Source: Joostella atrarenae
Lineage (GTDB): Bacteria > Bacteroidota > Bacteroidia > Flavobacteriales > Flavobacteriaceae
Assembly (NCBI RefSeq): GCF_021764745.1
Contig: NZ_JAETXX010000008.1
Span: forward strand, 62,548 to 126,547
DNA length: 64,000 bases
Direction of reading: 5' to 3'
Shown here: one piece after another, positions 1 to 64,000 of the stretch
How the letters are laid out: each line of letters starts with the position of its first letter
Numbering within the stretch: position 1 is the stretch's first letter
Notes under the pieces: generated by a model
Databases searched by the model: none
Seen by the model: only the letters and a program-made list of their open reading frames with translations
Told to the model about the DNA's origin: nothing
Made by a program: the position numbers and the translations under genes

Positions 1-737
1 CCGTTGATATCTATATTATTTCCTGTAAGGAAAGAAGACTCATCTGAAGCTAAATAAGCTACAAGATCTGCTACTTCTTTTGCTTCTCCTTCTCTTCTTA
101 ATGGAGTTCCTCCAGCAACTTTAGTTCTCACTTCATCTTTTGTAAAATCATCATGGAATTTGGTTGCGATCATACCTGGAGTAAGTGCATTTACACGGAT
201 TCCTTGTGGTCCAAATTCTTTAGCTAAAGATCTTGTATATGTCATAACTGCTCCTTTAGATGCTGCATACAATCCTGCTCCAGGACCTCCTCCATCACGT
301 GCTGCTTGTGAAGAAAAGTTTACTATCGATCCACCTTCTCCCATTAGAGGTTTAAAAGCTTTTGTTACTAAAAATACAGATTTAAAGTTTACATCCATCA
401 ATAAGTTATAAAAATCAAGATCCATTTCTTCGATTGTTTTACGAGCAAAAAGCCCTCCAGCAACATTTACTAAAACATCAACTTTAGATCCGAATGCTTT
501 TTTTGTTTCAGCTACTAAATTATCAATGTCGCTTTGCTTTGTAGCATCCGCATAAACACTAATAGCTTCTCCTCCATCTTTTTTAATCAAATTAACTGTT
601 TCTGCAGCTCCTTTTTCATCGTCAAAATAATTTACAACTACTTTTGCTCCTTGCTTTGCTAGATTTAAAGAAATTGCTTGTCCTATGTCTCTAGCTCCTC
701 CAGTTACTACTGCTACTTTTCCTTCGAATTTTTTCAT
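1..737 (-). CDS. SDR-family oxidoreductase (FabG/KduD-like; candidate DEH/KDG-pathway reductase), 3' truncated by window edge
   Basis: Minus-strand ATG at 737-735 and no stop before position 1. Translation starts MKKFEGKVAVVTGGARDIGQAISL, a Rossmann TGxxxGIG motif. A downstream ASK/YxxxK-like segment (YAASKGAV) is present. Not in the ORF track because there is no stop in the window. Confidence 0.75.
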   Translation of the reverse strand, partial: MKKFEGKVAVVTGGARDIGQAISLNLAKQGAKVVVNYFDDEKGAAETVNLIKKDGGEAISVYADATKQSDIDNLVAETKKAFGSKVDVLVNVAGGLFARKTIEEMDLDFYNLLMDVNFKSVFLVTKAFKPLMGEGGSIVNFSSQAARDGGGPGAGLYAASKGAVMTYTRSLAKEFGPQGIRVNALTPGMIATKFHDDFTKDEVRTKVAGGTPLRREGEAKEVADLVAYLASDESSFLTGNNIDIN

Positions 738-759
738 TTTTCTATTTATTTATTATTTA

Positions 760-2037
760 TCATTTAACTTCTACTGGCTTGATTGTTGGTATAAGAACAT
801 AAACTGATACCAAGGCTAGCGGAGCCAAAACCGCTATTAATATAAATGCTGGGGTATACGATTCTAGTGTTATTTGGGGAACAAGCCAGTTCATTATAAT
901 TACTGAAACTGCAGCTATTGTTCCTGCTAAACCTGCAAGTGTTCCTACAGATGGGCCACTAAATAAATCACTTGAAATTGTTTGGATATTTCCAATTGCA
1001 AATTGAAATCCGAATAGTACTACTCCTACTACATATATAAATGTCATTGGGTTTTCTCCTGAAACTAAAAATATGATTCCTAATAACCCTAAAAATATTA
1101 ATGAAGCGCCTATTGTAATAGCTATTTTTCTTGCTGCGTCAACAGATTTTGTCTGCATTAATTTCCCACAAAACCATCCTCCTAAAATACTTCCAGCCAT
1201 TCCTCCTAAGTAAGAAATCCATAATGTTGCTCCAATCTGCTCGATACTAAAGCCATATTTAGAATTTAAATATATTGGCATCCAACCAACAAACAACCAC
1301 CAGATAGGCTCTATAAAGAATCTAGTTGCCAATACTCCCCATGCTTCTTTATGCTTTAAAATATTAGCTACACTTAACCCCTTTTCTTTAGGAGCATCTT
1401 CAAGTTCGTCTTTTTTTATTCGGTCATTGAGGATGAGATTGCGTTCTTCTTCGGTAATCCATGAATGTTTTTCTGGTGTTGCTTTATTGATAAATAACCA
1501 TGGTATTACCCAAAGCAATCCGATGACTCCCAAAATTATAAACGTAGTTCTCCATCCAAATGAACTATATAAAACTGCAATTAAAGCTGGAGCAATAACA
1601 CTCCCTAAGGAAGCCCCCGCATTGAAAATACCTTGTGCTATAGCTCTTTCTTTTACAGGAAACCACTCTCCATTGCTCTTTACAGCTCCCGGCCAGTTTC
1701 CAGCCTCTCCTAATCCTAAGAAACCTCTTACGATTGACAATGAAACTAAACCTTTAGCAAATGCGTGTAATACTGCAGAAAGTGACCAAACAACAATAGA
1801 AACTGTGAATCCTAGTCGCGTCCCTATTTTATCATATAATTTTCCAGATAGAAATTTTCCTGCAGCATAGGTTATCATAAAAACATTAAGCATTACTGCA
1901 TAATCTGATTCGTCCATACCTAAGTCTTTCCCCATCTCTGGCCACATGACTCCAAATGCAGTACGATCGATGTAATTAATTACCGTGGCTAGACCTATTA
2001 AAGCAATAATCCACCATCTTAATCCTTTAACTTTCAT
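760..2037 (-). CDS. MFS transporter, ACS/hexuronate-type (candidate uronate/DEH/KDG importer)
   Basis: 425 aa with ~12 predicted TM helices. N-terminus WWIIALIGLATVINYIDRTAFGVMWPEMGKDLG resembles ExuT/ACS-family MFS. Sits next to the GntR regulator and SDR, as in alginate loci. Confidence 0.7.
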   Translation of the reverse strand: MKVKGLRWWIIALIGLATVINYIDRTAFGVMWPEMGKDLGMDESDYAVMLNVFMITYAAGKFLSGKLYDKIGTRLGFTVSIVVWSLSAVLHAFAKGLVSLSIVRGFLGLGEAGNWPGAVKSNGEWFPVKERAIAQGIFNAGASLGSVIAPALIAVLYSSFGWRTTFIILGVIGLLWVIPWLFINKATPEKHSWITEEERNLILNDRIKKDELEDAPKEKGLSVANILKHKEAWGVLATRFFIEPIWWLFVGWMPIYLNSKYGFSIEQIGATLWISYLGGMAGSILGGWFCGKLMQTKSVDAARKIAITIGASLIFLGLLGIIFLVSGENPMTFIYVVGVVLFGFQFAIGNIQTISSDLFSGPSVGTLAGLAGTIAAVSVIIMNWLVPQITLESYTPAFILIAVLAPLALVSVYVLIPTIKPVEVK

Positions 2038-2211
2038 ATGTTTTCCAATTAAGTCGATTATTCTTAAAAACTGGGCAATACTTTCTACTCAAGCCTGATT
2101 TATAAAATCATACTCGACAAAATAAGTAATGCTATTTTTAGGAAAATAGGGAGTCTGAAACGACTTATATTTCCTTATTAAATAATCAATGTTTAAATTC
2201 TATTCTTTTTT

Positions 2212-2949
2212 TTAACGAGATTGTGCGATCTCAGTATTTCCAGTTACATCTATATTGTAACAATATTGATACAGGCTTTTAAAATGAACCTTCATTTTTT
2301 CTTTAGCCAATTTTGGATCCTTATTCTTTATAGCCTCATATATCTCTTTATGCTCTTTAATTCCTATAATTGCCTGATTATCATCACAGACATGATACTT
2401 TTCAAAATTGGTAATTATCTCTGGTGTAATAATTAACATAAAAGTATTCATGGTACGGTTTCCGCTAGCTTTTGCTATGGCCAGATGGAATAACAAATCT
2501 TCTTGCACTGCATCTTTACCATTTAATACTTTCTCTTCAAAAGCATCCAAAGCATCTTTCATCTTCACCAATTGATCTTCAGTTCTCCTTAAAGCTGCTA
2601 ACCTAACAGTTTTTAATTCCAAAAGAATTCTAGTCTCTACCAACGATTTAAAATCTGGATTATCTAGACTTAAAATATCAGAAACCATCCCATTTAAAGC
2701 AATAATACCGATATTGGCAACAAAAGTCCCACTTTGCGGAATCGACTTCAATAAACCATAAAACTCTAAAGTTTGAATAGCTTCTCGTAAGTTATTTCTA
2801 CTCACCCCAAACTTTTCTGCCATCATTCTTTCTGAAGGCAATTTATCTCCAGGCTCTAGGTTTTTATAATTTATTAGTTCTCGTATCTTAGAAATTATTT
2901 CATTCCTAACATCTTGATTTTCGATTTTATTTAAAGCTTCAATTTTCAT
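2212..2949 (-). CDS. GntR-family (FadR subfamily) transcriptional regulator
   Basis: N-terminal winged-HTH PGDKLPSERMMAEKFGVSRNNLREAIQTLEFYGLL followed by an all-helical FCD-like C-terminal domain. A TGGTTAACCA palindrome lies just upstream of its start. Confidence 0.8.
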   Translation of the reverse strand: MKIEALNKIENQDVRNEIISKIRELINYKNLEPGDKLPSERMMAEKFGVSRNNLREAIQTLEFYGLLKSIPQSGTFVANIGIIALNGMVSDILSLDNPDFKSLVETRILLELKTVRLAALRRTEDQLVKMKDALDAFEEKVLNGKDAVQEDLLFHLAIAKASGNRTMNTFMLIITPEIITNFEKYHVCDDNQAIIGIKEHKEIYEAIKNKDPKLAKEKMKVHFKSLYQYCYNIDVTGNTEIAQSR

Positions 2950-3187
2950 TGTAAATACGTTAAATTATAAAACGTAAAATTGGTTAACCAGTTTGAGTTA
3001 TCAAATTTATAAAAATAAAGTTTAACAAAAAACTATAATCATTAATAATTATATACTATTTCCTCACTAAACTAGCCTTAGTTTTATCAATTTGATATTG
3101 ATATTTGCCGGCCCCCAACCGGCAAATACCAAAAAGCACTAACTAAAATAACAAATCTACCTCATAACAATTATCATATAAAAACTA

Positions 3188-4285
3188 TTAACTTGGCGGG
3201 TAACATAGTAATAGTTTCGATTCTATTTTAGATTTAAAAATAACTTCTCCTATTGCTACCGACATAAAAAACTCATCTCCTTGTCGGTAAGCAAATTCTT
3301 TACCATTACAGTAAATTATTCCTTCTCCATAATATATTACTACTACATAGAAATTTTCTTGCTGTTTAATGGAATATTCTCCATTAAGGCATAATTCACT
3401 AAGACCAAAACAATTAGTATGCGCATCGTTAAAGATTGTACTAAAAGTATATTCATCTGAAGTATCTATTGCTCTAGGAGCAACTTTCCATTGATTAAGA
3501 GCCTCCTCATATGTATAGCCATCATAATGAAAGCAATCTAGCATTTTTTGTTCACCTACTCCTTGATGAATCAACTCATCTGATATCTCCAATCCGGTAG
3601 GAGTAATTCTTTCTACACGCATTGTATAATCTGTTGGCTCCTGTACTTCCATTAAGAAACATCCACTCCCAATAGCATGTGGAACACCTCCATATATCAT
3701 AAAAGCATCTCCTGGTTTTACCTCAATCCTATGTAAACTATTAAGCATGCCTTCTATGTCTTGACTTAAAAAAAGTTTTTCCCATTTTTCTCTGGTTATT
3801 CCTTTTTTAAATCCCATATACACAACGCTTTTCTCACCGTCTATTTCTCTGGTATTTAAAACATACCAAGACTCTGTTTTACCATACGATGAAGAAAGTA
3901 CATGCTTAGCATAATTCTTATCTGGATGAACTTGAATAGTAAGACGTTCACGAGAATCTAGCATTTTTATTAATACTCCAGTAGAGTCAAATTTTTTAAT
4001 AAAATCTTTCCCTAAGAAAAGCTCTTTATCTGAATCGATAATATCCTTGAGAGATATAATACCATTATCGGTTTCGATTTCAGAAAGTCCTTCCCCTTCT
4101 GATCTATTATTTCCTCTAGCAGTTATGGTAGACATAATCCATTCTTCTGGAAAACTGTTATCAACCTGCTGCTTTTCTTCCTTCCATTTATCAATTAAAG
4201 CACCTCCAGAATAAGTACGCCACACCCTGTTTGTTGACTGCTTTAGTGGCATTTTTGCATATTTCTGTAAATCCTTATTATTCAT
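3188..4285 (-). CDS. Cupin-type sugar isomerase, class I phosphomannose-isomerase-like
   Basis: 365 aa with PMI-like motifs QVHPDK and ESWYVL plus a C-terminal cupin beta-rich region. Tightly coupled (2-bp gap) to the downstream transporter. Confidence 0.5.
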   Translation of the reverse strand: MNNKDLQKYAKMPLKQSTNRVWRTYSGGALIDKWKEEKQQVDNSFPEEWIMSTITARGNNRSEGEGLSEIETDNGIISLKDIIDSDKELFLGKDFIKKFDSTGVLIKMLDSRERLTIQVHPDKNYAKHVLSSSYGKTESWYVLNTREIDGEKSVVYMGFKKGITREKWEKLFLSQDIEGMLNSLHRIEVKPGDAFMIYGGVPHAIGSGCFLMEVQEPTDYTMRVERITPTGLEISDELIHQGVGEQKMLDCFHYDGYTYEEALNQWKVAPRAIDTSDEYTFSTIFNDAHTNCFGLSELCLNGEYSIKQQENFYVVVIYYGEGIIYCNGKEFAYRQGDEFFMSVAIGEVIFKSKIESKLLLCYPPS

Positions 4286-4287
4286 GT

Positions 4288-5550
4288 TTATTTTATTAAT
4301 TCAATTACTCCTTTGATTCCTGTGATAGAAGTAAAAATTGCAAAGATCAAAATGACCGTTAATATTATATTTGATTTAATACCTGCTTTATAAACTCCCA
4401 TTAAGTCTTTTCTATTTACGAGATAAAAAATTCCAAGAACAGTTAGTGGTAAAATGATTGCGTTTAACGCTTGTGAAAGTATCATCACAAATACTGGGCG
4501 GCCATTAAATATAGGAACCACCAATCCCAATAAAGAGATTAAAAAAACAATAATTCTATATTTCGGTAAACTCATATCCCTTTCAGACTCATTATAATCA
4601 CAAATTAACCATGGTAACATTAATATGTTAGGAAATTGTGATGAAACACCAGCCGCTATGATTCCAATTGCAAAAATAGACGAGGCTAAACCACCAGCTA
4701 AAGGTTCTAATAATTCAATCATTTGTGAAGCTTCAGATAGTTGTATTCCTTCTTTATATAAAGTCCCTGCCGCAGCTGCCATGATAGATCCACTTATTAA
4801 AAACATTAAAGTAGCTGAAAAACGGGCATCATTCTTTTGCTTCTTTAAATCTCCTACTGTCCAACCTGCTTCTTCAACCAAAGTTGTTCTAATTATGAAT
4901 AAACCTGAAAACACCGTTGTTCCTATTAAAGATGCAATTACAAGTAACGGACTTCCGCCTTCATTAATTGTTTCTGGCACGTTTGGTATAAGTCCTTTTA
5001 AAATAGCTATTGGCGGAGGCATCATAATAAAAAAATTAATTAAAAAACTCGCCGACATTATAGCTACAATTACTGCTAATGCTCTTTCAAAAAATTGGGT
5101 TTTACCATTCCAAAATATGTAATAAACCAAAGAAATAAAGAACAGTGCAAAATAAATTGGAGATATACCGCCAGTAATCACACTTTTTGACCACTCGTAA
5201 CATATATCTGCTACTATTCCCATTACGCCCATAACACTCCCACAAACACCAACTGTTAAGGCTATTATGAAAAAAATACCGACTCCTGGGTGTATATGGT
5301 TTTTAAATGCTTGTAAAGCAGTCTCTCCAGTAACAAGCGTATATTTACCATATAAATTAATCATGAAATAAGTAGTTAAACAAGACGCTACAATGGTCCA
5401 AAGCAAAGACATTCCATAAACAGCTCCAGCATTTGCCATTGCTGTAACACTCCCTGTACCTATATTGAGTCCCAGTAAAAATATCCCTGGTAAGAATAAT
5501 GCAATATAATTGGACAGCTTAGAGCGCCATGATTTTTTATTATGTACCAT
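4288..5550 (-). CDS. NRAMP/MntH-like polytopic membrane transporter
   Basis: 420 aa with ~11 TM segments. N-terminal segment GTGSVTAMANAGAVYGMSLLW resembles the NRAMP DPGN..GAQFGYKLLW region, but the metal-binding DPGN motif is not conserved, so substrate is uncertain. Confidence 0.45.
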   Translation of the reverse strand: MVHNKKSWRSKLSNYIALFLPGIFLLGLNIGTGSVTAMANAGAVYGMSLLWTIVASCLTTYFMINLYGKYTLVTGETALQAFKNHIHPGVGIFFIIALTVGVCGSVMGVMGIVADICYEWSKSVITGGISPIYFALFFISLVYYIFWNGKTQFFERALAVIVAIMSASFLINFFIMMPPPIAILKGLIPNVPETINEGGSPLLVIASLIGTTVFSGLFIIRTTLVEEAGWTVGDLKKQKNDARFSATLMFLISGSIMAAAAGTLYKEGIQLSEASQMIELLEPLAGGLASSIFAIGIIAAGVSSQFPNILMLPWLICDYNESERDMSLPKYRIIVFLISLLGLVVPIFNGRPVFVMILSQALNAIILPLTVLGIFYLVNRKDLMGVYKAGIKSNIILTVILIFAIFTSITGIKGVIELIK

Positions 5551-5743
5551 GCTTTTGTTTTCTGAAATTAGTAGTTAAAAAAGGGTAATCATCCTTATTT
5601 TTAGTTGAGTATAAATAACTCAGTAATGATAGAAACGGCAACCCATTTCTATATTAATCTTGAAAATTTAGAATTCATTACCCTTTTTACTTCTAGTAAC
5701 ATAACAAACTAACTCAAAATCAATTATAACGACTAGACACTTA

Positions 5744-7288
5744 TTAATACCCTGGATTCTGAGGCAATAAATTAGGATTTCTTTCTAACTCATCTTCTGG
5801 CAATGGTAATAAGTAATCATCAGCAGTAAAAAACGGTTTTGCTCCTTCTAATCCTGATGCACTAAATGCCTCATCTCCTAATTGTCTTCTTACTATATCA
5901 TACCATCTTTTACCTTCGAAAGCAAGTTCTAATCTACGCTCTTCCATTATATCGTCAATGGTAACTGTTCCTGTAAGATCTGCTGGCACAGCACTCGCTG
6001 GAAAAACATACTGAATGTCAGCTCCAGTTTTTGTAGCTCCACCCATTCTTGCTCTACTTCTTACTTGATTTATATAATTTAAAGCAGCACCATTATCTCC
6101 TAATTCTACAGCAGCTTCAGCGGCAATTAATAATACTTCAGCATAACGAATCATTGAATAATTGTGACTTGTTGCTCTAGCATTTGCACGTGCATATTCC
6201 CCAGGATAACGCATGTATTTTGCTATATAAGGATTGTTTTTAGCAAACTGGTGACCACTAATATCAAACTGAGTGTAATCTACAACAGTACCACCAATAG
6301 ACGCTTCATCATCTAAACTAACTGCTCTTCTGTAGTCTCCACTATCCCATGTTGTATACACTTCAAGTGTTGGCACTGCAACAGACCATCCTCCACCGTC
6401 ATTTCTATCATCCCCACGAATACCTGTCATCGGTGCTGTTTGGTCATAGGCATTATTTTCAGCCTCAAAATTATTATAATCTAAAGCAAATATTGGCTCT
6501 GGAGAAGCATCTATAACTTCTGCATTAAATAAATTTTGAAAGTTAGGGTCTAATGAATATGTACCACTTTTTATAACTTTTGTAGCATAATCGTACGCAC
6601 TCTGAAAATCTGCCGTATTACTTGTTCCTGCTCTTGTTAAATACACTAAAGCTAAGTAAGACGAAGCAGCTCCTTGAGAAGGTATTGCTGCAGATGCTGT
6701 ATTTTTTGGCAGCCAAGTTTCCGCATATTCTAAGTCGGCAATAATTTTCTCATATACTTCTGCAACTGAAGATTTTTCAATATTAGAAGTAGCATCTACA
6801 TCTGTTATTGGCTCGTCAATGTATGGAACCTCCCCAAACAATCTAACCAAATGGAAGTAATAAAATGCTCTTGCAAAGTAAGCCTGAGCTGTTATTGGAT
6901 TTTTTATAGCATCTGAAGCGTCTACATCTTCAGCTCCAGCAATCGCTAAATTAGCGGCTGCAATTCCTTGATATGCTTTTGGCCAAAATTCAATCAACAT
7001 TCCGTTATTAGCTAATGTTGTGAATTCATTCATTTCTACTCGTCTAGTTTCATTAGAAGCTAGACTTACCATATCTGATCTTAACATTAATGCTATGGAA
7101 AGTTTTCTTCCCCAAAATGTTTCGTTGATAGCATGTGTAAGCGAACCATCTACCGCTGCTTGAATATCACTTGGCGATGCAAAAAATCCTTCAGGAGCTA
7201 AAATCCCTACAGGCTCTTCTTCTAAATCTGAACACCCTATCATTGATATTCCCATTAATAATAAAAGTATATATCTATATGTTTTCAT
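5744..7288 (-). CDS. susD: SusD/RagB-family outer-membrane glycan-binding lipoprotein
   Basis: Lipoprotein signal peptide with Cys (MISMIGCSD), ~514 aa, immediately downstream of a SusC gene. TPR-like helical composition with C-terminal W/Y-rich motifs typical of SusD. Confidence 0.85.
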   Translation of the reverse strand: MKTYRYILLLLMGISMIGCSDLEEEPVGILAPEGFFASPSDIQAAVDGSLTHAINETFWGRKLSIALMLRSDMVSLASNETRRVEMNEFTTLANNGMLIEFWPKAYQGIAAANLAIAGAEDVDASDAIKNPITAQAYFARAFYYFHLVRLFGEVPYIDEPITDVDATSNIEKSSVAEVYEKIIADLEYAETWLPKNTASAAIPSQGAASSYLALVYLTRAGTSNTADFQSAYDYATKVIKSGTYSLDPNFQNLFNAEVIDASPEPIFALDYNNFEAENNAYDQTAPMTGIRGDDRNDGGGWSVAVPTLEVYTTWDSGDYRRAVSLDDEASIGGTVVDYTQFDISGHQFAKNNPYIAKYMRYPGEYARANARATSHNYSMIRYAEVLLIAAEAAVELGDNGAALNYINQVRSRARMGGATKTGADIQYVFPASAVPADLTGTVTIDDIMEERRLELAFEGKRWYDIVRRQLGDEAFSASGLEGAKPFFTADDYLLPLPEDELERNPNLLPQNPGY

Positions 7289-7306
7289 TGTATTCTTTTT
7301 TTATGA

Positions 7307-10300
7307 TTAAAATTTCACGCTAAGGCTCATATTAACAGATCTTACAGTAGGATAGTTTCCAAAATCGAATCCTTGTGCCGTATTCGATGAGAAATTATTA
7401 CTTCCTTCTGAACCAACATAATTTACTTCTGGATCTAAACCAGAGTAACTAGTAAAAGTCAACAAATTCTGTACACTAAGAGATAATCTGAAGTTTTCCA
7501 TTCCTAATTTTTCTACTAAACTAGATGGGAAATTATACCCTATAGCTAAATTCTTCAATCTTACGTAACTACCATCCTCTACAAATCGAGAAGATATTTC
7601 TCTGTTACTATTATTTCCAACTCTTGGCACATCTGTATTGGTATTATTAGGTGTCCAAGCATTGTTGTAATTATCTTGAGTTGTATTGGCATCTCCATTA
7701 GATAATTGTACGTTCGTCATATTAAAAATCTCTCCTCCTTGAGAACCTTGAAAAAAGATATTCAAATCGATATTTTTATATGAGAATGTATTTGTGAAAC
7801 CCCAAGTGAAATCTGGATTTGGATCACCAATAGTTGTTCTATCAGCTTCAGTAATGTCTCCACTATCATCTATATCTGCAAATAATGGATCTCCTGCAAC
7901 CCCTCCGTTTAAAGTAGCTGTACCTTCTGGTGCAGTTCCACCTTGATAAACTCCAGCATAATCATAACCCCAGAATAAACCTACAGATTCTCCTTCTCTT
8001 AACACATAACTTCTATCATGAGAAAAATATGATGGAGCTGCATTTCCGAAGTAATCTAAACCTCCAACTAAGCTAACAACTTCGTTATTGTTAAATGCGA
8101 TATTAAAATCTGTTCTCCACTGAAAGTTTTCATTAGAAATATTAATCGTGTTTAAAGAAACCTCAACACCATTATTATTAATCTCACCAACATTTGTTAG
8201 AATTTCATCATCTAAATAACCCGTATATTCTGGTAAGGCATTATTTATTAATATTAAATCTTTGGTATCAATGTCATAATAATCTACTGAAAGATTTAAT
8301 CTGTTGCTAAAAAGTCCTAAATCAATACCGAAGTTAGTTTGGTATGAAGACTCCCACTTTAAGTTTGGATTCGCAGGACGGTCTGGAGTAACTGCACTAA
8401 CAGTTTGCCCGTTGCTAGACGCATAAATTCCTTGTATCCTTGCTAAAGACTCGTAAGCACCAATAGAAGGGTTACCAGTAACACCATAACTAGCTCTTAA
8501 TTTTAAATTGGTTATAGTCTGGCTATCTTCCAAAAAGCTTTCATTAGAAATTTTCCATCCTAAAGCCCCTGATGGGAAAACAGCATACTTCTCGTTCTCA
8601 GCAAAGTTTGATGCACCATCTCGTCTAACTGTAGCCGTGATTAAATATCTATCATCAAAGTCATAGTTTAAACGTCCAAACTGAGATTGAATTTCAACTT
8701 CAGAAATAGAAGAGTCTGGCTGTAAAACATTTGTTGCTGAACCAAAACCATAATAAGAAAAACTATCAGAAAGAAATCCTGTTGCTTCCATATAGCTATA
8801 TTCGGAAACCGATTTTTGGTAAGAATAACCTCCTAATAAAGTTAAGCTCCCTTTCCCTATTTCTGCTTTATATGTTAAATAATTCTCACTTAATAATGTA
8901 GTATTTTTATTATACTGAATAGATGCTCTTCCATCGTTACCTGCAGAAGTAATTTTTAAAGTTGAAGGAGAGAAAATACCTCTTGTTCTATTTTCTGTAC
9001 TAAAACCAAATGTTGATTTAAAAGAAAGGTTGTTTAGAATATCATAACCCGCATATAAATTCGCTCTAAATTTATCTGTCTTAAGTTCATCTATACGCTC
9101 TGTAGCAACTGCATATGGATTATCCACAGGATCTCCAATAGAGTTTCCTGCATTATAAGTACCATCAGCATCGTAAACTGGCTGATCTGGAGCATATCTT
9201 AAAGCTAGCGTTATAACGTCATCTCCCCCTGCAGAAACAGAACCATCCGATTGTGTAGCAGCTCCATTTTTCTCTTCTCTACTACCAAAAAGATTCATTC
9301 CTAAGTTTAATTTGTCTGTTACATTCGCATCAACATTAGATAAGAATGTTAATTTCTCGAAATCAGAATTAATTAAAACCCCTTCCTGTTGGAAGTAATT
9401 TGTAGATGCATAGAAGTTTATATTATCTGAACCTCCAGAAACAGAAAGTTGATACGTTTCTGTACTTCCAGTTCTATATATCAAATCTTGCCAATCTGTA
9501 TCCGCTGGCCCTTGAGTATAAGCACTTGTGCTTTGCGTATTAGCTCTAATATCGTTTTGGTAATTGGCAAACTCATCTGCATTTAATAAGTCTATTTCAT
9601 TAGCAGTATTCTGCATAACGTAAGACGTATTAAACTCTACATTTATTTTACCACTTCTACCCTTTTTAGTAGTTACTAGAATTACACCATTAGAACCTCT
9701 AGAACCGTATATAGCTGTTGCCGATGCATCTTTTAAAACTTCCATAGAAGCTATATCTGTAGCTTGAGGCATCGAAGCTCCTACAAATCCATCTACAACA
9801 ATAAGCGGATTACTACTAGCATTTATAGATGTATTACCTCTAATTTTTATACTGATAGGTGCTCCAGGCTCACCACCATTATTAGACTGAACAACAACAC
9901 CCGCGGCACGTCCTTGAAGCGCTTCTTCCGCATTACCAGTAGGAAATGCAGTTAACTCTTCTGACTTTACTGAAGACACAGCTCCCGTAATGTCACTCTT
10001 TTTTTGAGATCCATACCCTACAATAACTACCTCATCAAGCTCTTCTAAATCTTGCTCTAATGCAATATCAATAGTTTCTTGACCTGAAATTGTTACGGTT
10101 TGCTCAATAAAACCAATAAAGCTAAAAGAAACTTTATCTCCATTTTTTATGTTTATTGAGTAATTACCGTCAAAATCGGTAACAACCCCATTTCTACTAT
10201 TAGCAACTAGTACATTTACTCCAGGAATTGGAACTCCATCTGATTTGGATACAACTGTACCACTTAGTAAATATGTATCTTGTGCTATACCTGAATAATG

Positions 10301-10345
10301 ACATACAATCATTATCAAAAATATAGTTAACATCTTGAATTTCAT
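7307..10345 (-). CDS. susC: SusC/RagA-family TonB-dependent outer-membrane transporter
   Basis: 1012 aa. N-terminal carboxypeptidase-regulatory-like domain, TonB-box/plug (DEVVIVGYGSQKK) and C-terminal beta-barrel ending in an aromatic residue (...SVKF). Paired with SusD. Confidence 0.9.
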   Translation of the reverse strand: MKFKMLTIFLIMIVCHYSGIAQDTYLLSGTVVSKSDGVPIPGVNVLVANSRNGVVTDFDGNYSINIKNGDKVSFSFIGFIEQTVTISGQETIDIALEQDLEELDEVVIVGYGSQKKSDITGAVSSVKSEELTAFPTGNAEEALQGRAAGVVVQSNNGGEPGAPISIKIRGNTSINASSNPLIVVDGFVGASMPQATDIASMEVLKDASATAIYGSRGSNGVILVTTKKGRSGKINVEFNTSYVMQNTANEIDLLNADEFANYQNDIRANTQSTSAYTQGPADTDWQDLIYRTGSTETYQLSVSGGSDNINFYASTNYFQQEGVLINSDFEKLTFLSNVDANVTDKLNLGMNLFGSREEKNGAATQSDGSVSAGGDDVITLALRYAPDQPVYDADGTYNAGNSIGDPVDNPYAVATERIDELKTDKFRANLYAGYDILNNLSFKSTFGFSTENRTRGIFSPSTLKITSAGNDGRASIQYNKNTTLLSENYLTYKAEIGKGSLTLLGGYSYQKSVSEYSYMEATGFLSDSFSYYGFGSATNVLQPDSSISEVEIQSQFGRLNYDFDDRYLITATVRRDGASNFAENEKYAVFPSGALGWKISNESFLEDSQTITNLKLRASYGVTGNPSIGAYESLARIQGIYASSNGQTVSAVTPDRPANPNLKWESSYQTNFGIDLGLFSNRLNLSVDYYDIDTKDLILINNALPEYTGYLDDEILTNVGEINNNGVEVSLNTINISNENFQWRTDFNIAFNNNEVVSLVGGLDYFGNAAPSYFSHDRSYVLREGESVGLFWGYDYAGVYQGGTAPEGTATLNGGVAGDPLFADIDDSGDITEADRTTIGDPNPDFTWGFTNTFSYKNIDLNIFFQGSQGGEIFNMTNVQLSNGDANTTQDNYNNAWTPNNTNTDVPRVGNNSNREISSRFVEDGSYVRLKNLAIGYNFPSSLVEKLGMENFRLSLSVQNLLTFTSYSGLDPEVNYVGSEGSNNFSSNTAQGFDFGNYPTVRSVNMSLSVKF

Positions 10346-10545
10346 AAGTTTATAATATTTAGTTAGTTTTAAATTTTAACAAATAATCCCTAGGGATAAC
10401 TTAGTATCCTATTCACTATTTACTTAAATGTAATTGGTGTATTAACTTTTGAAGTTACTTATGAAAATATGTATCTTTGTAACTTCAAATTACTTATTAA
10501 GTAATTGCATGTTTAAATTTACTTCTTAACGAAGTTTTACAAAAA

Positions 10546-10573
10546 GGATAGGTGTGCGCCTGTCCTTTTTTTT
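10546..10573. terminator. Bidirectional rho-independent terminator (GGATAGG-TGTGCGC-CCTGTCC hairpin, A5 upstream and T8 downstream)
   Basis: Read directly: aaaaaGGATAGGtgtgcgcCTGTCCtttttttt. The stem pairs with one G-U wobble. It lies between the kdgF-like stop and the susC promoter region. Confidence 0.6.
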
Positions 10574-10770
10574 GGTGCTAAAATCAATTTTTCATGTTGA
10601 GCTTGTTTTCATAATTTTCAATTAATCATAATTGGTTTACCAAATTGGTTTACCAAATATATGTTATTTAAGTGTTAACTAAAAATGTTTTTGGTAAAAT
10701 ATTGTAGTTAAAAATGCTTTTTTAACAAAAAACTGCACTCAAAATAATCAGTTAGACAATAGCGTGACTT

Positions 10771-11121
10771 TTATTCCATAAAATCTTCTCTAATAGGACT
10801 AAAAACATCTATTAACACTCCTTCCTCTTTACAAATAGCTCCGTGCATTTCGTGTGGTGGAATGTAAAATGAATCCCCTCCTTCCATCAATTTTGTTTCT
10901 CCGTCAATAGTAAGTTCGAACTTTCCACTCACTACATAGGTAACTTGAGAGTGATAATGCTCATGCATGGAACCTACGCCACCTTTATCAAAGTGAACTT
11001 TTACAAGCATGATTTTATCATCATAGCCCATAATTTTTCTTTTCACTCCTTCAGCAACTTGTTCCCATTCCATTTCAGCTCCTTTGATAAATTTGTCGCT
11101 TGTTCCGAATGTTTTTTCCAT
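10771..11121 (-). CDS. kdgF: Small cupin protein, KdgF-like (pectin/alginate degradation protein)
   Basis: 116 aa single cupin with His cluster (HEHYHSQV ... PPHEMHG). Position between lyases and SusC matches kdgF in alginate PULs. Confidence 0.65.
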   Translation of the reverse strand: MEKTFGTSDKFIKGAEMEWEQVAEGVKRKIMGYDDKIMLVKVHFDKGGVGSMHEHYHSQVTYVVSGKFELTIDGETKLMEGGDSFYIPPHEMHGAICKEEGVLIDVFSPIREDFME

Positions 11122-11135
11122 TTTTTATTTACTTT

Positions 11136-13403
11136 TTATTTAATTAATAGGTAATAAGGCCCTTTCCAACTAAGGTCAGTTCCGTTTATTTTTATTGAAT
11201 GTTTTTCTTTTACTTTAGCATCATTATTTGCTATAGCCAAAACTATTATCTTATCTGTAATTGTTCTTATTTTTACCACAGTATATGCTTCATCGGATGG
11301 TAAAACTTCAATAGTTTTTATACTACTAAAAGCATTACTAGCTTTTTCAGTAACGGCATTATAACCACCATGCTTTTCTATAACTGAAGCAAAAATAGCG
11401 TTATCTGTGTTATTCTTTCTGATAACAAAACCTGGATCTCTCCGTAAATTAAATTCTGGATCTTTTGCTCCTAAACGAGTAAAAAACAATTTGTATTTTT
11501 CTGAAGTTGAACTCGTAAGTGTATAAAATTTATTATTTGACAACCAACTAAAACTAGCTGTTTCTTTATTGCTACTCCCAGAAGCCTCTTTATACAGGTG
11601 TTGATATCCATTATCTGTTCCAAAAGGAGTCAAACTAGAAAAGCTATCCATTTTAAAATCTGTACTTATTATTTGTCCAAAGAAATAGTACGGTAAATCA
11701 AATTGATGTTTCTCTTCTGATGAAACTTTAAAAATGTCTATTGTCAGCGGATTTTCAATGCCATCTATATTTACCAATGCCATTGTTCTATGAAGCTTTG
11801 TTCCTTGATATGCATTACTATCTTTCACACTGACGATCTGAATGTTATCATTTGAAAAATCTGAAAAATATTTTAACGGGTTATACTTACTTCCTGTTTC
11901 ATAATCTCCATTAAAATGCGATTTTTCATCTTGAACAATAGTATTATGAGCTATTGTTTGTTTTGCCCAAGTAGTATTCTCCTTTAAATACCCTCCTCCA
12001 TTCTTCTGATCTATGTTTACAAAACGAGCCAAGCCATAATCCTGAATTATCTCATCTCCATCTGAATATAAAGAAAAAGAAAGCTTGTCGTAATGCCCAT
12101 GACTACTTCCTTGAGATGTATATTTAACGACTAAAGACATTGGTGTTTTCGATTGTAGAGGTCTTAATATTGATATTCCCCCTTGATTTCCTTTAGGACC
12201 GTCTAATAATTCTATAGATTTCTTAATTGAAGATGTAAAATCACCTTCAGCAACACCTTTAGCCACAGCTAATCCCGCAGAACTCAATGTAACAGATTGC
12301 TGCTTTTTAGCAATCTCTAAAAGTGACGGATCTTGATCTCCATAATAATATGCAATATCAACAGCATTAATCATAGCTCCTGTATAATAAGACATTCCCT
12401 TTTGTGCATCATTTAAAGGGAAGAAATCCCCATCTGAATCTGTTAATTGCACCAAAGCACTCACGGCTTTAATCAACACATTATCTTTAAATTTAAAAAT
12501 ATCTTTATCCCAACCTGTATTATAAAGCCCTTCAGCAAAAACCATAAATGGATACATGGCATAACGCTGGTAATATGGTCCTTCTGTATAATATCCCGAA
12601 GGAGAAAAAGCCTCGTAAAGATTTGCCATAAATCCAGCTTTTCCATCAGCATCAAAAATGGTTCCCCCGTCGTTATCCTTCTCTGATAAGTCTAAATTTT
12701 CAGTATCCAATCCATAAAGCGCTCTATTTACCAAGGTAGTATCACGCATTGCTAATCCGATCATTCCTACAGCTGCATTTCCCCATGTACTATGATTGTG
12801 AATACGATTAAAAAATTTAGGGTTTTCAATTGATAAGAAATCAGCAAAAGGAATAAAAAGCTCAGACTCTAAATAATCTCTATCTTCTTCAGATAACCAA
12901 TCATAAATACTATCATACGCCTGACTCATATATACCAACCAATTGGCATCATTTAAACATTGCCAGAAAATCTTCCCTCTAGAATAAGACCTTTCCTCTG
13001 GATGCAATGGTAGTCCTTTATAAATTTTAGCATATTCAAAAAGTACGTCTTTCGTAAACTCTGCATACTTTTTATCGCCTAGAATTTGAAATAATACTCC
13101 CGCTTTCTGAAGGATATAAAAGTTCTTCTTATGACGTTCATGTGTATATCCTCCAGCCATATCTTTAGGGATTGGCACATGAATTCCTGTAGCTATATCT
13201 GCATCGACTTCTTCTTTAGTCTCTTTTAACGTAGCATCGAACAAAGGTAGATTCCCTAATTCCTTTTTAATAGAAGCTACTCCTTGTTTTGTTAATATTA
13301 AACTAGGATGCTCTTCCGTAGAAAATTGCTTTTGAGCATATATGCAGTTAGAAAAAACTACACATATTAATACTATTAAAAAGTTGTTATTTACCTTCTT
13401 CAT
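11136..13403 (-). CDS. Polysaccharide lyase with N-terminal alginate-lyase (alpha/alpha toroid) and C-terminal heparinase II/III-like domains; PL17-like oligoalginate lyase candidate
   Basis: 755 aa with signal peptide. NHSTWGN segment and overall two-domain size match PL17/heparinase II/III-type lyases. Adjacent to a PL6-like gene. Confidence 0.55.
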   Translation of the reverse strand: MKKVNNNFLIVLICVVFSNCIYAQKQFSTEEHPSLILTKQGVASIKKELGNLPLFDATLKETKEEVDADIATGIHVPIPKDMAGGYTHERHKKNFYILQKAGVLFQILGDKKYAEFTKDVLFEYAKIYKGLPLHPEERSYSRGKIFWQCLNDANWLVYMSQAYDSIYDWLSEEDRDYLESELFIPFADFLSIENPKFFNRIHNHSTWGNAAVGMIGLAMRDTTLVNRALYGLDTENLDLSEKDNDGGTIFDADGKAGFMANLYEAFSPSGYYTEGPYYQRYAMYPFMVFAEGLYNTGWDKDIFKFKDNVLIKAVSALVQLTDSDGDFFPLNDAQKGMSYYTGAMINAVDIAYYYGDQDPSLLEIAKKQQSVTLSSAGLAVAKGVAEGDFTSSIKKSIELLDGPKGNQGGISILRPLQSKTPMSLVVKYTSQGSSHGHYDKLSFSLYSDGDEIIQDYGLARFVNIDQKNGGGYLKENTTWAKQTIAHNTIVQDEKSHFNGDYETGSKYNPLKYFSDFSNDNIQIVSVKDSNAYQGTKLHRTMALVNIDGIENPLTIDIFKVSSEEKHQFDLPYYFFGQIISTDFKMDSFSSLTPFGTDNGYQHLYKEASGSSNKETASFSWLSNNKFYTLTSSTSEKYKLFFTRLGAKDPEFNLRRDPGFVIRKNNTDNAIFASVIEKHGGYNAVTEKASNAFSSIKTIEVLPSDEAYTVVKIRTITDKIIVLAIANNDAKVKEKHSIKINGTDLSWKGPYYLLIK

Positions 13404-13404
13404 A

Positions 13405-15768
13405 TTATAATTTTTCTTTTATCAAGCCAATGCTTTTCCCATCTGTAGCTTGATTATTAAGCTTTGATTCTTTAGATACTAAATATGAATCTGTAAATAC
13501 TGGAGTAACATCATAAAGCTCCTCCATATTATATTTTTGATCTCCTGTTACTATTGGTTTAGGCGTGTTATGAAAGTTTAAATTAGAAATATCTACTATC
13601 GGCTCTCCAACTACCAAATGCGCCTTTAAAGTCTTAGAATCTGAGAAAATACTATTCTTCATATCCACAACCTGCACGCCATATAAAGAAACTGCTGCAT
13701 CTTGAGTGTTTCTTTTTCCCTTCCCTACATTATCAAAAACACAATGATCTAACTCCAAAAATGGTCCGAAAGTACTTTCATCTTTTCCTCCTCTGTATAA
13801 GTTTAATGCAACCCCTTCAATATTAGAATATAAGTTATTCTTTAATATTACATATTCCGCATTATAAATTCCAATATCTTCAGTTTCCTTATTTAGTGAG
13901 ATTACATCACCAGTAATTTTATTGAAGTTAGAGTTTTTAATACTAATGGTGTCTGCAAATGTATTTTTATACACTTTTATAGCATCAAAAGAATGGTTTA
14001 CATCAAGATTTATAAAGCTACAGTTATCTACAAAAAGCTTGTAATTGTCATTCATAGAGTACTTACTCGTAGTAATAACTGAATTTCCTGTTCTATCTGG
14101 TGCATTCTTCCCGTCAAATACAATTCCTGCTACAGATAGCTTACCTCCGTTGGCAATTTCAAAAACATTTTTCTTTTCGAATAAGATTGTTGCCTTCTGA
14201 TTTTCATCTCCAATAAAGCTTAATGGCTTCTCAATCGTTATAGTTTTTGTTAATTGATAAGGAGCTGTAGATTCTAATTGAAGAATATCCCCCGCTTTTG
14301 CATTTGCAACTGCTTCATTAAGGGTATTTAATCCTGGTTTTACTTTAATGACCTCACCACTAGATAACGCAGGTTCCGCATCTTTCTTGCTATACCAAGC
14401 TACTCCAGTTGTTTTCTTTGATGGAATTGAATCCCCTATGGTAGCACCAGCTTTTATATCTGCGGAAGCAGTAAACAATCCGTTTTCATCTTTTACTAAT
14501 TCTAATTTTTTCTGAACAAATCCACCTTCTGTTAGTGGTTTTACATTAGGACTGATAATGTTATTGTCAAATGAAATCCCAGAAATATCATCATAAACAG
14601 TAAATAACTGATCCTGTTTTTCATTATAAAAGATATTGTTTGCTATCACAGAATTTATAGGTGTTGCACTTCGTTCTTCATCGCTCCCCGCGCATAACTG
14701 AATATGGTCTGAATTTATAAATGTATTATTTTCTACTCGTGCATCTTCCACTTGAAAGTATCTATTTATTGGAGAATTTGGAACGCCATTCATCATCACA
14801 AAAGCACCTCTAAAACGATATCCTGTAATACCATCTAAGTAATTATTAATAACTGTTTGCTGACCGTTAATTACTCGTATCCCCCCAGTATTAGGCTTTC
14901 TATTACCTAAGAAAACATTTCCCTCTACCCATGTTTCATTTCCATGTCTCATGGTTAATGTTCCTTTACACTCATAAAAAATATTATTCTTAAAGGTGTT
15001 CTGACAAGACTTATTTGAGATAATTTCAAGCTCCCCACTACATCTATCAAAATAGTTAGATGCTACTAATGTTTTGGAATTGGTTAACGAATAATGACTT
15101 GTTCCTATACGTAACGTCTCTCCCCCATTAGAACCCAAAGTAGGCCTTGGACCGAAATAATTATGATCTATTTTATGATTATTCTCACGACTTTCCTCTG
15201 TATTTAATCTAACAGTCATCGTCACTCCTCTATTTCTCTTCCCTGATAAATGATTGTGATCTATTCTGTTATTCTTACCATAAATCGCAACCCAAGTATC
15301 TGGCTCATGCCTTTCTGGATTACTAAAATTATCTATCACACACTGGGTGAGTCTACTATTATTTGCAAGATGATCGTTATCTTTTTTAAAAGAAATAACT
15401 TCATTTGTTGGAGTAAAACCATCTTTAAAAACCAAACCTTCAACAACAAGATATTCTCCTGCTAATCTAAGGTTAGAGTTACCCGTAAAAATTACTTTTC
15501 CTTTTTCTTCTGCTCGTAATGTAATTAAACTATCTACTTTCCCTTGAGCTTCAAAAAGCAATTCTGAATCTTCCCAGATTCCATTAGCTAATATTAAAGT
15601 GTCTCCAGGTTTAACATTACTCAGCGCACTATTCAGTTCTTCTACATTTTTAATAGTAGCTACTTCTGTTTTTGGAGCACAACAGAACATTGTAAATCCT
15701 ATTAATGCTAAGTATAAAGTTTTAAAGTTTTTCATAAAATAAATTGGTTTACCACTTTGGTTGACCAA
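13405..15768 (-). CDS. Right-handed beta-helix polysaccharide lyase, PL6-like (chondroitinase-B/poly-mannuronate lyase fold)
   Basis: 787 aa. N-terminal VEELNSALSNVKPGDTLILANGIW is characteristic of the PL6/chondroitinase-B N-terminus. Repeated N-rich beta-helix turns (NNxxxxN) run throughout. The true start is probably the internal Met (MKNFKTLYL) that begins the signal peptide. Confidence 0.6.
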   Translation of the reverse strand: MVNQSGKPIYFMKNFKTLYLALIGFTMFCCAPKTEVATIKNVEELNSALSNVKPGDTLILANGIWEDSELLFEAQGKVDSLITLRAEEKGKVIFTGNSNLRLAGEYLVVEGLVFKDGFTPTNEVISFKKDNDHLANNSRLTQCVIDNFSNPERHEPDTWVAIYGKNNRIDHNHLSGKRNRGVTMTVRLNTEESRENNHKIDHNYFGPRPTLGSNGGETLRIGTSHYSLTNSKTLVASNYFDRCSGELEIISNKSCQNTFKNNIFYECKGTLTMRHGNETWVEGNVFLGNRKPNTGGIRVINGQQTVINNYLDGITGYRFRGAFVMMNGVPNSPINRYFQVEDARVENNTFINSDHIQLCAGSDEERSATPINSVIANNIFYNEKQDQLFTVYDDISGISFDNNIISPNVKPLTEGGFVQKKLELVKDENGLFTASADIKAGATIGDSIPSKKTTGVAWYSKKDAEPALSSGEVIKVKPGLNTLNEAVANAKAGDILQLESTAPYQLTKTITIEKPLSFIGDENQKATILFEKKNVFEIANGGKLSVAGIVFDGKNAPDRTGNSVITTSKYSMNDNYKLFVDNCSFINLDVNHSFDAIKVYKNTFADTISIKNSNFNKITGDVISLNKETEDIGIYNAEYVILKNNLYSNIEGVALNLYRGGKDESTFGPFLELDHCVFDNVGKGKRNTQDAAVSLYGVQVVDMKNSIFSDSKTLKAHLVVGEPIVDISNLNFHNTPKPIVTGDQKYNMEELYDVTPVFTDSYLVSKESKLNNQATDGKSIGLIKEKL

Positions 15769-15888
15769 ATATATGAATAATTAAATTTTATCCAAATTAA
15801 TTAACGATAAAATAAAAAATAGCCTAATAAAATATCAATTACTCACTATGCTTCTTAACTTTTAGAACCCCTCGCAAATGAAGCGCAT

Positions 15889-15916
15889 AAAAAAGGCTGC
15901 CAATATTGGCAGCCTG
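15889..15916 (-). terminator. Rho-independent terminator (perfect palindrome GGCTGCCAATATTGGCAGCC followed by a U-run on the minus strand)
   Basis: Plus strand reads aaaaaaGGCTGCCAATATTGGCAGCC, 27 nt downstream of the 15943 stop of the minus-strand thioredoxin-like gene. Confidence 0.65.
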
Positions 15917-15942
15917 GTGTGGTTATTAAAGACTATAAGTAA

Positions 15943-17247
15943 TTATTCTAATTTTAAAAGTTCTATTTTTCGCTTAATCAACATTTGGATATATTTTCTT
16001 AGCTGCATACGATCTATTTGTGCACTCTCTATGTAAGCTTGATTATATGCTTTTTTTGCTGAAGAATAATCATCAAGCTTTTTATAAACGTCTCCTAATA
16101 AACTAGTAATATTAACTCGTTCTAAAATAGGCATATTTGTATCTGTTAACGATTGAATTATCCATTTCTTAGATTCCTCATTTTGCTCTTTAGTTATATT
16201 ATTTCCTCCTGCTTCATACATTACTTGCGCAGAGCGAGCGAGACTCATAGGAGATAATTGATCACCTTGAAGCTTAAAATACTGGTTCTTTAATGAGATA
16301 TATTTATCTACATCTTTATCTTTAAAAAGCGCATAAATAGCATCACAATTAGTTTTAGATAGTTCATATTGATTACCATTATTTCCTTCAATTGTATTAT
16401 ACGCAAGCTTCATATCTCCATTTATACGTTCCAAAGGAATCATATAATCTTTATCTCCATTCTTTGCAAGTCCTTCCGCTAGTTCTGTGTTGTATTGAAT
16501 AACATAAAACGCTACAGGTTCACCCACCTCTTCAAGATAACCCTCCATATGATCAACTATGTATTCCATAATTTTATCATTCATCCCTTCAGGCTTATGG
16601 AATTTTTTAATGATTACATAATCTTCTTTATTTACTAGTCCATCTCCTTGAGTCATCTTAACATCGATGTAATCGTTGAACACTCGATCTACTCTTACTA
16701 CCCATTTCTTTTTGTTAATTCCTTCCTGAAGTGTTACAAATGCAGGAGCTTTACTTAAAAGTTCTGCCATTACTTCAAGATTTTCATCATCTTTTTGGTA
16801 TTCCTCATAAATCTCCTCAAAACTCTTAACATCTCCAGTTACTGTTTGCGCCATCTGAAACATATTATCGATATCTAAAGAACCACTAACCTTAGACAAA
16901 GCGTTTTCATTAGCATCAACAAACATAAGAGTTGGCATAGATGTGATTTTGTTTTCTTTTACAAGTTGAGAATTAATTTCATTCTCAACATCTACTTTTA
17001 CAGAAACAAAATTTTCGTTAAAAAAAGCTCCTAATTTCTCATCCACATATACATTTTTATCCATCATTTTACAAGGAGCACACCAATCAGCATAAAAATC
17101 AATAAATAAAGGGACATCCCTTTTTTCAGCCTCAGCTAAAGCTTCTTTATAGGTTCCTTCAAAAAAGCTTACACCTTGGGCTTGTACTTTATTTATAGCT
17201 ATTACGGCTACAAATATTAATGTTATATATAATCGATTAATTTTCAT
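15943..17247 (-). CDS. Thioredoxin-fold (TlpA/DUF255-like) exported protein with a long C-terminal helical domain
   Basis: Signal peptide, then FIDFYADWCAPCKMM (a CxxC thioredoxin motif). 434 aa. Confidence 0.65.
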   Translation of the reverse strand: MKINRLYITLIFVAVIAINKVQAQGVSFFEGTYKEALAEAEKRDVPLFIDFYADWCAPCKMMDKNVYVDEKLGAFFNENFVSVKVDVENEINSQLVKENKITSMPTLMFVDANENALSKVSGSLDIDNMFQMAQTVTGDVKSFEEIYEEYQKDDENLEVMAELLSKAPAFVTLQEGINKKKWVVRVDRVFNDYIDVKMTQGDGLVNKEDYVIIKKFHKPEGMNDKIMEYIVDHMEGYLEEVGEPVAFYVIQYNTELAEGLAKNGDKDYMIPLERINGDMKLAYNTIEGNNGNQYELSKTNCDAIYALFKDKDVDKYISLKNQYFKLQGDQLSPMSLARSAQVMYEAGGNNITKEQNEESKKWIIQSLTDTNMPILERVNITSLLGDVYKKLDDYSSAKKAYNQAYIESAQIDRMQLRKYIQMLIKRKIELLKLE

Positions 17248-17278
17248 TTTTAATTATTTTTTATTCAAATATTCATTA

Positions 17279-17740
17279 TTACTCTACAGTGATGGTTATC
17301 GCATCTTTAACGACTTCATAATAATCACCTGTATTATGAATTCCTACACTTACAATATAATTTCCGGGAGCAGTATCTGTACTTAAAGGATATACTATCT
17401 GTCCTAATCCTTGTACAGAAACTTGTTCTGAGAAATATTCTACCGCTGCTTCATCTAATTCTTCTGATCTAACTTCTGCTATAGAAAATGATAATGGTTC
17501 TGTTCCTAGAACTCCACTTATTTTTTGAGAAACCCACGGGGATTCATTCTCAATCCTTAAGGCATCTAATCTTGGATCTAGCTCTAAGCGAATTGTCATT
17601 GTGTTCGGCAAGTATTCTGCATTCTCAACATCTAAAAACCCAACTTCTTTATCGCAACCTACATTTATAAGCCCTATAAAGACTATCAGTATATATATAA
17701 TTGATTTTTTCATCGAAATTGTAATTTTAAAGTTTATCAA
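17279..17740 (-). CDS. Hypothetical lipoprotein
   Basis: 153 aa. Signal peptide with lipobox (LINVGCDKE). No recognisable catalytic motif. Overlaps the upstream gene by 14 nt, so likely co-transcribed. Confidence 0.5.
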   Translation of the reverse strand: MINFKITISMKKSIIYILIVFIGLINVGCDKEVGFLDVENAEYLPNTMTIRLELDPRLDALRIENESPWVSQKISGVLGTEPLSFSIAEVRSEELDEAAVEYFSEQVSVQGLGQIVYPLSTDTAPGNYIVSVGIHNTGDYYEVVKDAITITVE

Positions 17741-18338
17741 TAATGTAATCGTAATGCATAGAATGTACTACCCCATTTGATGGATGAATATCTGCTGAAG
17801 CTATTTGAGCATCTCGAACTGTATTTCCATCCGCAGAATTAAATTTTACAAATACAGGACCAACCCCATATACTGGATCTATCTCTTCTTCTGTAAAAAG
17901 TTGAATCTCTGCATTTCCAATAGAAGTAATAAACACCCCTCCATCTTGCCTTGCCGGAATATCATCTCGCATATAAACATCTGTGAATACATGGTTTAAT
18001 AATATTTCTTTACAGACTTCAGGATCTGTTTCTGCAATCGTCTCTAAATTCTGATTGTACAGCCATCTTCTAATAGAATGAGATGTTAATCCCATAAACA
18101 TAATTTCATCATAATCAGGATCTTCACCGCTAAATAAATTAGTTAAACCAGCATGATCTATCATCTCTACTGTTAAATCCCAGTTATAATCATCTGTAAG
18201 TAGATATTCATAAATGGTTTTATCCTCTAAGTCTCCGTTTGCAACTCCACTATCAATAAGGTTATTTTTTGTACAACTTAAGCACATAGTGAATACAAGG
18301 AAATAAACTGCTATCTTTTTCATCTGTATAATTTTCAT
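17727..18338 (-). CDS. Fasciclin (FAS1)-like domain lipoprotein
   Basis: 203 aa with lipobox (LSCTKN). C-terminal motifs LLNHVFTDVY and IHPSNGVVHSMHYDYI resemble the FAS1 H-box (HVV...NGViHviD) regions. Confidence 0.45.
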   Translation of the reverse strand: MKIIQMKKIAVYFLVFTMCLSCTKNNLIDSGVANGDLEDKTIYEYLLTDDYNWDLTVEMIDHAGLTNLFSGEDPDYDEIMFMGLTSHSIRRWLYNQNLETIAETDPEVCKEILLNHVFTDVYMRDDIPARQDGGVFITSIGNAEIQLFTEEEIDPVYGVGPVFVKFNSADGNTVRDAQIASADIHPSNGVVHSMHYDYIIDKL

Positions 18339-18339
18339 T

Positions 18340-19899
18340 TTAATCTACTCGGTTCCAATAAATATTCTGTTTCAAAAGTGTATTGTTAGTAAAGGCGTCA
18401 CTACCAATAAATAAATACAAAGCACCATCTTGAATATCTTGATCACTTAGCTCTGCAAATGCTGGAGGAAGCTCTGTATCTATATAATTATTTCTCAATA
18501 CATCATAAAATCTTCCATCTTCCATTAATAATTCTTTCTCTCTTTCCTTGAAAATTGCATATTGTAAATTTATATCTTCCGCTGTTGGATATAAATCAGC
18601 ATTTGCTCTAGACCTAATAGTGTTTAAGTCTTGAATTGCAGCAGCATCATTACCTAGTTTAGCATAACATTCTGCTCTTAATAAATATATTCCGGCCAAT
18701 CTTATGTAGATATTATTACAGTTTAACCCTGTCATACTTACCCTACCTGTAGTCTGACTAGTAACACGATAAACACCTTCTGTTACTTTGTACGGATATG
18801 AAAACTCATGTCCAGCAGTTTGCATAGAATCTACTTTATAGAAGTAGGTGTCTTTACGGGCATCTTCGCCCTTGTACATATTCTGAATAGTATTCGCTTC
18901 AAATTTAAATGCCACTCTCCCAGTTTCTATATAGGAAGTCGCATCATTAATATCTACTGGCCAGGTTACATATTTTTCAATAATAGGAGCTATGTAACCA
19001 CCAGAATTATCTGAAAGATAAAAACGTTGAATTTCAAGTATACTTTCTCGCGCTGCAACTCTAGTAGATGGATCCCAACCATTAAAATTTAAATCCAGCA
19101 TAGTTTCTATATCTGGAGCAAGGTCATATTCTGCAGCTTCATCTCCAGAAATCAACTTTGTAGACCAATCAATAGAAGCAGTATAGGCATCGGATGCTGA
19201 AACTCCATCCCAACCATAAAGTTCTACCATGCTCCCTTGCCAAGCATATATATTTGCTAGTAAGGCAGCTGCAGCTCCTTTATTTCCGTATTGCTTAGAC
19301 TGTAAAGGAGTTCCAACATCATCATATAATTCTCCATAACGACCTAATTTAGTATACGCTAATTCTACATTTTTAATAGCTTCTGCAATAACCTCTTGGT
19401 CTGTGCTATTTTCATAGGCTTCAAAATTATTGGTACCAGTAGTTATAATAGCATTCCCCCAAATACGACCTAATTCATAATACATCCACCCTTTGAAGAA
19501 GTGAGCTTGACCTATATAAAAATCCATTCGATCTTGTGAAATATTACCCTCCGCTTGATCTATATTTTCAATTATCAAATTACATAGATATATTACATCA
19601 TAATACTCTTTCCAATTGCTATAGAAAGAGCTTTTAACAGTAGCTGGCACTAAATTCCTAAGATTTAAATAACCAGTGTTATCGCATCTATCTGCCGCAG
19701 CCCCCATTTGCTGATGAGAATCGTTTCCCATAAGGCGTTGTACTTCACCTTGAATAGTGATTACAAAGCCCATCAACTCACTATCATCATCAAATGCATT
19801 GGTAATCGATTGCCTATCTTCTGGTTTAATATCAAGTGCATCAGCACAAGAATTTAGCATTAGTGCTATAAATATTATAGGGATTAAAAATCTTCTCAT
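18340..19899 (-). CDS. susD: SusD/RagB-family outer-membrane lipoprotein
   Basis: 519 aa with lipobox (MLNSCAD), directly downstream of the SusC gene. Confidence 0.85.
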   Translation of the reverse strand: MRRFLIPIIFIALMLNSCADALDIKPEDRQSITNAFDDDSELMGFVITIQGEVQRLMGNDSHQQMGAAADRCDNTGYLNLRNLVPATVKSSFYSNWKEYYDVIYLCNLIIENIDQAEGNISQDRMDFYIGQAHFFKGWMYYELGRIWGNAIITTGTNNFEAYENSTDQEVIAEAIKNVELAYTKLGRYGELYDDVGTPLQSKQYGNKGAAAALLANIYAWQGSMVELYGWDGVSASDAYTASIDWSTKLISGDEAAEYDLAPDIETMLDLNFNGWDPSTRVAARESILEIQRFYLSDNSGGYIAPIIEKYVTWPVDINDATSYIETGRVAFKFEANTIQNMYKGEDARKDTYFYKVDSMQTAGHEFSYPYKVTEGVYRVTSQTTGRVSMTGLNCNNIYIRLAGIYLLRAECYAKLGNDAAAIQDLNTIRSRANADLYPTAEDINLQYAIFKEREKELLMEDGRFYDVLRNNYIDTELPPAFAELSDQDIQDGALYLFIGSDAFTNNTLLKQNIYWNRVD

Positions 19900-20003
19900 T
19901 TTTTTATTCGTTTTTAATGAATTGTAAAGAAATCTTCACATTATCTATATTGCTTTGGTACTCGTTAGAGCACCTTAGACCTCCATATTACTTTTCATTT
20001 TTA

Positions 20004-23000
20004 TTATAGATTAATTGTAAATCCTAAGGTGTAAATCCTTGGTAACGGATAATTATCTAAGGTGTCTACTCCTGAATAAGGAACTGCTTCTGGATCTAAA
20101 CCTGAATAGTTGGTTAATAAGAATAAATTTTCAGCAGTAAAAAACACTCTTGCCGATTCCATTCCTATCTTTTTCATCCAATTCTCATTGAAATTATAAG
20201 AGAGATTCAACCTTTTTAATCTAACATAATTTACAGTCTCGATATTAGTATCAACCATCGGGTCTGACTGTGGACCATATCCTAAGTTTGCTGTTGGAAA
20301 AAATGGATCATAAGATTCTCCTGCTTCTGCATAACCAGCCTCAGACCAAAAATCTACATCATCAACATCAAAAAACAATCTACTTAAACCTGGACTTCTA
20401 CTATTAGTGTAAGCAGTATAGGGCACTGCATTAATTATAGATTTTGATAAAGTGTACGTAAATAAGAAATTAAGATTGAAATTTCTCCAAGTGATGTCGT
20501 TATTAAAACCTCCTGTAGCCTTAGGTAACGGACTTCCTTTAAAAACTTTATCTAAATCATTAATTCTTCCATCTCCATTTAAATCAGCAATTTTTTTCAT
20601 TCCCACTTGCGTAGGATATGTATTACCAGCTTGATTTTGGCTAACTACAGATCCATCTACATTATAATAATCTGGAATTTCATCTTCGCTGTTTATGTAT
20701 CCATCCTGTACATAAACATTAAACCCAAATAAAGGATTTCCTAATACAAAGTTATCCACATCTTTATCATTAAAACTCTCTTCAAACCTATTATAGTTTC
20801 TTGCAATATTGAAACTAGATCTCCACTTAACCTCTGTATCTCTTAGTAAATCTAACTGTAATGAAAGCTCTACCCCTTGATTAGATGTAGAAAAAGTATT
20901 TCTCCAAGTAGATGTTTCATAATAAACATTTCCAGGAAGTGCAGCATTATAAATCTGATCTTTATTGAATTTATAGTAATAATCTGCTACTAATTTGACT
21001 CTATATTCAAAAAAGTTTAGGTCCAATCCTATATCAAATTGCTGCGACTCCTCCCATCCTAAATTATTATAAGAAACCTGATCTGGTGCTAAACCTGGTA
21101 CTCCTAAGAAATATGGTGAGTTTGCATCTGATACTGTACCATGAGCTAAGTATGGATCTTTAAATTGTATCCCTGTTACCCCCCAAGATGTTCTTAGTTT
21201 ACCAGAACTAAGCCACCAAAAATCTTGCATAAATTCTTCACTTGAAAAATTCCATCCTGCAGCAACAGAAGGGAAAGTTCCCCATCTATTATCTTCTCCA
21301 AAAGTACTAGAACCATCCGCTCTAAGTGTGGCCTCTATTAAATACTTTTGTTTATAATTATATGCTGCTCTTCCAAAGTAACTAAGCAATGTAGATTGAT
21401 TAAAACTAGAAGAATAGTTTCTAGTAATTATAGATACTCCATTCTGATCTATAACTGCAGCAGATTCTGGTATTTCTGGTACATAATGAATATCATCACT
21501 TGCCATTCCTAATCCTAGTCCCCAATTCACTTTATTTATTCTACTAGTATATCCTTGACCCGCCAATAATTCAAGATTGTGAACTTCATTAAGTGTTTTG
21601 GTATAATTTAGAGTATTCTCCCAACTCATAACTATCCCCATAGTATTCGTCCCTTCTGAACGTGACAAGCCATATTGATCATTTAAATAAGATGGCACAA
21701 ATAAATTATTGGTTACTAAAGAAAAATCTATAGAAGGAGTGGATGTAAAGTTAAAGCCACTACCAATATCCCAACTTACTCTCAAGCCTGATCTTAACCT
21801 ATATGTATTATTTTTCTGCTCTGTATCTGCAATACTATTTGCTTGCTGAATAGCAATAGGATTGTCTATACCATACAACGAAGAAGAGGACACTGGAGAC
21901 CCTACCATATTAGCAGAACCATTATTACTATTAGACCCTAAACCTCGGTTGGTATATGCCATATAATTTGTAGAAGTAATCTTTAAGTTTTTTCTTGGTC
22001 TGATATCCATATTCGCCGTTAGATTATAACGATTAAATGCAGTACCTACCATTATTCCTTCTTCGTTATAATGACCAAGAGCTATATTATATTTAAATAA
22101 TTCTGAACCCCCGTTTACGTTTAAATTTACATTTAGGGTTTTTCCTGTTTGGAAAAAATAATCCCACCAATTTGAACTATTGTTATAATAATTATTCAAA
22201 CTATCTTGTAATTCTGGTGTAAATGCTCCTCCAGTTCTTCCATTACCCCAAAACCAATCTAAAACTCCAGATGTTCCCCAAGACTCTTTATAAGATTCAG
22301 GTATAATGTAAGTCCTTGTGGCAAAGTCATAGTAAGCAGCTGTAGCCCCTTCTGCAAACTTCAAAGCAAACTGACGCTCTGCATTCCCTATAGTTTGTAC
22401 AGGAGTTTTAGGTAATACACTATACCCTGTAGATACACTTGCACTAATCTGTGCTTTTCCTGTTTTACCCTTCTTAGTTGTGATAAGAACCACACCATTA
22501 CTTGCTCTAGACCCATATAAAGCAGCCGCAGAAGCATCTTTTAGGACCTCCATGGATTCTATTGTTGCAGGATCTATATCAGCTAAACCACTAACTCCTA
22601 AACTAGAGTTCGTTTCCGAAATAATTGGAATCCCATCGACTACGTATAAAGGAGATCCATCATTGATTAAACTTCCATCAGGCCCAGCAACCATTAATGA
22701 ATTCTGACCTCTAATATTAACAATTGTACCTGTTCCTCCAGGAGAACCAGAACGATTTGTAACTGCAACTCCAGCCATCTGCCCCTGCATAAGATTTTCC
22801 AGATTTGAAGAAGGCATATCTTTAATTGCGTCTGCTTTTACTGAAGAAACCGAATTGATTAGTTCTTTTTCGGTTCTCTCCCCATAAGCTACAACAGTTA
22901 CCTCTTCTAAAGAGTTTACATCCTCTTCAAGTGTAACTACAAGATTCGTATTTTCACCGATAACTATCTCTTTACTCTTATAACCTAGAAAAGTAACCTT

Positions 23001-23462
23001 AATAGAAGGTGTTACTCCTGGTTTAACAGGAATATCTATAACAAATTTACCTTCTAAATTTGCAGAAACACCAATCATAGTTCCTGTAACCATAATTGTT
23101 GCTCCAGGTAATGTCTCTCCATTAGTACCTTGAACAACTCCCGAAACATTTAAATATTCTTGAAGATTTCTTTTGGCTGGAATAATAAGATATAATTCAT
23201 CTCCTTGAGGTTCTACAATATAATCTCTTCCTACCAATCTTGAAACTGCATCTATAAGCTCTACATTTTCAAAATTTGCTTCTACAATTCTATCTAAATC
23301 TAAGGTTTTACTACTATAGAAGAATTCTACATTTGATTGTTCTCTAATTTCTTTTAATGCTTCATGAAGTGTTACTTCTCCCATATTCATGGTAACTTTT
23401 TGGGCAAAAGCAAAAACTGATACATGCATAAAAACCATAAAAATAAAGAGTGTTCGCTTCAT
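20004..23462 (-). CDS. susC: SusC-type TonB-dependent transporter with N-terminal STN signalling extension (anti-sigma-coupled)
   Basis: The ORF-track start at 23531 adds 23 aa before a clean signal peptide MKRTLFIFMVFMHVSVFAFAQ, so the likely start codon is 23462-23460. An STN-like segment (VTMNMGEVTLHEALKEIREQSNVEFFY) precedes the CarbopepD_reg domain and the TonB box (EEVTVVAYG). The C-terminal beta-barrel ends in ...TINL. Confidence 0.85.
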   Translation of the reverse strand: MKRTLFIFMVFMHVSVFAFAQKVTMNMGEVTLHEALKEIREQSNVEFFYSSKTLDLDRIVEANFENVELIDAVSRLVGRDYIVEPQGDELYLIIPAKRNLQEYLNVSGVVQGTNGETLPGATIMVTGTMIGVSANLEGKFVIDIPVKPGVTPSIKVTFLGYKSKEIVIGENTNLVVTLEEDVNSLEEVTVVAYGERTEKELINSVSSVKADAIKDMPSSNLENLMQGQMAGVAVTNRSGSPGGTGTIVNIRGQNSLMVAGPDGSLINDGSPLYVVDGIPIISETNSSLGVSGLADIDPATIESMEVLKDASAAALYGSRASNGVVLITTKKGKTGKAQISASVSTGYSVLPKTPVQTIGNAERQFALKFAEGATAAYYDFATRTYIIPESYKESWGTSGVLDWFWGNGRTGGAFTPELQDSLNNYYNNSSNWWDYFFQTGKTLNVNLNVNGGSELFKYNIALGHYNEEGIMVGTAFNRYNLTANMDIRPRKNLKITSTNYMAYTNRGLGSNSNNGSANMVGSPVSSSSLYGIDNPIAIQQANSIADTEQKNNTYRLRSGLRVSWDIGSGFNFTSTPSIDFSLVTNNLFVPSYLNDQYGLSRSEGTNTMGIVMSWENTLNYTKTLNEVHNLELLAGQGYTSRINKVNWGLGLGMASDDIHYVPEIPESAAVIDQNGVSIITRNYSSSFNQSTLLSYFGRAAYNYKQKYLIEATLRADGSSTFGEDNRWGTFPSVAAGWNFSSEEFMQDFWWLSSGKLRTSWGVTGIQFKDPYLAHGTVSDANSPYFLGVPGLAPDQVSYNNLGWEESQQFDIGLDLNFFEYRVKLVADYYYKFNKDQIYNAALPGNVYYETSTWRNTFSTSNQGVELSLQLDLLRDTEVKWRSSFNIARNYNRFEESFNDKDVDNFVLGNPLFGFNVYVQDGYINSEDEIPDYYNVDGSVVSQNQAGNTYPTQVGMKKIADLNGDGRINDLDKVFKGSPLPKATGGFNNDITWRNFNLNFLFTYTLSKSIINAVPYTAYTNSRSPGLSRLFFDVDDVDFWSEAGYAEAGESYDPFFPTANLGYGPQSDPMVDTNIETVNYVRLKRLNLSYNFNENWMKKIGMESARVFFTAENLFLLTNYSGLDPEAVPYSGVDTLDNYPLPRIYTLGFTINL

Positions 23463-23581
23463 TATTTTCACAATTTCACATTCATACCGCCTCAGGAAGC
23501 AAGTAGCTCCCTTCGATAGATTTTTTTTCATACATTTATATGATTTTTGTTGTTAATTGATTAGTTAACAGCATCCAAAAA

Positions 23582-23614
23582 CCGGATAGAACGACCAAAT
23601 ACTATCCGGTTTTT
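23582..23614 (-). terminator. Hairpin CCGGATAG-N12-CTATCCGG with flanking T/A runs, between the anti-sigma gene and susC
   Basis: Read directly: aaaaaCCGGATAGaacgaccaaatactATCCGGttttt. A possible intra-operon terminator/attenuator, with T-runs on both strands. Confidence 0.5.
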
Positions 23615-23622
23615 AACTGTTT

Positions 23623-24822
23623 TTATTTTAATATTTTTATTTCATATTCATCATTATTTTTATTCACCTGATACTTTACTTCTGATGTTTTAGCAATCAT
23701 ATCCAATACTTTTTTTATCGGAGTATCTTTCTTAGCTACACCAGTAAAAGGAATACTTTTAAGCTCCTCTTGCTGAAAACTTACTTTAAAACCATACCAT
23801 CTTCCTATTTTGGTTAGTATGGCTTCTAGATTTTCATTATCAAAAAAGAAAACACCATCCTTCCATGCACTAAAATTTCGCACATCAACATCACTTAAAA
23901 ATACTTTTGGATCATTATCAAATTTTAAATACCCTCTTTTACCTGGAGTTAAAACAACTTCTCCAGTTTGCTCCGAAGACAATCTTACTTTACCCTCTAC
24001 GAGTGTTGAAGAAAAGAAATTATCACTTTTATATGCACTCACATTAAAAGAAGTACCCAAAACAGTTACATCCTGATTCTTGGTATGTACAATAAACTGA
24101 CCTTTATTTTTTACTACTTCAAAATAAGCCTCCCCTTCTAAAACTACTTCTCTGGTATCTCCTGTAAAAGCTTCTGGGAATTTTAGAGTTGAATTAGAAT
24201 TTAACCATACTTTAGAGCCATCGGGAAGAATAACATTATAAATACCACCTATTGGAATATATAAAGTGTTATATCCAACCTCTGCGAGATCATCATTGTT
24301 ATCTTCAATTTTATACTCTAATGTTTTATTAGTATTATTAATCTGAGTATGTCCAGAGGAAAAAATAGTTTCATTTTGATGAGCCCCTAAGTCTACCTCC
24401 TTTCCATTAGATAAAACAAGTGTAGCCTTAGGATGACCTGCATTGATTTCTACCAAATTTTCTTCAGTAATTTGATCACTTGTTTTAAAGTTTTTGAAGA
24501 TATACACACTGACTAATAACGCTATTATTAAAATTGCAGCATATTTATACATCCCTGCAATATACTTTTTACGTTTTTGCGTCTTATTACTAGCAATAAT
24601 AGACGTTACTCTTTTATAAGCAGCATCTTTATCTATTGAGTTATAAAAATTTTGCTTAGCATTTATCCTTTCAGGACTAACAATACTATCATATAACTTT
24701 CTATTGTCCTCTTTCTCTAGCCACTCATCTAGCAACGCTCTCTCCTTAGAGTCGATGTCTTCTATAATTGATTTTAAAATCAACTTTTCGATAGCGTGTT
24801 TTGAATGCTGATTCATGCCCAT
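23623..24822 (-). CDS. FecR-family anti-sigma factor (single-TM, periplasmic sensor domain)
   Basis: 399 aa. Central TM helix (AAILIIALLVSVYIF) and a C-terminal FecR/DUF4974-like region. Lies between an ECF sigma gene and STN-containing susC. Confidence 0.8.
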   Translation of the reverse strand: MGMNQHSKHAIEKLILKSIIEDIDSKERALLDEWLEKEDNRKLYDSIVSPERINAKQNFYNSIDKDAAYKRVTSIIASNKTQKRKKYIAGMYKYAAILIIALLVSVYIFKNFKTSDQITEENLVEINAGHPKATLVLSNGKEVDLGAHQNETIFSSGHTQINNTNKTLEYKIEDNNDDLAEVGYNTLYIPIGGIYNVILPDGSKVWLNSNSTLKFPEAFTGDTREVVLEGEAYFEVVKNKGQFIVHTKNQDVTVLGTSFNVSAYKSDNFFSSTLVEGKVRLSSEQTGEVVLTPGKRGYLKFDNDPKVFLSDVDVRNFSAWKDGVFFFDNENLEAILTKIGRWYGFKVSFQQEELKSIPFTGVAKKDTPIKKVLDMIAKTSEVKYQVNKNNDEYEIKILK

Positions 24823-24909
24823 TTTGTTACTTATATATTGAATACTAATAATTATTCAATGGTTCTCAGTATGAAGAGCACAAATAAGAGGAAATGGGTG
24901 GAAAAAACT

Positions 24910-25395
24910 TTAAAAAAATAATCTTTTTAACAAAAACAATATGTAAATGACAAGAAATGAATAATTATTCAAACGACTCTTAAGCAACTCTAAAGCTCTC
25001 GCTCTCTGAGATTTAACAGTATTCACAGATATATTTAAATCTTCAGCAATATCTTTATATTTTAAACCTTCTATACAAGATAATTTAAATACAATTTTAC
25101 ATTTTTCAGGTAATGTCTCTAAAGCATTTAGTAATACAGAATGTACATCCTCTTCTAAAGAGAATTCTTCAGACTCACTCAATTGGTCATACTTTTGCGC
25201 ATCTAAAGAAACCACTTTATCCCTTTGCTTTATAGAGCGCAACGCCATGTTTTTAACCATTGTATAGAGATAAGCTTTTAAGTCTCTAACTTCCTCTAGG
25301 TCTTTTCTTCTTTCCCACAGGTAAACCATACACTCCTCTACAATCTCCTCCGACATACTTTCATCTTTTGTATACTTCATACAAAACGATAGCAA
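24910..25395 (-). CDS. ECF-type RNA polymerase sigma-70 factor
   Basis: Region 2 (YLWERRKDLEEVRDLKAYLYTMVKN) and region 4 HTH (LPEKCKIVFKLSCIEGLKYKDIAEDLNISVNTVKSQ). The in-frame upstream sequence (...SESYKELFYDFYPRLLSFC) is conserved sigma region 2.1 but contains no ATG. The track start is a TTG, so the true start is uncertain and the N-terminus probably extends to ~25430-25460. Confidence 0.75.
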   Translation of the reverse strand: MLSFCMKYTKDESMSEEIVEECMVYLWERRKDLEEVRDLKAYLYTMVKNMALRSIKQRDKVVSLDAQKYDQLSESEEFSLEEDVHSVLLNALETLPEKCKIVFKLSCIEGLKYKDIAEDLNISVNTVKSQRARALELLKSRLNNYSFLVIYILFLLKRLFF

Positions 25396-25832
25396 GCGTG
25401 GATAAAAATCATAAAAAAGCTCTTTATAAGATTCAGATGTGATTTTAGAATTTGCGATAATATTTAATTATTATATGTCCTTTTAATTACTATTTCTTAA
25501 TGAAGGCGCTCAATATAATTCAATTTTATTATATAAACACATCACTATATTACATTCTCCTATAGCCAATAAAACTAAAACCGCGGAAAATTTTAAGGCA
25601 GCAAGAGCAATTGTAAGAATTTTCAACAAAACGTCTGTCGCTTCTTTTCAAACTCAAAGAAGATTAAATCATATTTACTATGAATCTAAGTCTAAAGACT
25701 ATGCGTAAAAACAGAGTTCAGTGGTGATATTTTTTTTATATTTTTTCTCCCACCCCATTATATATTTCTTACGAGAATAGAATTAACACCTTATCCTTGT
25801 AACAAAATGCACGATTATGTACATAAAAAAGC

Positions 25833-25858
25833 TACCAATATCGGCAGCCTTTCTCTAT
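25833..25858 (-). terminator. Rho-independent terminator downstream of the giant ATPase gene (GCUGCCGAUAUUGGUAGC hairpin plus U6 on the minus strand)
   Basis: Plus strand reads aaaaaaGCTACCAATATCGGCAGCC. The same motif family is seen at 15897. Confidence 0.6.
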
Positions 25859-25878
25859 TTGATGTAATATGTTTCATT

Positions 25879-28800
25879 TTACTGGAGTCCCCGTTGGAGA
25901 ACTTCTTTAATACCTTCAAGGTTTTCAGAAAACTGCATCATTTGCGCTAGCACTTGTGCCATTTCATTTTTATCGCCAAAGCCTTTTAGCTTATTATTTT
26001 TCTGAAAAGTTTCCTTTATTTGTTCCCAGCGATCAAATTCAGTAGCACTCATCTGACCTACCAATTCTTTATATTTTAAGAGGTTTGCCTCAGCTGATGA
26101 TGTTAATGTTTGAGATTCACTTTCATAATGCGATAATAATAATGTTTGCAATTCATCATCATTCATTACAGGCACTACTTTAGCCACTAATTTATTCATA
26201 TCTCTATAAGAACCTTGAAGCTTAAATGATGGCTCTACGCGATATTCATCTTCCATAGCTGCACTCTTTATATACATTGTATTAACCTTTAAAATCGAGT
26301 TTCTAATTTTAACGATTTTCTCTAATACAGAAACGTATTCGTCAACCTCTTGCTTTGTATAATTACCTTCAAGATCAACCTCTTTGTTATTGTTCTCAAT
26401 TCTATCTAATAGTCTATAAACATCAGCAAAATTCTTACTGCTTAGCTGATGTAAAACTGGATTGGAAGTAAGCGAATTCTCAATTAAACTTAACCTAAAT
26501 AAATGAGCCGTATCTCCAATAATATCTCCTAAATTATAAATATCTGCCCTATTTGAAAGCATATCAGGAATTCTAAACTTTTCACCGCTCTCAGTATAAG
26601 GATTTCCAGCCATTATAACACAAAATTTCTTCCCACGAAGATCATAAGTTTTCGACTTTCCATTAAAAACACCTTCAACTTTTCGAGTACCATCGGAAAG
26701 GGATATAAACTTTTGCAAAAATTCTGGATTACAATGCTGAATATCATCTAAATATAGCATCACATTGTTACCCATTTCAAAAGCGAGGTTCAACTTCTTA
26801 AGCTCTTCTCTTGCTGCAGAATTATTTGCAGAAGCAGGGTCTACAGAGGTTATTTCGTGACCAATAGCAGGTCCATTAATCTTCATAAAAATAAGACCCA
26901 ATCTATTCGCTATATACTCCATCAACGTAGTTTTACCGTATCCAGGAGGCGAAATTAAAAGCAACATTCCCATTCTATCTGTTCGCTTTTGGTCTCCAAC
27001 CGTTCCCAATTGTTTGGCTAAATTATCTCCGAATAAGGGCAAATAAACTTGATCTATAAGCTTATTTCTAACAAAAGAACTCAATATTCTTGGCTTAAAT
27101 TCTTCTAGCCTAAGCATTTCCTTAAGCGAAACTGTAACTTCATGTTTTGCTCGTTTATAGGCATTATATGCTGGTACTTTTTCAGAAAAATAATTAGTTA
27201 AATGAGAAACAAAATCATGGTAATTAAAATTATAAACACCGTTACGGATAGATAAATGTTCTCCTCGTAGACCTACTATTTCTTCTGATGGAGAAACGAA
27301 TTTAGTATTTAATGCAGACTCATCTCCAAAAAGAATTAAACACACAACCTCATCAACATAGTTTAATTTAAAAGTTAGATTATCCTCTCCTAGACTATGC
27401 AAATAAGCTCCAACCCATTGTTGCACTAATGCTATCTTTGATTCATAAGAACCAAGGTTTTCAAGGCTGTTTTTAAACCTTAAATCACCTTTCTCTTCTT
27501 TTAGTTTATTTAGAAAGCCTTCTTTTATCTGAATTGCTACGCCACTCCTTTTAAAATCATTATCATTCTGAAGTTCTTCAAAAAGATAGTTACTAATATC
27601 AGTTGCTAGACTCGAATTAAAAATGCCTGTATTTTTTGAAAACTCGATAATCGACAATTGAAGCTTTTCTATGATAAAATTGTATTCCTTTGTGTTTGGA
27701 AAAAACTGAATTACATCTCCAGAGGCTTTTATGGTTTGGTTTAAGTGTTTTTTTTGTTCCTCTCCTATAAAGTTCCAAAAATATTGAGCATAAGCTCTTA
27801 TTCTTGGAGGATAAGATAACAGCTCCAAAGCTTTGTGTTTCGCTATAAATACTGATAAAATAGCTGTTGCATCTAAATCGTGTACTCCTTTAACATAACC
27901 CTCAGAATAATCTTTACTACTTTCTTCTTGAACCAACTTTAATAATGCTTCTTCAGAAAGCTCCAAAACATCTTTAGGGAATTTTTTAAAAATCTTAAAA
28001 GCTAAATAAGCACTTCGATACACAACATCGTTTTCCGAAATATAATCTTGGTTCCAAAATTCTTGAGATTCTAATAGCGTTTCATTTTCTATCTTCTGAT
28101 AAAAATCTGTTCCAGTAAGATGGTATTGCAAACTTCCATCAACATATAAAATTGTAAGATCTAAGGATTGATTATTAACACCAAACTTATGCTTTCCTAA
28201 ACGAATTATATTATTGCCATCTTCATATAATTCTTTTTTATCTTTAAGCTTACGCAGCGAATCTTCTTGAGCTGATTTTAATAAAGATTCTATCTCTTCA
28301 GCTTTCCCGCTATCTCCCATTTCTTGGAGCTGCTTAGCAATATCCCGCGACTTACTAACTAGCATGTCTGAAGCGAAATATGCATTTATATCTTTAGCTT
28401 CAGAAAAAGATTCTGCCTTTTTTCTTACCCCATTTAAAATCCTTTCTGCAGAATTTTGAAGAGCAATCGCCCTTTTATTTCTCTTTTCTACTAATTGATT
28501 TTTTCTAGCCTCAAAAGCATTATAGATCTCCTCTCTTTTTTCAATGATAAGACTGATAAACTCTTCAAAATCTGCAAATTTACCTTCTAACTCTTCTAAT
28601 TGAATGGATATTCTTGTTTGGAAATCTTCACACTTCTCTGGTGTATCAGAAATATCCAAGTAGTTAATTATACTCTGATCGATCAATTTAAGCTGTGCAG
28701 CAAAATCTGCCTGAGCTTCTTTGCTTCCTAAAGATTTTTGCTTCTTTTTAATCCTCGCTTTTAATTGATTAATCGTAGAAAAAATTAAAGAAATATTATT

Positions 28801-30753
28801 AATTATTTCTATAGAATGAGAGGTGTCTTCTATTTTTAAATTAGAAACTACATCTATAAGAAGTTCTAAATCTTTAGATATTTGATTTACCTCTTCCTCT
28901 AAATTTTTAGCGTCAATAACTTTTGCGATAGCATCTAGCGATTTCTCTTTTTCTTTCACCTTATTTTCATAAGGCATTAAAGCTTTATCATCTAGCAAAA
29001 ATTGCACACAACGTTCAGAAATCTTTTCAGATTGCTCTGCGATTCTATTTTCAAGTTCGTCAATAAATTTTTTATCTAAATAACGAACCTCCTTTAAACT
29101 AATAGCTTCTCCTCGTAAAGCACGTAACTGAGTGAGAAAATCTACAAAATCATTAATACTTTTAAAACTCGTGCTCTTAATTTTATTAAAAAGATGCGTA
29201 GCCGTTTTATCTATTTCCTGTGTTTTCTTTTGCGCATTCTTTTTTAACTGAAGTACTTTTTGAAATTCATCTATTGCAGCATTTGCTGCCTTATTAATTT
29301 CTTGTAACGGTTCATTTAAAAGTTTAGTTTCTTCTTCATTCAACCAATAATATGAATCTAAAATGTTTTTAGATTGCTTTGCCAAATCAGAATACAAACC
29401 ATCATAATTATCTTCTTTATTCAGTAAATTAACCAAACCATTTACTTCAGCCATCGCCTTCACAATGTCCTTATTTCCTATTTTATAAAGTAAAGAGTCT
29501 TGATGTTCCGACGGAATAATATCTCCTTTGAGATAAGGAGTTTGCCATATCTGAATTACATGATGTTTGCTTTGCTCATCTTCATTTTTGAAATAACATA
29601 ACTCACCATTATCTAATATTGTAAATCCGTTGCATATTATTGGAGTTTGTATTTTCTGAAGAATTACATTATAGCTCATTAAATTATACAAACCGCTTTC
29701 AGGAGCATAAAAAACATATAAATAATCCTCACCATTGGGAGAACTAATTCTCTCTTGAAACTTTACATTGGGAATACTATTATCAAAAATATTATACTCC
29801 CCAGTTTGCAAATAATAACCTGTTGGAAAAATCACTCCATGATCATCTGGAAGTAAAATACAACTGTTCTTGATACTCTCAATTTTCTGTACTTCCTTCA
29901 GCTTATGATTATAAATAAAATACCGAGCTTCCTCTTGGAAAGGCTTAATTTCGATAACAATTAAGTTTCCTAAGTTGGCAAATTTATATTGACCGTCATC
30001 TAGAGTTTGATCTCTATGAGTAACCTCTTCAGCATAAATACCTTTACCATTCTCTGTATTATCCTCCACTTTTATGGTAAGATCTCCGCCTATAGTTTCA
30101 ACGAAAACCTTATCCAAAATAGAAACATGAGCATGGAGACCTTGCCGATGCATATCTCTAGTTACCTCCTGCCAATTAAACTCATGTTGAGAAGGTAGCT
30201 TATATTCATGCTCACTACGATTATCTATATACTTTAACTGACCATCTTTTATTAACCACTTAAACGTTTTTATATCGGTCACACTATCACTAAGCTGAAA
30301 AACCATATACAAATAGTTTCCCACGATAGCGAACTTAGAAAAAATAGTATTTCTATAATATTTATATAGGTTTTGAAAGTCAGAATAAAAAACATCATCA
30401 TTTAAAACATCTAAAGAAATAGGATCAAAGTTGTTATTATTGAATTTATAAATACTAATAACATCACTAAGCTTTATATCTGTTCTTAATCCAAAATGAA
30501 CATTGTATCCAAACAAGCAAGTATCCGATAACGACAATATATCTCTAGCGATGCAATTGTTTTCTGTATTTATTCGATTGGTGGCGATAAGTTTTGTTTC
30601 CAAAGATCCAAAAACCTCTTTTCTACCTTCATTAAGGTTTTTTAGACGCTCTTGTAATTCAGTCTTCTGCTTCTGTAATCGATTCTGAATTACCTCATAG
30701 GTTCCAGCATCGAGTTTTTGCACGTTGTCTTCCTTTGTAGATTCCTTTGCCAT
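25879..30753 (-). CDS. Giant (1624 aa) cytoplasmic protein: beta-rich N-terminal region, long central coiled coil, single MoxR/AAA_5-like P-loop ATPase domain near the C-terminus
   Basis: Walker A LLLISPPGYGKTTLMEY (nt ~26935-26960). Walker B VMLYLDDIQHCNPEFLQ (nt ~26736-26753). Sensor-1-like CVIMAGNPYT. Arg-containing IPDMLSNRADIY. No TM segments. Residues ~430-800 are heptad-rich (E/K/L/Q). It is the last gene of the PspA-flotillin cassette. Confidence 0.75.
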   Translation of the reverse strand: MAKESTKEDNVQKLDAGTYEVIQNRLQKQKTELQERLKNLNEGRKEVFGSLETKLIATNRINTENNCIARDILSLSDTCLFGYNVHFGLRTDIKLSDVISIYKFNNNNFDPISLDVLNDDVFYSDFQNLYKYYRNTIFSKFAIVGNYLYMVFQLSDSVTDIKTFKWLIKDGQLKYIDNRSEHEYKLPSQHEFNWQEVTRDMHRQGLHAHVSILDKVFVETIGGDLTIKVEDNTENGKGIYAEEVTHRDQTLDDGQYKFANLGNLIVIEIKPFQEEARYFIYNHKLKEVQKIESIKNSCILLPDDHGVIFPTGYYLQTGEYNIFDNSIPNVKFQERISSPNGEDYLYVFYAPESGLYNLMSYNVILQKIQTPIICNGFTILDNGELCYFKNEDEQSKHHVIQIWQTPYLKGDIIPSEHQDSLLYKIGNKDIVKAMAEVNGLVNLLNKEDNYDGLYSDLAKQSKNILDSYYWLNEEETKLLNEPLQEINKAANAAIDEFQKVLQLKKNAQKKTQEIDKTATHLFNKIKSTSFKSINDFVDFLTQLRALRGEAISLKEVRYLDKKFIDELENRIAEQSEKISERCVQFLLDDKALMPYENKVKEKEKSLDAIAKVIDAKNLEEEVNQISKDLELLIDVVSNLKIEDTSHSIEIINNISLIFSTINQLKARIKKKQKSLGSKEAQADFAAQLKLIDQSIINYLDISDTPEKCEDFQTRISIQLEELEGKFADFEEFISLIIEKREEIYNAFEARKNQLVEKRNKRAIALQNSAERILNGVRKKAESFSEAKDINAYFASDMLVSKSRDIAKQLQEMGDSGKAEEIESLLKSAQEDSLRKLKDKKELYEDGNNIIRLGKHKFGVNNQSLDLTILYVDGSLQYHLTGTDFYQKIENETLLESQEFWNQDYISENDVVYRSAYLAFKIFKKFPKDVLELSEEALLKLVQEESSKDYSEGYVKGVHDLDATAILSVFIAKHKALELLSYPPRIRAYAQYFWNFIGEEQKKHLNQTIKASGDVIQFFPNTKEYNFIIEKLQLSIIEFSKNTGIFNSSLATDISNYLFEELQNDNDFKRSGVAIQIKEGFLNKLKEEKGDLRFKNSLENLGSYESKIALVQQWVGAYLHSLGEDNLTFKLNYVDEVVCLILFGDESALNTKFVSPSEEIVGLRGEHLSIRNGVYNFNYHDFVSHLTNYFSEKVPAYNAYKRAKHEVTVSLKEMLRLEEFKPRILSSFVRNKLIDQVYLPLFGDNLAKQLGTVGDQKRTDRMGMLLLISPPGYGKTTLMEYIANRLGLIFMKINGPAIGHEITSVDPASANNSAAREELKKLNLAFEMGNNVMLYLDDIQHCNPEFLQKFISLSDGTRKVEGVFNGKSKTYDLRGKKFCVIMAGNPYTESGEKFRIPDMLSNRADIYNLGDIIGDTAHLFRLSLIENSLTSNPVLHQLSSKNFADVYRLLDRIENNNKEVDLEGNYTKQEVDEYVSVLEKIVKIRNSILKVNTMYIKSAAMEDEYRVEPSFKLQGSYRDMNKLVAKVVPVMNDDELQTLLLSHYESESQTLTSSAEANLLKYKELVGQMSATEFDRWEQIKETFQKNNKLKGFGDKNEMAQVLAQMMQFSENLEGIKEVLQRGLQ

Positions 30754-30961
30754 TCTATATTACACTGAATTTGTTCCCCTCAACAGAATAATTGAGCGGT
30801 TATTATTTTTTTAAAGTTGATTGTATTTGACGAAAATTACCTAAAGAAAACAGAGGTTTTTTAAAATATAATGAAAGCAGTATTATTAGTAACTCCAATA
30901 AGAACTCAATTCAAAAAACCTCTGTTATATATAGCTATTAATCTTTAGCTAGCGTCTTTAT

Positions 30962-33040
30962 TTATCTATTCAACTTCGATATCGTACTATCTGAAATCCC
31001 TAAACCTTTCGCTAAGTTTAATAAATTTCCAAGCATCGTTTTATCTTCAGCACTATCAGATTTCATCTTAAGATCTGCAATCAAGCTAGCTATTGTTATA
31101 TTCTTAATATCTTCCGTAGAAACACCATATTTAATCGCAAAGTTTCTTACTTTTTCTAGTAAGTTGCCCTTAACATCGTCGCTTCCTAAAATAGCATCCT
31201 TAACTTCTTGAACATTGGTACTACTTTGTACCATTCTATCAAAACCTTTACCTCTTGTTATCTGACCTATAATCTGATCAAAGAACATCGTTTCTCCACC
31301 AACAATATCAATCTTAGCCGCTTTAAGAGCATCTCCTATAACTTGCGCTTGAGCATCTGCTATTTCTTTCTGAATATTGATATTAGCTAGATCTATTTGT
31401 AAGTCTTTGTTTAATCGTAATTTAAACTCTTCGTGTTCTTTACCTACACCATCTAGCTTCTTCATTGCAGCTGCTTTCTCCTCAATTCCTGAAGCATCAG
31501 CAAATGCTTTTTCTTTAATAACATCTGCTTCCGCAAGACCATCTTTACGTTTAGCTTCCGCTTTAGCTTCAATTCCGAGAGCTTCTGCTTTTGCTTTTTT
31601 CTCAATAATATTAGCTTCCACTAACCCTTGACGCTCGTTTGCATCTGCTTTTGCATGCATTACTTGTGCCTCAGACATACCAACAGTAGCCTCTTCTTTA
31701 GCTTGCGCCTCTGCCAATATTTTTCTTGCTTCTGCTTGTTTAGCACTAGCTTCTTTATGAGCTAAAGCTTCAATATTTATCTCTTCAGCTTTTTGCTTAG
31801 CTGCTTCTTTTTGTGCTTCGGCAGCTTTTATTGTTTTAATAAGGCTTTCTTCTGCTAGCGCTTCAGCAGTAGTAATCTTAACTTGTTTATCTCTATCTGC
31901 AGTTTTAAACGCTTGAATATCTTTCATGTTTTCCTGTTCTTCTACTACACCCTTCTCAAGCATAACACGATCACGAATAACATCTTGTATATTCTTTTTC
32001 TCTACCTCTACTACTTTCTCTTTTTCAATTTGCGCTAACGTAACAACTCTTTCTCTTTCTGTAGCCTCTAGCAATCTATCTTTTTCAACTCTTTCTGTCT
32101 CCACAGCATCTGTACGCTCCTTATTTTTAAGAGCTACAATAATTTGACGCTGCATATTCTCTTCAGCTACTTTTACTTTTTCTTCAGTAGAAATCCTTGC
32201 GCTTTCAGATTTTAAACGCTCTTCTTCATTAACCTTTAATGTTTCTGCTTCTTCTCTTGCTTTGATATTGGCAATTTCACGTTTTTGCTGCTCTTCTTTT
32301 TCTGCTAATTGTTTATTAAGCTCAAGAATAGTCTCACGAGCTTCTACATCCTGCTTACGAATAGTTTTCTCTTCATCTCTTTTGATAAGATTCGCTTTCA
32401 TATTTTGAACAGCAGTAAGCTCTGTAATTTTCTTAATACCCTCAGCATCCAAAATATTATCTGGTTTCAACTCTTTTACAGAAGTCTGCTCTAAAAAGTC
32501 AATCGCACAATCTTCTAAAGTGTAACCATTAAGGTCTGTTCCGATAATATTAACTATTTCATCTCTAAACTCTCTTCGCGCTTCATATAGCTCAATAAAA
32601 TCAAACTTTTTACCCACTGTTTTTAAAGCTTCAGAAAACTTAGCTTCAAAAAGGTCTTCGAGAGTAGCAATTTTTGATGCTCGATCTACACCAATAGTTT
32701 GCGCTACTTTTTTAATATATTCAATATCATTATTTACTCGAACAAAAAAAGCAACCTTAATATCGGCTCTCATATTGTCTTTACATATAAGTCCCTCATG
32801 AGCCAGTCTTTCAATCTGAATTTTCTTTACAGAGATATCCATTATCTCAGTTTTATGAAATACTGGTACTGTATAAAGCCCTCTATCTGTAGCTACTTTA
32901 GTCCCTCCAAATCCGGTTCTAATTAGCGCCTGACCCTGAGGTACTTTTTTATAAAACATCGCAATTATTGCGAAATAAACAATTATTAAAAATAGAAGTA
33001 TTCCTATTCCAATGCCAACAAGTGGTAAAATTGATTCCAT
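30962..33040 (-). CDS. yqiK: Flotillin / SPFH (band-7) family protein, YqiK-like, with an unusually long EA-repeat coiled-coil
   Basis: N-terminal TM, then SPFH motifs LIRTGFGGTKV and KDNMRADIKVAFFVRV, which match E. coli YqiK (FVRTGLGGQKV / KDRMRVDVVVAFFVRV). ~300 aa of AEAKAE-type flotillin repeats. 692 aa. Confidence 0.9.
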   Translation of the reverse strand: MESILPLVGIGIGILLFLIIVYFAIIAMFYKKVPQGQALIRTGFGGTKVATDRGLYTVPVFHKTEIMDISVKKIQIERLAHEGLICKDNMRADIKVAFFVRVNNDIEYIKKVAQTIGVDRASKIATLEDLFEAKFSEALKTVGKKFDFIELYEARREFRDEIVNIIGTDLNGYTLEDCAIDFLEQTSVKELKPDNILDAEGIKKITELTAVQNMKANLIKRDEEKTIRKQDVEARETILELNKQLAEKEEQQKREIANIKAREEAETLKVNEEERLKSESARISTEEKVKVAEENMQRQIIVALKNKERTDAVETERVEKDRLLEATERERVVTLAQIEKEKVVEVEKKNIQDVIRDRVMLEKGVVEEQENMKDIQAFKTADRDKQVKITTAEALAEESLIKTIKAAEAQKEAAKQKAEEINIEALAHKEASAKQAEARKILAEAQAKEEATVGMSEAQVMHAKADANERQGLVEANIIEKKAKAEALGIEAKAEAKRKDGLAEADVIKEKAFADASGIEEKAAAMKKLDGVGKEHEEFKLRLNKDLQIDLANINIQKEIADAQAQVIGDALKAAKIDIVGGETMFFDQIIGQITRGKGFDRMVQSSTNVQEVKDAILGSDDVKGNLLEKVRNFAIKYGVSTEDIKNITIASLIADLKMKSDSAEDKTMLGNLLNLAKGLGISDSTISKLNR

Positions 33041-33054
33041 AGTATTAATATTAA

Positions 33055-33759
33055 TTAGTCATTATAAGATTGTACAAAATAAAAGTTGCGATCGGCAGAT
33101 CTTTTAATTATTAAAATACTGGTTCCATAATTTAATGGGTCTCCAGTTAGAGATTTCACGTAAATTGATAATGTATCTCCATTAACTTTAACTTCAGCAT
33201 TCCCCATTTTATCTTCTGATATAGAAGAAAGCAATGTTGCTTTTCTCCCTAAATAATCAATAGGGGCATCTCCATCTTTATTTAAATTCTTAAAAAAGGC
33301 TTTAAAAGGAGTTGTTATTATTTTTGTCAATATCAGCGATGGAAGTAATGCCAAAAGCATTATTACAAAACCAATGGTATTATCGTAGGTGCCGGTAATT
33401 GAAGTTATCATAGCAGTACAAAACCACCAGATAAATATCCAAAATGTAAAAGTGAACATAAACGGAAGTCCTACAAAATTAAAATAGATAAGTAGAATTT
33501 GCCACCATTTTAATGGCTTCCTCCTTTTCCCTACCACATCTTCTTGATTGATCTCTGTATTGGAAATATCTTCAAAGTCCATATTCCCTCCTTCAATACC
33601 AGTATCTACATCCATATCAACATCTACATCGATGTCAAAGTCAGGCTCAAAATCCAATCCCCCAATCATGGTTGCAATCCAATATAGAATTAGAATTATA
33701 AGTAGTATTGATAAGATTATATTTACTTCAGAAAAAAGTATATTGGTTAATTCTGTCAA
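33055..33759 (-). CDS. YqiJ/NfeD-like membrane protein (multi-TM plus C-terminal OB-fold) with an acidic DxD repeat loop
   Basis: 234 aa with 4-5 TM helices. Acidic tract DFEPDFDIDVDVDMDVDTGIEGGNMDFEDISNTE. C-terminal beta-rich segment GRKATLLSSISEDKMGNAEVKVNGDTLSIYVKS fits the NfeD OB-fold pattern. The gene sits immediately upstream of the flotillin, as yqiJ-yqiK does. Confidence 0.55.
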   Translation of the reverse strand: MTELTNILFSEVNIILSILLIILILYWIATMIGGLDFEPDFDIDVDVDMDVDTGIEGGNMDFEDISNTEINQEDVVGKRRKPLKWWQILLIYFNFVGLPFMFTFTFWIFIWWFCTAMITSITGTYDNTIGFVIMLLALLPSLILTKIITTPFKAFFKNLNKDGDAPIDYLGRKATLLSSISEDKMGNAEVKVNGDTLSIYVKSLTGDPLNYGTSILIIKRSADRNFYFVQSYND

Positions 33760-33775
33760 TTTCAGTGATTTAAAA

Positions 33776-34477
33776 TTATTTCATTCCAAGTTGATTCTTC
33801 AACTTACTAAGCTCATCTTCTGCTTTGTTTTCTGAAACATCCGCAGCCTTATTTATTTCATCATCTATAGACTTAGATGTATTAGCTATCTCCCCATAAG
33901 CTTCTGCAAGAGCTTCCTCTTGGGCAACTTTTTCTTTCATTCTTTCTAACATCGAAACAGTTCCTGTACTGTCCAATTCGGCCATTTGCTTATTAAGATT
34001 TTTAGTCGCATTGCTAACTTTTACCCTTGCATTAAGAGTTTTTAACTCATTTTCCCACTTACCTATATTAGATTTTATAGCTTGGATATTTTTTTGAAGT
34101 TGAGCCACATTATTATCAAACTTCTCGGACTCTTGCGTAGCTTGTAATATCTGCTTATCTACTACTTCTTTTTGTAAAAGTGCTTCCTTTGCTAATCTGT
34201 CTGCTTCATTAGCATCCATTTGACCAGCTTGTGCCTTTTTAAGAATTAAAATAGCCTTATTCTGATAATCATCTGCTTTATTCTGATATTCTTCTTTATC
34301 ATTTTTAGCACGTATAGCTAACGCCTTCACCTTAGCCATAGCCTCAAGACTCTTTTCAAGATCTAATTTCATATCCCTAATTCCTTGTTCGGTCATCTTT
34401 ATAGGATCCTCCATTTTATCTATGGCAGCATTAGTTTCTGCTTCGCCAATTTTAAATAATCGTTTAAATATATTCAT
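33776..34477 (-). CDS. pspA: PspA/IM30 (phage-shock protein A / Vipp1 / ESCRT-III-like) family protein
   Basis: 233 aa, fully coiled-coil. N-terminus MNIFKRLFKIGEAETNAAIDKMEDPIKMTEQGIRDMKLDLEKSLEAMA aligns with E. coli PspA [48 protein letters not shown]. Confidence 0.85.
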   Translation of the reverse strand: MNIFKRLFKIGEAETNAAIDKMEDPIKMTEQGIRDMKLDLEKSLEAMAKVKALAIRAKNDKEEYQNKADDYQNKAILILKKAQAGQMDANEADRLAKEALLQKEVVDKQILQATQESEKFDNNVAQLQKNIQAIKSNIGKWENELKTLNARVKVSNATKNLNKQMAELDSTGTVSMLERMKEKVAQEEALAEAYGEIANTSKSIDDEINKAADVSENKAEDELSKLKNQLGMK

Positions 34478-34490
34478 GATTTTCTCTTTT

Positions 34491-34886
34491 TTAGTATTTT
34501 GAAAATTCTATAATTTTATCTGAGTACTCACTCATTAATAAACTCAACGAGTTTAAAGCAGCTTCAAGCTCATTAAGATCCATATTTTCAACTTGTAAAG
34601 TATCCCTAAAGATTACTTTATTTCCTGATTCGTCTAGCGCAAATGCTCCATGTATAATATCTCTGTTTTTTTGCAGTAAATTCTTAAAAACTGCCTCAGA
34701 CTGATTATTTATCTTGAAAAGGTATTGCTCCATTATTAATATAGGTGGAGCTACACCAACAATAAGATTTCGAATACCAGAGTTTTCCTTTTGGATAACC
34801 AAAACGCCTTCTTCAGGGTTTTCATGTGTAATATTGAAGTCTAACTCAAGTAGAAAATCCCGAGTTATGTTAAAATGGTTTTTCAT
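34491..34886 (-). CDS. Small soluble protein, possibly YbjN/YjfI (DUF2170)-like chaperone-fold partner of the PspA paralog
   Basis: 131 aa, no TM. 13-nt spacing to the pspA-like gene. The alternating hydrophobic pattern (GVLVIQKENSGIRNLIVGVAPPILIMEQYLF...) is reminiscent of YjfI-type proteins that precede PspA paralogs. This is a family guess only. Confidence 0.3.
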   Translation of the reverse strand: MKNHFNITRDFLLELDFNITHENPEEGVLVIQKENSGIRNLIVGVAPPILIMEQYLFKINNQSEAVFKNLLQKNRDIIHGAFALDESGNKVIFRDTLQVENMDLNELEAALNSLSLLMSEYSDKIIEFSKY

Positions 34887-35090
34887 AGATTATAGTTAGG
34901 TTAATGTTTAAATTTTTCGATGTTAATATTACAAAAAAATATTAACAAGCTTATTAAAGAAGACTCATAAGTTCCCCTATAAATATTATAAATATCACAA
35001 TCATACTTTATCATCTTTTAATTATTAATTCTTTTTTAATTATAAACAAATGCTGCATTTGAGAACAAAACCACAATGAATGTCATTTTT

Positions 35091-35152
35091 TTTGCTAATT
35101 TTGTTAGACTAATTTACAATAAATCTTCTTAATTGCAAATATAATTAGCAAA
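35091..35152 (+). promoter_or_regulatory. Divergent promoter/operator region: candidate -7 box TAATTTTG (35097-35104) flanked by inverted AATTAGCAAA-type half-sites
   Basis: TTTGCTAATT (35091-35100) is the reverse complement of AATTAGCAAA (35143-35152). A third related copy AATTGCAAAT is at 35131-35140. The region lies between the XRE/S24-like regulator gene and the PspA-cassette. Confidence 0.4.
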
Positions 35153-35154
35153 AT

Positions 35155-35913
35155 ATGTCATTATTTGGAAAAAATATTAGAAAAATAAGAAGTTTAAAAT
35201 CGATGAGCCAGCAGGCATTTGCAGACTTATTTGACCTAAAAAGAGGCACTCTAGGAGCTTATGAAGAAGGACGTAGCGAACCTAAAATAGATACTATTAT
35301 TAAGATTGCTAATTATTTTAGCATTCCAATAGATCACTTGCTAACAAAAGAATTAACCGTAAACGAGCTTTTAAAATTTCGTGGAGGTGTTGAACGTTAC
35401 AATACGGAAATATCGAATCAATTATTTTTTAAAAGAATTCCCTGTATCCCTTCAGAAAGAATTAAAGAGTATTCTGAAAATTTTAATAACACTGATTATA
35501 TTGAGAATATTCCCTATGTATTATTGCCAATCACAGAAGGATCTGAAATGAGAAGCTTTATAATTAACAACCTAGAAATGAGTAAAAACAATAAAGGTTT
35601 TTACCCTAAAGATGTTGTTATTGGTAGTAAAGTAGATAATTTATCTCCAGAAATAATACAAGATGGAAAATTATATATAACCGTCTTAAAAGAAGAAGTT
35701 ATATTTAGAAGAATCTTCATTTCAAACACTAAAATCACCCTAAGAGCAGATCATCCAGGAGTTGAAGACATCATTCTAAAACTTACTGATATTAAAGAGC
35801 TCTGGAGAGTAGACTATGTTTTTTATCACCGAACATTAGAAAACAACACCGATTTAGAGGATAAAATAATGAAATTAGAAGAGCAATTTAAACAATTAAA
35901 ATCTGAATTATAA
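35155..35913 (+). CDS. XRE-family HTH transcriptional regulator with LexA/CI (peptidase S24)-like C-terminal domain
   Basis: N-terminal HTH: IRKIRSLKSMSQQAFADLFDLKRGTLGAYEEGRSEPKIDTIIKIANYFSIPIDHLL. The C-terminal beta-rich domain has a GSEM segment (compare S24 GDSM) and a ITVLKEE Lys region. The catalytic dyad is not certain. Confidence 0.6.
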   Translation: MSLFGKNIRKIRSLKSMSQQAFADLFDLKRGTLGAYEEGRSEPKIDTIIKIANYFSIPIDHLLTKELTVNELLKFRGGVERYNTEISNQLFFKRIPCIPSERIKEYSENFNNTDYIENIPYVLLPITEGSEMRSFIINNLEMSKNNKGFYPKDVVIGSKVDNLSPEIIQDGKLYITVLKEEVIFRRIFISNTKITLRADHPGVEDIILKLTDIKELWRVDYVFYHRTLENNTDLEDKIMKLEEQFKQLKSEL

Positions 35914-36052
35914 TTTACTTCTATAAACCCCAGAAATAATAATACTAAATCGGGAGATAAAAGTTAACTATAAGCCAAATATATATTTTGTTTAACTTTT
36001 AACATAACTATATTGAACATTTTGTAATTTTACTATTATAAAATTAATAGTT

Positions 36053-36709
36053 ATGGCAAAGAAGCAAACAACACCAGATAGATTGATCACATATTATATG
36101 GATTTTGTTCTTGAAAATGGGAAGAAACCAACATCTGTTTATGCATTTACAAAGCTCCATAATTTAAAAGAAGAAGATTTTTACAAATTTTATGCAAGTT
36201 TAGAAGTGCTTGAGAAAGAGATTTTTAAAGCTTTTTTTGACAACACCTTTCTACTTTTAGACAAAAATGAAGAATACCATACTTACAATCCTAAAAACAA
36301 GTTATTAAGTTTCTATTTCTCTTTTTTCGAGTTACTTACTGCTAATCGAAGCTATGTAGTTCAAACACTCAAAGGAAAAGAAAGTAATTTAAAATCCTTG
36401 AGTGTTTTACAACATCTTAGAACTGCTTTTATATCCTATATTAAGCAACTTCAAATAGAAGTTCCAAAAATTGAAAATAAATCAGTTTCAAAGTTTCAAA
36501 ACAAATCTTTTGAAGAAGCTGCATGGATCCAATTATTGCTAACCTTAAAATTCTGGCTAGACGATACTTCTCCTTCCTTTGAAAAGACAGATATATTCAT
36601 TGAAAAATCACTACAAGCAGGTTTTGACCTTATCGATATCAAACCTTTTCAAAACATCTTAGATTTTGGGAAATTTATAATTAAAGAACGAACAAACTTT
36701 ACCGTATGA
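36053..36709 (+). CDS. TetR/AcrR-like transcriptional regulator
   Basis: The N-terminal 50 aa fit the TetR HTH pattern (TPDRLITYYMDFVLENGKKPTSVYAFTKLHNLKEEDFYKFYASLE), followed by an all-helical C-terminal domain. Overlaps the next gene by 4 nt (ATGA). Confidence 0.55.
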   Translation: MAKKQTTPDRLITYYMDFVLENGKKPTSVYAFTKLHNLKEEDFYKFYASLEVLEKEIFKAFFDNTFLLLDKNEEYHTYNPKNKLLSFYFSFFELLTANRSYVVQTLKGKESNLKSLSVLQHLRTAFISYIKQLQIEVPKIENKSVSKFQNKSFEEAAWIQLLLTLKFWLDDTSPSFEKTDIFIEKSLQAGFDLIDIKPFQNILDFGKFIIKERTNFTV

Positions 36710-38016
36710 AAACATTAGATAAAATCCCAACGGGAAAAATACAACGTGCGGGAAAGTTTCTTCAAACAGGAGCTAAGGTCGGAGCTAATTATATAAAATA
36801 CTACGGTGATAAAATTGTGACTTCAGAAGAGGCTGCTAGAGGGAGATTGAATAAAAATAATGCAGAAGATATTTATGACGGACTAAAAAGTTTAAAAGGA
36901 AGTGCCTTAAAAGTTGCTCAAATGTTGAGCATGGAGAAAAGTATTTTACCACGAGATTATGTAGAAAAATTCTCGTTGGCCCAGTTTTCTGTTCCTCCGC
37001 TATCTCCTCCTCTTGTTATTAAAACATTCAAAAAATATTTTGGAAGACACCCTGAAGATATTTTTGATACTTTTAATGCTACTTCTGTAAATGCAGCAAG
37101 CATTGGTCAAGTTCATATCGCGGAAAAAAATGGTAAGAAATATGCTATCAAAATTCAATATCCAGGCGTTGCAGAAAGCATTGCTACAGATTTAGCTTTG
37201 GTGAAGCCAATTGCCATTAAAATGTTTAACATAAAAGGGAAGGATTCTGATAAATACTTTAAAGAGGTTGAACATAAACTTATTGAAGAGACCAACTACT
37301 TACTAGAGGTAAAACAGAGCAAGGATATTGCTATGTCTTGCAACCATATTCCTAATTTACTATTCCCAAAATACTATGAAGATTTATCTTCAGAACGTAT
37401 TATCACAATGGATTATATGAAAGGCAAACATATGTCTGAATTCACAAAAGATAATAAAGACGAAAAGGTTGCTAATACGATTGGTCAAGCTTTATGGGAT
37501 TTTTACATGTATCAAATTCATAAACTAAAAAAGGTCCATGCAGATCCACACCCTGGCAATTTTTTAATCAGTGATGAAGCTAAACTAATTGCTTTGGACT
37601 TCGGATGTATGAAAGAGGTTCCTGAGGACTTTTATATTCCTTATTTTGAACTAGCTGAAAAGGACACTATCAATAATCCAAAAATATTTGAAGATAAATT
37701 ATATGAATTAGAGATTTTAAAACCCGAAGATACAACAGAAGAAAAGGTTTTCTTTAAAGCGCTTTTTCATGAGATGTTAAGCATTTTTACGAAACCATTT
37801 CACAATGAAGTTTTTGATTTCTCTGATGCAGGATTCTTTCAAAGTATTGCCCAATTAGGTGAAAAATATAATAACGATTCCCAATTACGGAAAATGAATG
37901 GAAATAGAGGTTCTAAACACTTCATCTATATCAACCGTACTTTCTTTGGACTATATAATTTAATGTTCGACTTAAAAGCCAAAGACATTAAAATAAACAA
38001 CTTTACTAACTACTAA
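36706..38016 (+). CDS. ABC1/UbiB/AarF-family atypical protein kinase-like protein
   Basis: 436 aa. Motifs SIGQVHIAEKNGKKYAIKIQYPGV (ABC1 nucleotide-binding Lys region) and HADPHPGNFLI (catalytic loop). Confidence 0.75.
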   Translation: MKTLDKIPTGKIQRAGKFLQTGAKVGANYIKYYGDKIVTSEEAARGRLNKNNAEDIYDGLKSLKGSALKVAQMLSMEKSILPRDYVEKFSLAQFSVPPLSPPLVIKTFKKYFGRHPEDIFDTFNATSVNAASIGQVHIAEKNGKKYAIKIQYPGVAESIATDLALVKPIAIKMFNIKGKDSDKYFKEVEHKLIEETNYLLEVKQSKDIAMSCNHIPNLLFPKYYEDLSSERIITMDYMKGKHMSEFTKDNKDEKVANTIGQALWDFYMYQIHKLKKVHADPHPGNFLISDEAKLIALDFGCMKEVPEDFYIPYFELAEKDTINNPKIFEDKLYELEILKPEDTTEEKVFFKALFHEMLSIFTKPFHNEVFDFSDAGFFQSIAQLGEKYNNDSQLRKMNGNRGSKHFIYINRTFFGLYNLMFDLKAKDIKINNFTNY

Positions 38017-38029
38017 TCGGATTATAAAT

Positions 38030-38296
38030 ATGACGGACAGAGAAATAGATAGAATTATAGAAATGGCGTGGGAAGACCGAACTCCTTTCGACGCTATTTC
38101 TTATCAATTTGGTTATAGCGAAAAAGATGTAATCGAATTAATGCGAAAAGAATTGAAACGTAGCAGCTTTAAAATGTGGCGTGCACGTGTCCAAGGCCGC
38201 TCTACAAAACACTTAAAAAAGAGAAATTTTGAAGAAGGCCGTTTTAAATGTAGTAGGCAAAAACAAATAACCCAAAATAAAATCTCAAAAAGATAA
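38030..38296 (+). CDS. DUF2805/TIGR03643-family small protein
   Basis: 88 aa. IIEMAWEDRTPFDAI...WRARVQGRSTKHLKKR matches the conserved DUF2805 signature as remembered. Confidence 0.55.
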   Translation: MTDREIDRIIEMAWEDRTPFDAISYQFGYSEKDVIELMRKELKRSSFKMWRARVQGRSTKHLKKRNFEEGRFKCSRQKQITQNKISKR

Positions 38297-38351
38297 CTAT
38301 CTTCTTTATTTAAATATTCAGAAATTTTTCACCAAAACATGATTTTTAAAA

Positions 38352-40454
38352 TTAATCAACTTTAATAACACCAATCTCTGCTATTGTAGTTGTATTACCT
38401 TCTCCTGTTGTTTTATTCGCTATCAATTTAATATAGTTTGCTTCTACTGGATTGAAATTTATCTGCTGCTTAATTCTATTATTCTGTATATTCCCAAATT
38501 CTCCTTTATAGACTTCCTTCCATTTCTTTCCATGTTCACTTACTGAAAAAGTGTAATCGGTAATTAAACCATTTGGAAATCTAGCTTGCATAGGAGTATA
38601 AGTGAAACCTTTAATTATAATTTTCTCTCCAAGATTAATTGTTACCGACTGAATCTCATTTGGCTTTTTTTCTGAACTAAAATAAGTAGCTGGATCGTTA
38701 TCGATAAATTTAGTAGCCTCTTCCATTTTTCCAGAAGTCACACTAAAAACTTCCCACTTCTTTTTGGCGTATTCTAACATTACCTTTTTCACCTCTGTCT
38801 GCTCATTCGTATCTGTATTTACCGCTATTACATTTAACTCTTTTGCCTCTTGAACAACAAATGGTTTTTCATATTTTATTGAATTTTTTGTTGGTGTAGA
38901 CCCATCAAGGGTATAAAATATCGATATATTTTCATCAGGAACATGCATTGTTATAACCCCCTCTTTATTTTGCTTTATGGTCGGAAGCACTAACAAGTTT
39001 GGAGCTTTATACAATTCTACATTAGAAAGTGTAATTGCTCCTTTTGCCTTTTGAATGGAAACTCTTAATTTTGAAATAGTTTGCGTATCAAACCTTAATA
39101 TTCGCTTATATCCAATAGTAGTTTCTGTTACAATCGTTTCCCAGTCGTTATCTTTAAGAACTTCAACAGTGAAGTTTTGCACCCTTTGCCCTAATGGAAT
39201 ATACTCCTGAAGCACTATTCTATTTATTGCCGTTGGTTCAGAAAAAGAGAATATTACATTTGCTTCTGTAATCTCATTATCTGTTGCCCAATAAGTGGTT
39301 TTATTATCATCTATTAATAACTCTGGTCTAAAGTTATCATCATTACCTCTATAATTAGACGCTACAACTTTGGTATTTAAAGCCAAGTTTTCTGCAAAAT
39401 CTTTATCTAACTGTTTTCTTAATGCGATAAGCTGTTGTTCATCCAACTCATGCACCAATCCGCGTTTGTCTACGGGGAGATTTAATAAAAAGGAAGCGTT
39501 TCTTCCCACTGATTTATAATAAATATCTATTAACTCCTCTAGTGTTTTCACCTGATGATCTTCTGATGCATGGTAATACCAACCTGGTCTTATAGAAACG
39601 TCTGCCTCGGCTGGAAGCCAATGAGTACCATCTTCATGCCCACCACGCAATTCTTTATATCGTGGCCACCCAGGATAAATTTCATCCCTACGCATAATAC
39701 TCCAATTAGTCGCATTTGCTTTGCCGTCTTCGTTTCCTACCCAACGTACATCTGGTCCACCATCACTGAAAATAACGGCATTGGGCTGTAACTCTCTTAC
39801 TATAGCAACTGCCTTATCCCATTCGTAATAAGTTTTGTTATCAATCTTTCGGGTTTCATTAGCCCCTCCATAATATCCTGATCCTCCATTGGCACCATCA
39901 AACCAAACTTCAAAAATATCACCATAATTAGTTAATAACTCCCTGAGTTGCTCATGAAATATCTCTACATACTCTGGATTTCCATAATGTTCATTATTAC
40001 GATCCCAAGGAGATAAGTATACTCCAAACTTCAGTCCTCCTTCTTTACATGCTTCCGATAATTCTTTTATAAGATCTCCTTTTCCATTTTTATATGGAGC
40101 ATTTTTTATAGAATGTTCTGTGGTTTCGGTTGGCCAAAGACAAAAACCATCATGGTGTTTTGCTGTTATTATAATCCCTTTCATACCAGCTTCCTTCGCT
40201 ACACTCACCCATTGATTAACGTCTAAATCTGTAGGATTAAAAGACTTAGGACTTTCCCCTCCTAAACCCCACTCCATATCAGTAAACGTATTCATATTAA
40301 AATGAATAAAAGCGTAATATTCCAATTCTTGCCATGCCAACTGACGTTCAGAAGGAATTGGCCCAACGGCTTGTGGAGGAGTTACCTCTTGCTTACATGA
40401 ATATACAACAGTTGCTATAATAGCTAATATTAAAGTTTTGATGGTAGGTTTCAT
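38352..40454 (-). CDS. GH29 alpha-L-fucosidase with C-terminal F5/8-type C (discoidin)-like carbohydrate-binding domains
   Basis: Lipoprotein signal. GH29 motifs YYAFIHFNMNTF, AKHHDGFCLWPT and WFDGANGG. 700 aa, with beta-sandwich C-terminal repeats. Confidence 0.85.
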   Translation of the reverse strand: MKPTIKTLILAIIATVVYSCKQEVTPPQAVGPIPSERQLAWQELEYYAFIHFNMNTFTDMEWGLGGESPKSFNPTDLDVNQWVSVAKEAGMKGIIITAKHHDGFCLWPTETTEHSIKNAPYKNGKGDLIKELSEACKEGGLKFGVYLSPWDRNNEHYGNPEYVEIFHEQLRELLTNYGDIFEVWFDGANGGSGYYGGANETRKIDNKTYYEWDKAVAIVRELQPNAVIFSDGGPDVRWVGNEDGKANATNWSIMRRDEIYPGWPRYKELRGGHEDGTHWLPAEADVSIRPGWYYHASEDHQVKTLEELIDIYYKSVGRNASFLLNLPVDKRGLVHELDEQQLIALRKQLDKDFAENLALNTKVVASNYRGNDDNFRPELLIDDNKTTYWATDNEITEANVIFSFSEPTAINRIVLQEYIPLGQRVQNFTVEVLKDNDWETIVTETTIGYKRILRFDTQTISKLRVSIQKAKGAITLSNVELYKAPNLLVLPTIKQNKEGVITMHVPDENISIFYTLDGSTPTKNSIKYEKPFVVQEAKELNVIAVNTDTNEQTEVKKVMLEYAKKKWEVFSVTSGKMEEATKFIDNDPATYFSSEKKPNEIQSVTINLGEKIIIKGFTYTPMQARFPNGLITDYTFSVSEHGKKWKEVYKGEFGNIQNNRIKQQINFNPVEANYIKLIANKTTGEGNTTTIAEIGVIKVD

Positions 40455-40463
40455 AATATGGTT

Positions 40464-41999
40464 TTATAAAGTCTCGGCTGGATATGATACTTCTTTTTGT
40501 GTTTTCTTATTTATAGGTAATTGCGCATTACTTTCTTTTAGGTATTCAGAAAGTTCTTTTGCAAGCTCTTTTACCTTTTCTGGCTTTGCTGAAGCTAAGT
40601 TATTTTCTTCTCCTATATCTTCAGTAATATTATATAATTCAAAATGTTCATCTCTATAAAAATAAATCAATTTCCAATCCCCTTTTCTAATCATACTTGC
40701 AGTGCCTATTCCAGGTCCATCAACACCCCATCTATTTGGGTAATGCCAAAACAAAGGTCTATCCTGCTTTTTTATTTCATTATCCTTTAAAATTGAAACG
40801 AAACTCTCTCCATCAACTTCTTGAATAGTTTTAGGGGCATTTATTCCAACCATATCTAAAATAGTAGGAAAGAAGTCTTCAATTATTAAATATTGATTTG
40901 TTTGTGACCCAGCTGTTGTTACTCCTGGCCATTTAACGAGCATAGGCTCTCGAATTCCTCCTTCATACATAGATCCCTTTCCGCTAGCTAAAGGTTTATT
41001 ATGGGTGTTCAATTCTCCACCTCTAGCATGTGCACTGAGTCCTCCATTATCTGACATAAATAAAATGATTGTATTTTCATCTAAATTATTTTGTTCTAAA
41101 AAATCCATTATATCTCCTAAGCTTTTATCCATTCCCTCCAACATCGAGGCATATTTAGCTTCTGTTTCATCCAAACCATCATCCAAATATTTATGTATAA
41201 ATCGATCATCCCCATAAATAGGAATATGAACAGCATAATGTGCCATATACAAGAAAAAAGGCTCATTCTTTACACTATCTAAAGCTATTAATGCTTCTTT
41301 TGTTAGCGCTTCAGTTAAGAAAACATCTTTACCGTAATATTTTTCAAGCCCAGGAACATCATTTAAATGTTTGCGCTTATCGTTATTTCCATAATCTTCT
41401 GTACCCAAATAACTATGAGGCGACCCTGCTGCATGTCCAGCTATATTTACGTCAAAACCTAAGTTCAAAGGATTTTCTCCTGGAGTGTCAATGGCACCAA
41501 AATGTGCTTTTCCAACTTGTATCGTATTATACCCATTATCTTTAAGAATTTGCGGTAATGGAGTTGCTTGTACTGTTCTTTCTACTCCTGATACTTGAGA
41601 GAGTCCGTTTACATTCCACTTAGGAAAGTCTAAAACATCATCTTTTTTATCAGTAGGTGAATTTTTTACTAATGTCCAATTTGTAACACGATGCTTAGCT
41701 GCATTCATTCCTGTTATAAAGCTAATTCGAGTAGGAGAACAAACTGGTGTAGCATAGGCTTGAGTGAACTTCATCCCTTCTTTTGCCAGCCGCTCCATAT
41801 TTGGAGTATTGTAACGATCGTTAAAAGGTGTTTTCTTATCCCAAAAAGGAACTGATGTGTCTTGCCACCCCATATCATCTACAAGGAAGACCACTATATT
41901 TGGCTTAGCAGGTTCTTTCTCTTCTACTTTTTCACTCTTGTTCTCTTTGCATGAGATGAATAAACTACAAGCTAAAACTACAATCAATCTATAATACAT
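40464..41999 (-). CDS. Formylglycine-dependent sulfatase (S1 family)
   Basis: VVFLVDDMGWQD and CSPTRISFITG (the C-x-P-x-R FGly motif). The likely true start is the internal Met (MYYRLIVVLACSLFISC, lipoprotein signal) at 41999, which removes the 34-nt overlap with the upstream GH95. Confidence 0.85.
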   Translation of the reverse strand: MYYRLIVVLACSLFISCKENKSEKVEEKEPAKPNIVVFLVDDMGWQDTSVPFWDKKTPFNDRYNTPNMERLAKEGMKFTQAYATPVCSPTRISFITGMNAAKHRVTNWTLVKNSPTDKKDDVLDFPKWNVNGLSQVSGVERTVQATPLPQILKDNGYNTIQVGKAHFGAIDTPGENPLNLGFDVNIAGHAAGSPHSYLGTEDYGNNDKRKHLNDVPGLEKYYGKDVFLTEALTKEALIALDSVKNEPFFLYMAHYAVHIPIYGDDRFIHKYLDDGLDETEAKYASMLEGMDKSLGDIMDFLEQNNLDENTIILFMSDNGGLSAHARGGELNTHNKPLASGKGSMYEGGIREPMLVKWPGVTTAGSQTNQYLIIEDFFPTILDMVGINAPKTIQEVDGESFVSILKDNEIKKQDRPLFWHYPNRWGVDGPGIGTASMIRKGDWKLIYFYRDEHFELYNITEDIGEENNLASAKPEKVKELAKELSEYLKESNAQLPINKKTQKEVSYPAETL

Positions 42000-42004
42000 A
42001 CTCT

Positions 42005-44374
42005 TTATTTTATCGAATTCAAACTTGCATTCAGCCAAATTTGTTTTCCTTTAGGCAATTCGATTTCTTTTTTCAAATCTTTATATTTAACACTTACTGT
42101 TTTGCTAGTTTTAGAGAGCAAACCTACCTGCTGCATTTCTCCTTCTGCCCACTTTATAGCAACCTCAACATCACCTCTAGCAACTAAGCCACTTATTTCA
42201 CCTGTCTTCCAGTTATTAGGCAGCGTTGGTAATAACCTTATAAAGCCTTCATGAGATTGCAATAATAACTCTGCAACTCCTGCGGTATAACCAAAATTTC
42301 CATCTATTTGAAACGGTGGGTGTTCGTTAAATAAATTATTAGCTGTTGACTTTTCAAATAATTTATTAATATTCTCTTCAGCACTTTTATTATCAAATAA
42401 ACGCGCATTAAAACTAATCATCCATGCTCTACTCCATCCAGTTCCTGCTCCTCCATATTTTAATCTGTAATCAATTGTTTCTTTAGCAGCTTTAAAAGCT
42501 TCAGGAGTAGCACTTGTAATCACAGTTCCTGGATACAATGCGTATAAATGAGACATATGTCTGTGTCCTTTTTCAAGCTCTTCATATGGTTTATTCCATT
42601 CTAAAATTCTACCATCTTCTCCAATTACAACCCCTGGACTCAATTTTTCTCTTTTCTTTTTTATTTCTGAAATAAAACTATCGTTAATTCCTAAAACTTC
42701 AGCACTAGCAAGGGTATTGTCAAAAACCTCAGCAATTATTTGATGCCCCATTGCTGCTCCTTTAACTATTGCTGCAGACTCACCGTCTTCAGCAATATAA
42801 GAATTCTCTGGTGACGTCTCAGGGTAAGAAATCCACTTTTTAGTAGTTTTATCCCATTGTAACCAATCTAAATAAAAAGCAGCAGCTTCTTTTAAGTATG
42901 GGTAAGCCATTTCACGAAGAAATTCTTTGTCCTCTGTAAATTGATAATATTCCCAATAATGTTGAGCTAACCAACCTCCTCCGTGAATCCAAGCTCCCCA
43001 ATAAGGTGTTTTGGCCCTCATGAATGCTGGTGCCCATAAATCTGTGGTGCTATGAGCTACCATTCCATTTAATCCATATTGAGATTTTGCAGTAAGCTTA
43101 CCGCGTTCTAAAACTTTATTTCCAAATTCGAATAATGGTAATTCACATTCACTTAAATTAGTAACCGTTGCTGGCCAATAATTCATTTGCACGTTAATAT
43201 TCAAATGGTAATCTGCATTCCAAGGAGCTTTAATATGATCATTCCATAATCCTTGGAGATTCGCAGGGTTAGCTCCTTCTCTAGAAGAGGAAATTAAAAG
43301 ATAACGACCATATTGAAACAGTTTTGTCTGTAAATCTAAATCTGGAGTTCCTTCTTTATAGTTTTTTAAACGCTTATCTGTAGGCTGAGCGTTTAATTCG
43401 CTATTTCCTAAACTAAAATCAACTCTGTTATACAACTTTTGAAAATCCTTTTTATGTTCTGACAACAGGCTCTTGAAACTCTTACTAGAAGCTTTTTTAA
43501 TAACATTTTGAACAACACTTTCAAAATTTTCATGGTAATAAGAAGTTGCAGTTGCTAGATATAAGGTGATTTCTTTTGCTCCTCTTACCTGTAAATTGTT
43601 TCCTTCTGATTTAATATTCCCTGTTTTGCTAACTGCTTTTAATAAGGTTTGAAAATGAACTCCATCCTCTATAGGGTGCGGTGTTTCATTAAACATTCCT
43701 CCTAACTGCGTTACCTTTCCATTCATTTTCATTTCTGTATCCGAAGGAGCAGTAACAACAACTGTTTCCGTTTCTTCATCTTTAGGTCTAGACATTTCTA
43801 TATCGAAATTCATCCCTTTAGGATTGGTAGTTTTCAAATGAACAACTAATATATCATCTGGATTAGAAGAGAATACACTTTCTGTATATGTTTCACCATT
43901 AATTTTATATGAAACTTCTGCTAATGCGTCCGAAAAACTCAAGCTTCGTTTGTAATCGGTAACCGATCCTTCCCTTTTAAAATGCAAGAATAAATCTCCT
44001 GCTGTTTGATGAGATCTTACAATACTTTTATACGAAAACTTATCTATAATAAATTTATCTGCTTCATGTACTTTTCCGTCATCGATTAACTTTCTGAGTG
44101 TTTTTAAATCTTCTGGAGTTCCTTTTGCATTGTCTAGATTTGCACTTCCGGGCCACATCGAATCTTCATTTAACTGGATTCTTTCCGTTTCAACTCCTCC
44201 AAAAACCATTGCCCCCAATCTTCCATTCCCTACCGGTAACGCCTCTATCCATTTGCTAGCAGGTTGCCCATACCATAAATCTGGAGTTCCGTTTTCTTCT
44301 GACTTATCTTGAGCTGTCAAAAAAATTGGCAGACTTAAAAATGAACACAATACAACTTTAATAATTCCTTTCAT
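42005..44374 (-). CDS. GH95 alpha-L-fucosidase (alpha-1,2-fucosidase family)
   Basis: 789 aa with signal peptide. N-terminal LWYGQPASKWIEALPVGNGRLGAMVFGG is the GH95 hallmark. Size is consistent with GH95. Confidence 0.8.
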   Translation of the reverse strand: MKGIIKVVLCSFLSLPIFLTAQDKSEENGTPDLWYGQPASKWIEALPVGNGRLGAMVFGGVETERIQLNEDSMWPGSANLDNAKGTPEDLKTLRKLIDDGKVHEADKFIIDKFSYKSIVRSHQTAGDLFLHFKREGSVTDYKRSLSFSDALAEVSYKINGETYTESVFSSNPDDILVVHLKTTNPKGMNFDIEMSRPKDEETETVVVTAPSDTEMKMNGKVTQLGGMFNETPHPIEDGVHFQTLLKAVSKTGNIKSEGNNLQVRGAKEITLYLATATSYYHENFESVVQNVIKKASSKSFKSLLSEHKKDFQKLYNRVDFSLGNSELNAQPTDKRLKNYKEGTPDLDLQTKLFQYGRYLLISSSREGANPANLQGLWNDHIKAPWNADYHLNINVQMNYWPATVTNLSECELPLFEFGNKVLERGKLTAKSQYGLNGMVAHSTTDLWAPAFMRAKTPYWGAWIHGGGWLAQHYWEYYQFTEDKEFLREMAYPYLKEAAAFYLDWLQWDKTTKKWISYPETSPENSYIAEDGESAAIVKGAAMGHQIIAEVFDNTLASAEVLGINDSFISEIKKKREKLSPGVVIGEDGRILEWNKPYEELEKGHRHMSHLYALYPGTVITSATPEAFKAAKETIDYRLKYGGAGTGWSRAWMISFNARLFDNKSAEENINKLFEKSTANNLFNEHPPFQIDGNFGYTAGVAELLLQSHEGFIRLLPTLPNNWKTGEISGLVARGDVEVAIKWAEGEMQQVGLLSKTSKTVSVKYKDLKKEIELPKGKQIWLNASLNSIK

Positions 44375-44385
44375 TATATGATTTA

Positions 44386-46227
44386 TTAATCTATTTTTTC
44401 AAACCAAAGCCAATTAAAATCTACTTCACTATTGGCTGCATCAAAAGTTGCAGAAATAGTATAGAAGCCTGGCTTTTCAACTTCTATATTTCCTATTGAT
44501 GAAAATAAATACCGATCTATTCCCCATTGCTGATTAGGCTCTCCTATCGTTTTACCAGTTGGCACGAACTTATATTGCAAAGGCTGATTATTAACCTTAA
44601 CATCGACTTTTGCCTTAGATTCTTCTTGTAAGTTATATGAAACATCTAACCTATAGTCTCCTGGAGTATCAATATATACTTTCCAACTATACTCTTGTAT
44701 CCCTTTTATTCTTGCATGAGGCGGAATTGTTCCGAATCTCTCAGCTTCTACAAAACTAGAATTCCCTTTAGAAGCTAAAGCATTTTCTGATTTTAATGAA
44801 AATCCACCGTCATCACTAATTGCCACCAAATCTTTTTCAACTTCAGGCTTTTTATTAAACTCCATCACTACAACAGAAACAAAATTATCAGGCGCTTTTC
44901 TAGGTAAGTCTATATTTGTAAACACCTCATCATGCTTAAATTCTAATGCCTTTCTTTGTTTATCCGATAGTAAGTATATTTTTTGCGGAGCCTCTTTTAT
45001 CCCTGTAACAGGTAACTTACTATTTAGTGGCCAATTATAAACATGTAAATATATTTTATAGCTTCCCCCTTTTTCTTCTTTTGCTGTTATTTGTCCCCAA
45101 TTATGAAGATTTGCTTTTAAATCGAAAGCACCACTGCCGTAAATAGAAGCTCCATTTACATCCAACCAAGCTCCAATATCTCTAAGTCGAGAAGTAATTT
45201 CAAAAGGAATATCTCCATTTGCTCGCGGACCAATATTTAACATTAGGTTTCCGTTGAGACTTATATTTCCTATGATATTTTTTAAAAGTGAGGTTGTTGA
45301 CTTCCATTGATTTTCTAATCGGTTGTACCCCCAAGAATGTGCAACGGTAGCCGGAGTCTGCCAAGGATACTCTAATTTAGTTTCCCCTAACTGATTATCG
45401 CCTAATGTTCTATAATCTACATCAGGATCTTCTTCTATAGAAAGTCCCAAACGAGAATTAATGAGGCAATCTGGTTGCAACTTTCTAATCAATTCTTTGA
45501 GTTGAAGCAATTGCTTTTTTGTAACTACAGTTTCAGAATGATTAATCCACATATCGAACCATAACATCCCAATATCTCCATAATTAGTTAGCAATTCTGT
45601 AATCTGAGGAATTACTTTTTGCTGCCAATAAATATCAAAATCTTCTGAATTAAAGTCTTCCAATTCTTTGGCATGATCCCAAGCATTAGGATCTTCCCAA
45701 TCTATCCAATGTGAATAATATAAACCTAATTTTAAACCGTGCTTTTTACAAGCCTCTGCCAATTCTTTTACAATATCTCTTTTATTATTTGTATAGTTGC
45801 CAATATCGTAAGTGGTTACTTTACTATCCCAAAGAGCAAATCCGTCATGATGTTTTGCTGTTAGGGTTACATACTTCATCCCTGCTTCTTTAGCGGCTAT
45901 TATCCATTTTTCAGGATCTATATCTTCCCAACTAAATCGGTCTAAAAGTTTTACATATTCATCCTTAGGAATCTGATTTCTATATTGAATCCATTCAGCA
46001 TAATCATTATCATTACGCAATTTCTCTCCTTTCCAAACTCCCTCTGCTCCAGTATAAATTCCCCAATGAATAAACATTCCGAAGCGATCTTCTACAAACC
46101 ATTCTGTTCTTTTTGAAGTATTTTCTTGAGCGACTGCTTGGTATTGCAAAAACAATACAAATAAGACAACGCTATATCTTAATCCCCTACTTAGTTTTTC
46201 CATTCTCAATCTTAAAAGTCCATGCAT
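44386..46227 (-). CDS. GH29 alpha-L-fucosidase with C-terminal beta-sandwich binding domain
   Basis: FGMFIHWGIYTGAEG and AKHHDGFALWDSKVTTYDI. 613 aa. Confidence 0.85.
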   Translation of the reverse strand: MHGLLRLRMEKLSRGLRYSVVLFVLFLQYQAVAQENTSKRTEWFVEDRFGMFIHWGIYTGAEGVWKGEKLRNDNDYAEWIQYRNQIPKDEYVKLLDRFSWEDIDPEKWIIAAKEAGMKYVTLTAKHHDGFALWDSKVTTYDIGNYTNNKRDIVKELAEACKKHGLKLGLYYSHWIDWEDPNAWDHAKELEDFNSEDFDIYWQQKVIPQITELLTNYGDIGMLWFDMWINHSETVVTKKQLLQLKELIRKLQPDCLINSRLGLSIEEDPDVDYRTLGDNQLGETKLEYPWQTPATVAHSWGYNRLENQWKSTTSLLKNIIGNISLNGNLMLNIGPRANGDIPFEITSRLRDIGAWLDVNGASIYGSGAFDLKANLHNWGQITAKEEKGGSYKIYLHVYNWPLNSKLPVTGIKEAPQKIYLLSDKQRKALEFKHDEVFTNIDLPRKAPDNFVSVVVMEFNKKPEVEKDLVAISDDGGFSLKSENALASKGNSSFVEAERFGTIPPHARIKGIQEYSWKVYIDTPGDYRLDVSYNLQEESKAKVDVKVNNQPLQYKFVPTGKTIGEPNQQWGIDRYLFSSIGNIEVEKPGFYTISATFDAANSEVDFNWLWFEKID

Positions 46228-47614
46228 ATTTCTCCCCTAATTCATTTAATGCTTTTAAAGGTACGCTTATCATAAGTTTTTCGTCTTTGTAAGACCAATC
46301 AAGATTTTCTTTGATTCCTAATATATAAATATTACTACCGTCTTCAGGGTGGATTGCATCTAAGGTAAATGTCTCCTCAGGCTTCTTAAAAGTCGTTGCA
46401 TATAATGTAGATGCATTTTTCTTTTTCGTGATTCTAATCGCATCTCCTTGTTTATAATTTTCTCCAACGCTTTCGGTATTATAAACAGCCTCTCCATTTA
46501 TTCCCAACCAATCTCCAATATCTTTAAGTCTTTTTATGCTTGCTTCAGGAATTACGCCTTTTGCATCTGGACCAACATTAAGAAGGTAATTTCCTCCTTT
46601 TGAAGCTGCATCTACCAAATTAAAAATTAAAGTTTCAGAGGTTTTCCAATTATGATCATTTGTTTTGTATCCCCATGTATCATTCATAGTCATACAAGAC
46701 TCCCAGTCTAAAGTGGAAGTTCCGTCTAAAATCTCTTGCTCTGGAGTTCCAAAATCTCCTGCATATTTCATCTTACCATCATTCATCCCTTGCATTCCTT
46801 TTCTACCTTTATCAACACGATTATTTATAAGAATACTAGGCTTTAAACTTCTCACATATTGATATAAATCTAGCCCTTGTTCGTGCGTGAATTCTGGCGT
46901 CCATTCTCCATCGAACCATAAAATAGCAGGGTCGTATTTTGTAATAAGTTCTTTAAGTTGTGGCTTCATATAGTTTTCATAATACGTATTGAAACGCTCC
47001 TCATTATTCTCATCTTTAGTACCTCCTTTTGCATAAGTATCTGCTTGAGCATCTGGGTGATGCCAATCTATTGTAGAATAATAAAGTCCGAATTTAATAC
47101 CATCTTTTTTACAAGCATCAGATAAAGCCTTCAATATATCTTTCTTATACACTGAAGCGTCCATAATATCATAATCTGAAATCTCAGAATCCCACAATCC
47201 AAAACCATCATGGTGCTTTGAAGTAATCACCATATATTTCATTCCGGCATCCTTTAACGCAGACACCCATTGTGATGCATTAAATTCTACGGGATTAAAT
47301 GAAGTCGCAAATTTCTCATATTCAGAAATAGGGATCGATTGCGTTTTCATGATCCATTCCCCAACGTTTTTAGTTTCTTTCCCTTTATAAATACCTGCTG
47401 GAACAGCATATGCTCCCCAATGAATAAACATCCCGAAACGCGCTTCTCTCCACCATTCCATTCGGTTATTAAAATCTACTTCGGATTCTTCTAAATAATC
47501 GATATTTGAGTTTTCGCTTGTAGCTACTGAAGGTGGTTCATGTGAAGCCGCTTTTGGACTTTCCTTACATGATAAAAAAGTAATTAGTAAAAGAATTATT
47601 AAATAACGATTCAT
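46187..47614 (-). CDS. GH29 alpha-L-fucosidase
   Basis: FGMFIHWGAYAVPAG and SKHHDGFGLWDSEISDYDI. 475 aa, signal peptide with lipobox (FLSCKES). Confidence 0.85.
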   Translation of the reverse strand: MNRYLIILLLITFLSCKESPKAASHEPPSVATSENSNIDYLEESEVDFNNRMEWWREARFGMFIHWGAYAVPAGIYKGKETKNVGEWIMKTQSIPISEYEKFATSFNPVEFNASQWVSALKDAGMKYMVITSKHHDGFGLWDSEISDYDIMDASVYKKDILKALSDACKKDGIKFGLYYSTIDWHHPDAQADTYAKGGTKDENNEERFNTYYENYMKPQLKELITKYDPAILWFDGEWTPEFTHEQGLDLYQYVRSLKPSILINNRVDKGRKGMQGMNDGKMKYAGDFGTPEQEILDGTSTLDWESCMTMNDTWGYKTNDHNWKTSETLIFNLVDAASKGGNYLLNVGPDAKGVIPEASIKRLKDIGDWLGINGEAVYNTESVGENYKQGDAIRITKKKNASTLYATTFKKPEETFTLDAIHPEDGSNIYILGIKENLDWSYKDEKLMISVPLKALNELGEKYAWTFKIENGKTK

Positions 47615-47691
47615 AATTAAAGGTTTTGGTTGGTTATATTATTTATTAATCTTCTGTTTACAATTAGTTTTACACAGAATAAATATAGAGG

Positions 47692-48507
47692 TTATAATCT
47701 ATAAAAATCAATTGCATTTTTACTCATCACTTTATCTAAATCTTCTTCAGTATAAAAACTTTTTATAACATCTAGAACTTCAGCATATGTAGCTGCTACT
47801 AAACAGACTGGCCAATCTGACCCAAACATAATTCTATCGGATCCAAAAGACTGAGTTACTTCTTCTAAAAAAGGAATAAATTCACTTTTATTCCACTTAT
47901 ATCCCTTGGTTTCCGTAACCATTCCAGATACTTTACAGTATACATTTTCATTTTGAGCTAACAGCCGAATAGCATCTTTCCATTCTTTTTCTATTCCATT
48001 AGAAATTTCAGGCTTTGCTATATGATCTAAGACAAAAGGTTGGTCTGGAAACTTATCAACCATTTTTATAGTGTCTGAAAGCTGATTTTTACTGATTAAA
48101 ATATCGTATGTTAATCCGTATTTTTTTAAAGCTCCTATTCCCTTCTGAAAGTCTTCCCTCAATTGAAAATTATTGGATTCCGCTTGAACAATGTGGCGCA
48201 CCCCTTTAAATTTAGAAAACTTAGAATAGTGTTCCAATCGCTCATCTACAGTACTACTTTTTAGATCTACCCAACCTACAACACCTTCTATAAAGCTATT
48301 TTTATCAGACAAATTCAATAAAAAATCTGTCTCCTCTTCGGATTGATCTGCTTGTACTGCAACACAACCATCAATTTTATTTTCCTTTAAAACAGGCAAT
48401 AAATCTTCTGGCATAAAATCCTTACGAATAACCTTCATAGTATCATCAATCCAGCTATCTCTAACTGGATTGTACTTCCAAAAGTGCTGATGACTATCAA
48501 TTTTCAT
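47692..48507 (-). CDS. Amidohydrolase-2 (PF04909) family metal-dependent hydrolase; candidate L-fucono-1,5-lactonase
   Basis: 271 aa. N-terminal MKIDSHQHFW (HxH metal site), a later HIAKP and a DW-containing C-terminus. The lactonase role is inferred from operon context. Confidence 0.55.
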   Translation of the reverse strand: MKIDSHQHFWKYNPVRDSWIDDTMKVIRKDFMPEDLLPVLKENKIDGCVAVQADQSEEETDFLLNLSDKNSFIEGVVGWVDLKSSTVDERLEHYSKFSKFKGVRHIVQAESNNFQLREDFQKGIGALKKYGLTYDILISKNQLSDTIKMVDKFPDQPFVLDHIAKPEISNGIEKEWKDAIRLLAQNENVYCKVSGMVTETKGYKWNKSEFIPFLEEVTQSFGSDRIMFGSDWPVCLVAATYAEVLDVIKSFYTEEDLDKVMSKNAIDFYRL

Positions 48508-48516
48508 AATAAAATT

Positions 48517-49371
48517 CTATTTATAAGCTTTCACAGATTGCTTAGAGCTTCCTAAACCATCAATTCCTAGTTCTACAGTATCCCCAGGATTTAAATAGCG
48601 AGGTGGTTTTAACCCTAATCCAACACCAAATGGCGTTCCTGTAGAAACAATATCTCCTGGTAACAAAGTCATAAACTGACTTATGTAACTAACTAAAGTA
48701 GGAATATCGAAAACAAAATCTGATGTATTACTATTCTGCATCATTTCTCCATTTAATTTCAACCAAAGGTTAAGACTATGGGGATCTTTTATTTCATCTT
48801 GAGTTGCAATATAAGGTCCTAACGGAGCAAAAGTGTCACAACTTTTTCCTTTAACCCATTGCCCTGATCTTTCTATTTGAAACTCACGCTCACTATAATC
48901 ATTATGCAAAACATATCCTGCAACATGATCCATCGCATTTTCTTTAGACACATACGAAGCTTTCTTGCCAATTACAAAAGCTAGCTCTACCTCCCAGTCT
49001 GTCTTTTTACTATTTTTAGGAATTACCACATCATCATTAGGTCCAACGATTGCAGATGTCGCCTTAAAAAATAAAACAGGTTCCTTTGGAATATCCATAC
49101 CACTTTCTGCTGCGTGTTTAGCATAATTAAGACCTACACAAACTAATTTTGAAGGTCTTACTGATGGTGCTCCAAGACGAACATCATTACTAACTTTCTC
49201 GCATGAATCAGCATTTGTTTCTAACCATTTCTTCAAACGATCTACTCCATCACTCCCAAAAAAAGACTCATTAAAATCTTCTCCAAAGGAAGATACATCA
49301 ATACGGGTTCCATCTTCTAATTGAACCCCTGGTTTCTCACTGCCCTCTTTTCCGAATCGTATTAATTTCAT
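48517..49371 (-). CDS. Fumarylacetoacetate-hydrolase (FAH) family protein; candidate 2,4-diketo-3-deoxy-L-fuconate hydrolase
   Basis: 284 aa. EVELAFVIGKKA (FAH metal-binding E-x-E region) and a C-terminal GTPFGVG loop. The pathway role is inferred from context. Confidence 0.55.
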   Translation of the reverse strand: MKLIRFGKEGSEKPGVQLEDGTRIDVSSFGEDFNESFFGSDGVDRLKKWLETNADSCEKVSNDVRLGAPSVRPSKLVCVGLNYAKHAAESGMDIPKEPVLFFKATSAIVGPNDDVVIPKNSKKTDWEVELAFVIGKKASYVSKENAMDHVAGYVLHNDYSEREFQIERSGQWVKGKSCDTFAPLGPYIATQDEIKDPHSLNLWLKLNGEMMQNSNTSDFVFDIPTLVSYISQFMTLLPGDIVSTGTPFGVGLGLKPPRYLNPGDTVELGIDGLGSSKQSVKAYK

Positions 49372-49377
49372 GTTATA

Positions 49378-50964
49378 TTATTTTATTATTGTTTTTATTT
49401 GTTTCCACTCTTTCCCTCCAAAAGGAGCATCATTTTGCTGAATCCTACCTGGAGTACTTCTTCCGTCTTCAATATATTTTACAAGAAGTGCATGAAGTTC
49501 TGTTACCCTCTCTGGCTCTTCATAAACTAAATTGACACTCTCTTTAGGATCTTTATTAAGGTTATAAAGCTGTAACGGTGGTAATTTTTCTATCCCTTCA
49601 GAATTTGGTTTAGGACTACTCCAACCACCAGAACCTGGACAGAATATTAACTTCCATTCCCCTTTTCTTATAGCAAAACTTCCGTTTATAGAATGATTCA
49701 CTATGGCTTCTCTACCAAACTTATCCTCATCATTATTAAAAAGAGGTAACATTGAATAACTGTCTTCTCCTTGATTATCTTTAAGTTGAATGTTTAAAAT
49801 ATCTGCACATGTAGCCATTAAATCTGTAGTACATACAATTTTATCTGTCGTTGTACCAGCCTCAATAACAGCTGGCCATTTTACTATAAAAGGTACTCTA
49901 TGTCCTCCTTCAAATATATCTGCTTTATGACCTCTATATTTATAACTAGGATAATGATTTTTAGCCTGTAATTCTTCAATTTTAGCAGCTGGAGAACAAC
50001 CATTATCACTGGTGAAAATTATCAATGTATTTTCTTCGATTCCAGCTTCTTTAATCGCCAAATTTAGTTTCCCCATATAATCATCTACAAGCATCACAAA
50101 ATCAGCATAAGGATTTAATCCACTTTTACCTTGCCACTCTTCCGTAGGGAGAATTGGTGTATGTGGAGATGGAAGTGCTAAATATAAAAAGAAAGGTTTT
50201 CCAATATTTGCATGATCTTTAATATAATTTATAGACTTTTCGAAAAACAAAGGAGTTGTTTCTTCATGAACAAAATCCACTCCAGTAGGGCCTTCTCGCC
50301 ACCATCCGTATTTGGTTTCACTTATCGTTACTTTATCTGGTTGTGCTGTTACATTATCATTTTCAACATAAACATACGGCGCCATATCCAAAGAACCAGA
50401 ATGTCCAAATGAATATGTAAACCCTAAATCTTTTGGAGAATTAGAAATTGGTTTGGTAAAATCTATATTGTCATAATCTGTTGGTGTCCATCCTTCACCT
50501 CCAATACTATCTCCTTCCTTTAATGCCCAATCCCAACCTAAATGCCATTTCCCAATGAATGCAGTTTCATAATTCTGAGCTTTTAATAAGGAAGCAACCG
50601 TAGTCCTATCATTAGGAATTAATGCTTTTGAGACCCCAGTTAAGACACCATTCTTAAGAGGACTCCGCCAATTATATCTTCCTGTAATAATACCATATCG
50701 CGTAGGAGTACATACTGATGAAGAGGTGTGAGCATCTGTAAATTTAAGTCCCTCATTAGCTAATTCATCTATGTTTGGTGTTTGTATCTTACCCTCTGGA
50801 TTAAGCGCACTTATATCGCCATAACCCAAATCGTCTGCAAGCACATATATTATATTCAAATCAGAACTTACTTCGCTAACCTCTGCAATTTTATTTTTCT
50901 CCTTACATGATGAATATAAAATAGAAGCTCCTACTATAAAAAATAATACTTTTTTAAATCCCAT
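49378..50964 (-). CDS. Formylglycine-dependent sulfatase (S1 family)
   Basis: IIYVLADDLGYGD and CTPTRYGIITGRY (FGly motif). 528 aa, lipoprotein signal. Confidence 0.85.
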   Translation of the reverse strand: MGFKKVLFFIVGASILYSSCKEKNKIAEVSEVSSDLNIIYVLADDLGYGDISALNPEGKIQTPNIDELANEGLKFTDAHTSSSVCTPTRYGIITGRYNWRSPLKNGVLTGVSKALIPNDRTTVASLLKAQNYETAFIGKWHLGWDWALKEGDSIGGEGWTPTDYDNIDFTKPISNSPKDLGFTYSFGHSGSLDMAPYVYVENDNVTAQPDKVTISETKYGWWREGPTGVDFVHEETTPLFFEKSINYIKDHANIGKPFFLYLALPSPHTPILPTEEWQGKSGLNPYADFVMLVDDYMGKLNLAIKEAGIEENTLIIFTSDNGCSPAAKIEELQAKNHYPSYKYRGHKADIFEGGHRVPFIVKWPAVIEAGTTTDKIVCTTDLMATCADILNIQLKDNQGEDSYSMLPLFNNDEDKFGREAIVNHSINGSFAIRKGEWKLIFCPGSGGWSSPKPNSEGIEKLPPLQLYNLNKDPKESVNLVYEEPERVTELHALLVKYIEDGRSTPGRIQQNDAPFGGKEWKQIKTIIK

Positions 50965-50976
50965 TATTTCTTCTTT

Positions 50977-52782
50977 TTAGTTTTTAGAGATTTTAAAAGT
51001 CGATGCTAAATGTGAAGGCAATTGAGAATATTTAACTTTTTTAGTATCTACAATCATTTTACCATCTCTATAGGTCCAGTCTAAATCTAAATCAGTTCCT
51101 ACAAGTTTTACTTTTGAATTATTTCCTGGATTTGGAATCTCTAATACTAACTCCTCATCTGGCCACTGTAAACTCACTGCGTAAATATTCCCGTTATTTT
51201 GGGTATAACATAAATACGTTTGCATAGAACTATAAGAACCTTCTATCCCATGATTTTTTAAAGCTTCATCTTTGTAAAATGCTGAAGCAGGAATAACTGT
51301 TTTGTCACTATCTTTTGTACTCCAGTATATAGAAACGTGCGCGTTTTGTTTCTTTTCTACATATTTAATTTTAACTGTATTTGCTTTCCCTTCTTTTAAA
51401 GTTACAACACCAGAAGTTACCGCTCCAGTTTTTGCTTCCATTACTTCTGATTGACTCCCAGTTTCTTGATAATTCTGATTTACAACTAACTCATCATTTA
51501 TCCAAATAGCAACAGCATCATCCGCCTTAACCTCAATTGTATACTTTCCAGATTTAGGAGCAACGAGATACCCATCCCAATCTACTGTAAAACTATCTTC
51601 TTTTATTCCTTTTAAAGGACTATTTCTCACCCAATTAAAGTCAATTTTATCATCTACTCTTTGCTTAGTAACTTTCTTTTCTTGCTCATGGACACTATAA
51701 GGCGTTGCTCCATATATTGCTTCTCCATTTATTTTTAACCATTTTCCTAAATCTATAAGTCGTTCTTGTTGCAATAAAGGAATCTGACCGTCTGCCTTTG
51801 GACCGACGTTTATAATCATTCCACCCCCATTGGCTACAGTTTGCACAAACCGATGAACCAATTCTTCTGAAGTAGTATACGCTTCTAATTTTTCGTTTCT
51901 ATTTAATCCAAAAGAACGCCCTAATCCTCTTACTTCTGCCCACGGACGGTCTGTTTCTTTTATTCCTGCACTATATTCTGGTGTTAAAAAACCAGTATCA
52001 AGACCTCTTCCCCATCGATCATTCACAATTGCATCACTACCAACTAAGTTATAATACCAATCTATAAGTTCTGGGGCATGCCACTGCTTTGCTGTATTAA
52101 ACCATTCCCCATCAGAAAAAATTAAAGAAGGTTTATATGTTTTTACCACCTCTTTAAACTGAGGAATCATGTACTCTTCTACGTATTTCCCTATACTATC
52201 GTTAGGATCTGTATACCATCTGTGCAATGGATGGTTCCATTCTGATAACGAATAATATAATCCCATTTTTAATCCTTCTCCTCGAACAGCATCTGTTAAC
52301 TCTCCAACTATATCACGCTTTGGACCCACATCTACAGAATTCCAATTCCTATTATATTTACTTGGCCATAAAGTGTATCCATCATGATGTTTAGATACTA
52401 AAACTACATATTTAGCACCTGCTTTTTTAAAGAACTGTGCCCATTCTTTAGCATCAAATAACTCAGCTTTAAAGTGAGGAGCTAAATCTTTATAAGTTGC
52501 TTGTTCTCCATAATTATCTTTAAGATAATTAGTCCTCAAAGTATCTCCAGTTTGCAAGCCTCTCAAATACCATTCTGAATATGATTCTGCTCCTCCATAT
52601 GCTGGAACGGAATACAATCCCCAATGTATAAAAACTCCTAATTTCGCATCTTTAAACCATTGTGGATAAGGTCTCTCATTAATTTTATCTATTAATTCTT
52701 CGTAATTTCTATCCTGAGAAAATGAAAAAGAATAAAAAAGAATACTGATTATTACAAGAATTTTTAAACGCATATTATCCAT
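50977..52782 (-). CDS. GH29 alpha-L-fucosidase with C-terminal PA14/discoidin-like domain
   Basis: LGVFIHWGLYSVPAYGG and SKHHDGYTLWPSKYN. C-terminal FTVDWDGYLVAPKSGKYTIEVKADDAVAIWINDE is a PA14-like pattern. Confidence 0.8.
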   Translation of the reverse strand: MDNMRLKILVIISILFYSFSFSQDRNYEELIDKINERPYPQWFKDAKLGVFIHWGLYSVPAYGGAESYSEWYLRGLQTGDTLRTNYLKDNYGEQATYKDLAPHFKAELFDAKEWAQFFKKAGAKYVVLVSKHHDGYTLWPSKYNRNWNSVDVGPKRDIVGELTDAVRGEGLKMGLYYSLSEWNHPLHRWYTDPNDSIGKYVEEYMIPQFKEVVKTYKPSLIFSDGEWFNTAKQWHAPELIDWYYNLVGSDAIVNDRWGRGLDTGFLTPEYSAGIKETDRPWAEVRGLGRSFGLNRNEKLEAYTTSEELVHRFVQTVANGGGMIINVGPKADGQIPLLQQERLIDLGKWLKINGEAIYGATPYSVHEQEKKVTKQRVDDKIDFNWVRNSPLKGIKEDSFTVDWDGYLVAPKSGKYTIEVKADDAVAIWINDELVVNQNYQETGSQSEVMEAKTGAVTSGVVTLKEGKANTVKIKYVEKKQNAHVSIYWSTKDSDKTVIPASAFYKDEALKNHGIEGSYSSMQTYLCYTQNNGNIYAVSLQWPDEELVLEIPNPGNNSKVKLVGTDLDLDWTYRDGKMIVDTKKVKYSQLPSHLASTFKISKN

Positions 52783-53548
52783 TTAATGTTACAAACCCTC
52801 CATCTATCGGGAAATTACTACCAGTTATAAAAGAAGCTTCATCGCTACATAGATAAAGCGCCATATTTGCTATCTCTTCAGGAAGTCCCATTCTTCCGAT
52901 TGGTTGCGTTTTAGAAAGTTTATCAAACATTTCTTCTTCTTTTCCTGGATAGTTATTCTTAATAAATCCATCTACAAACGGAGTATGCACTCTCGCTGGA
53001 GAAATGCAATTACATCTAATATTATGATCTATATAGTCTTTTGCTATAGAATACGTCATTGTTAAAACTGCTCCTTTTGACATTGAATAAGCAAACCTAT
53101 CTGAAATACCAACAGAAGAAGCTATGGACGCCATGTTAATTATTGTACCTCCTTTTTTTTTTAAAAACGGAATTAAAGCTGAAACGCAGTTATAAACTCC
53201 TTTCACATTTACATTATAAACTCTATCTAAATCACCTTCAGACGTGTTTTCTACATTACCTACATGGGCAATCCCCGCATTATTAATTAATATATCAATC
53301 GTATATTGAGAAGCTAATTCTGTAATTACCTTATTAACTCCCGCATTATCTGCAACATCACATTTTTTCCAGACACCTTTACCTCCATTTGCCTCAATTT
53401 CAATGATAGTATCTTCAGCATTTTTCTCATTAAATTCTAAAATACACACAAAAGCACCATGCTTTGCAAAATTTAAAGAAATTGCTTTTCCTATTCCGCT
53501 TCCGCCACCAGTAACAATCGCTACTTTATTTTCTAAACTAAAACTCAT
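52775..53548 (-). CDS. SDR-family oxidoreductase (candidate L-fucose or 2-keto-3-deoxy-L-fuconate dehydrogenase)
   Basis: Starts with VAIVTGGGSGIGKAI. NNAG, and YSMSKGAV with the YxxxK catalytic motif. First gene of the long minus-strand fucoidan operon. Confidence 0.75.
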   Translation of the reverse strand: MSFSLENKVAIVTGGGSGIGKAISLNFAKHGAFVCILEFNEKNAEDTIIEIEANGGKGVWKKCDVADNAGVNKVITELASQYTIDILINNAGIAHVGNVENTSEGDLDRVYNVNVKGVYNCVSALIPFLKKKGGTIINMASIASSVGISDRFAYSMSKGAVLTMTYSIAKDYIDHNIRCNCISPARVHTPFVDGFIKNNYPGKEEEMFDKLSKTQPIGRMGLPEEIANMALYLCSDEASFITGSNFPIDGGFVTLNG

Positions 53549-53837
53549 TATATATTTTTTATTATTTGAAAAAATCTCTTATATCCATGACTTACAATAT
53601 TACTGGAACTAGCATAAATCTTCCACCTAAAAAAAAGCAAACTCTAATACTATTTTTGCCTTTTGATGACAAATTTCGAAGATTTTACATATAAAAGAAC
53701 ATACACCTTATCAGTAATAAAATGATAAGTCAATATTTCTCCACAATTACACTTCTTATATATACTTAAAAAAGCAAAAATTAGAAACTACTAACTGATT
53801 AATATATAGGATTCGAAAGTTAAAAATTTACATATAT

Positions 53838-53859
53838 TTATACAATCGATTGTATAAAT
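53838..53859. promoter_or_regulatory. 22-bp perfect palindrome TTTATACAATCGATTGTATAAA in a divergent promoter region (candidate operator)
   Basis: Read directly. A related ATACAATCGATTGAAT lies at 56545-56560 upstream of the second susC. Both sit next to a TACATATATT motif. Confidence 0.45.
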
Positions 53860-53917
53860 ATATAGTTTTATTATTATATTTGAGTTATCATTAAGTGATT
53901 TTCACTTTTATTGATTT

Positions 53918-55138
53918 TTGAATAGTAAACTAATTACAACTAAACTTATGATTACGAGGGTAAAAACTTTAATTGCACTGCTTCTAATATTTCAATTTAT
54001 TGGATGCAACGACAATAAAGAAACTAAAAAAGAAGACAAGAGATCTATTGTTGAAAAAAGTGTTGATCAGTATGACACTGCTTATACTGAAATAAATAAA
54101 CATCTGGAGATGAAAAGATTCATCCCTAGATCTATTAAAAACAATGCTATGAAATACGTTGGAGCTTATGACTGGACGAGTGGATTTTACCCTGGCACAT
54201 TATGGAATTTATATAAATTATCTGGAGATAATAAATGGAAAGAACGCGCTACTATTTATACCGAAAAATTAGACACTATTCAATATTGGGAAGGAAATCA
54301 CGATGTTGGTTTCATGATAGAATGTAGTTTTGGTAATGGAATAAAATATGCCAATATAGAAAAATACAATGATGTAGTTGTACAGACTGCAAAGTCTTTA
54401 TCTACAAGATATAGACCAGACGCAGGAGTTATCCAGTCTTGGGGAAGTAACAAAAAGTGGGATTGTCCAGTTATTATAGACAACATGATGAATCTAGAGT
54501 TATTATTTAATGCTACTAAGATTTCTGGAGACTCCACTTATTACAATATTGCTGTAACACATGCAAATACAACCATCAAAAATCACTTTAGACCAGATTT
54601 CAGTTCATACCACGTTGTTGACTACAATCCTGAAACAGGAGAAGTTAACAAGAAAAACACACACCAAGGATTAAAAGATGAGTCTGCTTGGGCTAGAGGT
54701 CAAGCTTGGGGACTTTATGGATATACTGTAAGTTACAGAGAAACAAAAGATCCTAAATACTTAGAACAAGCACAAAAAATAGCAGAATTCATTAAAAACA
54801 ATCCAAATTTACCAAAAGACAAAGTACCTTATTGGGACTATAGCGCTCCTGCCAGCGAAGAAACTCCAAGAGATGCATCTGCAGCAGCTATAACTGCATC
54901 TGCATTATATGAATTAGCTACTTTCTCTGAAAACGCTAACAAAAAAGAACATAAAGATTTTGCTGATGAGATTATGAGTAGTTTATCATCTCCAGCATAT
55001 TTTGCAGAAACAGGTACTAATGAAGGATTTTTACTGAAACATTCTGTTGGAAGTATTCCTCATGGAGCAGAAATTGATGCCCCGTTAAATTATGCAGATT
55101 ATTATTACACAGAAGCTCTTATTAGAAGAGGAGAGTAA
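53918..55138 (+). CDS. GH88/GH105-family unsaturated glucuronyl (uronyl) hydrolase
   Basis: Lipoprotein signal (FIGCNDN). Motifs DWTSGFYPGTLWNLY, HDVGF and WARGQAWGLYG are characteristic of Glyco_hydro_88. Confidence 0.65.
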   Translation: MNSKLITTKLMITRVKTLIALLLIFQFIGCNDNKETKKEDKRSIVEKSVDQYDTAYTEINKHLEMKRFIPRSIKNNAMKYVGAYDWTSGFYPGTLWNLYKLSGDNKWKERATIYTEKLDTIQYWEGNHDVGFMIECSFGNGIKYANIEKYNDVVVQTAKSLSTRYRPDAGVIQSWGSNKKWDCPVIIDNMMNLELLFNATKISGDSTYYNIAVTHANTTIKNHFRPDFSSYHVVDYNPETGEVNKKNTHQGLKDESAWARGQAWGLYGYTVSYRETKDPKYLEQAQKIAEFIKNNPNLPKDKVPYWDYSAPASEETPRDASAAAITASALYELATFSENANKKEHKDFADEIMSSLSSPAYFAETGTNEGFLLKHSVGSIPHGAEIDAPLNYADYYYTEALIRRGE

Positions 55139-55149
55139 GTACCACACAT

Positions 55150-55195
55150 TAAATATCACATGAAAAAGGCTTCCAATTTGGAAGCCTTTTTCATG
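55150..55195. terminator. Bidirectional terminator: 44-bp near-perfect palindrome between convergent genes
   Basis: Read directly: ATCACATGAAAAAGGCTTCCAATTTGGAAGCCTTTTTCATGTGAT. The GC stem GGCTTCC/GGAAGCC has A/T runs on both sides. Confidence 0.7.
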
Positions 55196-55214
55196 TGATA
55201 TTACCTTAAGAAGA

Positions 55215-56468
55215 CTAATACTTAACTTTATAATCTTTCTTAACAGACTTTCCTTGCCATGCCTTTTTAGAAGTCCATTCCTCATCTTCTGCTGACCAAA
55301 ACTCATGATCAGATGGCAAGCCTAATGGCAAGAAACTCAACGTAGTCATATACAAGCTTCCTGTAGACGTATAATAATCTGCTATCTCAGGCTGATGTCC
55401 ACGGAACCCTAAAAGCAACCAATCATTATCGTCAAAAACATCATCTACTAATAAGTTCTTTGTTATCTCAGTTAAAGCACAACGCACTTGAGCTGGAGAG
55501 ACAATCTCTGGTAAAATATCTCTTTGTGCTGCCATTGCAAGCACTTGAAACGCTGCAGTCCTATAAGTAATAGACCTTCCTATAACAGGAAAAGTACCTT
55601 CAGGAGAAATCATTCGTTCTTGTAATTCTGCATAACGAACCATACGTTTTACTGCTGTATTATAATCCTCCTCATAAGAATTGTCAAAATCCTTCATAAC
55701 CTCCAGCACTTCCACAAACATCGGATGCATCACATACGAGTTATAATAATCAAATGCAAAATGAGGACCATCACTATAGTTTCCATCACCTACATACCAT
55801 TCCTTAAAACTTGAAATTGCTTTATCAATAGACTCTTTATCCCAATCATCTTCTCCAGCATAACGTAAAAATGCCTCTGTAGTCGCTGTAAAAATCAACC
55901 AATTATTATTAAATGCTTTTCTAGTCCTTAGCGCTTTAAACTCTGTTATCAAACGCTTTTTTGTAGTATTATCTAATGGATCCCATAAAGCTTTTGGAGC
56001 TCTCAATAACCCCTGAGCTAAAAAAGCTGCATCAACAATAGGCTGATGTTCTGTTCTAAAATTTAAATAATCTGGACTACTTGGATTAACTCCGTTTTTA
56101 ACAGCCTTATAATACAGCTCCTTTAACTCTTCTCTTTTCTTTCCTTCTGCTGAATCATCATCAGGAAGACCTAACCATGGCGCGAGTCCAGCCATTGTTC
56201 TCCCAAAGGCTTCTAAGTAAGTTACATTTTTTCTTAACCCATAAGAGGGAGCCTTCTCGTTGGGCATATTTTTTACTAAGGTGTTATTAGCTAAGTTGTA
56301 TAAAACAGGATGTGATATTTTATAAAGGGTATCAACCCAATAACTTCTAACACTATTATCAGAGACACTTTCATCTACTTCATTATTATCGGTAAACCAC
56401 GACAATGGATTACTCACCAATGGAACCGCAATAAGAGGTACTGTATTTATAAAATTTCTTCGTTTCAT
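55215..56468 (-). CDS. Exported hypothetical protein (TAT-like RR signal), possibly DUF2264-like
   Basis: N-terminal MKRRNFINTVPLIAVPL resembles a twin-arginine signal. 417 aa with W/Y-rich composition. The family assignment is a guess. Confidence 0.35.
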   Translation of the reverse strand: MKRRNFINTVPLIAVPLVSNPLSWFTDNNEVDESVSDNSVRSYWVDTLYKISHPVLYNLANNTLVKNMPNEKAPSYGLRKNVTYLEAFGRTMAGLAPWLGLPDDDSAEGKKREELKELYYKAVKNGVNPSSPDYLNFRTEHQPIVDAAFLAQGLLRAPKALWDPLDNTTKKRLITEFKALRTRKAFNNNWLIFTATTEAFLRYAGEDDWDKESIDKAISSFKEWYVGDGNYSDGPHFAFDYYNSYVMHPMFVEVLEVMKDFDNSYEEDYNTAVKRMVRYAELQERMISPEGTFPVIGRSITYRTAAFQVLAMAAQRDILPEIVSPAQVRCALTEITKNLLVDDVFDDNDWLLLGFRGHQPEIADYYTSTGSLYMTTLSFLPLGLPSDHEFWSAEDEEWTSKKAWQGKSVKKDYKVKY

Positions 56469-56602
56469 TTTTAAAATATTATGGTTAATGATTATTTAAC
56501 AGGTTTTAAAGGTAATAAATAAGAATATGAAATAAAAAAATAAATACAATCGATTGAATTAATAAAATTTTACATATATTCACAATAAATTAACCAAAAA
56601 TT

Positions 56603-59600
56603 ATGAATTATATATTTAAAACACCAAAACTACTAGTTATTGTAATATTTTTCATTGCAATAACTTACGAAAATTCTGTGTATGGACATGTATCGAAAGA
56701 TGTATTATCCTACATAAATGAAGTTCAGCTCACAGTAAATGGATTAGTTACTTCTGAAAATGGAGATCCTATTCCTGGAGTTAATGTAATGATTAAAGGA
56801 ACATCAAAAGGAGTTCTTACTGACTTTGATGGTAATTACACAATCAATGTTAGTAACTCAAATGCCACTTTAGTCTTTAGTTACATTGGATTTACTAGTC
56901 AGGAGATTGTTGTAGGTAATCAAAAAACTATTAAAGTAACCTTAAAAGAAGATGTTTCTCAACTAGATGAAGTAGTTGTTGTTGGCTATGGTACACAGAA
57001 AAAAGCTAATTTAACCTCAGCAGTATCAACCGTATCATCCGAAGCTCTTGAAAACAGGCCAGTAACAAATCTGACGAGCGCGTTACAAGGAACAACTCCT
57101 GGACTTAACATTTCAAGATCTAGTGGTCAACCTGGAGAAGAAGGATTAAATATTCAAATCAGAGGTATAAGCTCTGCAAATGGAGCTGTAAATCCTTTAG
57201 TTATAGTAGATGGCGTGCCTTCTTCCACTAGTGCTTTAAATCAAACCCTAAACCCTGAAGATGTAGAGTCCGTAACCGTATTAAAAGATGCAGCTGCAGC
57301 ATCTATATACGGATCACAAGCAGCTGGAGGGGTTATACTAGTTACTACTAAATCTGGAAAGTCGGGTAAAACTGTTGTAAGCTATTCAGGACAGATTGCT
57401 GGATCTAAACCTGTAAACATGCCCGAAAGACTCTCTTTGCTAGATGAAGCTAATTATTCAAATCTAGCACGTGAAAATGCAGGAATAGGACCCGAATATA
57501 ATGATCAAGCAATACAAAATATTATAAACGGTGTAGAATATGAGGTAAGCGATAGCAACCCTAATAATTATATTTACTACAATCAGTCTCAAGATGTGAG
57601 AGATATTGTACTAAGAGATGTATCCTTACAATTAACACATAATTTAAAAGTAAGTGGAGGCTCTGAAGATATAAAATACCTATTCTCACTTGGATATTTA
57701 GATCAAGATGGAGTTTTTAAAATAGGTCCTGATAAATTCAAAAGATATACAAGTAGATTAAACCTTAACGCGAATTTAAATAAATATTTAAATTTAGACT
57801 CAAGGGTTTCTTATGCTGTACACAACCGAGATCAACCTTCACAATCTAATTCCGGAAACAACTATGGTCTCTTTCAATATTTACAGACTGTTAGACAAAG
57901 ATATCCCGTCTTTACTCCCGAAGGAAGATTAGCTAGCGGAGCCAACACTTATGCGCTTTTAACAGAGGGTGGATATAAAGATAAAGAAATTAATGAGTTG
58001 GATGGAATCCTAACACTTACTGCTAAAAACTTTATTAAGGGATTAGAAATAAGAACAATATATGGAAGAAAGTTTAGAGCCTATGATAATGAAACATTTA
58101 ATAGGACGGTAACACTTTGGGGTGCATTTGACCCTATTAGATATTTAAATAATCCTAATTCTTTCTCATTATACAAAGAAACCATAGAGACACAAAATTT
58201 TCAGTTTCTTACAGATTATGATCTAAGCTTAAACAAACATAATTTTCATATTTTAGCAGGGTATCAATGGGAAGACTACCGCCTAAGCGGTGTTAATACT
58301 TATGCAAGTTCTTTAGTAAGTAATGACCTTCCAACATTAAATACTGGAGCAAGAGAAAGCTATAACAATACTCAGAACATAAGAACCTACGCGGCTCAAT
58401 CCTTTTTGAGTAGGTTTAGCTACAATTATGATGGTAAATATCTATTTGAAGCTACCATAAGATCTGATGAAACTTCAAGATTAGCACCAGACTCAAGGGT
58501 AAATTGGTTTCCAGCATTATCATTTGCTTGGAATATCCATAAAGAGAACTGGTTTTCTGACACACTCCCATTCATAAGCCAATTTAAACCAAGATTTTCA
58601 TGGGGACAACTAGGCAATGCGAATGGTAATATCATTGGATATTACGATTATCTATCTACACTTTCATCAGGATCTGGATTAGTATTAGGTGCATCAGAAA
58701 ATAGAACTACATATTTTTATCAAAATGGAGTTCCATCATCAACATTAGCCTGGGAAACAATTGAAACTATAAATTACGGTATTGACCTTAGTCTTTTTAA
58801 AAACAGACTACAGACTTCTTTTGACTACTACATCAAGAAAAATAAAAACATGCTTATCCCTTTAGACTTACCAGCTACCTTCGGAGTTAATACTCCCAGA
58901 GTAAATAATGGAGAGTTAAAATCATGGGGATGGGAATTAGATGTAAAATATAATGACCGTATAGGTGAAAATTTTAATTGGAACCTTGGGTTTAATCTTT
59001 CTGACAATCAAAATGAATTAATTAATTATGGAGAAGGCAGGGATGTTGTAAGACTAGGCACAAATAATCTTATTCAAGGATATCCTATTAGTACTATATG
59101 GGGTTATGAAACAAAAGATGGATATATAGAAACCCAAGAGCAATTAGATGCAGCACCTTTTTATAGTAATAAAACAGGAATCGGTGATATAGAATATATA
59201 GATCAAAATGGAGATGGTTTAATCAATCAAGGTTCAGGAACAACTGAGGATCCAGGAGACCTTGTAAACTTAGGAAGCACAAATCCTCGTTATTTATTTG
59301 GTATAACTGGGGGCGCACAATGGAAAAACATAGACTTTAGCTTCTTTTTTCAAGGTGCTGCGGATAGAAGTTATGCTCCGAATAGGCAAGCAATACAACC
59401 CTATGCCTCATCTTGGCTCTCTGCTCAAAAACACCAAGCAGACTATTGGACTCCTGATAACCCTAATGCTGCATACCCAAGACCTTTCTATCAGGGAAGC
59501 CATAATTTTGCGACCTCAGATCGTTGGGTATTGAATGGGAATTATATCAGGTTGAAAAATATTCAACTTGGATACTCATTATCACCTAGTACCATCAAAC

Positions 59601-59767
59601 AAATTGGTCTAAATCAATTACGTTTTTATGTTTCTGGACAAGATATCTTAACCTTTTCAAAATTAGGTGTTTTCGATGGTGTTTTCGATCCAGAGCAAAA
59701 TAATGGGATTAGATCATCTTATCCTGTATTTGCCTATGTTTCATTTGGTATAAATATTTCATTTTAA
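56603..59767 (+). CDS. susC: SusC/RagA-family TonB-dependent transporter
   Basis: 1054 aa. CarbopepD_reg domain (DPIPGVNVMIKGTSKGVLTDFDGNYTI) and TonB box (DEVVVVGYGTQKK). The C-terminal beta-barrel ends in ...NISF. Confidence 0.9.
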   Translation: MNYIFKTPKLLVIVIFFIAITYENSVYGHVSKDVLSYINEVQLTVNGLVTSENGDPIPGVNVMIKGTSKGVLTDFDGNYTINVSNSNATLVFSYIGFTSQEIVVGNQKTIKVTLKEDVSQLDEVVVVGYGTQKKANLTSAVSTVSSEALENRPVTNLTSALQGTTPGLNISRSSGQPGEEGLNIQIRGISSANGAVNPLVIVDGVPSSTSALNQTLNPEDVESVTVLKDAAAASIYGSQAAGGVILVTTKSGKSGKTVVSYSGQIAGSKPVNMPERLSLLDEANYSNLARENAGIGPEYNDQAIQNIINGVEYEVSDSNPNNYIYYNQSQDVRDIVLRDVSLQLTHNLKVSGGSEDIKYLFSLGYLDQDGVFKIGPDKFKRYTSRLNLNANLNKYLNLDSRVSYAVHNRDQPSQSNSGNNYGLFQYLQTVRQRYPVFTPEGRLASGANTYALLTEGGYKDKEINELDGILTLTAKNFIKGLEIRTIYGRKFRAYDNETFNRTVTLWGAFDPIRYLNNPNSFSLYKETIETQNFQFLTDYDLSLNKHNFHILAGYQWEDYRLSGVNTYASSLVSNDLPTLNTGARESYNNTQNIRTYAAQSFLSRFSYNYDGKYLFEATIRSDETSRLAPDSRVNWFPALSFAWNIHKENWFSDTLPFISQFKPRFSWGQLGNANGNIIGYYDYLSTLSSGSGLVLGASENRTTYFYQNGVPSSTLAWETIETINYGIDLSLFKNRLQTSFDYYIKKNKNMLIPLDLPATFGVNTPRVNNGELKSWGWELDVKYNDRIGENFNWNLGFNLSDNQNELINYGEGRDVVRLGTNNLIQGYPISTIWGYETKDGYIETQEQLDAAPFYSNKTGIGDIEYIDQNGDGLINQGSGTTEDPGDLVNLGSTNPRYLFGITGGAQWKNIDFSFFFQGAADRSYAPNRQAIQPYASSWLSAQKHQADYWTPDNPNAAYPRPFYQGSHNFATSDRWVLNGNYIRLKNIQLGYSLSPSTIKQIGLNQLRFYVSGQDILTFSKLGVFDGVFDPEQNNGIRSSYPVFAYVSFGINISF

Positions 59768-59784
59768 TCGCAAAAACAACACTC

Positions 59785-61410
59785 ATGAAAGAAATAAAAA
59801 TTATAGTCGTTTTGGTAATAGCTTGTCTCTTAGGAGTCACTTCATGTGACATTGACAGATTACCAGAAACAAGCTTAACCGACCCTTCCTTTTGGAAAAG
59901 TGAATCAGATTTAAAGTTAGCTTCTAATTATTTATATACTTTTTTTCCAAATTTACCCGTAACATCTGATGTTTGGTCTGATGATGCTTATGGGACTAGT
60001 ACCAATAGTATCAGTGATGGATCAAGACTTACACCTTCATCTGATGGTTTTTATGGCACCCAATATAGACTCATTAGAGCAGCAAATAACATTATAGAGA
60101 AATCTACACTACTTCTAGATGAAGGTGTTGAAAAGAAAATAGTTGATCGATATGTTGGTGAAGCTCGTTTTTTTAGAGCATGGGGATATTATCAATTATT
60201 TCAAAGATATGGAGGGGTTCCATTAATTTTAAAAACACTAACTGAAGACGCCCCAGAATTAGATCAACCACAAGCCTCAAGAGAAGAAGTCATAGATGTA
60301 ATCTATAATGATTTAGATTTTGCTAGTCAAAACTTACCACTTCCTAGCATGCTCTCTTCTGATGATTATGGAAGAGTGACAAAAACGGCTGCATATGCTT
60401 TTAAATCTAGAGTAGCTTTATTTGAAGGTACTCGTTCAAAATTTCATAATTATGGTAATGCAACGGAGCATTTAACAATTGCTAAAAGTGCCGCTTTAGC
60501 TGTAATAAAAACTGGAGAACATAATATCTTTAATTCTTACTACCAACTATTTCAATACGAAGGAGAGGGAAGTCAAAATAAGGAAAATATTATTGTAAGA
60601 GTATATGGAAAGAGCTTAGAAGACGCTATAGATTCTCACAACTCTCAAAGAATTTTAGAACAAGGAAGAGTTAATCCTACAAAGGCATTAGCAGACTCAT
60701 ACCTAATGTCTGATGGATTACCTATGGATAAATCCCCATTATATCAACAACCTAGTTCAATTAATGGTGTATTTGAAAATAGAGACCCTAGAATGGTGTA
60801 TTCTTTCCTTAAAACAGGTGATGAGTACATAGGTTCACAGCCAACTTTTAACATACCATCTCTTTCATTTCAAAGAACTGGCTTTGCTAATAGAAGATAT
60901 ACTAATACTAATGATTGGTCTAACCAAAGATCCTTTATTGATTATCCTATTCTACGTTATGCAGAAGTACTGTTAAATTATGCTGAAGCTACCTATGAGT
61001 TAAATGAAAGTATCAGCGATGAAGATTTAAATAAATCCATAAACAAACTTAGAGATAGAGAAGATGTTCAACTTCCTGCTCTAACCAATACTTTTATCTC
61101 TATTAATAGCCTTGACATGAGAGAGGAGATTAGAAGAGAACGAAGAGTAGAATTAGCTTTAAACGGATTCAGATACTGGGACTTAATCCGTTGGAAAACT
61201 GCAGAAACTGAATTGCTAAAACCTGTATTAGGAAACTATTACTTTGAGGAGTTTGGCACACAAGTTACTCCTGAGTTAAATGCCGAAAACTATATTCTAC
61301 TTCAAACAGCAGATAGAAGGTTTTTTGATCCAGAAAGAGATTACTTATGGCCATTCCCAGTAAATCAAATATCTCTAAACCCTAATTTAGAGCAAAATCC
61401 GAAATGGTAA
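59785..61410 (+). CDS. susD: SusD/RagB-family lipoprotein
   Basis: 541 aa with lipobox (LGVTSCDID), directly after susC. C-terminal W-rich region (YLWPFPVNQ). Confidence 0.85.
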   Translation: MKEIKIIVVLVIACLLGVTSCDIDRLPETSLTDPSFWKSESDLKLASNYLYTFFPNLPVTSDVWSDDAYGTSTNSISDGSRLTPSSDGFYGTQYRLIRAANNIIEKSTLLLDEGVEKKIVDRYVGEARFFRAWGYYQLFQRYGGVPLILKTLTEDAPELDQPQASREEVIDVIYNDLDFASQNLPLPSMLSSDDYGRVTKTAAYAFKSRVALFEGTRSKFHNYGNATEHLTIAKSAALAVIKTGEHNIFNSYYQLFQYEGEGSQNKENIIVRVYGKSLEDAIDSHNSQRILEQGRVNPTKALADSYLMSDGLPMDKSPLYQQPSSINGVFENRDPRMVYSFLKTGDEYIGSQPTFNIPSLSFQRTGFANRRYTNTNDWSNQRSFIDYPILRYAEVLLNYAEATYELNESISDEDLNKSINKLRDREDVQLPALTNTFISINSLDMREEIRRERRVELALNGFRYWDLIRWKTAETELLKPVLGNYYFEEFGTQVTPELNAENYILLQTADRRFFDPERDYLWPFPVNQISLNPNLEQNPKW

Positions 61411-61423
61411 CATAACCTATAGC

Positions 61424-61459
61424 AACCGTTCCAATTATAATGGAACGGTTGTTTTTTTT
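61424..61459 (+). terminator. Rho-independent terminator after susD (CAACCGTTCCA-loop-TGGAACGGTTG followed by T8)
   Basis: Read directly: CAACCGTTCCAattataaTGGAACGGTTGtttttttt, 14 nt after the susD stop and 9 nt before the next ATG. Confidence 0.7.
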
Positions 61460-61467
61460 AATCTACT

Positions 61468-63417
61468 ATGAATTCAATGAAACCAATTAATACACAGTTC
61501 TCAACATTAATCATAATTTGCATCACTTTATTTAGCTATGCACAAGAAAAAAGAGACTTTTTGTCTAAGCAATTAATAAATATAGAACAACCTATAACTA
61601 CTAGCACAACATTTTTTACTACAAAACAAGAAATAACAAAACAACTTAAAGAACTATCCCCTACTCAAAAAGAAACAATAATAAAAAAAGCAAAAACTGC
61701 ATCTTCATACTCTTGGCCTAGTATTCCTGCTACAACTTACTTAGAGTTTAAGCGTACTGGAAACAGAGATATCATGCAGAAATATCAAAATGAGAAAAAG
61801 AAAAATCTACAAAATTTAATTTTAGCAGAACTTCTAGAAAATAAAGGAGAGTATTTGGACGCGATAATAAACGGCAGTTGGTCTCTATGTGAACAAACTA
61901 CTTGGGTACTATCAGCTCATTTAGCTTCTCAAAAAGGAGGTGCTGGAATTCCTAACATCGAAGAACCAATAATAGATCTTGGAGCTGGTGAAGTTTCAAG
62001 TTTATTAGTATGGACGTATCACTTTTTTAAAGAAGATTTTAAAGAAATTTCTCCTTTTCTATACAATAGAATTCCTTTAGAAATAAAGAACAGAATTATC
62101 AATCCTTATTTAAGTCGAGATGACTTTTGGTGGATGGCATTTAAAAAGGAAACCTTTGTAAACAACTGGAATCCTTGGTGTAATTACAATACACTGTTAA
62201 GCACCTTACTTCTTCAAGATCAAGTGTCCGAAGAAAATAAATCTGAGGTATTGATAAAATCATTAAAATCTGTAGATAAATTTATAAACTATTATAAAGC
62301 GGATGGAGCTTGTGAAGAGGGCCCTAGTTATTGGAGCCATGCTGGCGGCAAAATGTTAGAATATTTAGAACTTGTTTTTAATGCCACTGATGGAAAAATA
62401 TCCCTAAGAGATAATGATCTTGTTCATAAAATGGGAACCTATATAATGGATGCTAATATTGAAAATGATTATTATGTAAACTTTTCGGATGCTTCTGTAA
62501 GAGCTAATCCTAATCCCGGAATAATATATAGATATGGAGTTTACACAAAAGATAAAGCTTTAAAGCAATTTGCCGCCTATTTAGCTAATGAAAATTCTTT
62601 TTATGAAAACATGACTCACCACGCTATAGATCAAATAATAAATAATTTAAAAATTAAGGATGATTTAAAAGATACTACTCCTGAAAAAATAAATAATCTT
62701 TCTTTTGAATACTTAGAAACTGGAATTGTTGGAGGAAGGACTTCAAAAGAAAAAGATCAAGGATTCTTTTTTGCCGCAAAAGGAGGCTACAACGACGAAA
62801 GTCACAATCACAACGATGCTGGCTCTTTTATCTTATACTATAAAGGGAAACCACTAATTGCTGATATAGGTGTAGAAACTTATTCTAAAAAAACATTTAG
62901 CAAACAACGATATGAAATTTGGACTATGCAGTCTAATTACCACAATCTACCCATGATTAATGGGGTTCCTCAATCTTATGGTCATGAGTATAAAGCCACA
63001 AACACAAGTTTTAAAGACTCGCGATCAAAACTTAACTATAATTTAAACATAAATAAAGCTTATCCTGAAGAAGCTTACTGCGAATCATTTAAAAGAAAAT
63101 ACACTCTACAAAGAGGAAGTAATCCTAAACTATATGTTACCGATTCTTATCAACTTAAAGAGTATAGAAACCCTACAGTAGAACATTTTATAACAGCTTC
63201 AAAACCTGACTTAATAAAGGATGGCGAAATAAAACTAGATAATAATGTGTTACTACAATATCCGCAAAACACCTTTGAAGTAAACATTGAAACATTGCCT
63301 TTAAAAGATAAGAAGCTGCTAAATTCATGGCAACAAGATAAGTTATATAGAATCAAACTTATTTCCACAGACACTAGTTTAACTAATAATTGGAACTTTA
63401 TAATTAGCGAAATATAA
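61468..63417 (+). CDS. Heparinase II/III-like polysaccharide lyase-family protein
   Basis: 649 aa with signal peptide. HNHNDAGSF motif (Hepar_II_III hallmark) preceded by an alpha/alpha-toroid-like N-terminal region. Confidence 0.6.
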   Translation: MNSMKPINTQFSTLIIICITLFSYAQEKRDFLSKQLINIEQPITTSTTFFTTKQEITKQLKELSPTQKETIIKKAKTASSYSWPSIPATTYLEFKRTGNRDIMQKYQNEKKKNLQNLILAELLENKGEYLDAIINGSWSLCEQTTWVLSAHLASQKGGAGIPNIEEPIIDLGAGEVSSLLVWTYHFFKEDFKEISPFLYNRIPLEIKNRIINPYLSRDDFWWMAFKKETFVNNWNPWCNYNTLLSTLLLQDQVSEENKSEVLIKSLKSVDKFINYYKADGACEEGPSYWSHAGGKMLEYLELVFNATDGKISLRDNDLVHKMGTYIMDANIENDYYVNFSDASVRANPNPGIIYRYGVYTKDKALKQFAAYLANENSFYENMTHHAIDQIINNLKIKDDLKDTTPEKINNLSFEYLETGIVGGRTSKEKDQGFFFAAKGGYNDESHNHNDAGSFILYYKGKPLIADIGVETYSKKTFSKQRYEIWTMQSNYHNLPMINGVPQSYGHEYKATNTSFKDSRSKLNYNLNINKAYPEEAYCESFKRKYTLQRGSNPKLYVTDSYQLKEYRNPTVEHFITASKPDLIKDGEIKLDNNVLLQYPQNTFEVNIETLPLKDKKLLNSWQQDKLYRIKLISTDTSLTNNWNFIISEI

Positions 63418-63484
63418 TTACGTGAAAATCCAAAATCAACAAGAAGAATTTGGCGGAGATGAAAAAAACAATTAATTTAACGAA

Positions 63485-64000
63485 ATGAAACGACACTTAT
63501 ATACTATTTTATTCTTTCTTTTTACGATATTCTTGACAGCCCAAGAGAAAATTAATATAATCCCTGCTCCAAATAATATTGAATTATATAAAGGAAACTT
63601 TACCCTTAACTCAAGTTCAACAGTTACCATAAATTCCAATCAATTAGAAGACATTCGTTATTACCTTACGAATGAAATATTAGAAAATACAGGGATATCC
63701 ATAATTACTTCTGATAAAACTAATAGAGCAGATATTACTTTAGAACTTTCTGAAAAACATCACAACGAAGGATATTATGAACTTACAGTTAACAATAATC
63801 AAGTAAATATTAAAGCTGGAACTTTATCTGGGATGATGAATGGTGCTAGCAGCTTACTACAATTAATCACTATCAATAAAGCCAAGACAAACAAAATATC
63901 CATACCAAATTTATCAATAAAGGAAAAGCCAAAATACGCTTGGCGCGGTTTAATGTTGGACACTTCAAGATATTTTATCAGTAAAGATAAATTAAAGGAA
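63485..64000 (+). CDS. GH20 beta-N-acetylhexosaminidase, 3' truncated by window edge
   Basis: ATG at 63485. Signal peptide, then IIPAPNNIEL (GH20b N-domain start) and WRGLMLDTSRYF (the GH20 catalytic-domain R-G-x-M-L-D-x-S-R motif). No stop in the window, so it is absent from the ORF track. Confidence 0.75.
   Translation, partial: MKRHLYTILFFLFTIFLTAQEKINIIPAPNNIELYKGNFTLNSSSTVTINSNQLEDIRYYLTNEILENTGISIITSDKTNRADITLELSEKHHNEGYYELTVNNNQVNIKAGTLSGMMNGASSLLQLITINKAKTNKISIPNLSIKEKPKYAWRGLMLDTSRYFISKDKLKE

What the first reader, a model, noticed from the sequence alone, without database searches (positions are those of the whole stretch)
2980..15785. Candidate GntR/FadR operator motif TTGGT-NN-ACCAA present at three promoter regions of the alginate PUL.
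A tandem direct repeat ATTGGTTTACCAA x2 occurs at 10632-10657, upstream of susC. A near-identical pair TTGGTTTACCAC/TTGGTTGACCAA followed by the same ATATATG lies at 15753-15785, immediately upstream of the PL6-like lyase start. A perfect TGGTTAACCA palindrome lies at 2980-2990, directly upstream of the GntR gene itself. These fit the FadR-subfamily operator core (t.GT-Nx-AC.a). This suggests the GntR regulator represses both its own gene and the two lyase/Sus operons until a uronate-derived inducer is present.
Basis: partly seen in the sequence, partly recalled or inferred. Interest (0 to 1): 0.55.

Follow-up and report, generated by a model that had tools for sequence, protein, structure and literature searches.

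The report
AusR repressor operators in alginate locus
The repeated TGGT-NN-ACCA motif is real and is the already published binding site of the AusR-type repressor that keeps alginate-degrading genes off in marine flavobacteria; next to one of the sites lies a conserved, apparently undescribed small antisense RNA gene.

Summary
Five exact TGGTNNACCA palindromes lie in three intergenic regions of a Joostella alginate utilisation locus, against 0.47 expected in the window. They sit upstream of the PL6 lyase, upstream of susC and upstream of the GntR/FadR regulator gene. All genes are on the minus strand. The gntR promoter has the same register, with one decayed and one perfect operator.

This layout matches the published AusR system of Zobellia galactanivorans (Dudek 2020, PMC7641319), where binding was shown by EMSA and released by unsaturated alginate trisaccharides. 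The motif and its register are conserved in 79 related loci.

One thing appears new. The 288-nt susC leader downstream of the operators carries, on the opposite strand, a conserved unit of about 90 nt. It has its own -7 box, three hairpins and a U-run terminator. Wobble-pair asymmetry, covariation and a pattern-anchored metagenome scan support a cis-antisense sRNA. It has no Rfam match and resembles the DonS-type RNAs of Bacteroides.

The parts
2212..2949 (-). GntR/FadR-subfamily regulator gene, the AusR-type repressor (245 aa)
   Evidence: Pfam GntR (1.5e-18) and FCD (3.2e-24) domains. It is 100% identical to a Joostella sp. protein and 73-90% identical to the syntenic regulators in 79 loci.
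2980..2991 (.). Canonical operator O2 of the regulator's own promoter (core TGGTTAACCA at 2981-2990); it ends 30 nt before the ATG at 2949
   Evidence: An exact core lies within 150 nt upstream of the regulator ATG in 62 of 79 loci, at 18-51 nt in 58 of them.
2993..3004 (.). Decayed operator O1' (TTGATAACTCAA on the minus strand, 3 mismatches), in the same 13-bp register as O1 of the other promoters
   Evidence: Read. The register was compared across loci. It corresponds to the 'lost second operator' of PausR in PMC7641319.
3002..3009 (-). -7 box TAAATTTG (TAnnTTTG) of the regulator promoter
   Evidence: Of the 58 loci with an operator core within 60 nt of the regulator ATG, 12 have TAnnTTTG and 27 have TAnnTTTA in this register.
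10645..10656 (.). Operator O1 of the susC (TBDT) promoter; it overlaps the -7 box
10632..10643 (.). Operator O2 of the susC promoter, 13 bp from O1
10654..10661 (-). -7 box TATATTTG of the susC promoter; a -33-like TTTT lies at 10681-10684 after a 19-nt spacer
   Evidence: In 68 of 71 operator arrays in related loci, TAnnTTTG overlaps the operator in the same register.
15757..15768 (.). Operator O1 of the PL6 lyase operon promoter; it overlaps the -7 box
15744..15755 (.). Operator O2 of the PL6 promoter (TTGGTTTACCAC, 1 mismatch), 8 nt before the ATG at 15735
15766..15773 (-). -7 box TATATTTG of the PL6 promoter; the -33 element TTTG lies at 15793-15796 after a 19-nt spacer
10771..15735 (-). 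Lyase operon: PL6 (13405-15735), PL17-like lyase (11136-13403) and KdgF-like cupin (10771-11121)
   Evidence: Pfam Chondroitinas_B, Alginate_lyase plus Hepar_II_III_C, and Cupin_2.
760..10345 (-). SusC (7307-10345), SusD (5744-7288), Nramp (4288-5550), PMI-type cupin (3188-4285), the regulator gene, and an MFS transporter (760-2037). An SDR gene follows and runs off the window start.
10346..10647 (-). Long 5' leader of susC (about 300 nt), from the predicted start inside O1 to the ATG
   Evidence: Most operator arrays upstream of a susC-sized ORF in related loci lie 135-332 nt from its ATG; two arrays lie outside that range (42 and 824 nt).
10472..10479 (+). -7 box TATCTTTG of the candidate antisense sRNA
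   Evidence: In 46 of 57 orthologous leaders a perfect TAnnTTTG lies 85-99 nt before the end of the terminator stem.
10484..10573 (+). Candidate cis-antisense sRNA of about 90 nt: SL1 10488-10506, SL2 10521-10535, terminator SL3 10546-10565, then eight T at 10566-10573
   Evidence: Covariance-model hit at 10464-10574 on the + strand, 62.7 bits, E 7e-10. Fold. Strand tests. Pair counts.
10584..10595 (-). Mini-ORF ATGAAAAATTGA (MKN*) in the susC leader, 30 nt before the hairpin; unexplained
   Evidence: All 46 long-spacer leaders carry an ATG 24-35 nt (39 leaders) or 48-54 nt (7 leaders) upstream of the hairpin.

Best explanation
The five palindromes are operators of the AusR-type GntR/FadR repressor encoded at 2212-2949.

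Each promoter on the minus strand is built the same way. A Bacteroidetes sigma-A -7 box (TAnnTTTG) shares its last bases (TTTG) with operator O1. Three bases further on lies operator O2, giving a 13-bp period. Repressor dimers bound there cover the -7 box and the predicted transcription start, so RNA polymerase is excluded.

Two intact operators sit at the PL6-PL17-kdgF promoter and at the susC promoter, which should give tight repression. The regulator's own promoter keeps one intact operator, downstream of the -7 box, plus a decayed one. That should give weaker autorepression and a basal level of regulator.

When alginate is present, basal lyases make unsaturated oligosaccharides. These bind the FCD domain and release the repressor.

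Shown here: the motif, its statistics, its register with the -7 box, and its conservation across genera. Taken from the Zobellia experiments: binding, repression and the identity of the effector.
For: Motif enrichment and restriction to three promoters. The regulator has GntR and FCD domains. The -7 box overlaps O1 at both pair sites, and a perfect -33/19-nt/-7 promoter sits at PL6. The gntR promoter aligns in the same register.

Phylogenetic footprint: 62 of 79 loci from many Flavobacteriaceae genera have an exact core within 150 nt upstream of the regulator ATG, at 18-51 nt in 58 of them. 53 of 79 have arrays spaced at 13 or 26 bp. In 68 of 71 arrays TAnnTTTG overlaps the operator in the same register.

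The published AusR system has the same architecture, with deletion-mutant derepression of up to 245-fold, EMSA, operator-dependent binding and trisaccharide effectors. The best solved-structure match of the window protein is 6AZ6, the same entry reported for AusR.
Against: No binding or expression data exist for this organism. The susC -33 element is imperfect (TTTT). The paper places the PausR -7 box 125 nt from the operator in Zobellia, whereas here a perfect -7 box lies 11 nt upstream. Promoter use at this gene may therefore differ from the published model or be mis-predicted by one of the two analyses.
Confidence: 0.9

Rival explanations
1. The palindromes are chance products of AT-rich intergenic DNA or a generic part of strong Bacteroidetes promoters. 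They are not a specific operator.
For: Part of the motif (TTTG) belongs to the -7 box consensus. The intergenic DNA is AT-rich.
Against: 6 matches against 0.47 expected, with 0 of 100 shuffles reaching 6. No other promoter in the 64-kb window carries the motif. The GGTnnACCA part is not in the -7 consensus. The motif is conserved in position and register in 79 loci while the flanking sequence diverges.
Confidence: 0.02
2. The sites are real operators, but they are bound by a different regulator or used for activation rather than repression by the adjacent GntR protein.
For: No direct binding data exist for this genome. FadR-family proteins can also activate.
Against: The operators overlap the -7 box and the predicted start, which is a repressor geometry. 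One site lies at the regulator's own promoter in 62 of 79 loci. In Zobellia the orthologous system was shown to be repression by AusR binding these sites.
Confidence: 0.05
3. About the conserved block in the susC leader: it acts on the sense strand, as a terminator of the upstream lyase operon or as a translation-coupled attenuator. It is not an antisense sRNA gene.
For: The hairpin is flanked by an A-run and a T-run, so it can fold on both strands. A conserved mini-ORF start lies 24-35 nt upstream of it on the sense strand in 39 of 46 long-spacer leaders. The whole leader folds with a z-score of -3.9.
Against: 58 wobble pairs are valid only on the antisense strand, against 2 only on the sense strand. 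The U-run averages 7.0 on the antisense strand and 4.05 on the sense strand. The antisense strand folds 4.1 kcal/mol more stably on average, in 44 of 56 sequences. A TAnnTTTG box sits at a fixed 85-99 nt on the antisense strand. The hairpin lies downstream of the susC promoter, not upstream of it, so it is poorly placed to be merely the lyase-operon terminator.
Confidence: 0.25

Closest known systems
AusR repressor and its operators in Zobellia galactanivorans DsijT (Dudek et al., Nucleic Acids Res 2020, PMC7641319)
   Same: Both have a GntR/FadR-subfamily regulator inside the alginate PUL and an operator that fits TKGTN2-3ACMA. In both, pairs separated by three bases overlap the -7 box TAnnTTTG at the lyase and TBDT promoters. 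In both, the regulator's own promoter has a single canonical operator plus a decayed one. The downstream genes include an MFS transporter and an SDR.
   Different: The genus differs (Joostella). The susC promoter has two operators here and three in Zobellia. A perfect -7 box lies 11 nt from the PausR operator here, against 125 nt reported. The first lyase is PL6 here. Nramp and PMI-type cupin genes occupy the stretch between susD and the regulator gene. No experiments exist for this organism.
Modular operator arrangement of Bacillus subtilis catabolic regulons (ara and gan clusters), as compared in PMC7641319
   Same: Two adjacent operators sit at the enzyme operons and give strong cooperative repression. 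One operator sits at the regulator gene and gives mild autoregulation.
   Different: The ara and gan clusters serve other substrates (arabinose, galactan) in a different phylum. This parallel is taken from the discussion of the paper and was not tested here.
DonS-type cis-antisense sRNAs of Bacteroides PULs (Cao et al. 2016, as summarised in Ryan et al. 2020, PMC7366714)
   Same: Both are small RNAs encoded opposite the 5' region of a susC homologue in a PUL. DonS-type RNAs are 78-128 nt; the RNA predicted here is 88-105 nt (one 116-nt outlier where no -7 box was matched). Both have their own sigma-A-type promoter and a terminator.
   Different: The setting differs: marine Flavobacteriaceae and an alginate PUL, rather than gut Bacteroides and host-glycan PULs. 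This RNA lies wholly inside a long susC leader, downstream of a repressor-controlled promoter, so the two promoters converge. No sequence relationship was tested. Expression and function are unproven here.

Membership tests
AusR regulon (AusR-type operators of flavobacterial alginate utilisation systems) | Regulator of the GntR family, FadR subfamily (HTH plus FCD), encoded within the alginate PUL | tested here: met
   Pfam GntR and FCD domains. The gene lies between susCD and the MFS/SDR genes, next to the PL6, PL17 and KdgF genes.
AusR regulon (AusR-type operators of flavobacterial alginate utilisation systems) | Operator sequence matches TKGTN2-3ACMA | tested here: met
   TTGGTTTACCAA (twice), TTGGTTGACCAA, TTGGTTTACCAC and TTGGTTAACCAG.
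AusR regulon (AusR-type operators of flavobacterial alginate utilisation systems) | Pairs of operators separated by three bases at the lyase and TBDT promoters, overlapping the -7 box TAnnTTTG | tested here: met
   A 13-bp period at 10632/10645 and at 15744/15757, with TATATTTG overlapping O1 at both. The same holds in 68 of 71 arrays in related loci.
AusR regulon (AusR-type operators of flavobacterial alginate utilisation systems) | Single canonical operator, plus a decayed second one, upstream of the regulator gene | tested here: met
   The core at 2981-2990 is perfect; 2993-3004 has 3 mismatches. Conserved in 62 of 79 loci.
AusR regulon (AusR-type operators of flavobacterial alginate utilisation systems) | Regulator is an ortholog of Z. 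galactanivorans AusR (ZGAL_2617) | tested here: inconclusive
Indirect support: 73-80% identity to syntenic regulators of Maribacter, Cellulophaga, Arenibacter and others; similar length (245 against 242 aa); the same best PDB relative, 6AZ6.
AusR regulon (AusR-type operators of flavobacterial alginate utilisation systems) | Regulator binds the operators and is released by unsaturated alginate oligosaccharides | not testable with these tools
   Requires EMSA or in vivo work. Shown only for Zobellia.
DonS-like PUL-associated cis-antisense sRNA | Small transcription unit antisense to the 5' region of a susC homologue, 78-128 nt long | tested here: met
   This is met at the level of sequence prediction only. 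The -7 box and terminator are oriented antisense, and the predicted RNAs are 88-105 nt, with one 116-nt outlier where no -7 box was matched. There is one copy per locus, always in the susC leader.
DonS-like PUL-associated cis-antisense sRNA | RNA is transcribed and lowers expression of the cognate susC | not testable with these tools
   No transcriptome data were available.
Known Rfam RNA families | Match to a curated covariance model | tested here: not met
   No hit at gathering score in the whole window. In 10300-10800 only chance-level hits appear at E up to 10.

The most novel reading that the evidence does not exclude
The long susC leader of AusR-controlled alginate PULs across the Flavobacteriaceae encodes an undescribed, independently transcribed cis-antisense small RNA. 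It would be about 90 nt, with three hairpins and its own sigma-A -7 box, and it would converge on the AusR-repressed susC promoter. This would add an RNA layer to the published repressor-only model, acting by duplex formation with the susC leader and/or by transcriptional interference. Its likely role would be to tighten the off state or to set an induction threshold. A conserved mini-ORF just upstream of the shared hairpin on the sense strand may be part of the same switch.
Probability: 0.6. Interest if true: 0.6.

Novelty: new member of a known kind. Interest (0 to 1): 0.35.

Why it matters
For the finding as given, the result mainly confirms something known. The AusR operator model, worked out in one Zobellia strain, transfers with base-pair precision to a Joostella genome and to dozens of other genera. 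AusR regulons can therefore be predicted from sequence alone; in this window the regulon is exactly three promoters.

The added value is the conserved antisense unit inside the susC leader. If it is transcribed, the best-understood marine PUL regulatory circuit has a second, RNA-based component. That would parallel the DonS-type RNAs of gut Bacteroides. It would also be directly testable in the genetically tractable Zobellia system.

Tried and rejected
- Rfam search of the whole window at gathering score, and of 10300-10800 at E up to 10. Nothing relevant appeared; the weak MicC-like hit (E 0.5) only reflects a terminator-ended shape.
- The supplementary files of PMC7641319 (species list and operator alignments) are not held. 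I could not check whether Joostella was among the 12 genomes analysed, nor compare sequences site by site.
- The sigma-70 promoter scan is uninformative for Bacteroidetes: 64 hits against 78.8 expected. I used the TAnnTTTG consensus instead.
- A weight-matrix scan for further operators in the window found none above noise. The hits at 39753 and 15080 lie inside genes and were rejected.
- My automated check for a -33 element upstream of the sRNA -7 box found TTG in only 6 of 46 cases. The sRNA promoter therefore rests on the -7 box alone.
- I considered the 399-aa and 161-aa ORFs next to the second susC as a possible Cas12f-sigma pair. Pfam shows an ordinary FecR anti-sigma factor and an ECF sigma factor.
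- Covariance-model hits on the sense strand (20-42 bits) come from the palindromic terminator and were not counted as copies.
- Literature searches found no paper describing an antisense RNA in an alginate PUL. The library is incomplete, so this is not proof of novelty.
Full report
**Layout of the locus**

All genes between 760 and 30753 are on the minus strand. Read in the direction of transcription, the locus contains the following genes:
- a PL6 lyase (13405-15735)
- a PL17-like lyase (11136-13403)
- a KdgF-like cupin (10771-11121)
- SusC (7307-10345) and SusD (5744-7288)
- an Nramp-family transporter (4288-5550) and a PMI-type cupin protein (3188-4285)
- a GntR regulator with an FCD domain, i.e. 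FadR subfamily (2212-2949)
- an MFS transporter (760-2037)
- an SDR that runs off the window start

The regulator is 100% identical to a protein named from a Joostella sp. and 90% identical to that of Joostella sp. CR20.

**Observation**

TGGTNNACCA occurs six times, against 0.47 expected. The sixth, at 39753, is inside a gene.

A weight matrix built from related loci ranks the five sites at 17.3-23.9. The next window site scores 11.7. Over 20 shuffles the best score per shuffle averaged 9.6, the highest being 16.8. Within this 64-kb window the motif therefore marks exactly three promoters.

**Anatomy on the transcribed strand**

Read on the minus strand, the three regions align base for base:

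| Promoter | Sequence |
|---|---|
| PL6 | TATATTTGGTCAACCAAAGTGGTAAACCAATTT |
| susC | TATATTTGGTAAACCAATTTGGTAAACCAATTA |
| gntR | TAAATTTGATAACTCAAACTGGTTAACCAATTT |

- The first eight bases are the Bacteroidetes -7 box TAnnTTTG.
- Operator O1 shares TTTG with the -7 box. O2 follows after three bases, giving a 13-bp period.
- At PL6 a TTTG -33 element sits exactly 19 nt upstream of the -7 box, and the ATG is 8 nt after O2.
- At the regulator's own promoter O1 has decayed (3 mismatches). O2 is a perfect palindrome that ends 30 nt before the ATG.

A protein bound at O1 and O2 would cover the -7 box and the predicted start site, which is the geometry of a repressor. These promoter assignments are consensus-based inference. 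No transcript ends were available.

**Conservation**

A scan of one genome per species with the regulator protein returned 79 loci from many Flavobacteriaceae genera, at 73-90% identity.
- An exact operator core lies within 150 nt upstream of the regulator ATG in 62 of 79 loci, at 18-51 nt in 58 of them.
- Arrays spaced at 13 or 26 bp occur in 53 of 79 loci.
- In 68 of 71 arrays TAnnTTTG overlaps the promoter-proximal operator in the same register as in the window.
- The surrounding intergenic sequence is otherwise poorly conserved.

**Comparison with what is known**

This is the AusR system described by Dudek et al. 2020 for Zobellia galactanivorans (PMC7641319). The paper reports the following:
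- AusR is a 242-aa GntR/FadR-subfamily protein encoded in the alginate PUL.
- Its deletion derepresses the locus by up to 245-fold.
- MEME on Zobellia plus 12 other flavobacteria found a motif that combines the -7 box with operators fitting TKGTN2-3ACMA.
- Pairs are separated by three bases and overlap the -7 box at the lyase and TBDT promoters.
- The ausR promoter has one canonical operator and a second one lost by mutation.
- EMSA showed cooperative, operator-dependent binding.
- The trisaccharides DeltaMM and DeltaMG, and weakly DeltaGG, release AusR. Monomeric mannuronate and guluronate, gluconate and glucose do not.
- The authors state that the motif is conserved in related alginate degraders and that 69 of 70 predicted alginolytic PULs carry an ausR homologue.

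What is new is only the instance in Joostella and a few details:
- The susC promoter has two operators here rather than three.
- A perfect -7 box lies 11 nt from the ausR operator, where the paper places the Zobellia -7 box 125 nt away.
- The gene content differs in places.

I could not retrieve the Zobellia protein or the paper's supplements. Direct orthology is therefore inferred, not measured. The best solved relative of the window protein is 6AZ6, the same entry reported for AusR.

**A second conserved feature in the same region**

The susC operators lie 288 nt upstream of the susC ATG. Most arrays upstream of a susC-sized ORF in related loci have a similar leader of 135-332 nt.

Within this leader a block is far better conserved than its surroundings. 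On the susC-sense strand it reads AAAAAAAGGAYRGGTGCACGCCYATCCTTTT, then ATTACTTC..GAAGTAAT, and about 40 nt further CAAAAATAC. Several independent observations indicate that the functional strand is the opposite one, which is the window plus strand.

1. The reverse complement of the third block is TAnnTTTG. A perfect box lies 85-99 nt before the end of the hairpin in 46 of 57 leaders. In the window it is TATCTTTG at 10472-10479.
2. The T-run after the hairpin averages 7.0 on this strand and 4.05 on the sense strand.
3. In the two conserved helices, 58 cells are G-U wobbles valid only on this strand, and 2 are valid only on the sense strand. One example is a pair that is U-G in 36 sequences and U-A in 20; on the sense strand it would be a C-A mismatch.
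4. Every ortholog folds into three hairpins followed by a U-run. The predicted lengths are 88-105 nt, apart from one 116-nt case where no -7 box was matched. The first hairpin varies in sequence but is always formed.
5. On a model-fitted alignment, 88% of cells pair, against 45-55% when partners are slid. There are 146 compensatory cells against 63 in shuffles (0 of 500 shuffles reach the observed value), and all eight pairs of the main SL1 helix (helix 2) show double changes. The fit of the alignment to the model inflates these numbers somewhat.
6. This strand folds 4.1 kcal/mol more stably than its complement on average, in 44 of 56 sequences.
7. A covariance model finds one strong copy per locus (62-114 bits). 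The window copy is at 10464-10574 on the plus strand (62.7 bits, E 7e-10), and there is no other strong copy elsewhere in the window.
8. The terminator pattern alone retrieved 79 metagenome loci, independently of the regulator:
   - 62 of the 72 with enough flank carry an AusR operator core within 260 nt beyond the terminator.
   - 60 of 62 carry a susC-sized ORF on the opposite strand.
   - 61 of 78 carry the -7 box at the expected distance.

No Rfam family matches. The AusR paper does not mention the leader, and I found no paper describing such an RNA.

The closest known analogues are the DonS-type cis-antisense RNAs of Bacteroides. These are 78-128 nt, lie opposite susC homologues and are repressive.

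**How the RNA might work**

A constitutive antisense RNA would be fully complementary to nucleotides of roughly +75 to +165 of the susC leader. It could pair with leaky or read-through sense transcripts while AusR holds the promoter shut. On induction it would be outcompeted, and its promoter occluded by convergent transcription. This is inference, and transcription of the RNA is itself unproven.

The rival reading is a sense-strand terminator or attenuator. It keeps some weight because a conserved ATG lies 24-35 nt upstream of the hairpin on the sense strand in 39 of 46 long-spacer leaders. It usually reads ATGAAA and opens a 2-8 codon mini-ORF. In the window it is at 10584-10595. The two readings are not mutually exclusive.

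**Verdict**

The novelty is low: this is a new member of the known AusR kind. The leader-encoded antisense unit is the part worth following up.

Noticed in passing
window 10464-10574 (+), inside the susC leader: A conserved unit of about 90 nt with three hairpins, its own TAnnTTTG box and a U-run terminator lies antisense to the susC 5' leader. It occurs once per locus in about 60 genome loci and in 79 metagenome loci, and it matches no Rfam family.
   Followed up: yes
window 10584-10595 (-); orthologous positions in L001-L079: A conserved ATG (mostly ATGAAA) opens a 2-8 codon mini-ORF that stops 5-21 nt before the leader hairpin on the susC-sense strand. It is present in all 46 leaders with a long operator-hairpin spacer and absent from the 11 short-spacer leaders. 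Its function is unexplained.
   Followed up: partly
window 3188-10345 compared with L001 3441-7834, L021 and L034: The SusC/SusD pair appears to have been swapped. The window SusC and SusD are only 38% and 29% identical to those of Joostella sp. CR20, although KdgF, the regulator and the MFS transporter are 90-91% identical and the leader aligns up to the ATG. The window SusC, SusD, Nramp and PMI-cupin instead resemble those of Maribacter aquimaris (67, 68, 76 and 70%).
   Followed up: partly
window 3188-5550 (-): An Nramp-family transporter and a PMI-type cupin protein sit between susD and the regulator gene. Nramp homologues of about 39% identity occur elsewhere in 25 of 79 alginate loci, and the PMI-type cupin in only 2. 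Their role in alginate use is unknown.
   Followed up: partly
window 3014-3033 and 10722-10741 (+): A shared 13-mer, TTAACAAAAAACT, lies upstream of the -7 boxes of both the regulator promoter and the susC promoter. It was not tested for significance or conservation.
   Followed up: no
window 17279-25395 (-): A second, unrelated PUL-like unit lies here: an ECF sigma factor (24910-25395), a FecR anti-sigma factor (23623-24822), SusC (20004-23531), SusD (18340-19899), a fasciclin-domain protein and a thioredoxin-like protein. It carries no AusR operator and no copy of the antisense element.
   Followed up: partly
window 25879-34886 (-): A cluster contains a 1624-aa DUF3686/DUF7902/AAA protein, a 692-aa SPFH (Band 7) protein, an SH3-like protein and a PspA/IM30 protein. 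It may be a membrane-stress or defence module. It was not examined further.
   Followed up: no
L034 10715-10808 (-) and L052 10727-10828 (-): The sRNA covariance model gives weak hits (E about 1e-3 and 0.15) just downstream of the regulator gene. They are probably terminator hairpins in the ausR-MFS intergenic region, where the Zobellia paper suspected conditional termination.
   Followed up: no

Follow-up and report, generated by a model that had tools for sequence, protein, structure and literature searches.

What does a giant AAA+ ATPase do in the company of a CesT-like protein, PspA, an NfeD-like membrane protein and a flotillin, and is such a combination new? The question is raised by five open reading frames, all on the minus strand, at positions 25879-34886 of the 64,000-nucleotide stretch of Joostella atrarenae DNA analysed here (hereafter, the window). 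We found that the cassette is the Bacteroidota version of a conserved operon already catalogued by comparative genomics between 2020 and 2024. As the secure part of the analysis we count gene content, domain folds, conservation, linkage and homology to the bac operon of Pseudomonas aeruginosa, for which published work adds co-transcription and induction by stress or phage. Beyond these, we consider it probable, though by no means certain, that the cassette is an envelope-stress and membrane-maintenance operon in which the ATPase would remodel flotillin and/or PspA assemblies.

Layout and products of the cassette

An initial annotation made from the letters of the window described five minus-strand genes, the first four of them 13-16 nt apart, lying between two algal-polysaccharide PULs. 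Our check of the open reading frames agreed with this layout: the gaps among the first four genes measure 13, 16 and 14 nt, and a spacer of 208 nt, which that annotation does not mention, separates the flotillin gene from the ATPase gene. The cassette is bordered by an alginate-lyase/PL6/SusCD locus and, at its other end, by a GH29/GH95/sulfatase locus. The TetR, ABC1 kinase and FecR genes that flank it in the window adjoin the cassette in no other locus examined; since these genes are not kept elsewhere, the PUL neighborhood is functionally uninformative. The gene content had also been read correctly, as judged by Pfam profiles, from which the domain calls for the cassette proteins were taken, and by family-level matches for the 234-aa protein.

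The first gene (34491-34886, minus strand) encodes a soluble 131-aa protein of the CesT/Tir chaperone-like superfamily, which matched CesT_Tir_1 at 8.9e-56, YbjN at 1.4e-4 and CesT at about 1e-4, and in which hydropathy analysis revealed no hydrophobic segment. The second product (33776-34477, minus strand; 233 aa) is a PspA/IM30 protein of the bacterial ESCRT-III-like type (PspA_IM30, 2.6e-40), matched over its full length by solved Vipp1/PspA chains (6e-14); the CesT-like protein and the flotillin had no PDB sequence match. The third (33055-33759, minus strand; 234 aa) is a YqiJ/YuaF (NfeD-like) membrane protein with three hydrophobic segments, an acidic linker and a C-terminal beta domain. 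The window protein itself had no Pfam match; its relatives match YqiJ_N (4e-7) and NfeD, and the Hymenobacter orthologue carries a DUF1449 annotation. The fourth (30962-33040, minus strand; 692 aa) is a flotillin-like SPFH protein (Band_7, 2.3e-13) composed of an N-terminal membrane anchor, a Band-7 domain and a long E/A/K-rich coiled coil, with residues 1-34 as its single hydrophobic segment and an E/A/K-rich middle according to hydropathy and composition.

The last and largest gene (25879-30753, minus strand) encodes a 1624-aa AAA+ protein combining DUF3686 (2.5e-179), DUF7902 (1.3e-23) and an AAA module (AAA_5 and AAA, about 32 bits each). Hydropathy analysis supports the earlier view that it is soluble. 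AlphaFold2 models (pLDDT 85.9 and 86.3) show a MoxR/AAA_5-type AAA+ module along with a beta-propeller and helical bundles. The propeller spans aa 54-404 by model secondary structure (29542-30594, minus strand) and follows a long helix (aa 16-48); for it Foldseek returned WD40/beta-propellers from the PDB (among them Elp1, DCAF1, IFT-A and Vps18; E 1e-6 to 1e-4). By sequence, neither the ATPase alone nor a 57-sequence profile found more in the PDB than the P-loop region of p97 and RuvB, which leaves the protein with no solved relative.

The AAA+ module occupies about aa 1255-1450 (26404-26991, minus strand), carries a pre-sensor-1 beta-hairpin and has a fold closest to MoxR/AAA_5 members; a MoxR/AAA_5-like module had been proposed in the first reading of the sequence. 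The Walker A, Walker B, sensor-1 asparagine and arginine noted in that reading are present as SPPGYGKTT, LYLD1336-D1337, N1384 and R1402, and all are invariant across 25 diverse homologues. Because Walker B reads DD instead of DE in all homologues, the module may be a slow switch and not a motor.

Related operons and gene linkage

The initial annotation took the cassette to be a candidate undescribed system. This did not hold: the large protein falls into the Pfam families DUF3686 and DUF7902, the operon appears in a 2024 paper and the bac operon has been studied in part. Ravi, Anantharaman et al. (mSystems 2024, PMC11237479; preprint 2020) described, in work that is computational only, a CesT/Tir-PspA-YqiJ/YuaF-Band-7/flotillin-AAA+ operon exemplified by Dokdonia donghaensis ANH61663.1, and the Dokdonia row of their supplement gives the identical six-gene layout with a divergent 'cHTH+Protease' gene. 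The Dokdonia ATPases are 72-73% identical to that of Joostella. The five products, their order and the divergent regulator are alike in the two, with no difference of substance beyond the species, both of which belong to Flavobacteriaceae: Joostella has the CesT/Tir gene immediately before pspA (the 13-nt gap), a 3-TM YqiJ/YuaF-type protein, a Band_7 protein that begins with a hydrophobic segment and has an E/A/K-rich stretch, and an AAA+ ATPase that carries a coiled coil and a beta-propeller at its N-terminus.

Judged by sequence, bacABCDEF of P. aeruginosa (PA3732-PA3727, the 'biofilm-associated cluster') is the proteobacterial version of the cassette. The Joostella ATPase is 41% identical to BacE/PA3728 over 1634 aa and the flotillin 46% identical to PA3729/BacD over 634 aa, while the HMMs of the PspA and YqiJ-like families recovered PA3731/BacB (2e-32) and PA3730/BacC (8e-41). 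In locus L085, the gene order is DUF2170, PspA, a 213-aa protein, a 688-aa protein, DUF3686 (1746 aa) and PLDc_2, and then YaeQ, RecJ and LasB, by which the PA numbering is anchored. The homologues of BacB, BacC, BacD and BacE thus stand in the same order as in Joostella, and a long structured spacer likewise precedes the ATPase gene. The two operons differ in their first gene, which is of the DUF2170/YjfI type in bac and CesT_Tir_1 in Joostella, with no detectable pairwise similarity; in the HKD phospholipase D gene (bacF) that follows the ATPase in bac, whereas Joostella has a terminator and no PLD gene; and in control, for which sigma-54 and BacA have been proposed in bac, compared with a divergent HTH/S24-like gene in Joostella.

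The bac operon is osmotically induced, and a PA3731 mutant is defective in biofilm formation, swarming and virulence (PMC2587700). The P. aeruginosa bac phenotypes (biofilm, rhamnolipid) indicate no specific molecular activity. With the cassette, its domain architecture and its divergent regulator already published, and with phenotypes available for the homologous P. aeruginosa operon, the discovery value of the locus is small. Equating the Ravi operon with bacABCDEF at the sequence level, a statement found in neither the Ravi nor the bac paper, brings a computational prediction within reach of experiments in a tractable pathogen.

The ATPase family (1600-1900 aa) is present in thousands of genomes from at least 8 phyla. 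Our census covered 84 ATPase loci; the 80 best loci examined, out of at least 588 matching species, are skewed toward Bacteroidota and the PVC group. The constant partners of the ATPase are YqiJ and flotillin: among the best loci listed, 65 of the 68 that were informative have both genes immediately upstream of it in the same orientation, and the YqiJ gene directly upstream of the flotillin gene likewise in 65/68. Such loci span Bacteroidota, Planctomycetota, Verrucomicrobiota, Clostridia, Desulfobacterota, Actinomycetota, Deinococcota and Pseudomonadota. PspA was found near the ATPase in 33/67 of the best loci listed, so that of the association with PspA, NfeD and flotillin envisaged at the outset, the YqiJ/flotillin part stands and the PspA part applies to about half of the loci; PspA therefore cannot be an obligatory substrate of the ATPase. 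The CesT-like gene was always accompanied by PspA among the 84 loci of the census, and CesT, PspA and regulator occurred together with the ATPase in 31 of these, all Bacteroidota. Clustering of the other open reading frames around the ATPase in the 84 census loci gave no further conserved partner family. Large clusters among these frames are antisense or alternate-frame shadows of known genes.

This distribution might also be read as two adjacent but functionally separate modules, a self-sufficient YqiJ-flotillin-ATPase triad and an independent regulator-CesT-PspA unit for Psp-type stress, that happen to be neighbors in Bacteroidota and some Proteobacteria. The triad does occur with neither PspA nor CesT in Planctomycetota, Verrucomicrobiota, Clostridia, Actinomycetota and Deinococcota, abbreviated versions of the operon are more widespread (Ravi et al., PMC11237479), and in pQBR103 PspA and YqiJ stand apart, with five unrelated genes in between. 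However, all 31 of the 31 Bacteroidota loci carrying both CesT and PspA (among the best listed) have them immediately upstream in the same orientation, with gaps of 13-16 nt in the window. In P. aeruginosa, all bac junctions were positive by RT-PCR, which indicates co-transcription of the six genes, and BacB-F accumulate together, 6-13.5-fold, in a bacA mutant (PMC10948618). In B. subtilis, moreover, PspA is reported to be brought to the membrane by an SPFH protein and to need it for its placement there. We accordingly regard the separate modules as unlikely, and a single membrane-maintenance operon remains our preferred reading.

The initial annotation had further named abortive-infection-type phage defense as a possible role; in such a system, the ATPase would sense infection and the membrane proteins would kill or arrest the cell. 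PA3728-PA3732 are indeed upregulated in phage-infected P. aeruginosa cells, the cassette is self-contained with non-conserved flanks, the HTH of the regulator resembles control proteins of defense loci, and P. aeruginosa has the HKD phospholipase D gene after the ATPase. Yet the five structural proteins had no significant match in PADLOC-DB v2: the P-loop of the ATPase gave a marginal match to mad8 (E 9e-4, 16.8 bits, no stretch passing alone), and the other four proteins gave zero matches. The ATPase was absent from all 50,697 phage records (0 copies) and present in just 13/72,556 plasmid records, the majority of these 13 being megaplasmids or chromids. In P. aeruginosa, its 90% cluster comprises 3222 member sequences at a fixed chromosomal site by recJ and lasB, unlike a variable defense island, and its identity of 67-80% across Flavobacteriaceae genera would sooner be expected of a maintained cellular function than of a rapidly evolving defense gene. 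The phage induction can be read as the general envelope-stress response of PspA systems. Defense is, on this evidence, very improbable, and envelope maintenance fits the locus better.

The regulator and the non-coding elements

The gene upstream of the cassette (35155-35913, plus strand) encodes an XRE-type HTH protein (HTH_19/HTH_3, about 2e-11) with a degenerate S24 (LexA/CI-like) C-terminal domain (Peptidase_S24, weak at 0.0034 in Pfam). It is present and divergent in 31/31 loci with CesT and PspA among the best loci listed. The initial annotation had called it a divergent CI/LexA-like regulator; the divergent XRE-HTH/S24-like gene is there, but the conserved LexA Ser-Lys dyad is not. In our alignment, on which these assignments depend, the column of LexA S119 holds S in 8, T in 11 and other residues in 13 sequences, and that of K156 holds R in 21, G in 7, N in 1 and a gap in 3, never K. 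We rejected a self-cleaving repressor of the LexA/CI kind on the same alignment-dependent ground.

The absence of the dyad also bears on the database entry 'DNA repair ATPase [Joostella atrarenae]', with which the 1624-aa protein is 100% identical. A role in DNA repair finds its sole support in this name ('DNA repair ATPase' or 'ATPase involved in DNA repair' at NCBI and in Pfam DUF3686), together with weak RuvB matches in the Walker-A region. The ATPase has no DNA-binding or nuclease domain in Pfam, its invariant neighbors are membrane proteins, and no paper among those searched names DUF3686 or PF12458, connects a DNA repair ATPase with flotillin or ties SPFH and NfeD proteins to anti-phage activity. 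We give this role hardly any credence and retain membrane maintenance as the working explanation.

In the divergent promoter region, a perfect inverted repeat, TGTTAATAT-N9-ATATTAACA (34921-34947, minus strand), is located approximately 35-60 nt upstream of the first cassette gene and is, by its sequence, a candidate operator. Its sequence is not kept in other genera, and 32 regulator-CesT intergenic regions shared only AT-rich recurring words (TATTTGC, TTGCTAAT), which are maybe plain Bacteroidota promoter elements. The flotillin-ATPase spacer contains a stem-loop (30850-30925, minus strand) with a 16-bp stem, a dG of -28 kcal/mol and a z-score of -3.8, and a stable stem-loop occupies the same position in 47/75 loci (z < -2; median z -2.96). 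This element may be an attenuator or serve mRNA stability. As canonical terminators the post-flotillin hairpins were rejected, only 7/75 having a clear T-run. Because a stable hairpin often, and unrelated genes sometimes, lie between the flotillin and ATPase genes, expression of the two may be partly uncoupled. The rho-independent terminator annotated after the last gene was recovered at about 25819-25854 (minus strand), approximately 25 nt past the stop codon of the ATPase gene, as a terminator-like hairpin (GGCUGCC...GGUAGC) followed by U6 with a dG of -16.3 kcal/mol and a z-score of -3.8 by RNA folding.

Proposed function and comparison with known systems

The initial annotation had pictured, in general terms, an ATP-driven machine that acts on or with membrane scaffolds, and the mechanism that we propose upholds that picture. 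Flotillin and its YqiJ/NfeD partner would form SPFH scaffolds on the cytoplasmic membrane, the CesT-like chaperone would hold or deliver PspA, and PspA would polymerize on damaged membrane at or near these scaffolds. The giant protein would oligomerize via its MoxR-type AAA+ module and grip the scaffold with its N-terminal beta-propeller and long helical arms; ATP hydrolysis could then drive assembly, remodelling or recycling, whichever the direction, of flotillin assemblies primarily and of PspA assemblies as well. The divergent HTH/S24-like protein would repress the operon until stress is sensed. Given its near-obligatory pairing with flotillin and NfeD, the ATPase is the strongest candidate for a regulator that controls bacterial SPFH scaffolds in an energy-dependent way.

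Parts of this arrangement recur in known systems. E. coli yqiJ-yqiK and B. subtilis yuaF-floT pair an NfeD-like membrane protein with an SPFH2-type flotillin, as the cassette does, and B. subtilis pspA-ydjGHI links an SPFH protein functionally to PspA; all three loci lack the giant AAA+ ATPase and the CesT-like gene. The classical Psp system (PspF-PspABC) has PspF, a sigma-54 enhancer-binding AAA+ protein, and PspB/PspC; among the operon proteins there was no Sigma54_activat, PspB or PspC match.

MoxR-type ATPases normally act with a VWA partner. Pfam detected no VWA/MIDAS protein in the operon, and the 84 census loci offered no further conserved neighbor family. Similarity of the Joostella module to the MoxR family (CbbQ, NorQ, RavA) and to dynein/midasin AAA_5 is marginal in sequence (AAA_5, 32 bits). 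Unlike in these families, the module is C-terminal to some 1250 aa that form beta-propeller and helical domains, and in place of the canonical MoxR Walker B, hhhhDE, Joostella and its homologues have LYLD-D.

A further comparison is with Vps4, which acts on ESCRT-III in archaea and eukaryotes. The Joostella ATPase has neither the MIT domain nor the classical-clade AAA module of Vps4. As with ATPase and PspA here, however, an AAA+ ATPase and an ESCRT-III-superfamily protein are encoded adjacently, and Ravi et al. (PMC11237479) drew the Vps4 analogy as suggesting ATP-dependent polymer remodelling. Tentatively, and as a possibility rather than an expectation, the DUF3686/BacE ATPase could be the enzyme, so far missing from bacteria, that remodels membrane scaffolds with the energy of ATP. 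It would be a MoxR-type hexamer with propeller arms that grip flotillin/NfeD cages and, where present, PspA polymers; by assembling or recycling these, it would be functionally analogous to Vps4 while descending from another AAA+ clade. A 2025 review knows of no Vps4-like ATPase for bacterial ESCRT-III, and it is this gap that such a remodeller, if real, would fill.

Gene layout and cassette proteins

The cassette comprises five minus-strand ORFs, whose positions in the initial annotation proved exact: a CesT-like gene (34886-34491, 131 aa), a PspA gene (34477-33776, 233 aa), a YqiJ/NfeD-like gene (33759-33055, 234 aa), a flotillin gene (33040-30962, 692 aa), and a giant ATPase gene (30753-25879, 1624 aa). 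The gaps among the first four genes are 13, 16, and 14 nt, in line with the spacing described there, which left unmentioned a 208-nt gap between flotillin and ATPase (30754-30961) containing a 16-bp-stem hairpin (dG -28 kcal/mol, z -3.8). The terminator annotated after the last gene was found as a terminator-like hairpin with a U-run, and gene calls on both flanks (5744-25395 and 38352-53548) confirmed the placement between two polysaccharide loci. Within one flank lies an alginate-type PUL (alginate lyase/heparinase-II/III, PL6-like chondroitinase B, two SusC/SusD pairs) with an ECF-sigma/FecR pair; the other carries TetR and ABC1 kinase genes, then a fucose/sulfate-type locus (two GH29, one GH95, one sulfatase). 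These flanking genes were not kept beside the cassette in the other loci compared.

Pfam searches matched the 131-aa protein to CesT_Tir_1 (8.9e-56), the 233-aa protein to PspA_IM30 (2.6e-40), and the 692-aa protein to Band_7 (2.3e-13); solved Vipp1/PspA chains align with the window PspA over its full length. The 234-aa protein gave no Pfam match of its own and belongs to the YqiJ/NfeD group by four lines of evidence: its homologues match YqiJ_N and NfeD, its Hymenobacter orthologue is annotated as DUF1449, it has three hydrophobic segments, and its family HMM matches P. aeruginosa PA3730 at 8e-41. Hydrophobic segments occur only in YqiJ and flotillin, the remaining cassette proteins being soluble. 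Given the established knowledge of SPFH-NfeD pairs, flotillin and YqiJ would form SPFH/NfeD scaffolds at the membrane, where PspA, handled by the CesT-like chaperone, may act on stressed membrane at these scaffolds by analogy with YdjI-PspA of B. subtilis.

Immediately 3' of the flotillin stop codon, loci from different phyla repeatedly have a stable stem-loop (first 90 nt in the census loci L001-L084), with z < -2 versus shuffles in 47 of 75 loci and a median z of -2.96; its sequence is not conserved and a T-run is present in only 7 loci. This suggests a conserved attenuation or 3'-end stability element by which the relative amounts of flotillin and ATPase are set. The corresponding spacer of P. 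aeruginosa is 149 nt long and structured, yet RT-PCR shows read-through there. The spacer is also an insertion hotspot (L018, L054, L063, L045, L053, L081, L008, L020, L031, and L075), with inserts of unrelated genes reaching 2.3 kb and including IS200/Y1-transposase-like ORFs, DUF559-like endonuclease ORFs, small lipoproteins, and a toxin-antitoxin-like pair.

The divergent regulator (35155-35913, plus strand, 252 aa) has an XRE-HTH and a weak Peptidase_S24 match; the CI/LexA-like assignment held for domains and orientation, and a conserved LexA Ser-Lys dyad is lacking. The regulator and its 31 orthologues keep the S24-like C-terminal domain but vary at the positions corresponding to LexA S119 and K156, no sequence having K in the K156 column. 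With such a fold lacking a conserved dyad, LexA-style self-cleavage is unlikely; the domain probably functions in dimerisation or signal sensing, and the regulator probably acts as a LexA/CI-like repressor that does not cleave itself. Upstream of the first gene, the perfect inverted repeat TGTTAATAT-N9-ATATTAACA (34921-34947, minus) is a possible operator. AT-rich words, TATTTGC and TTGCTAAT among them, are found again in several genera close to the start of the regulator gene and may be ordinary Bacteroidota promoter elements.

The giant ATPase

In Pfam, the 1624-aa protein matched DUF3686 'ATPase involved in DNA repair' (2.5e-179, aa 32-469), DUF7902 (1.3e-23, aa 590-674), and AAA_5 and AAA (about 32 bits each, aa 1264-1388), which places it in a recognised, functionally uncharacterised family. 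The AAA+ module anticipated in the initial annotation was thus recovered, and the architecture thought novel there belongs to known Pfam families, DUF3686 and DUF7902. For AlphaFold2 modelling, 57 sequences of homologues sharing 47-82% identity with the query were aligned. In the aa 1-720 model (pLDDT 85.9), residues 16-48 form a long helix, residues 54-404 a beta-rich domain, and residues 421-719 helical bundles; for this model Foldseek returned WD40 and other beta-propellers from the PDB. The aa 840-1624 model (pLDDT 86.3) comprises a small beta unit, an all-helical domain, an AAA+ alpha/beta core whose sensor-1 is preceded by a beta-hairpin, a lid, and a C-terminal domain made of helices.

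The AAA+ motifs named earlier are present and invariant in 25 diverse homologues: Walker A SPPGYGKTT, D1336-D1337, N1384, and R1402, the Walker B being DD, not DE. In this Walker B, LYLDDIQH (aa 1333-1340, window about 26734-26757, minus), the D-D, Q, and H are invariant in 25 homologues 28-48% identical, the usual catalytic Glu being replaced by Asp family-wide. We propose that the protein would oligomerise, its propeller and helical arms remodelling the flotillin/YqiJ and PspA assemblies.

The window ATPase is 100% identical to the NCBI 'DNA repair ATPase' of Joostella atrarenae, and this database name is the sole basis for regarding it as a DNA-repair enzyme. As the annotation of P0001 and its relatives, the name looks like a misleading propagation from Pfam DUF3686; it found no support in the domain content, gene context, or literature searched, and we regard a DNA-repair role as extremely improbable.

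Distribution and linkage

The ATPase family spans >4700 clusters at 90% identity (930 at 50% for aa 1-700), with full-length relatives of 33-46% identity in Proteus, Pseudomonas, Vibrio, Halomonas, Streptomyces, Nonomuraea, and Deinococcus. Scanning one genome per species gave at least 588 matching stretches; the best 80 of these and 4 plasmid loci formed the census, in which neighbours were counted with iterated HMMs of the window's proteins. In this sample, which is skewed toward relatives of the query so that fractions are not population estimates, flotillin was found in 66 of the 68 loci with enough upstream DNA, YqiJ and flotillin both immediately upstream on the same strand in 65 of them, and PspA in 33 of the 67 loci with >6.5 kb upstream. 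The suggested association of the ATPase with PspA and flotillin therefore stood as near-constant for flotillin/YqiJ and only partial for PspA, which makes flotillin/YqiJ the more likely direct partner of the ATPase.

CesT, PspA, and the divergent HTH/S24-like gene occur together in 31 loci, every one from Bacteroidota (Flavobacteriales, Cytophagales, Sphingobacteriales, Bacteroidales). Census loci of Planctomycetota, Verrucomicrobiota, Clostridia, Desulfobacterota, Actinomycetota, and Deinococcota have no more than the triad of YqiJ, flotillin, and ATPase genes, and no further conserved neighbour was found in the 84 loci. The autonomy of the triad in many phyla would fit two functionally independent modules, the triad and a CesT/PspA/regulator unit, but the close linkage seen in Bacteroidota and the joint regulation in Pseudomonas favour cooperation, and we consider independence rather unlikely.

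An abortive-infection or other anti-phage defence role, offered initially, was not borne out. PADLOC gave no match except one marginal ATPase hit (mad8, 9e-4), ATPase copies numbered 0 among 50,697 phage records, ATPase sequence conservation is high, and the P. aeruginosa locus has a fixed core-genome position. Its genes PA3728-PA3732 are upregulated across all phage-infected samples (PMC12041424), but such induction is the classical Psp envelope-stress response, and a defence system seems improbable. Plasmid copies were found in 13 of 72,556 records, mostly megaplasmids or chromids.

The Echinicola (Cytophagales) ATPases P0090 and P0100 are 67-68% identical to that of Joostella, as close as other Flavobacteriaceae genera, whereas other Cytophagales (Hymenobacter L004, L045, L053; Pontibacter L020) reach only 46-52%; these identities suggest that the cassette may have been transferred laterally between orders. 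The Pseudomonas fluorescens SBW25 megaplasmid pQBR103 (L001) carries a hybrid operon, YjfI-PspA-rhomboid-DUF2491-DUF350-DUF1190-glutathionylspermidine synthase followed by YqiJ-SPFH-DUF3686 ATPase, uniting two PspA contexts listed separately by Ravi et al. (PMC11237479).

Relation to published operons

The genes and their arrangement were confirmed as initially observed, and the interpretation was supported in part. The cassette, taken to be undescribed, is already known from comparative genomics, having been catalogued by Ravi et al. (mSystems 2024, PMC11237479), and its proteobacterial counterpart is partly characterised. Ravi et al. reported that operons lacking PspA are more widespread than the full form, that some Proteobacteria have an additional HKD phospholipase D, and, in a supplementary table, that the Dokdonia donghaensis neighbourhood includes a divergent 'cHTH+Protease' gene. 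The six-gene layout of this Dokdonia operon is that of the window, and the ATPases from Dokdonia share 72-73% identity with the window ATPase. According to a 2025 review, the roles of such partners are still undetermined and a Vps4-like ATPase is apparently absent in bacteria.

The P. aeruginosa locus (L085) reads DUF2170, PspA_IM30, 213-aa, 688-aa, DUF3686, PLDc_2, YaeQ, RecJ, LasB; its DUF3686 protein has 1746 aa, and the 90% cluster of that protein holds 3222 member sequences. In PAO1, lasB is numbered PA3724 and recJ PA3725, which makes the ATPase PA3728, in agreement with the 'PA3728 ATPase' of one study (PMC8190622) and with the masses given for PA3729, PA3730, and PA3732 (PMC2587700), and the genes are bacA-bacF (PA3732-PA3727). 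RT-PCR products span every bac junction, BacB-F accumulate 6-13.5-fold in a bacA mutant, and the BacA crystal structure is CesT-like (PMC10948618). PA3731 is induced osmotically, and its mutant has biofilm, rhamnolipid, swarming, and virulence defects (PMC2587700). One paper lists PA3728 among the genes that three independent studies found recurrently mutated in isolates from cystic fibrosis, and PA3729 among convergently regulated genes (PMC8190622). The 2024 BacA paper noted the likeness to a six-gene context of Ravi et al. and stated that this operon lacked experimental data; the domains of BacC-F are left undescribed there (PMC10948618).

Sequence comparison detected no similarity between the window CesT-like protein and the DUF2170 protein BacA. 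The cassette is nonetheless homologous to this co-transcribed, stress-induced operon: the ATPases share 41% identity over 1634 aa and the flotillins 46% over 634 aa, the window YqiJ family HMM matches its P. aeruginosa counterpart at 8e-41, and the PspA proteins are 26% identical, with a family HMM match of 2e-32.

Follow-up and report, generated by a model that had tools for sequence, protein, structure and literature searches.

The locus analyzed here raises the question of what controls the PspA-containing cassette that diverges from a regulator gene, and whether that regulator acts as a self-cleaving LexA/CI-type switch. Within the window (the whole 64,000-nucleotide stretch of DNA that was analyzed), the relevant genes are as follows:

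35155..35913, plus strand: regulator gene, 252 aa (ORF call)
34491..34886, minus strand: first cassette gene, CesT_Tir_1/YbjN-like small protein (Pfam, E 9e-56)
33776-34477, minus strand: PspA (Pfam)
33055-33759, minus strand: multi-pass membrane protein (Pfam)
30962-33040, minus strand: band-7/flotillin (Pfam)
25879-30753, minus strand: DUF3686-DUF7902-AAA+ ATPase (Pfam)

The regulator is identical to the annotated Joostella protein WP_236959563.1. The ORFs at 35155-35913 (plus) and 34491-34886 (minus) bear out an earlier note on this DNA, which had placed the regulator start 268 bp from the first cassette gene, on the opposite strand. The cassette genes beyond the first one span 25879..34477 on the minus strand. 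By its Pfam matches and gene order, the cassette fits the CesT/Tir-PspA-band-7-AAA+ type of PSP operon described by Ravi et al. (2024; PMC11237479), and the C. forsetii cassette has the identical gene order.

The same arrangement is found across many Flavobacteriaceae genera. Specifically, the CesT/Tir-PspA pair lies divergent from a regulator of the catalytically dead clade (see below) in 80/81 close loci, the CesT_Tir_1 gene being the regulator's most constant partner. CesT-PspA linkage is also kept in all four informative distant loci (L082, L085, L088, and L090), which have three different downstream architectures; the distant loci P0128, P0132, P0139, and P0224 were left out of this count because their contigs are too short. 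The canonical member examined, with the Ser and Lys of the catalytic dyad (S/K), is not linked to PspA. Since the pairing is kept in the close loci and in distant relatives, there is little doubt that the regulator is dedicated to controlling the divergent cassette, as had been proposed. The accompanying suggestion of a defense island did not hold up: what is conserved here is a chromosomal module, the cassette is of the PSP operon type, and PADLOC, run on the cassette proteins, made no defense assignment and gave one marginal P-loop match (mad8, E 9e-4). The neighbors of the locus are ordinary chromosomal genes, and comparison of the window with L001 showed different genes on the right. Literature searches on DUF3686, and on XRE regulators with PspA/flotillin in Flavobacteria, returned nothing relevant.

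Comparison with 80 orthologous loci yielded a predicted operator, the 15-bp palindrome GCTAA-N5-TTAGC. In these loci (1.58 Mb), 299 of the 335 palindrome matches (≤1 mismatch) lie at fixed positions within -200..+170 of the regulator ATG, where their density is ~435 times that elsewhere. Three sites are predicted at the Joostella locus, none assigned to a strand:

35135..35149: O1, GCAAA-tataa-TTAGC, 6 bp upstream of the regulator ATG
35094..35108: O2, GCTAA-ttttg-TTAGA
35308..35322: Oi, intragenic operator GCTAATTATTTTAGC, codons 52-56 (A-N-Y-F-S) of the regulator

O1 occurs with one mismatch at -22..-18 in 80/81 loci, and O2 is present with ≤1 mismatch at -64..-59 in 77/81, the start-to-start distance between the two being 41-42 bp. 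Two further sites, O3 (-93) and O4 (~-150), are found in most and in many relatives, respectively; the window has neither. The spacer of O2 is conserved (tattg), and the O1 and O3 spacers are not. Oi is the sole perfect match in the window and is perfect in 77/81 loci. Its codons are frozen, with Ala52 encoded by GCT in 80/80 (gene-wide 0.44) and Ser56 by AGC in 77/81 (gene-wide 0.20), in contrast to the synonymous variation seen at the invariant residues that flank it. As such, Oi appears to be an operator kept by selection on synonymous sites within the repressor's own gene. The single other match in the window (18129-18143) falls within an ORF and is accounted for by chance. The visible targets within the window are two, the CesT-PspA cassette and the regulator's own gene. 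In addition, presence of the sites goes hand in hand with that of the dead paralogue and its cassette: L078, which alone has no cassette nearby, shows a decayed Oi and lacks all of the sites. The motif CTAA-N5-TTAG has been verified by EMSA for one Bacteroidota “non-canonical LexA” group (PMC8565304); in the same study, dyad substitutions abolished binding in vitro, and the predicted O1 and O2 each bear one dyad mismatch.

These sites also account for the repeated words that the earlier note had picked out. The word TTTGCTAATT does occur at 35091-35100, with its exact reverse complement at 35143-35152 and no other occurrence of the 10-mer in the window's 64 kb, and AATTGCAAAT is found at 35131-35140 as claimed. 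The inverted repeat around TTTGCTAATT extends to 11 exact bases, or to 16 nt at 88%. Two copies per 64 kb, with 1.1 expected and 24/100 shuffles reaching two, are not significant alone; the significance of the operators comes from their conservation across loci, not from the copy number of the 10-mer. The proposed geometry has to be revised. Both words lie upstream of the ATG rather than flanking the regulator start, and TAATTTTG (35096-35103), said to be bracketed by them, overlaps the first word instead. Separated by 52 bp, the 10-mers each contribute one half to a different operator, O2 and O1 respectively, and the third operator is intragenic. A single long-range palindrome formed by the pair was accordingly rejected, each word being half of its own 15-bp operator.

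The sites coincide with the predicted divergent promoters:

35109..35139, minus strand: predicted σA promoter towards the cassette
35096..35103, plus strand: predicted -7 box of the regulator promoter, TAATTTTG, inside the O2 spacer

The cassette promoter combines a -33 TTTG (35139-35136), a 19-nt spacer, and a -7 TAAATTAG (35116-35109). This pattern, TTTG-19-TAnnTT(T/A)(G/A), has the same position in 45/45 non-redundant loci, with a spacer of 18-20 nt (19 in 42), and mapped starts in F. psychrophilum place the -7 box at -12..-5 (PMC9723704). The regulator -7 box reads TAATATTG in most relatives. A strict plus-strand promoter scan found no conserved -33/-7 pair and no good -33 box for the regulator gene, so we place this promoter by its -7 box alone. 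From these elements, we infer that transcription would start near 35104 on the minus strand and near 35108 on the plus strand. The predicted cassette leader is ~215 nt long and contains a second conserved block (34924-34936), which could alternatively be the main cassette promoter; an Rfam scan of the leader and the regulator gene gave no match. The -33 box of the cassette is supplied by the left half of O1, whose sole deviation from the consensus (T to A) is the very change that creates TTTG on the minus strand, and the predicted cassette start falls within O2 (O2 = about -4..+11).

We consider it likely that the regulator does not cleave itself, controls its own gene, and represses a PSP-type envelope-stress operon, that it has kept the DNA specificity of its family, and that it is not an SOS, phage, or defense switch. 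Repression, cooperativity, and the signal, which we likewise infer, would work as follows. Regulator dimers would bind O2, O1, and Oi in Joostella, and also O3/O4 in the relatives that have them. Occupancy of O1 would cover the -33 box of the leftward cesT-pspA-TM-flotillin-AAA+ promoter, and occupancy of O2 would cover both the cassette start and the -7 box of the regulator promoter; O1 and Oi would both lie downstream of the regulator's own predicted start. Because the operators overlap both promoters, their occupancy would shut both divergent transcription units. The spacings of 41-42 bp and 32 bp, which approximate whole helical turns, together with the CI-like C-terminal domain and helix, point to cooperative binding, perhaps with looping; at 173 bp, the O1-Oi distance does not correspond to full turns of the helix.

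An alternative, which we judge improbable, is that the regulator binds these sites but activates the cassette, or has a dual role in which it represses itself and activates the cassette. The known PSP regulators PspF and ClgR are indeed activators (PMC11237479), and neither O3 nor O4 falls within a core promoter. However, the inclusion of the -33 box in O1 and the position of O2 across the start are typical of steric repression, and the family is described as one of repressors (PMC8565304). There is even less reason to believe that the conserved words are promoter elements of the divergent genes rather than operators, the regulator acting elsewhere or on nothing nearby. Although O1 overlaps the -33 box and O2 a -7 box in an AT-rich region, such an explanation leaves Oi, a perfect palindrome with frozen synonymous sites inside a coding sequence, unaccounted for. 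Moreover, O3 and O4 fit the palindrome yet overlap no predicted boxes, the palindrome is identical to the EMSA-proven motif of homologous regulators (PMC8565304), and the sites vanish together in L078.

The regulator protein has the following features:

35167..35352, plus strand: HTH_3/HTH_19 DNA-binding domain, residues 5-66 (Pfam, E 2e-11)
35431..35823, plus strand: S24-fold pseudo-protease domain, residues 93-223 (Foldseek, alignments)
35845..35907, plus strand: C-terminal amphipathic helix, residues 231-251 (AF2 model, alignment)
35464-35469, plus strand: K104-E105 in place of the scissile Ala-Gly
35575-35577, plus strand: E141 in place of the Ser nucleophile
35707-35709, plus strand: R185 in place of the Lys base

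The last three rows come from alignment with canonical members and the EMSA-tested protein. The match to Pfam HTH_3 and the S24 fold found by Foldseek agree with the earlier description of an XRE-HTH regulator with a LexA/CI fold. The HTH domain is near-invariant among 120 relatives and consists of five helices in the AF2 model. For the C-terminal region, the top Foldseek matches are the C-terminal domains of LexA, lambda CI, and 186 CI (rmsd 2.5-3 Å over ~95-100 residues). Pfam S24 (PF00717) scores 17.5 bits on the window regulator, below the threshold of 23.3 bits, and is matched by 65/86 members of the regulator family. Matches in a PDB sequence search were confined to the HTH, an NCBIfam scan returned generic HTH matches and nothing else, and an hhalign comparison with lambda CI was uninformative, aligning the HTH alone.

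The closest link is to the EMSA-tested regulator WP_025606010.1 of P. actiniarum, which matches the window regulator with E 1e-9 (BLASTP) and whose C-terminal region matches the regulator family profile with a probability of 97% and E 4e-11 (hhalign); the GGA group matches more weakly (E 4e-6). Helix 231-251 aligns with the LDLQKEVQKLKK helix at the C-terminus of WP_025606010.1 and is probably an oligomerization element common to the canonical non-canonical-LexA proteins. In addition, Table S9 of PMC8565304 includes WP_011710501.1, the orthologue from C. forsetii, among the BLASTP homologues of the non-canonical LexA family. Altogether, these matches demonstrate homology, and the regulator is, as judged from its sequence, a catalytically dead member of the CTAA-N5-TTAG group of the Bacteroidota non-canonical LexA family. 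No second family member was found among the ORFs examined between 28000 and 42000 of the window.

The loss of the self-cleavage determinants is consistent across the clade. The canonical A-G-Y aligns to K104-E105-Y106, and the active-site motif is N-L-E-M (residues 139-142), where the canonical form is G-[DN]-S-M. Glutamate occupies the Ser position in 120/120 close relatives, in agreement with the alignment to the GDSM of WP_025606010.1; R185-R186 stands where canonical members have K-R, with Arg at 185 in 119/120. The A-G, S, and K are replaced in a coupled fashion (canonical S/K, n = 15, vs E/R, n = 34; A/R, n = 9; and D/R, n = 7). [quoted passage not shown] An alternative nucleophile, S143, emerged from an hhalign alignment with E. 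coli LexA whose register is shifted by two residues; we rejected it as an artifact of LexA's G-M-S-M, residue 143 being S/T/A across the family and two other alignments putting E141 at the Ser position. We also rejected 'GSEM' as a degenerate GDSM, on which the earlier note had based its doubts about catalysis: G129-S-E-M132 is present but unconserved in the family and out of register with the S24 active-site position. The fallback offered there, a non-cleaving CI-like domain, was nonetheless correct, and SOS or phage inducibility through autocleavage, the leading option of the earlier note, is not supported, A-G, Ser, and Lys being replaced by K-E, E, and R. Since all of these determinants are replaced, derepression by RecA-stimulated autocleavage would be impossible; the sequence predicts a regulator that would not self-cleave. 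We thus give almost no credence to a canonical autocleaving LexA/CI-type switch with an SOS- or phage-inducible cassette, for which the S24 fold and the canonical family members predicted or shown to be DNA-damage-responsive repressors (PMC8565304) might speak, given the invariant E141 and near-invariant R185 beside K-E at the catalytic sites and the assignment of the Flavobacteriaceae SOS regulon to the other group, GGA-N5-TCC (PMC8565304).

For the non-cleaving repressor, derepression would instead have to be brought about by a partner protein, by a ligand, or by a protease acting in trans. Because members of the clade accompany the CesT/Tir-PspA pair irrespective of the genes downstream, the state of this pair is the most likely input, which would constitute a feedback analogous to PspA-PspF.

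Comparison with known systems places the regulator among familiar designs. It resembles the group of P. actiniarum WP_025606010.1 (Sanchez-Osuna et al. 2021, PMC8565304) in its HTH_3, S24-fold domain, C-terminal helix, and CTAA-N5-TTAG motif, and in having several predicted sites in its own promoter, which imply autoregulation. It differs from this group in its replaced cleavage determinants, its intragenic operator, and its visible target, the CesT/Tir-PspA envelope operon rather than SOS genes. With lambda CI and 186 CI, it shares an HTH joined to an S24-fold C-terminal domain, several operators in a compact divergent promoter region, predicted autoregulation, and, probably, cooperative binding through the C-terminal domain. 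Unlike theirs, its locus is a chromosomal housekeeping module rather than a prophage, and, unlike lambda CI, it would not be RecA-inducible, having lost both the scissile bond and the catalytic dyad. 186 CI is inactivated by an antirepressor, not by self-cleavage, and in this respect the window regulator is closer to 186 CI.

In PspF-PspA of E. coli, ClgR of M. tuberculosis, and LiaRS of B. subtilis, a dedicated regulator likewise adjoins the pspA operon, with PspF encoded divergently, and PspA-PspF partner switching is a plausible parallel for the window regulator; PspF and LiaR are not homologous to it. ClgR is a Cro/XRE-type HTH protein (PMC11237479), but it lacks an S24-fold domain and is an activator, whereas the site positions in the window predict repression. 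Like lac O2 in lacZ and gal OI in galE, Oi would be a high-affinity auxiliary operator inside an ORF, downstream of promoter-proximal operators; unlike them, it is formed by codons for the DNA-binding domain of the repressor itself. Finally, IrvR of S. mutans, from a different phylum and with different targets, is described as a LexA-superfamily regulator that responds to environmental stress outside the RecA paradigm (PMC7101444).

In 2021, many Flavobacteriaceae were reported to have a CTAA-group homologue that is not in charge of the SOS regulon and was assigned no function (PMC8565304); in 2024, the PSP survey set out the CesT/Tir-PspA-flotillin-AAA+ operon and named no regulator for it (PMC11237479). 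Evidence from the present locus links the two. The coordinated loss of the protease at three sites, with DNA specificity apparently retained, makes the locus a clean example of the repurposing of a stress regulator. A bolder reading, which we hold to be doubtful, is that a LexA paralogue that has irreversibly lost self-cleavage serves throughout Bacteroidota as the master repressor of the PSP-like membrane-stress system, sensing envelope state when PspA or the CesT-like protein binds in what remains of its protease cleft, with repression tightened by Oi. If true, this would be a repressor-based counterpart of PspA-PspF partner switching and the first regulatory mechanism described for Bacteroidota PSP systems, with an SOS regulator rewired to envelope stress. 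If the link holds, envelope-stress regulation in a major marine and gut phylum would become directly testable, with the operators, promoters, and residues supplied here.

The regulator gene and the cassette diverge from a shared intergenic region, with 268 bp between the regulator ATG and the ATG of the first minus-strand cassette gene.

Genes of the regulator-cassette locus
35155-35913, plus strand: regulator ORF, encoding 252 aa
34491-34886, minus strand: CesT_Tir_1 (Pfam), first cassette gene
33776-34477, minus strand: PspA (Pfam)
33055-33759, minus strand: multi-pass membrane protein
30962-33040, minus strand: band-7/flotillin (Pfam)
25879-30753, minus strand: DUF3686-DUF7902-AAA+ protein (Pfam), 1624 aa

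The part of Ravi et al. 2024 (PMC11237479) used here describes an operon type that includes the CesT/Tir-PspA pair and TM-band-7-flotillin, and also a novel AAA+ ATPase (beta-propeller) and a YqiJ/YuaF-like membrane protein. Within that part, the window cassette matches this type exactly, and no regulator is named for it.

An identical regulator protein is already annotated in Joostella, and full-length relatives (49-56% identity) are spread over Flavobacteriaceae, in genera including Christiangramia, Maribacter, Dokdonia, Aquimarina and Tenacibaculum. Linkage was assessed in 81 loci, the one from C. forsetii and 80 taken from contigs that represent each species by one genome. A CesT_Tir_1 gene lies divergent to the regulator in 80/81, a pairing that supports the proposal of the earlier note that the regulator would control the cassette, and the full cassette follows in about 70 of the 81. 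The window and C. forsetii share the pairing but have different genes on the right-hand side of the regulator, so what is conserved as a unit is the regulator together with its cassette. Conservation is far higher in the cassette proteins than in the regulator (flotillin up to 94% identity, regulator at most 56%). The Joostella regulator is itself unusually divergent, at no more than 56% identity to any relative, and its cassette proteins reach 85-94% identity to those of Christiangramia.

The pairing extends to distant members of the “dead clade”, in which all three self-cleavage determinants are replaced. Four such members on informative contigs (35-39% identical) all have a divergent CesT_Tir_1-PspA pair, with three different downstream contents: DUF4178/DUF350 type (L082), flotillin-DUF3686 type (L085 and L090) and a bare YbjQ-CesT-PspA unit (L088). 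In several genomes of Aquimarina and Sungkyunkwania, the CesT-like gene alone stays adjacent to the regulator, with all operators intact (L036 8700-9700; L038 8600-9700; also L025, L042, L061 and L070); tblastn over up to 10 kb of their upstream flank did not detect PspA, flotillin or AAA+ genes, and what follows instead is a small membrane protein or unrelated genes. Therefore, the distant pairings and the reduced loci together link the regulator with the CesT/Tir-PspA pair. Its closest tie is to the CesT-like gene, and these two make up the smallest conserved unit. No PspA lies near the canonical member (Ser/Lys intact) at locus L083, which sits about 2 kb from a gene with a PycTM domain, a Pycsar-type effector domain (L083 4830-8750).

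Alignment and scanning of the intergenic regions revealed a 15-bp palindrome, GCTAA-N5-TTAGC, at constant offsets from the regulator ATG.

Predicted operators (offset from the regulator ATG; window position; form; occurrence)
O1: -20; 35135-35149; GCAAA-N5-TTAGC; 80/81 loci
O2: -61; 35094-35108; GCTAA-N5-TTAG(A/T/G); 77/81 loci with at most 1 mismatch
O3: -93; GCTAA-N5-TTAGC type; 70/81 loci with at most 2 mismatches
O4: about -150; GCTAA-N5-TTAGC type; 44/81 loci with at most 1 mismatch
Oi: inside the regulator gene, codons 52-56 (Ala-Asn-Tyr-Phe-Ser); 35308-35322; only perfect palindrome match in the window

Start-to-start spacings (41-42 bp for O1-O2, 32 bp for O2-O3) are close to whole helical turns. 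O3 and O4 are absent from the window (35060-35080 compared with -93 in L001-L081), though kept in most relatives. The 80 loci scanned (1.58 Mb) contain 335 matches with at most 1 mismatch, and 299 of these fall within -200 to +170 of the ATG, a density of 10.1 per kb versus 0.023 per kb elsewhere. The only other such match in the 64-kb window, at 18129-18143 (GCTAAATAAATTAGT), lies inside an ORF (17727-18338, minus strand) and does not exceed chance (3.2 expected). The same palindrome precedes the regulator in L082. L085 (7900-8200) comes from a distant relative of higher GC content; its promoter-proximal palindrome has diverged to GCTCt-tattt-TGAGC, which suggests that the dyad letters drifted from CTAA to CTCA with the N5 geometry kept. 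The intragenic position of L085 reads GCTCA-ttatt-TTGGC.

The earlier note had described this region as a 10-mer (35091-35100), its reverse complement (35143-35152) and a third copy (35131-35140). These words lie where it placed them, and the first two are the only copies in the window; the pair is real but, by itself, not beyond chance (1.1 expected; 24/100 shuffles reach two). The half-site geometry does not hold, as the two 10-mers belong to separate operators, one being the left half of O2 and the other the right half of O1, and the third copy is no separate element but the left half of O1. The observation was real yet mis-parsed, and its interpretation was partly right.

The Oi 15-mer is perfect in 77/81 loci. 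GCT encodes Ala52 in 80/80 loci (gene-wide use 0.44) and AGC encodes Ser56 in 77/81 (gene-wide use 0.20); at neighbouring invariant residues, the commonest codon accounts for just 27-80% of cases. The synonymous choices required by the palindrome are frozen. At the only locus with a regulator homologue but without the cassette nearby (Christiangramia lutea, L078 9700-10200), O1 and O2 are absent and the Oi position carries two mismatches (TCTAA..TTAGT). We read Oi as a probable functional auxiliary operator. Next downstream at L078 comes an RNase_T/GIY-YIG exonuclease gene, of a class for which SOS regulation has been predicted (PMC8565304). A further recurrent coding-sequence match (at most 1 mismatch) occurs at +381 of the regulator gene in 7/80 loci, the window not among them.

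On the minus strand, TTTG, an 18-20 nt spacer and TAnnTT(T/A)(G/A) occur at the same position in 45/45 non-redundant loci, with a 19-nt spacer in 42. This is the Bacteroidota sigma-A pattern, from which the promoters are predicted; a transcription-start map of F. psychrophilum places a TAnnTTTG box at -12 to -5 (PMC9723704).

Predicted promoter elements
35139-35136, minus strand: cassette promoter -33 box, within the left half of O1
35116-35109, minus strand: cassette promoter -7 box
near 35104, minus strand: cassette predicted start, within O2
35096-35103, plus strand: regulator -7-like box, TAATTTTG, within the conserved O2 spacer

O1 is universally GCAAA rather than GCTAA because the predicted -33 box sits in its left half. 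The regulator -7-like box is TAATATTG in most relatives; the promoter scan and intergenic alignment found no good -33 box for it. With the regulator start predicted near 35108, O1 and Oi would lie downstream of that start. Such an arrangement would be compatible with steric repression of the regulator and cassette transcripts alike. Most orthologous loci also have a second conserved minus-strand block, TTT(T/C)GTA(A/T)TATT(A/G), about 35-60 nt upstream of where cesT starts. In the window (34921-34947, core 34924-34936), a perfect inverted repeat of 10 nt (TGTTAATATT / AATATTAACA) encloses it. Its candidate roles are proximal promoter, binding site for a further factor and leader-RNA element. 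In some genera it reads CGTA, recalling the ‘CGT’ -10 box of ECF type from which F. psychrophilum drives band-7 genes (PMC9723704).

As the earlier note held, the regulator is of LexA/CI type. Pfam places HTH_3/HTH_19 at residues 5-66, with the S24 match below threshold. An AlphaFold2 model (120 relatives as input, mean pLDDT 84) has a five-helix HTH, a disordered linker (77-89), a beta-rich domain (93-223) and a terminal helix (231-251). Foldseek against the PDB returned LexA, lambda CI and 186 CI, whose C-terminal domains superpose at 2.5-3 A over about 95-100 residues. An exhaustive C-terminal-domain search gave 191 cluster representatives, nearly all 240-280 aa and sharing the regulator's layout. 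Alignment of 86 of these revealed two coupled states: a canonical one (15 members; A-G-Y, G-(D/N)-S-M, K-R) and a derived one (34 E/R, 9 A/R, 7 D/R), in which Ala-Gly, Ser and Lys are all replaced. The window protein belongs to the derived state (K104-E105, E141, R185), and close relatives retain E141 in 120/120 and Arg185 in 119/120.

Sanchez-Osuna et al. 2021 (PMC8565304) divided the Bacteroidota “non-canonical LexA” proteins (HTH_3 plus S24 domain) into two groups, stating that cleavage determinants are conserved in both. The GGA-N5-TCC group controls the SOS regulon in Flavobacteriaceae, many of which have homologues of both groups; the other group binds CTAA-N5-TTAG, which EMSA and mutagenesis confirmed for P. 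actiniarum WP_025606010.1. [quoted passage not shown] The WP_025606010.1 alignments put K104-E105 on A-G, E141 on Ser and R185 on Lys. Within PMC8565304, the C. forsetii orthologue WP_011710501.1 (P0004) is present only in Table S9, among BLASTP homologues, and PspA is mentioned nowhere.

The defence-island framing of the earlier note does not hold: PADLOC recognized no known defence system among the cassette proteins beyond a marginal P-loop match (mad8, E 9e-4), and the locus is non-mobile. Cleavable relatives, unlike the dead clade, may occasionally occur in defence contexts. With Ala-Gly, Ser and Lys all replaced, SOS or phage inducibility by autocleavage falls away: judged from these residues, RecA-driven autocleavage would be excluded, and the fallback of a non-cleaving domain is borne out. 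Given the linkage pattern, the leading guess for the inducing signal, though a rather doubtful one, would be feedback from the CesT-like protein or PspA, by analogy with PspA-PspF. Altogether, the best-supported reading is a PSP-type envelope-stress operon under a non-cleaving repressor that also controls its own gene and derives from the CTAA-group LexA-like family.
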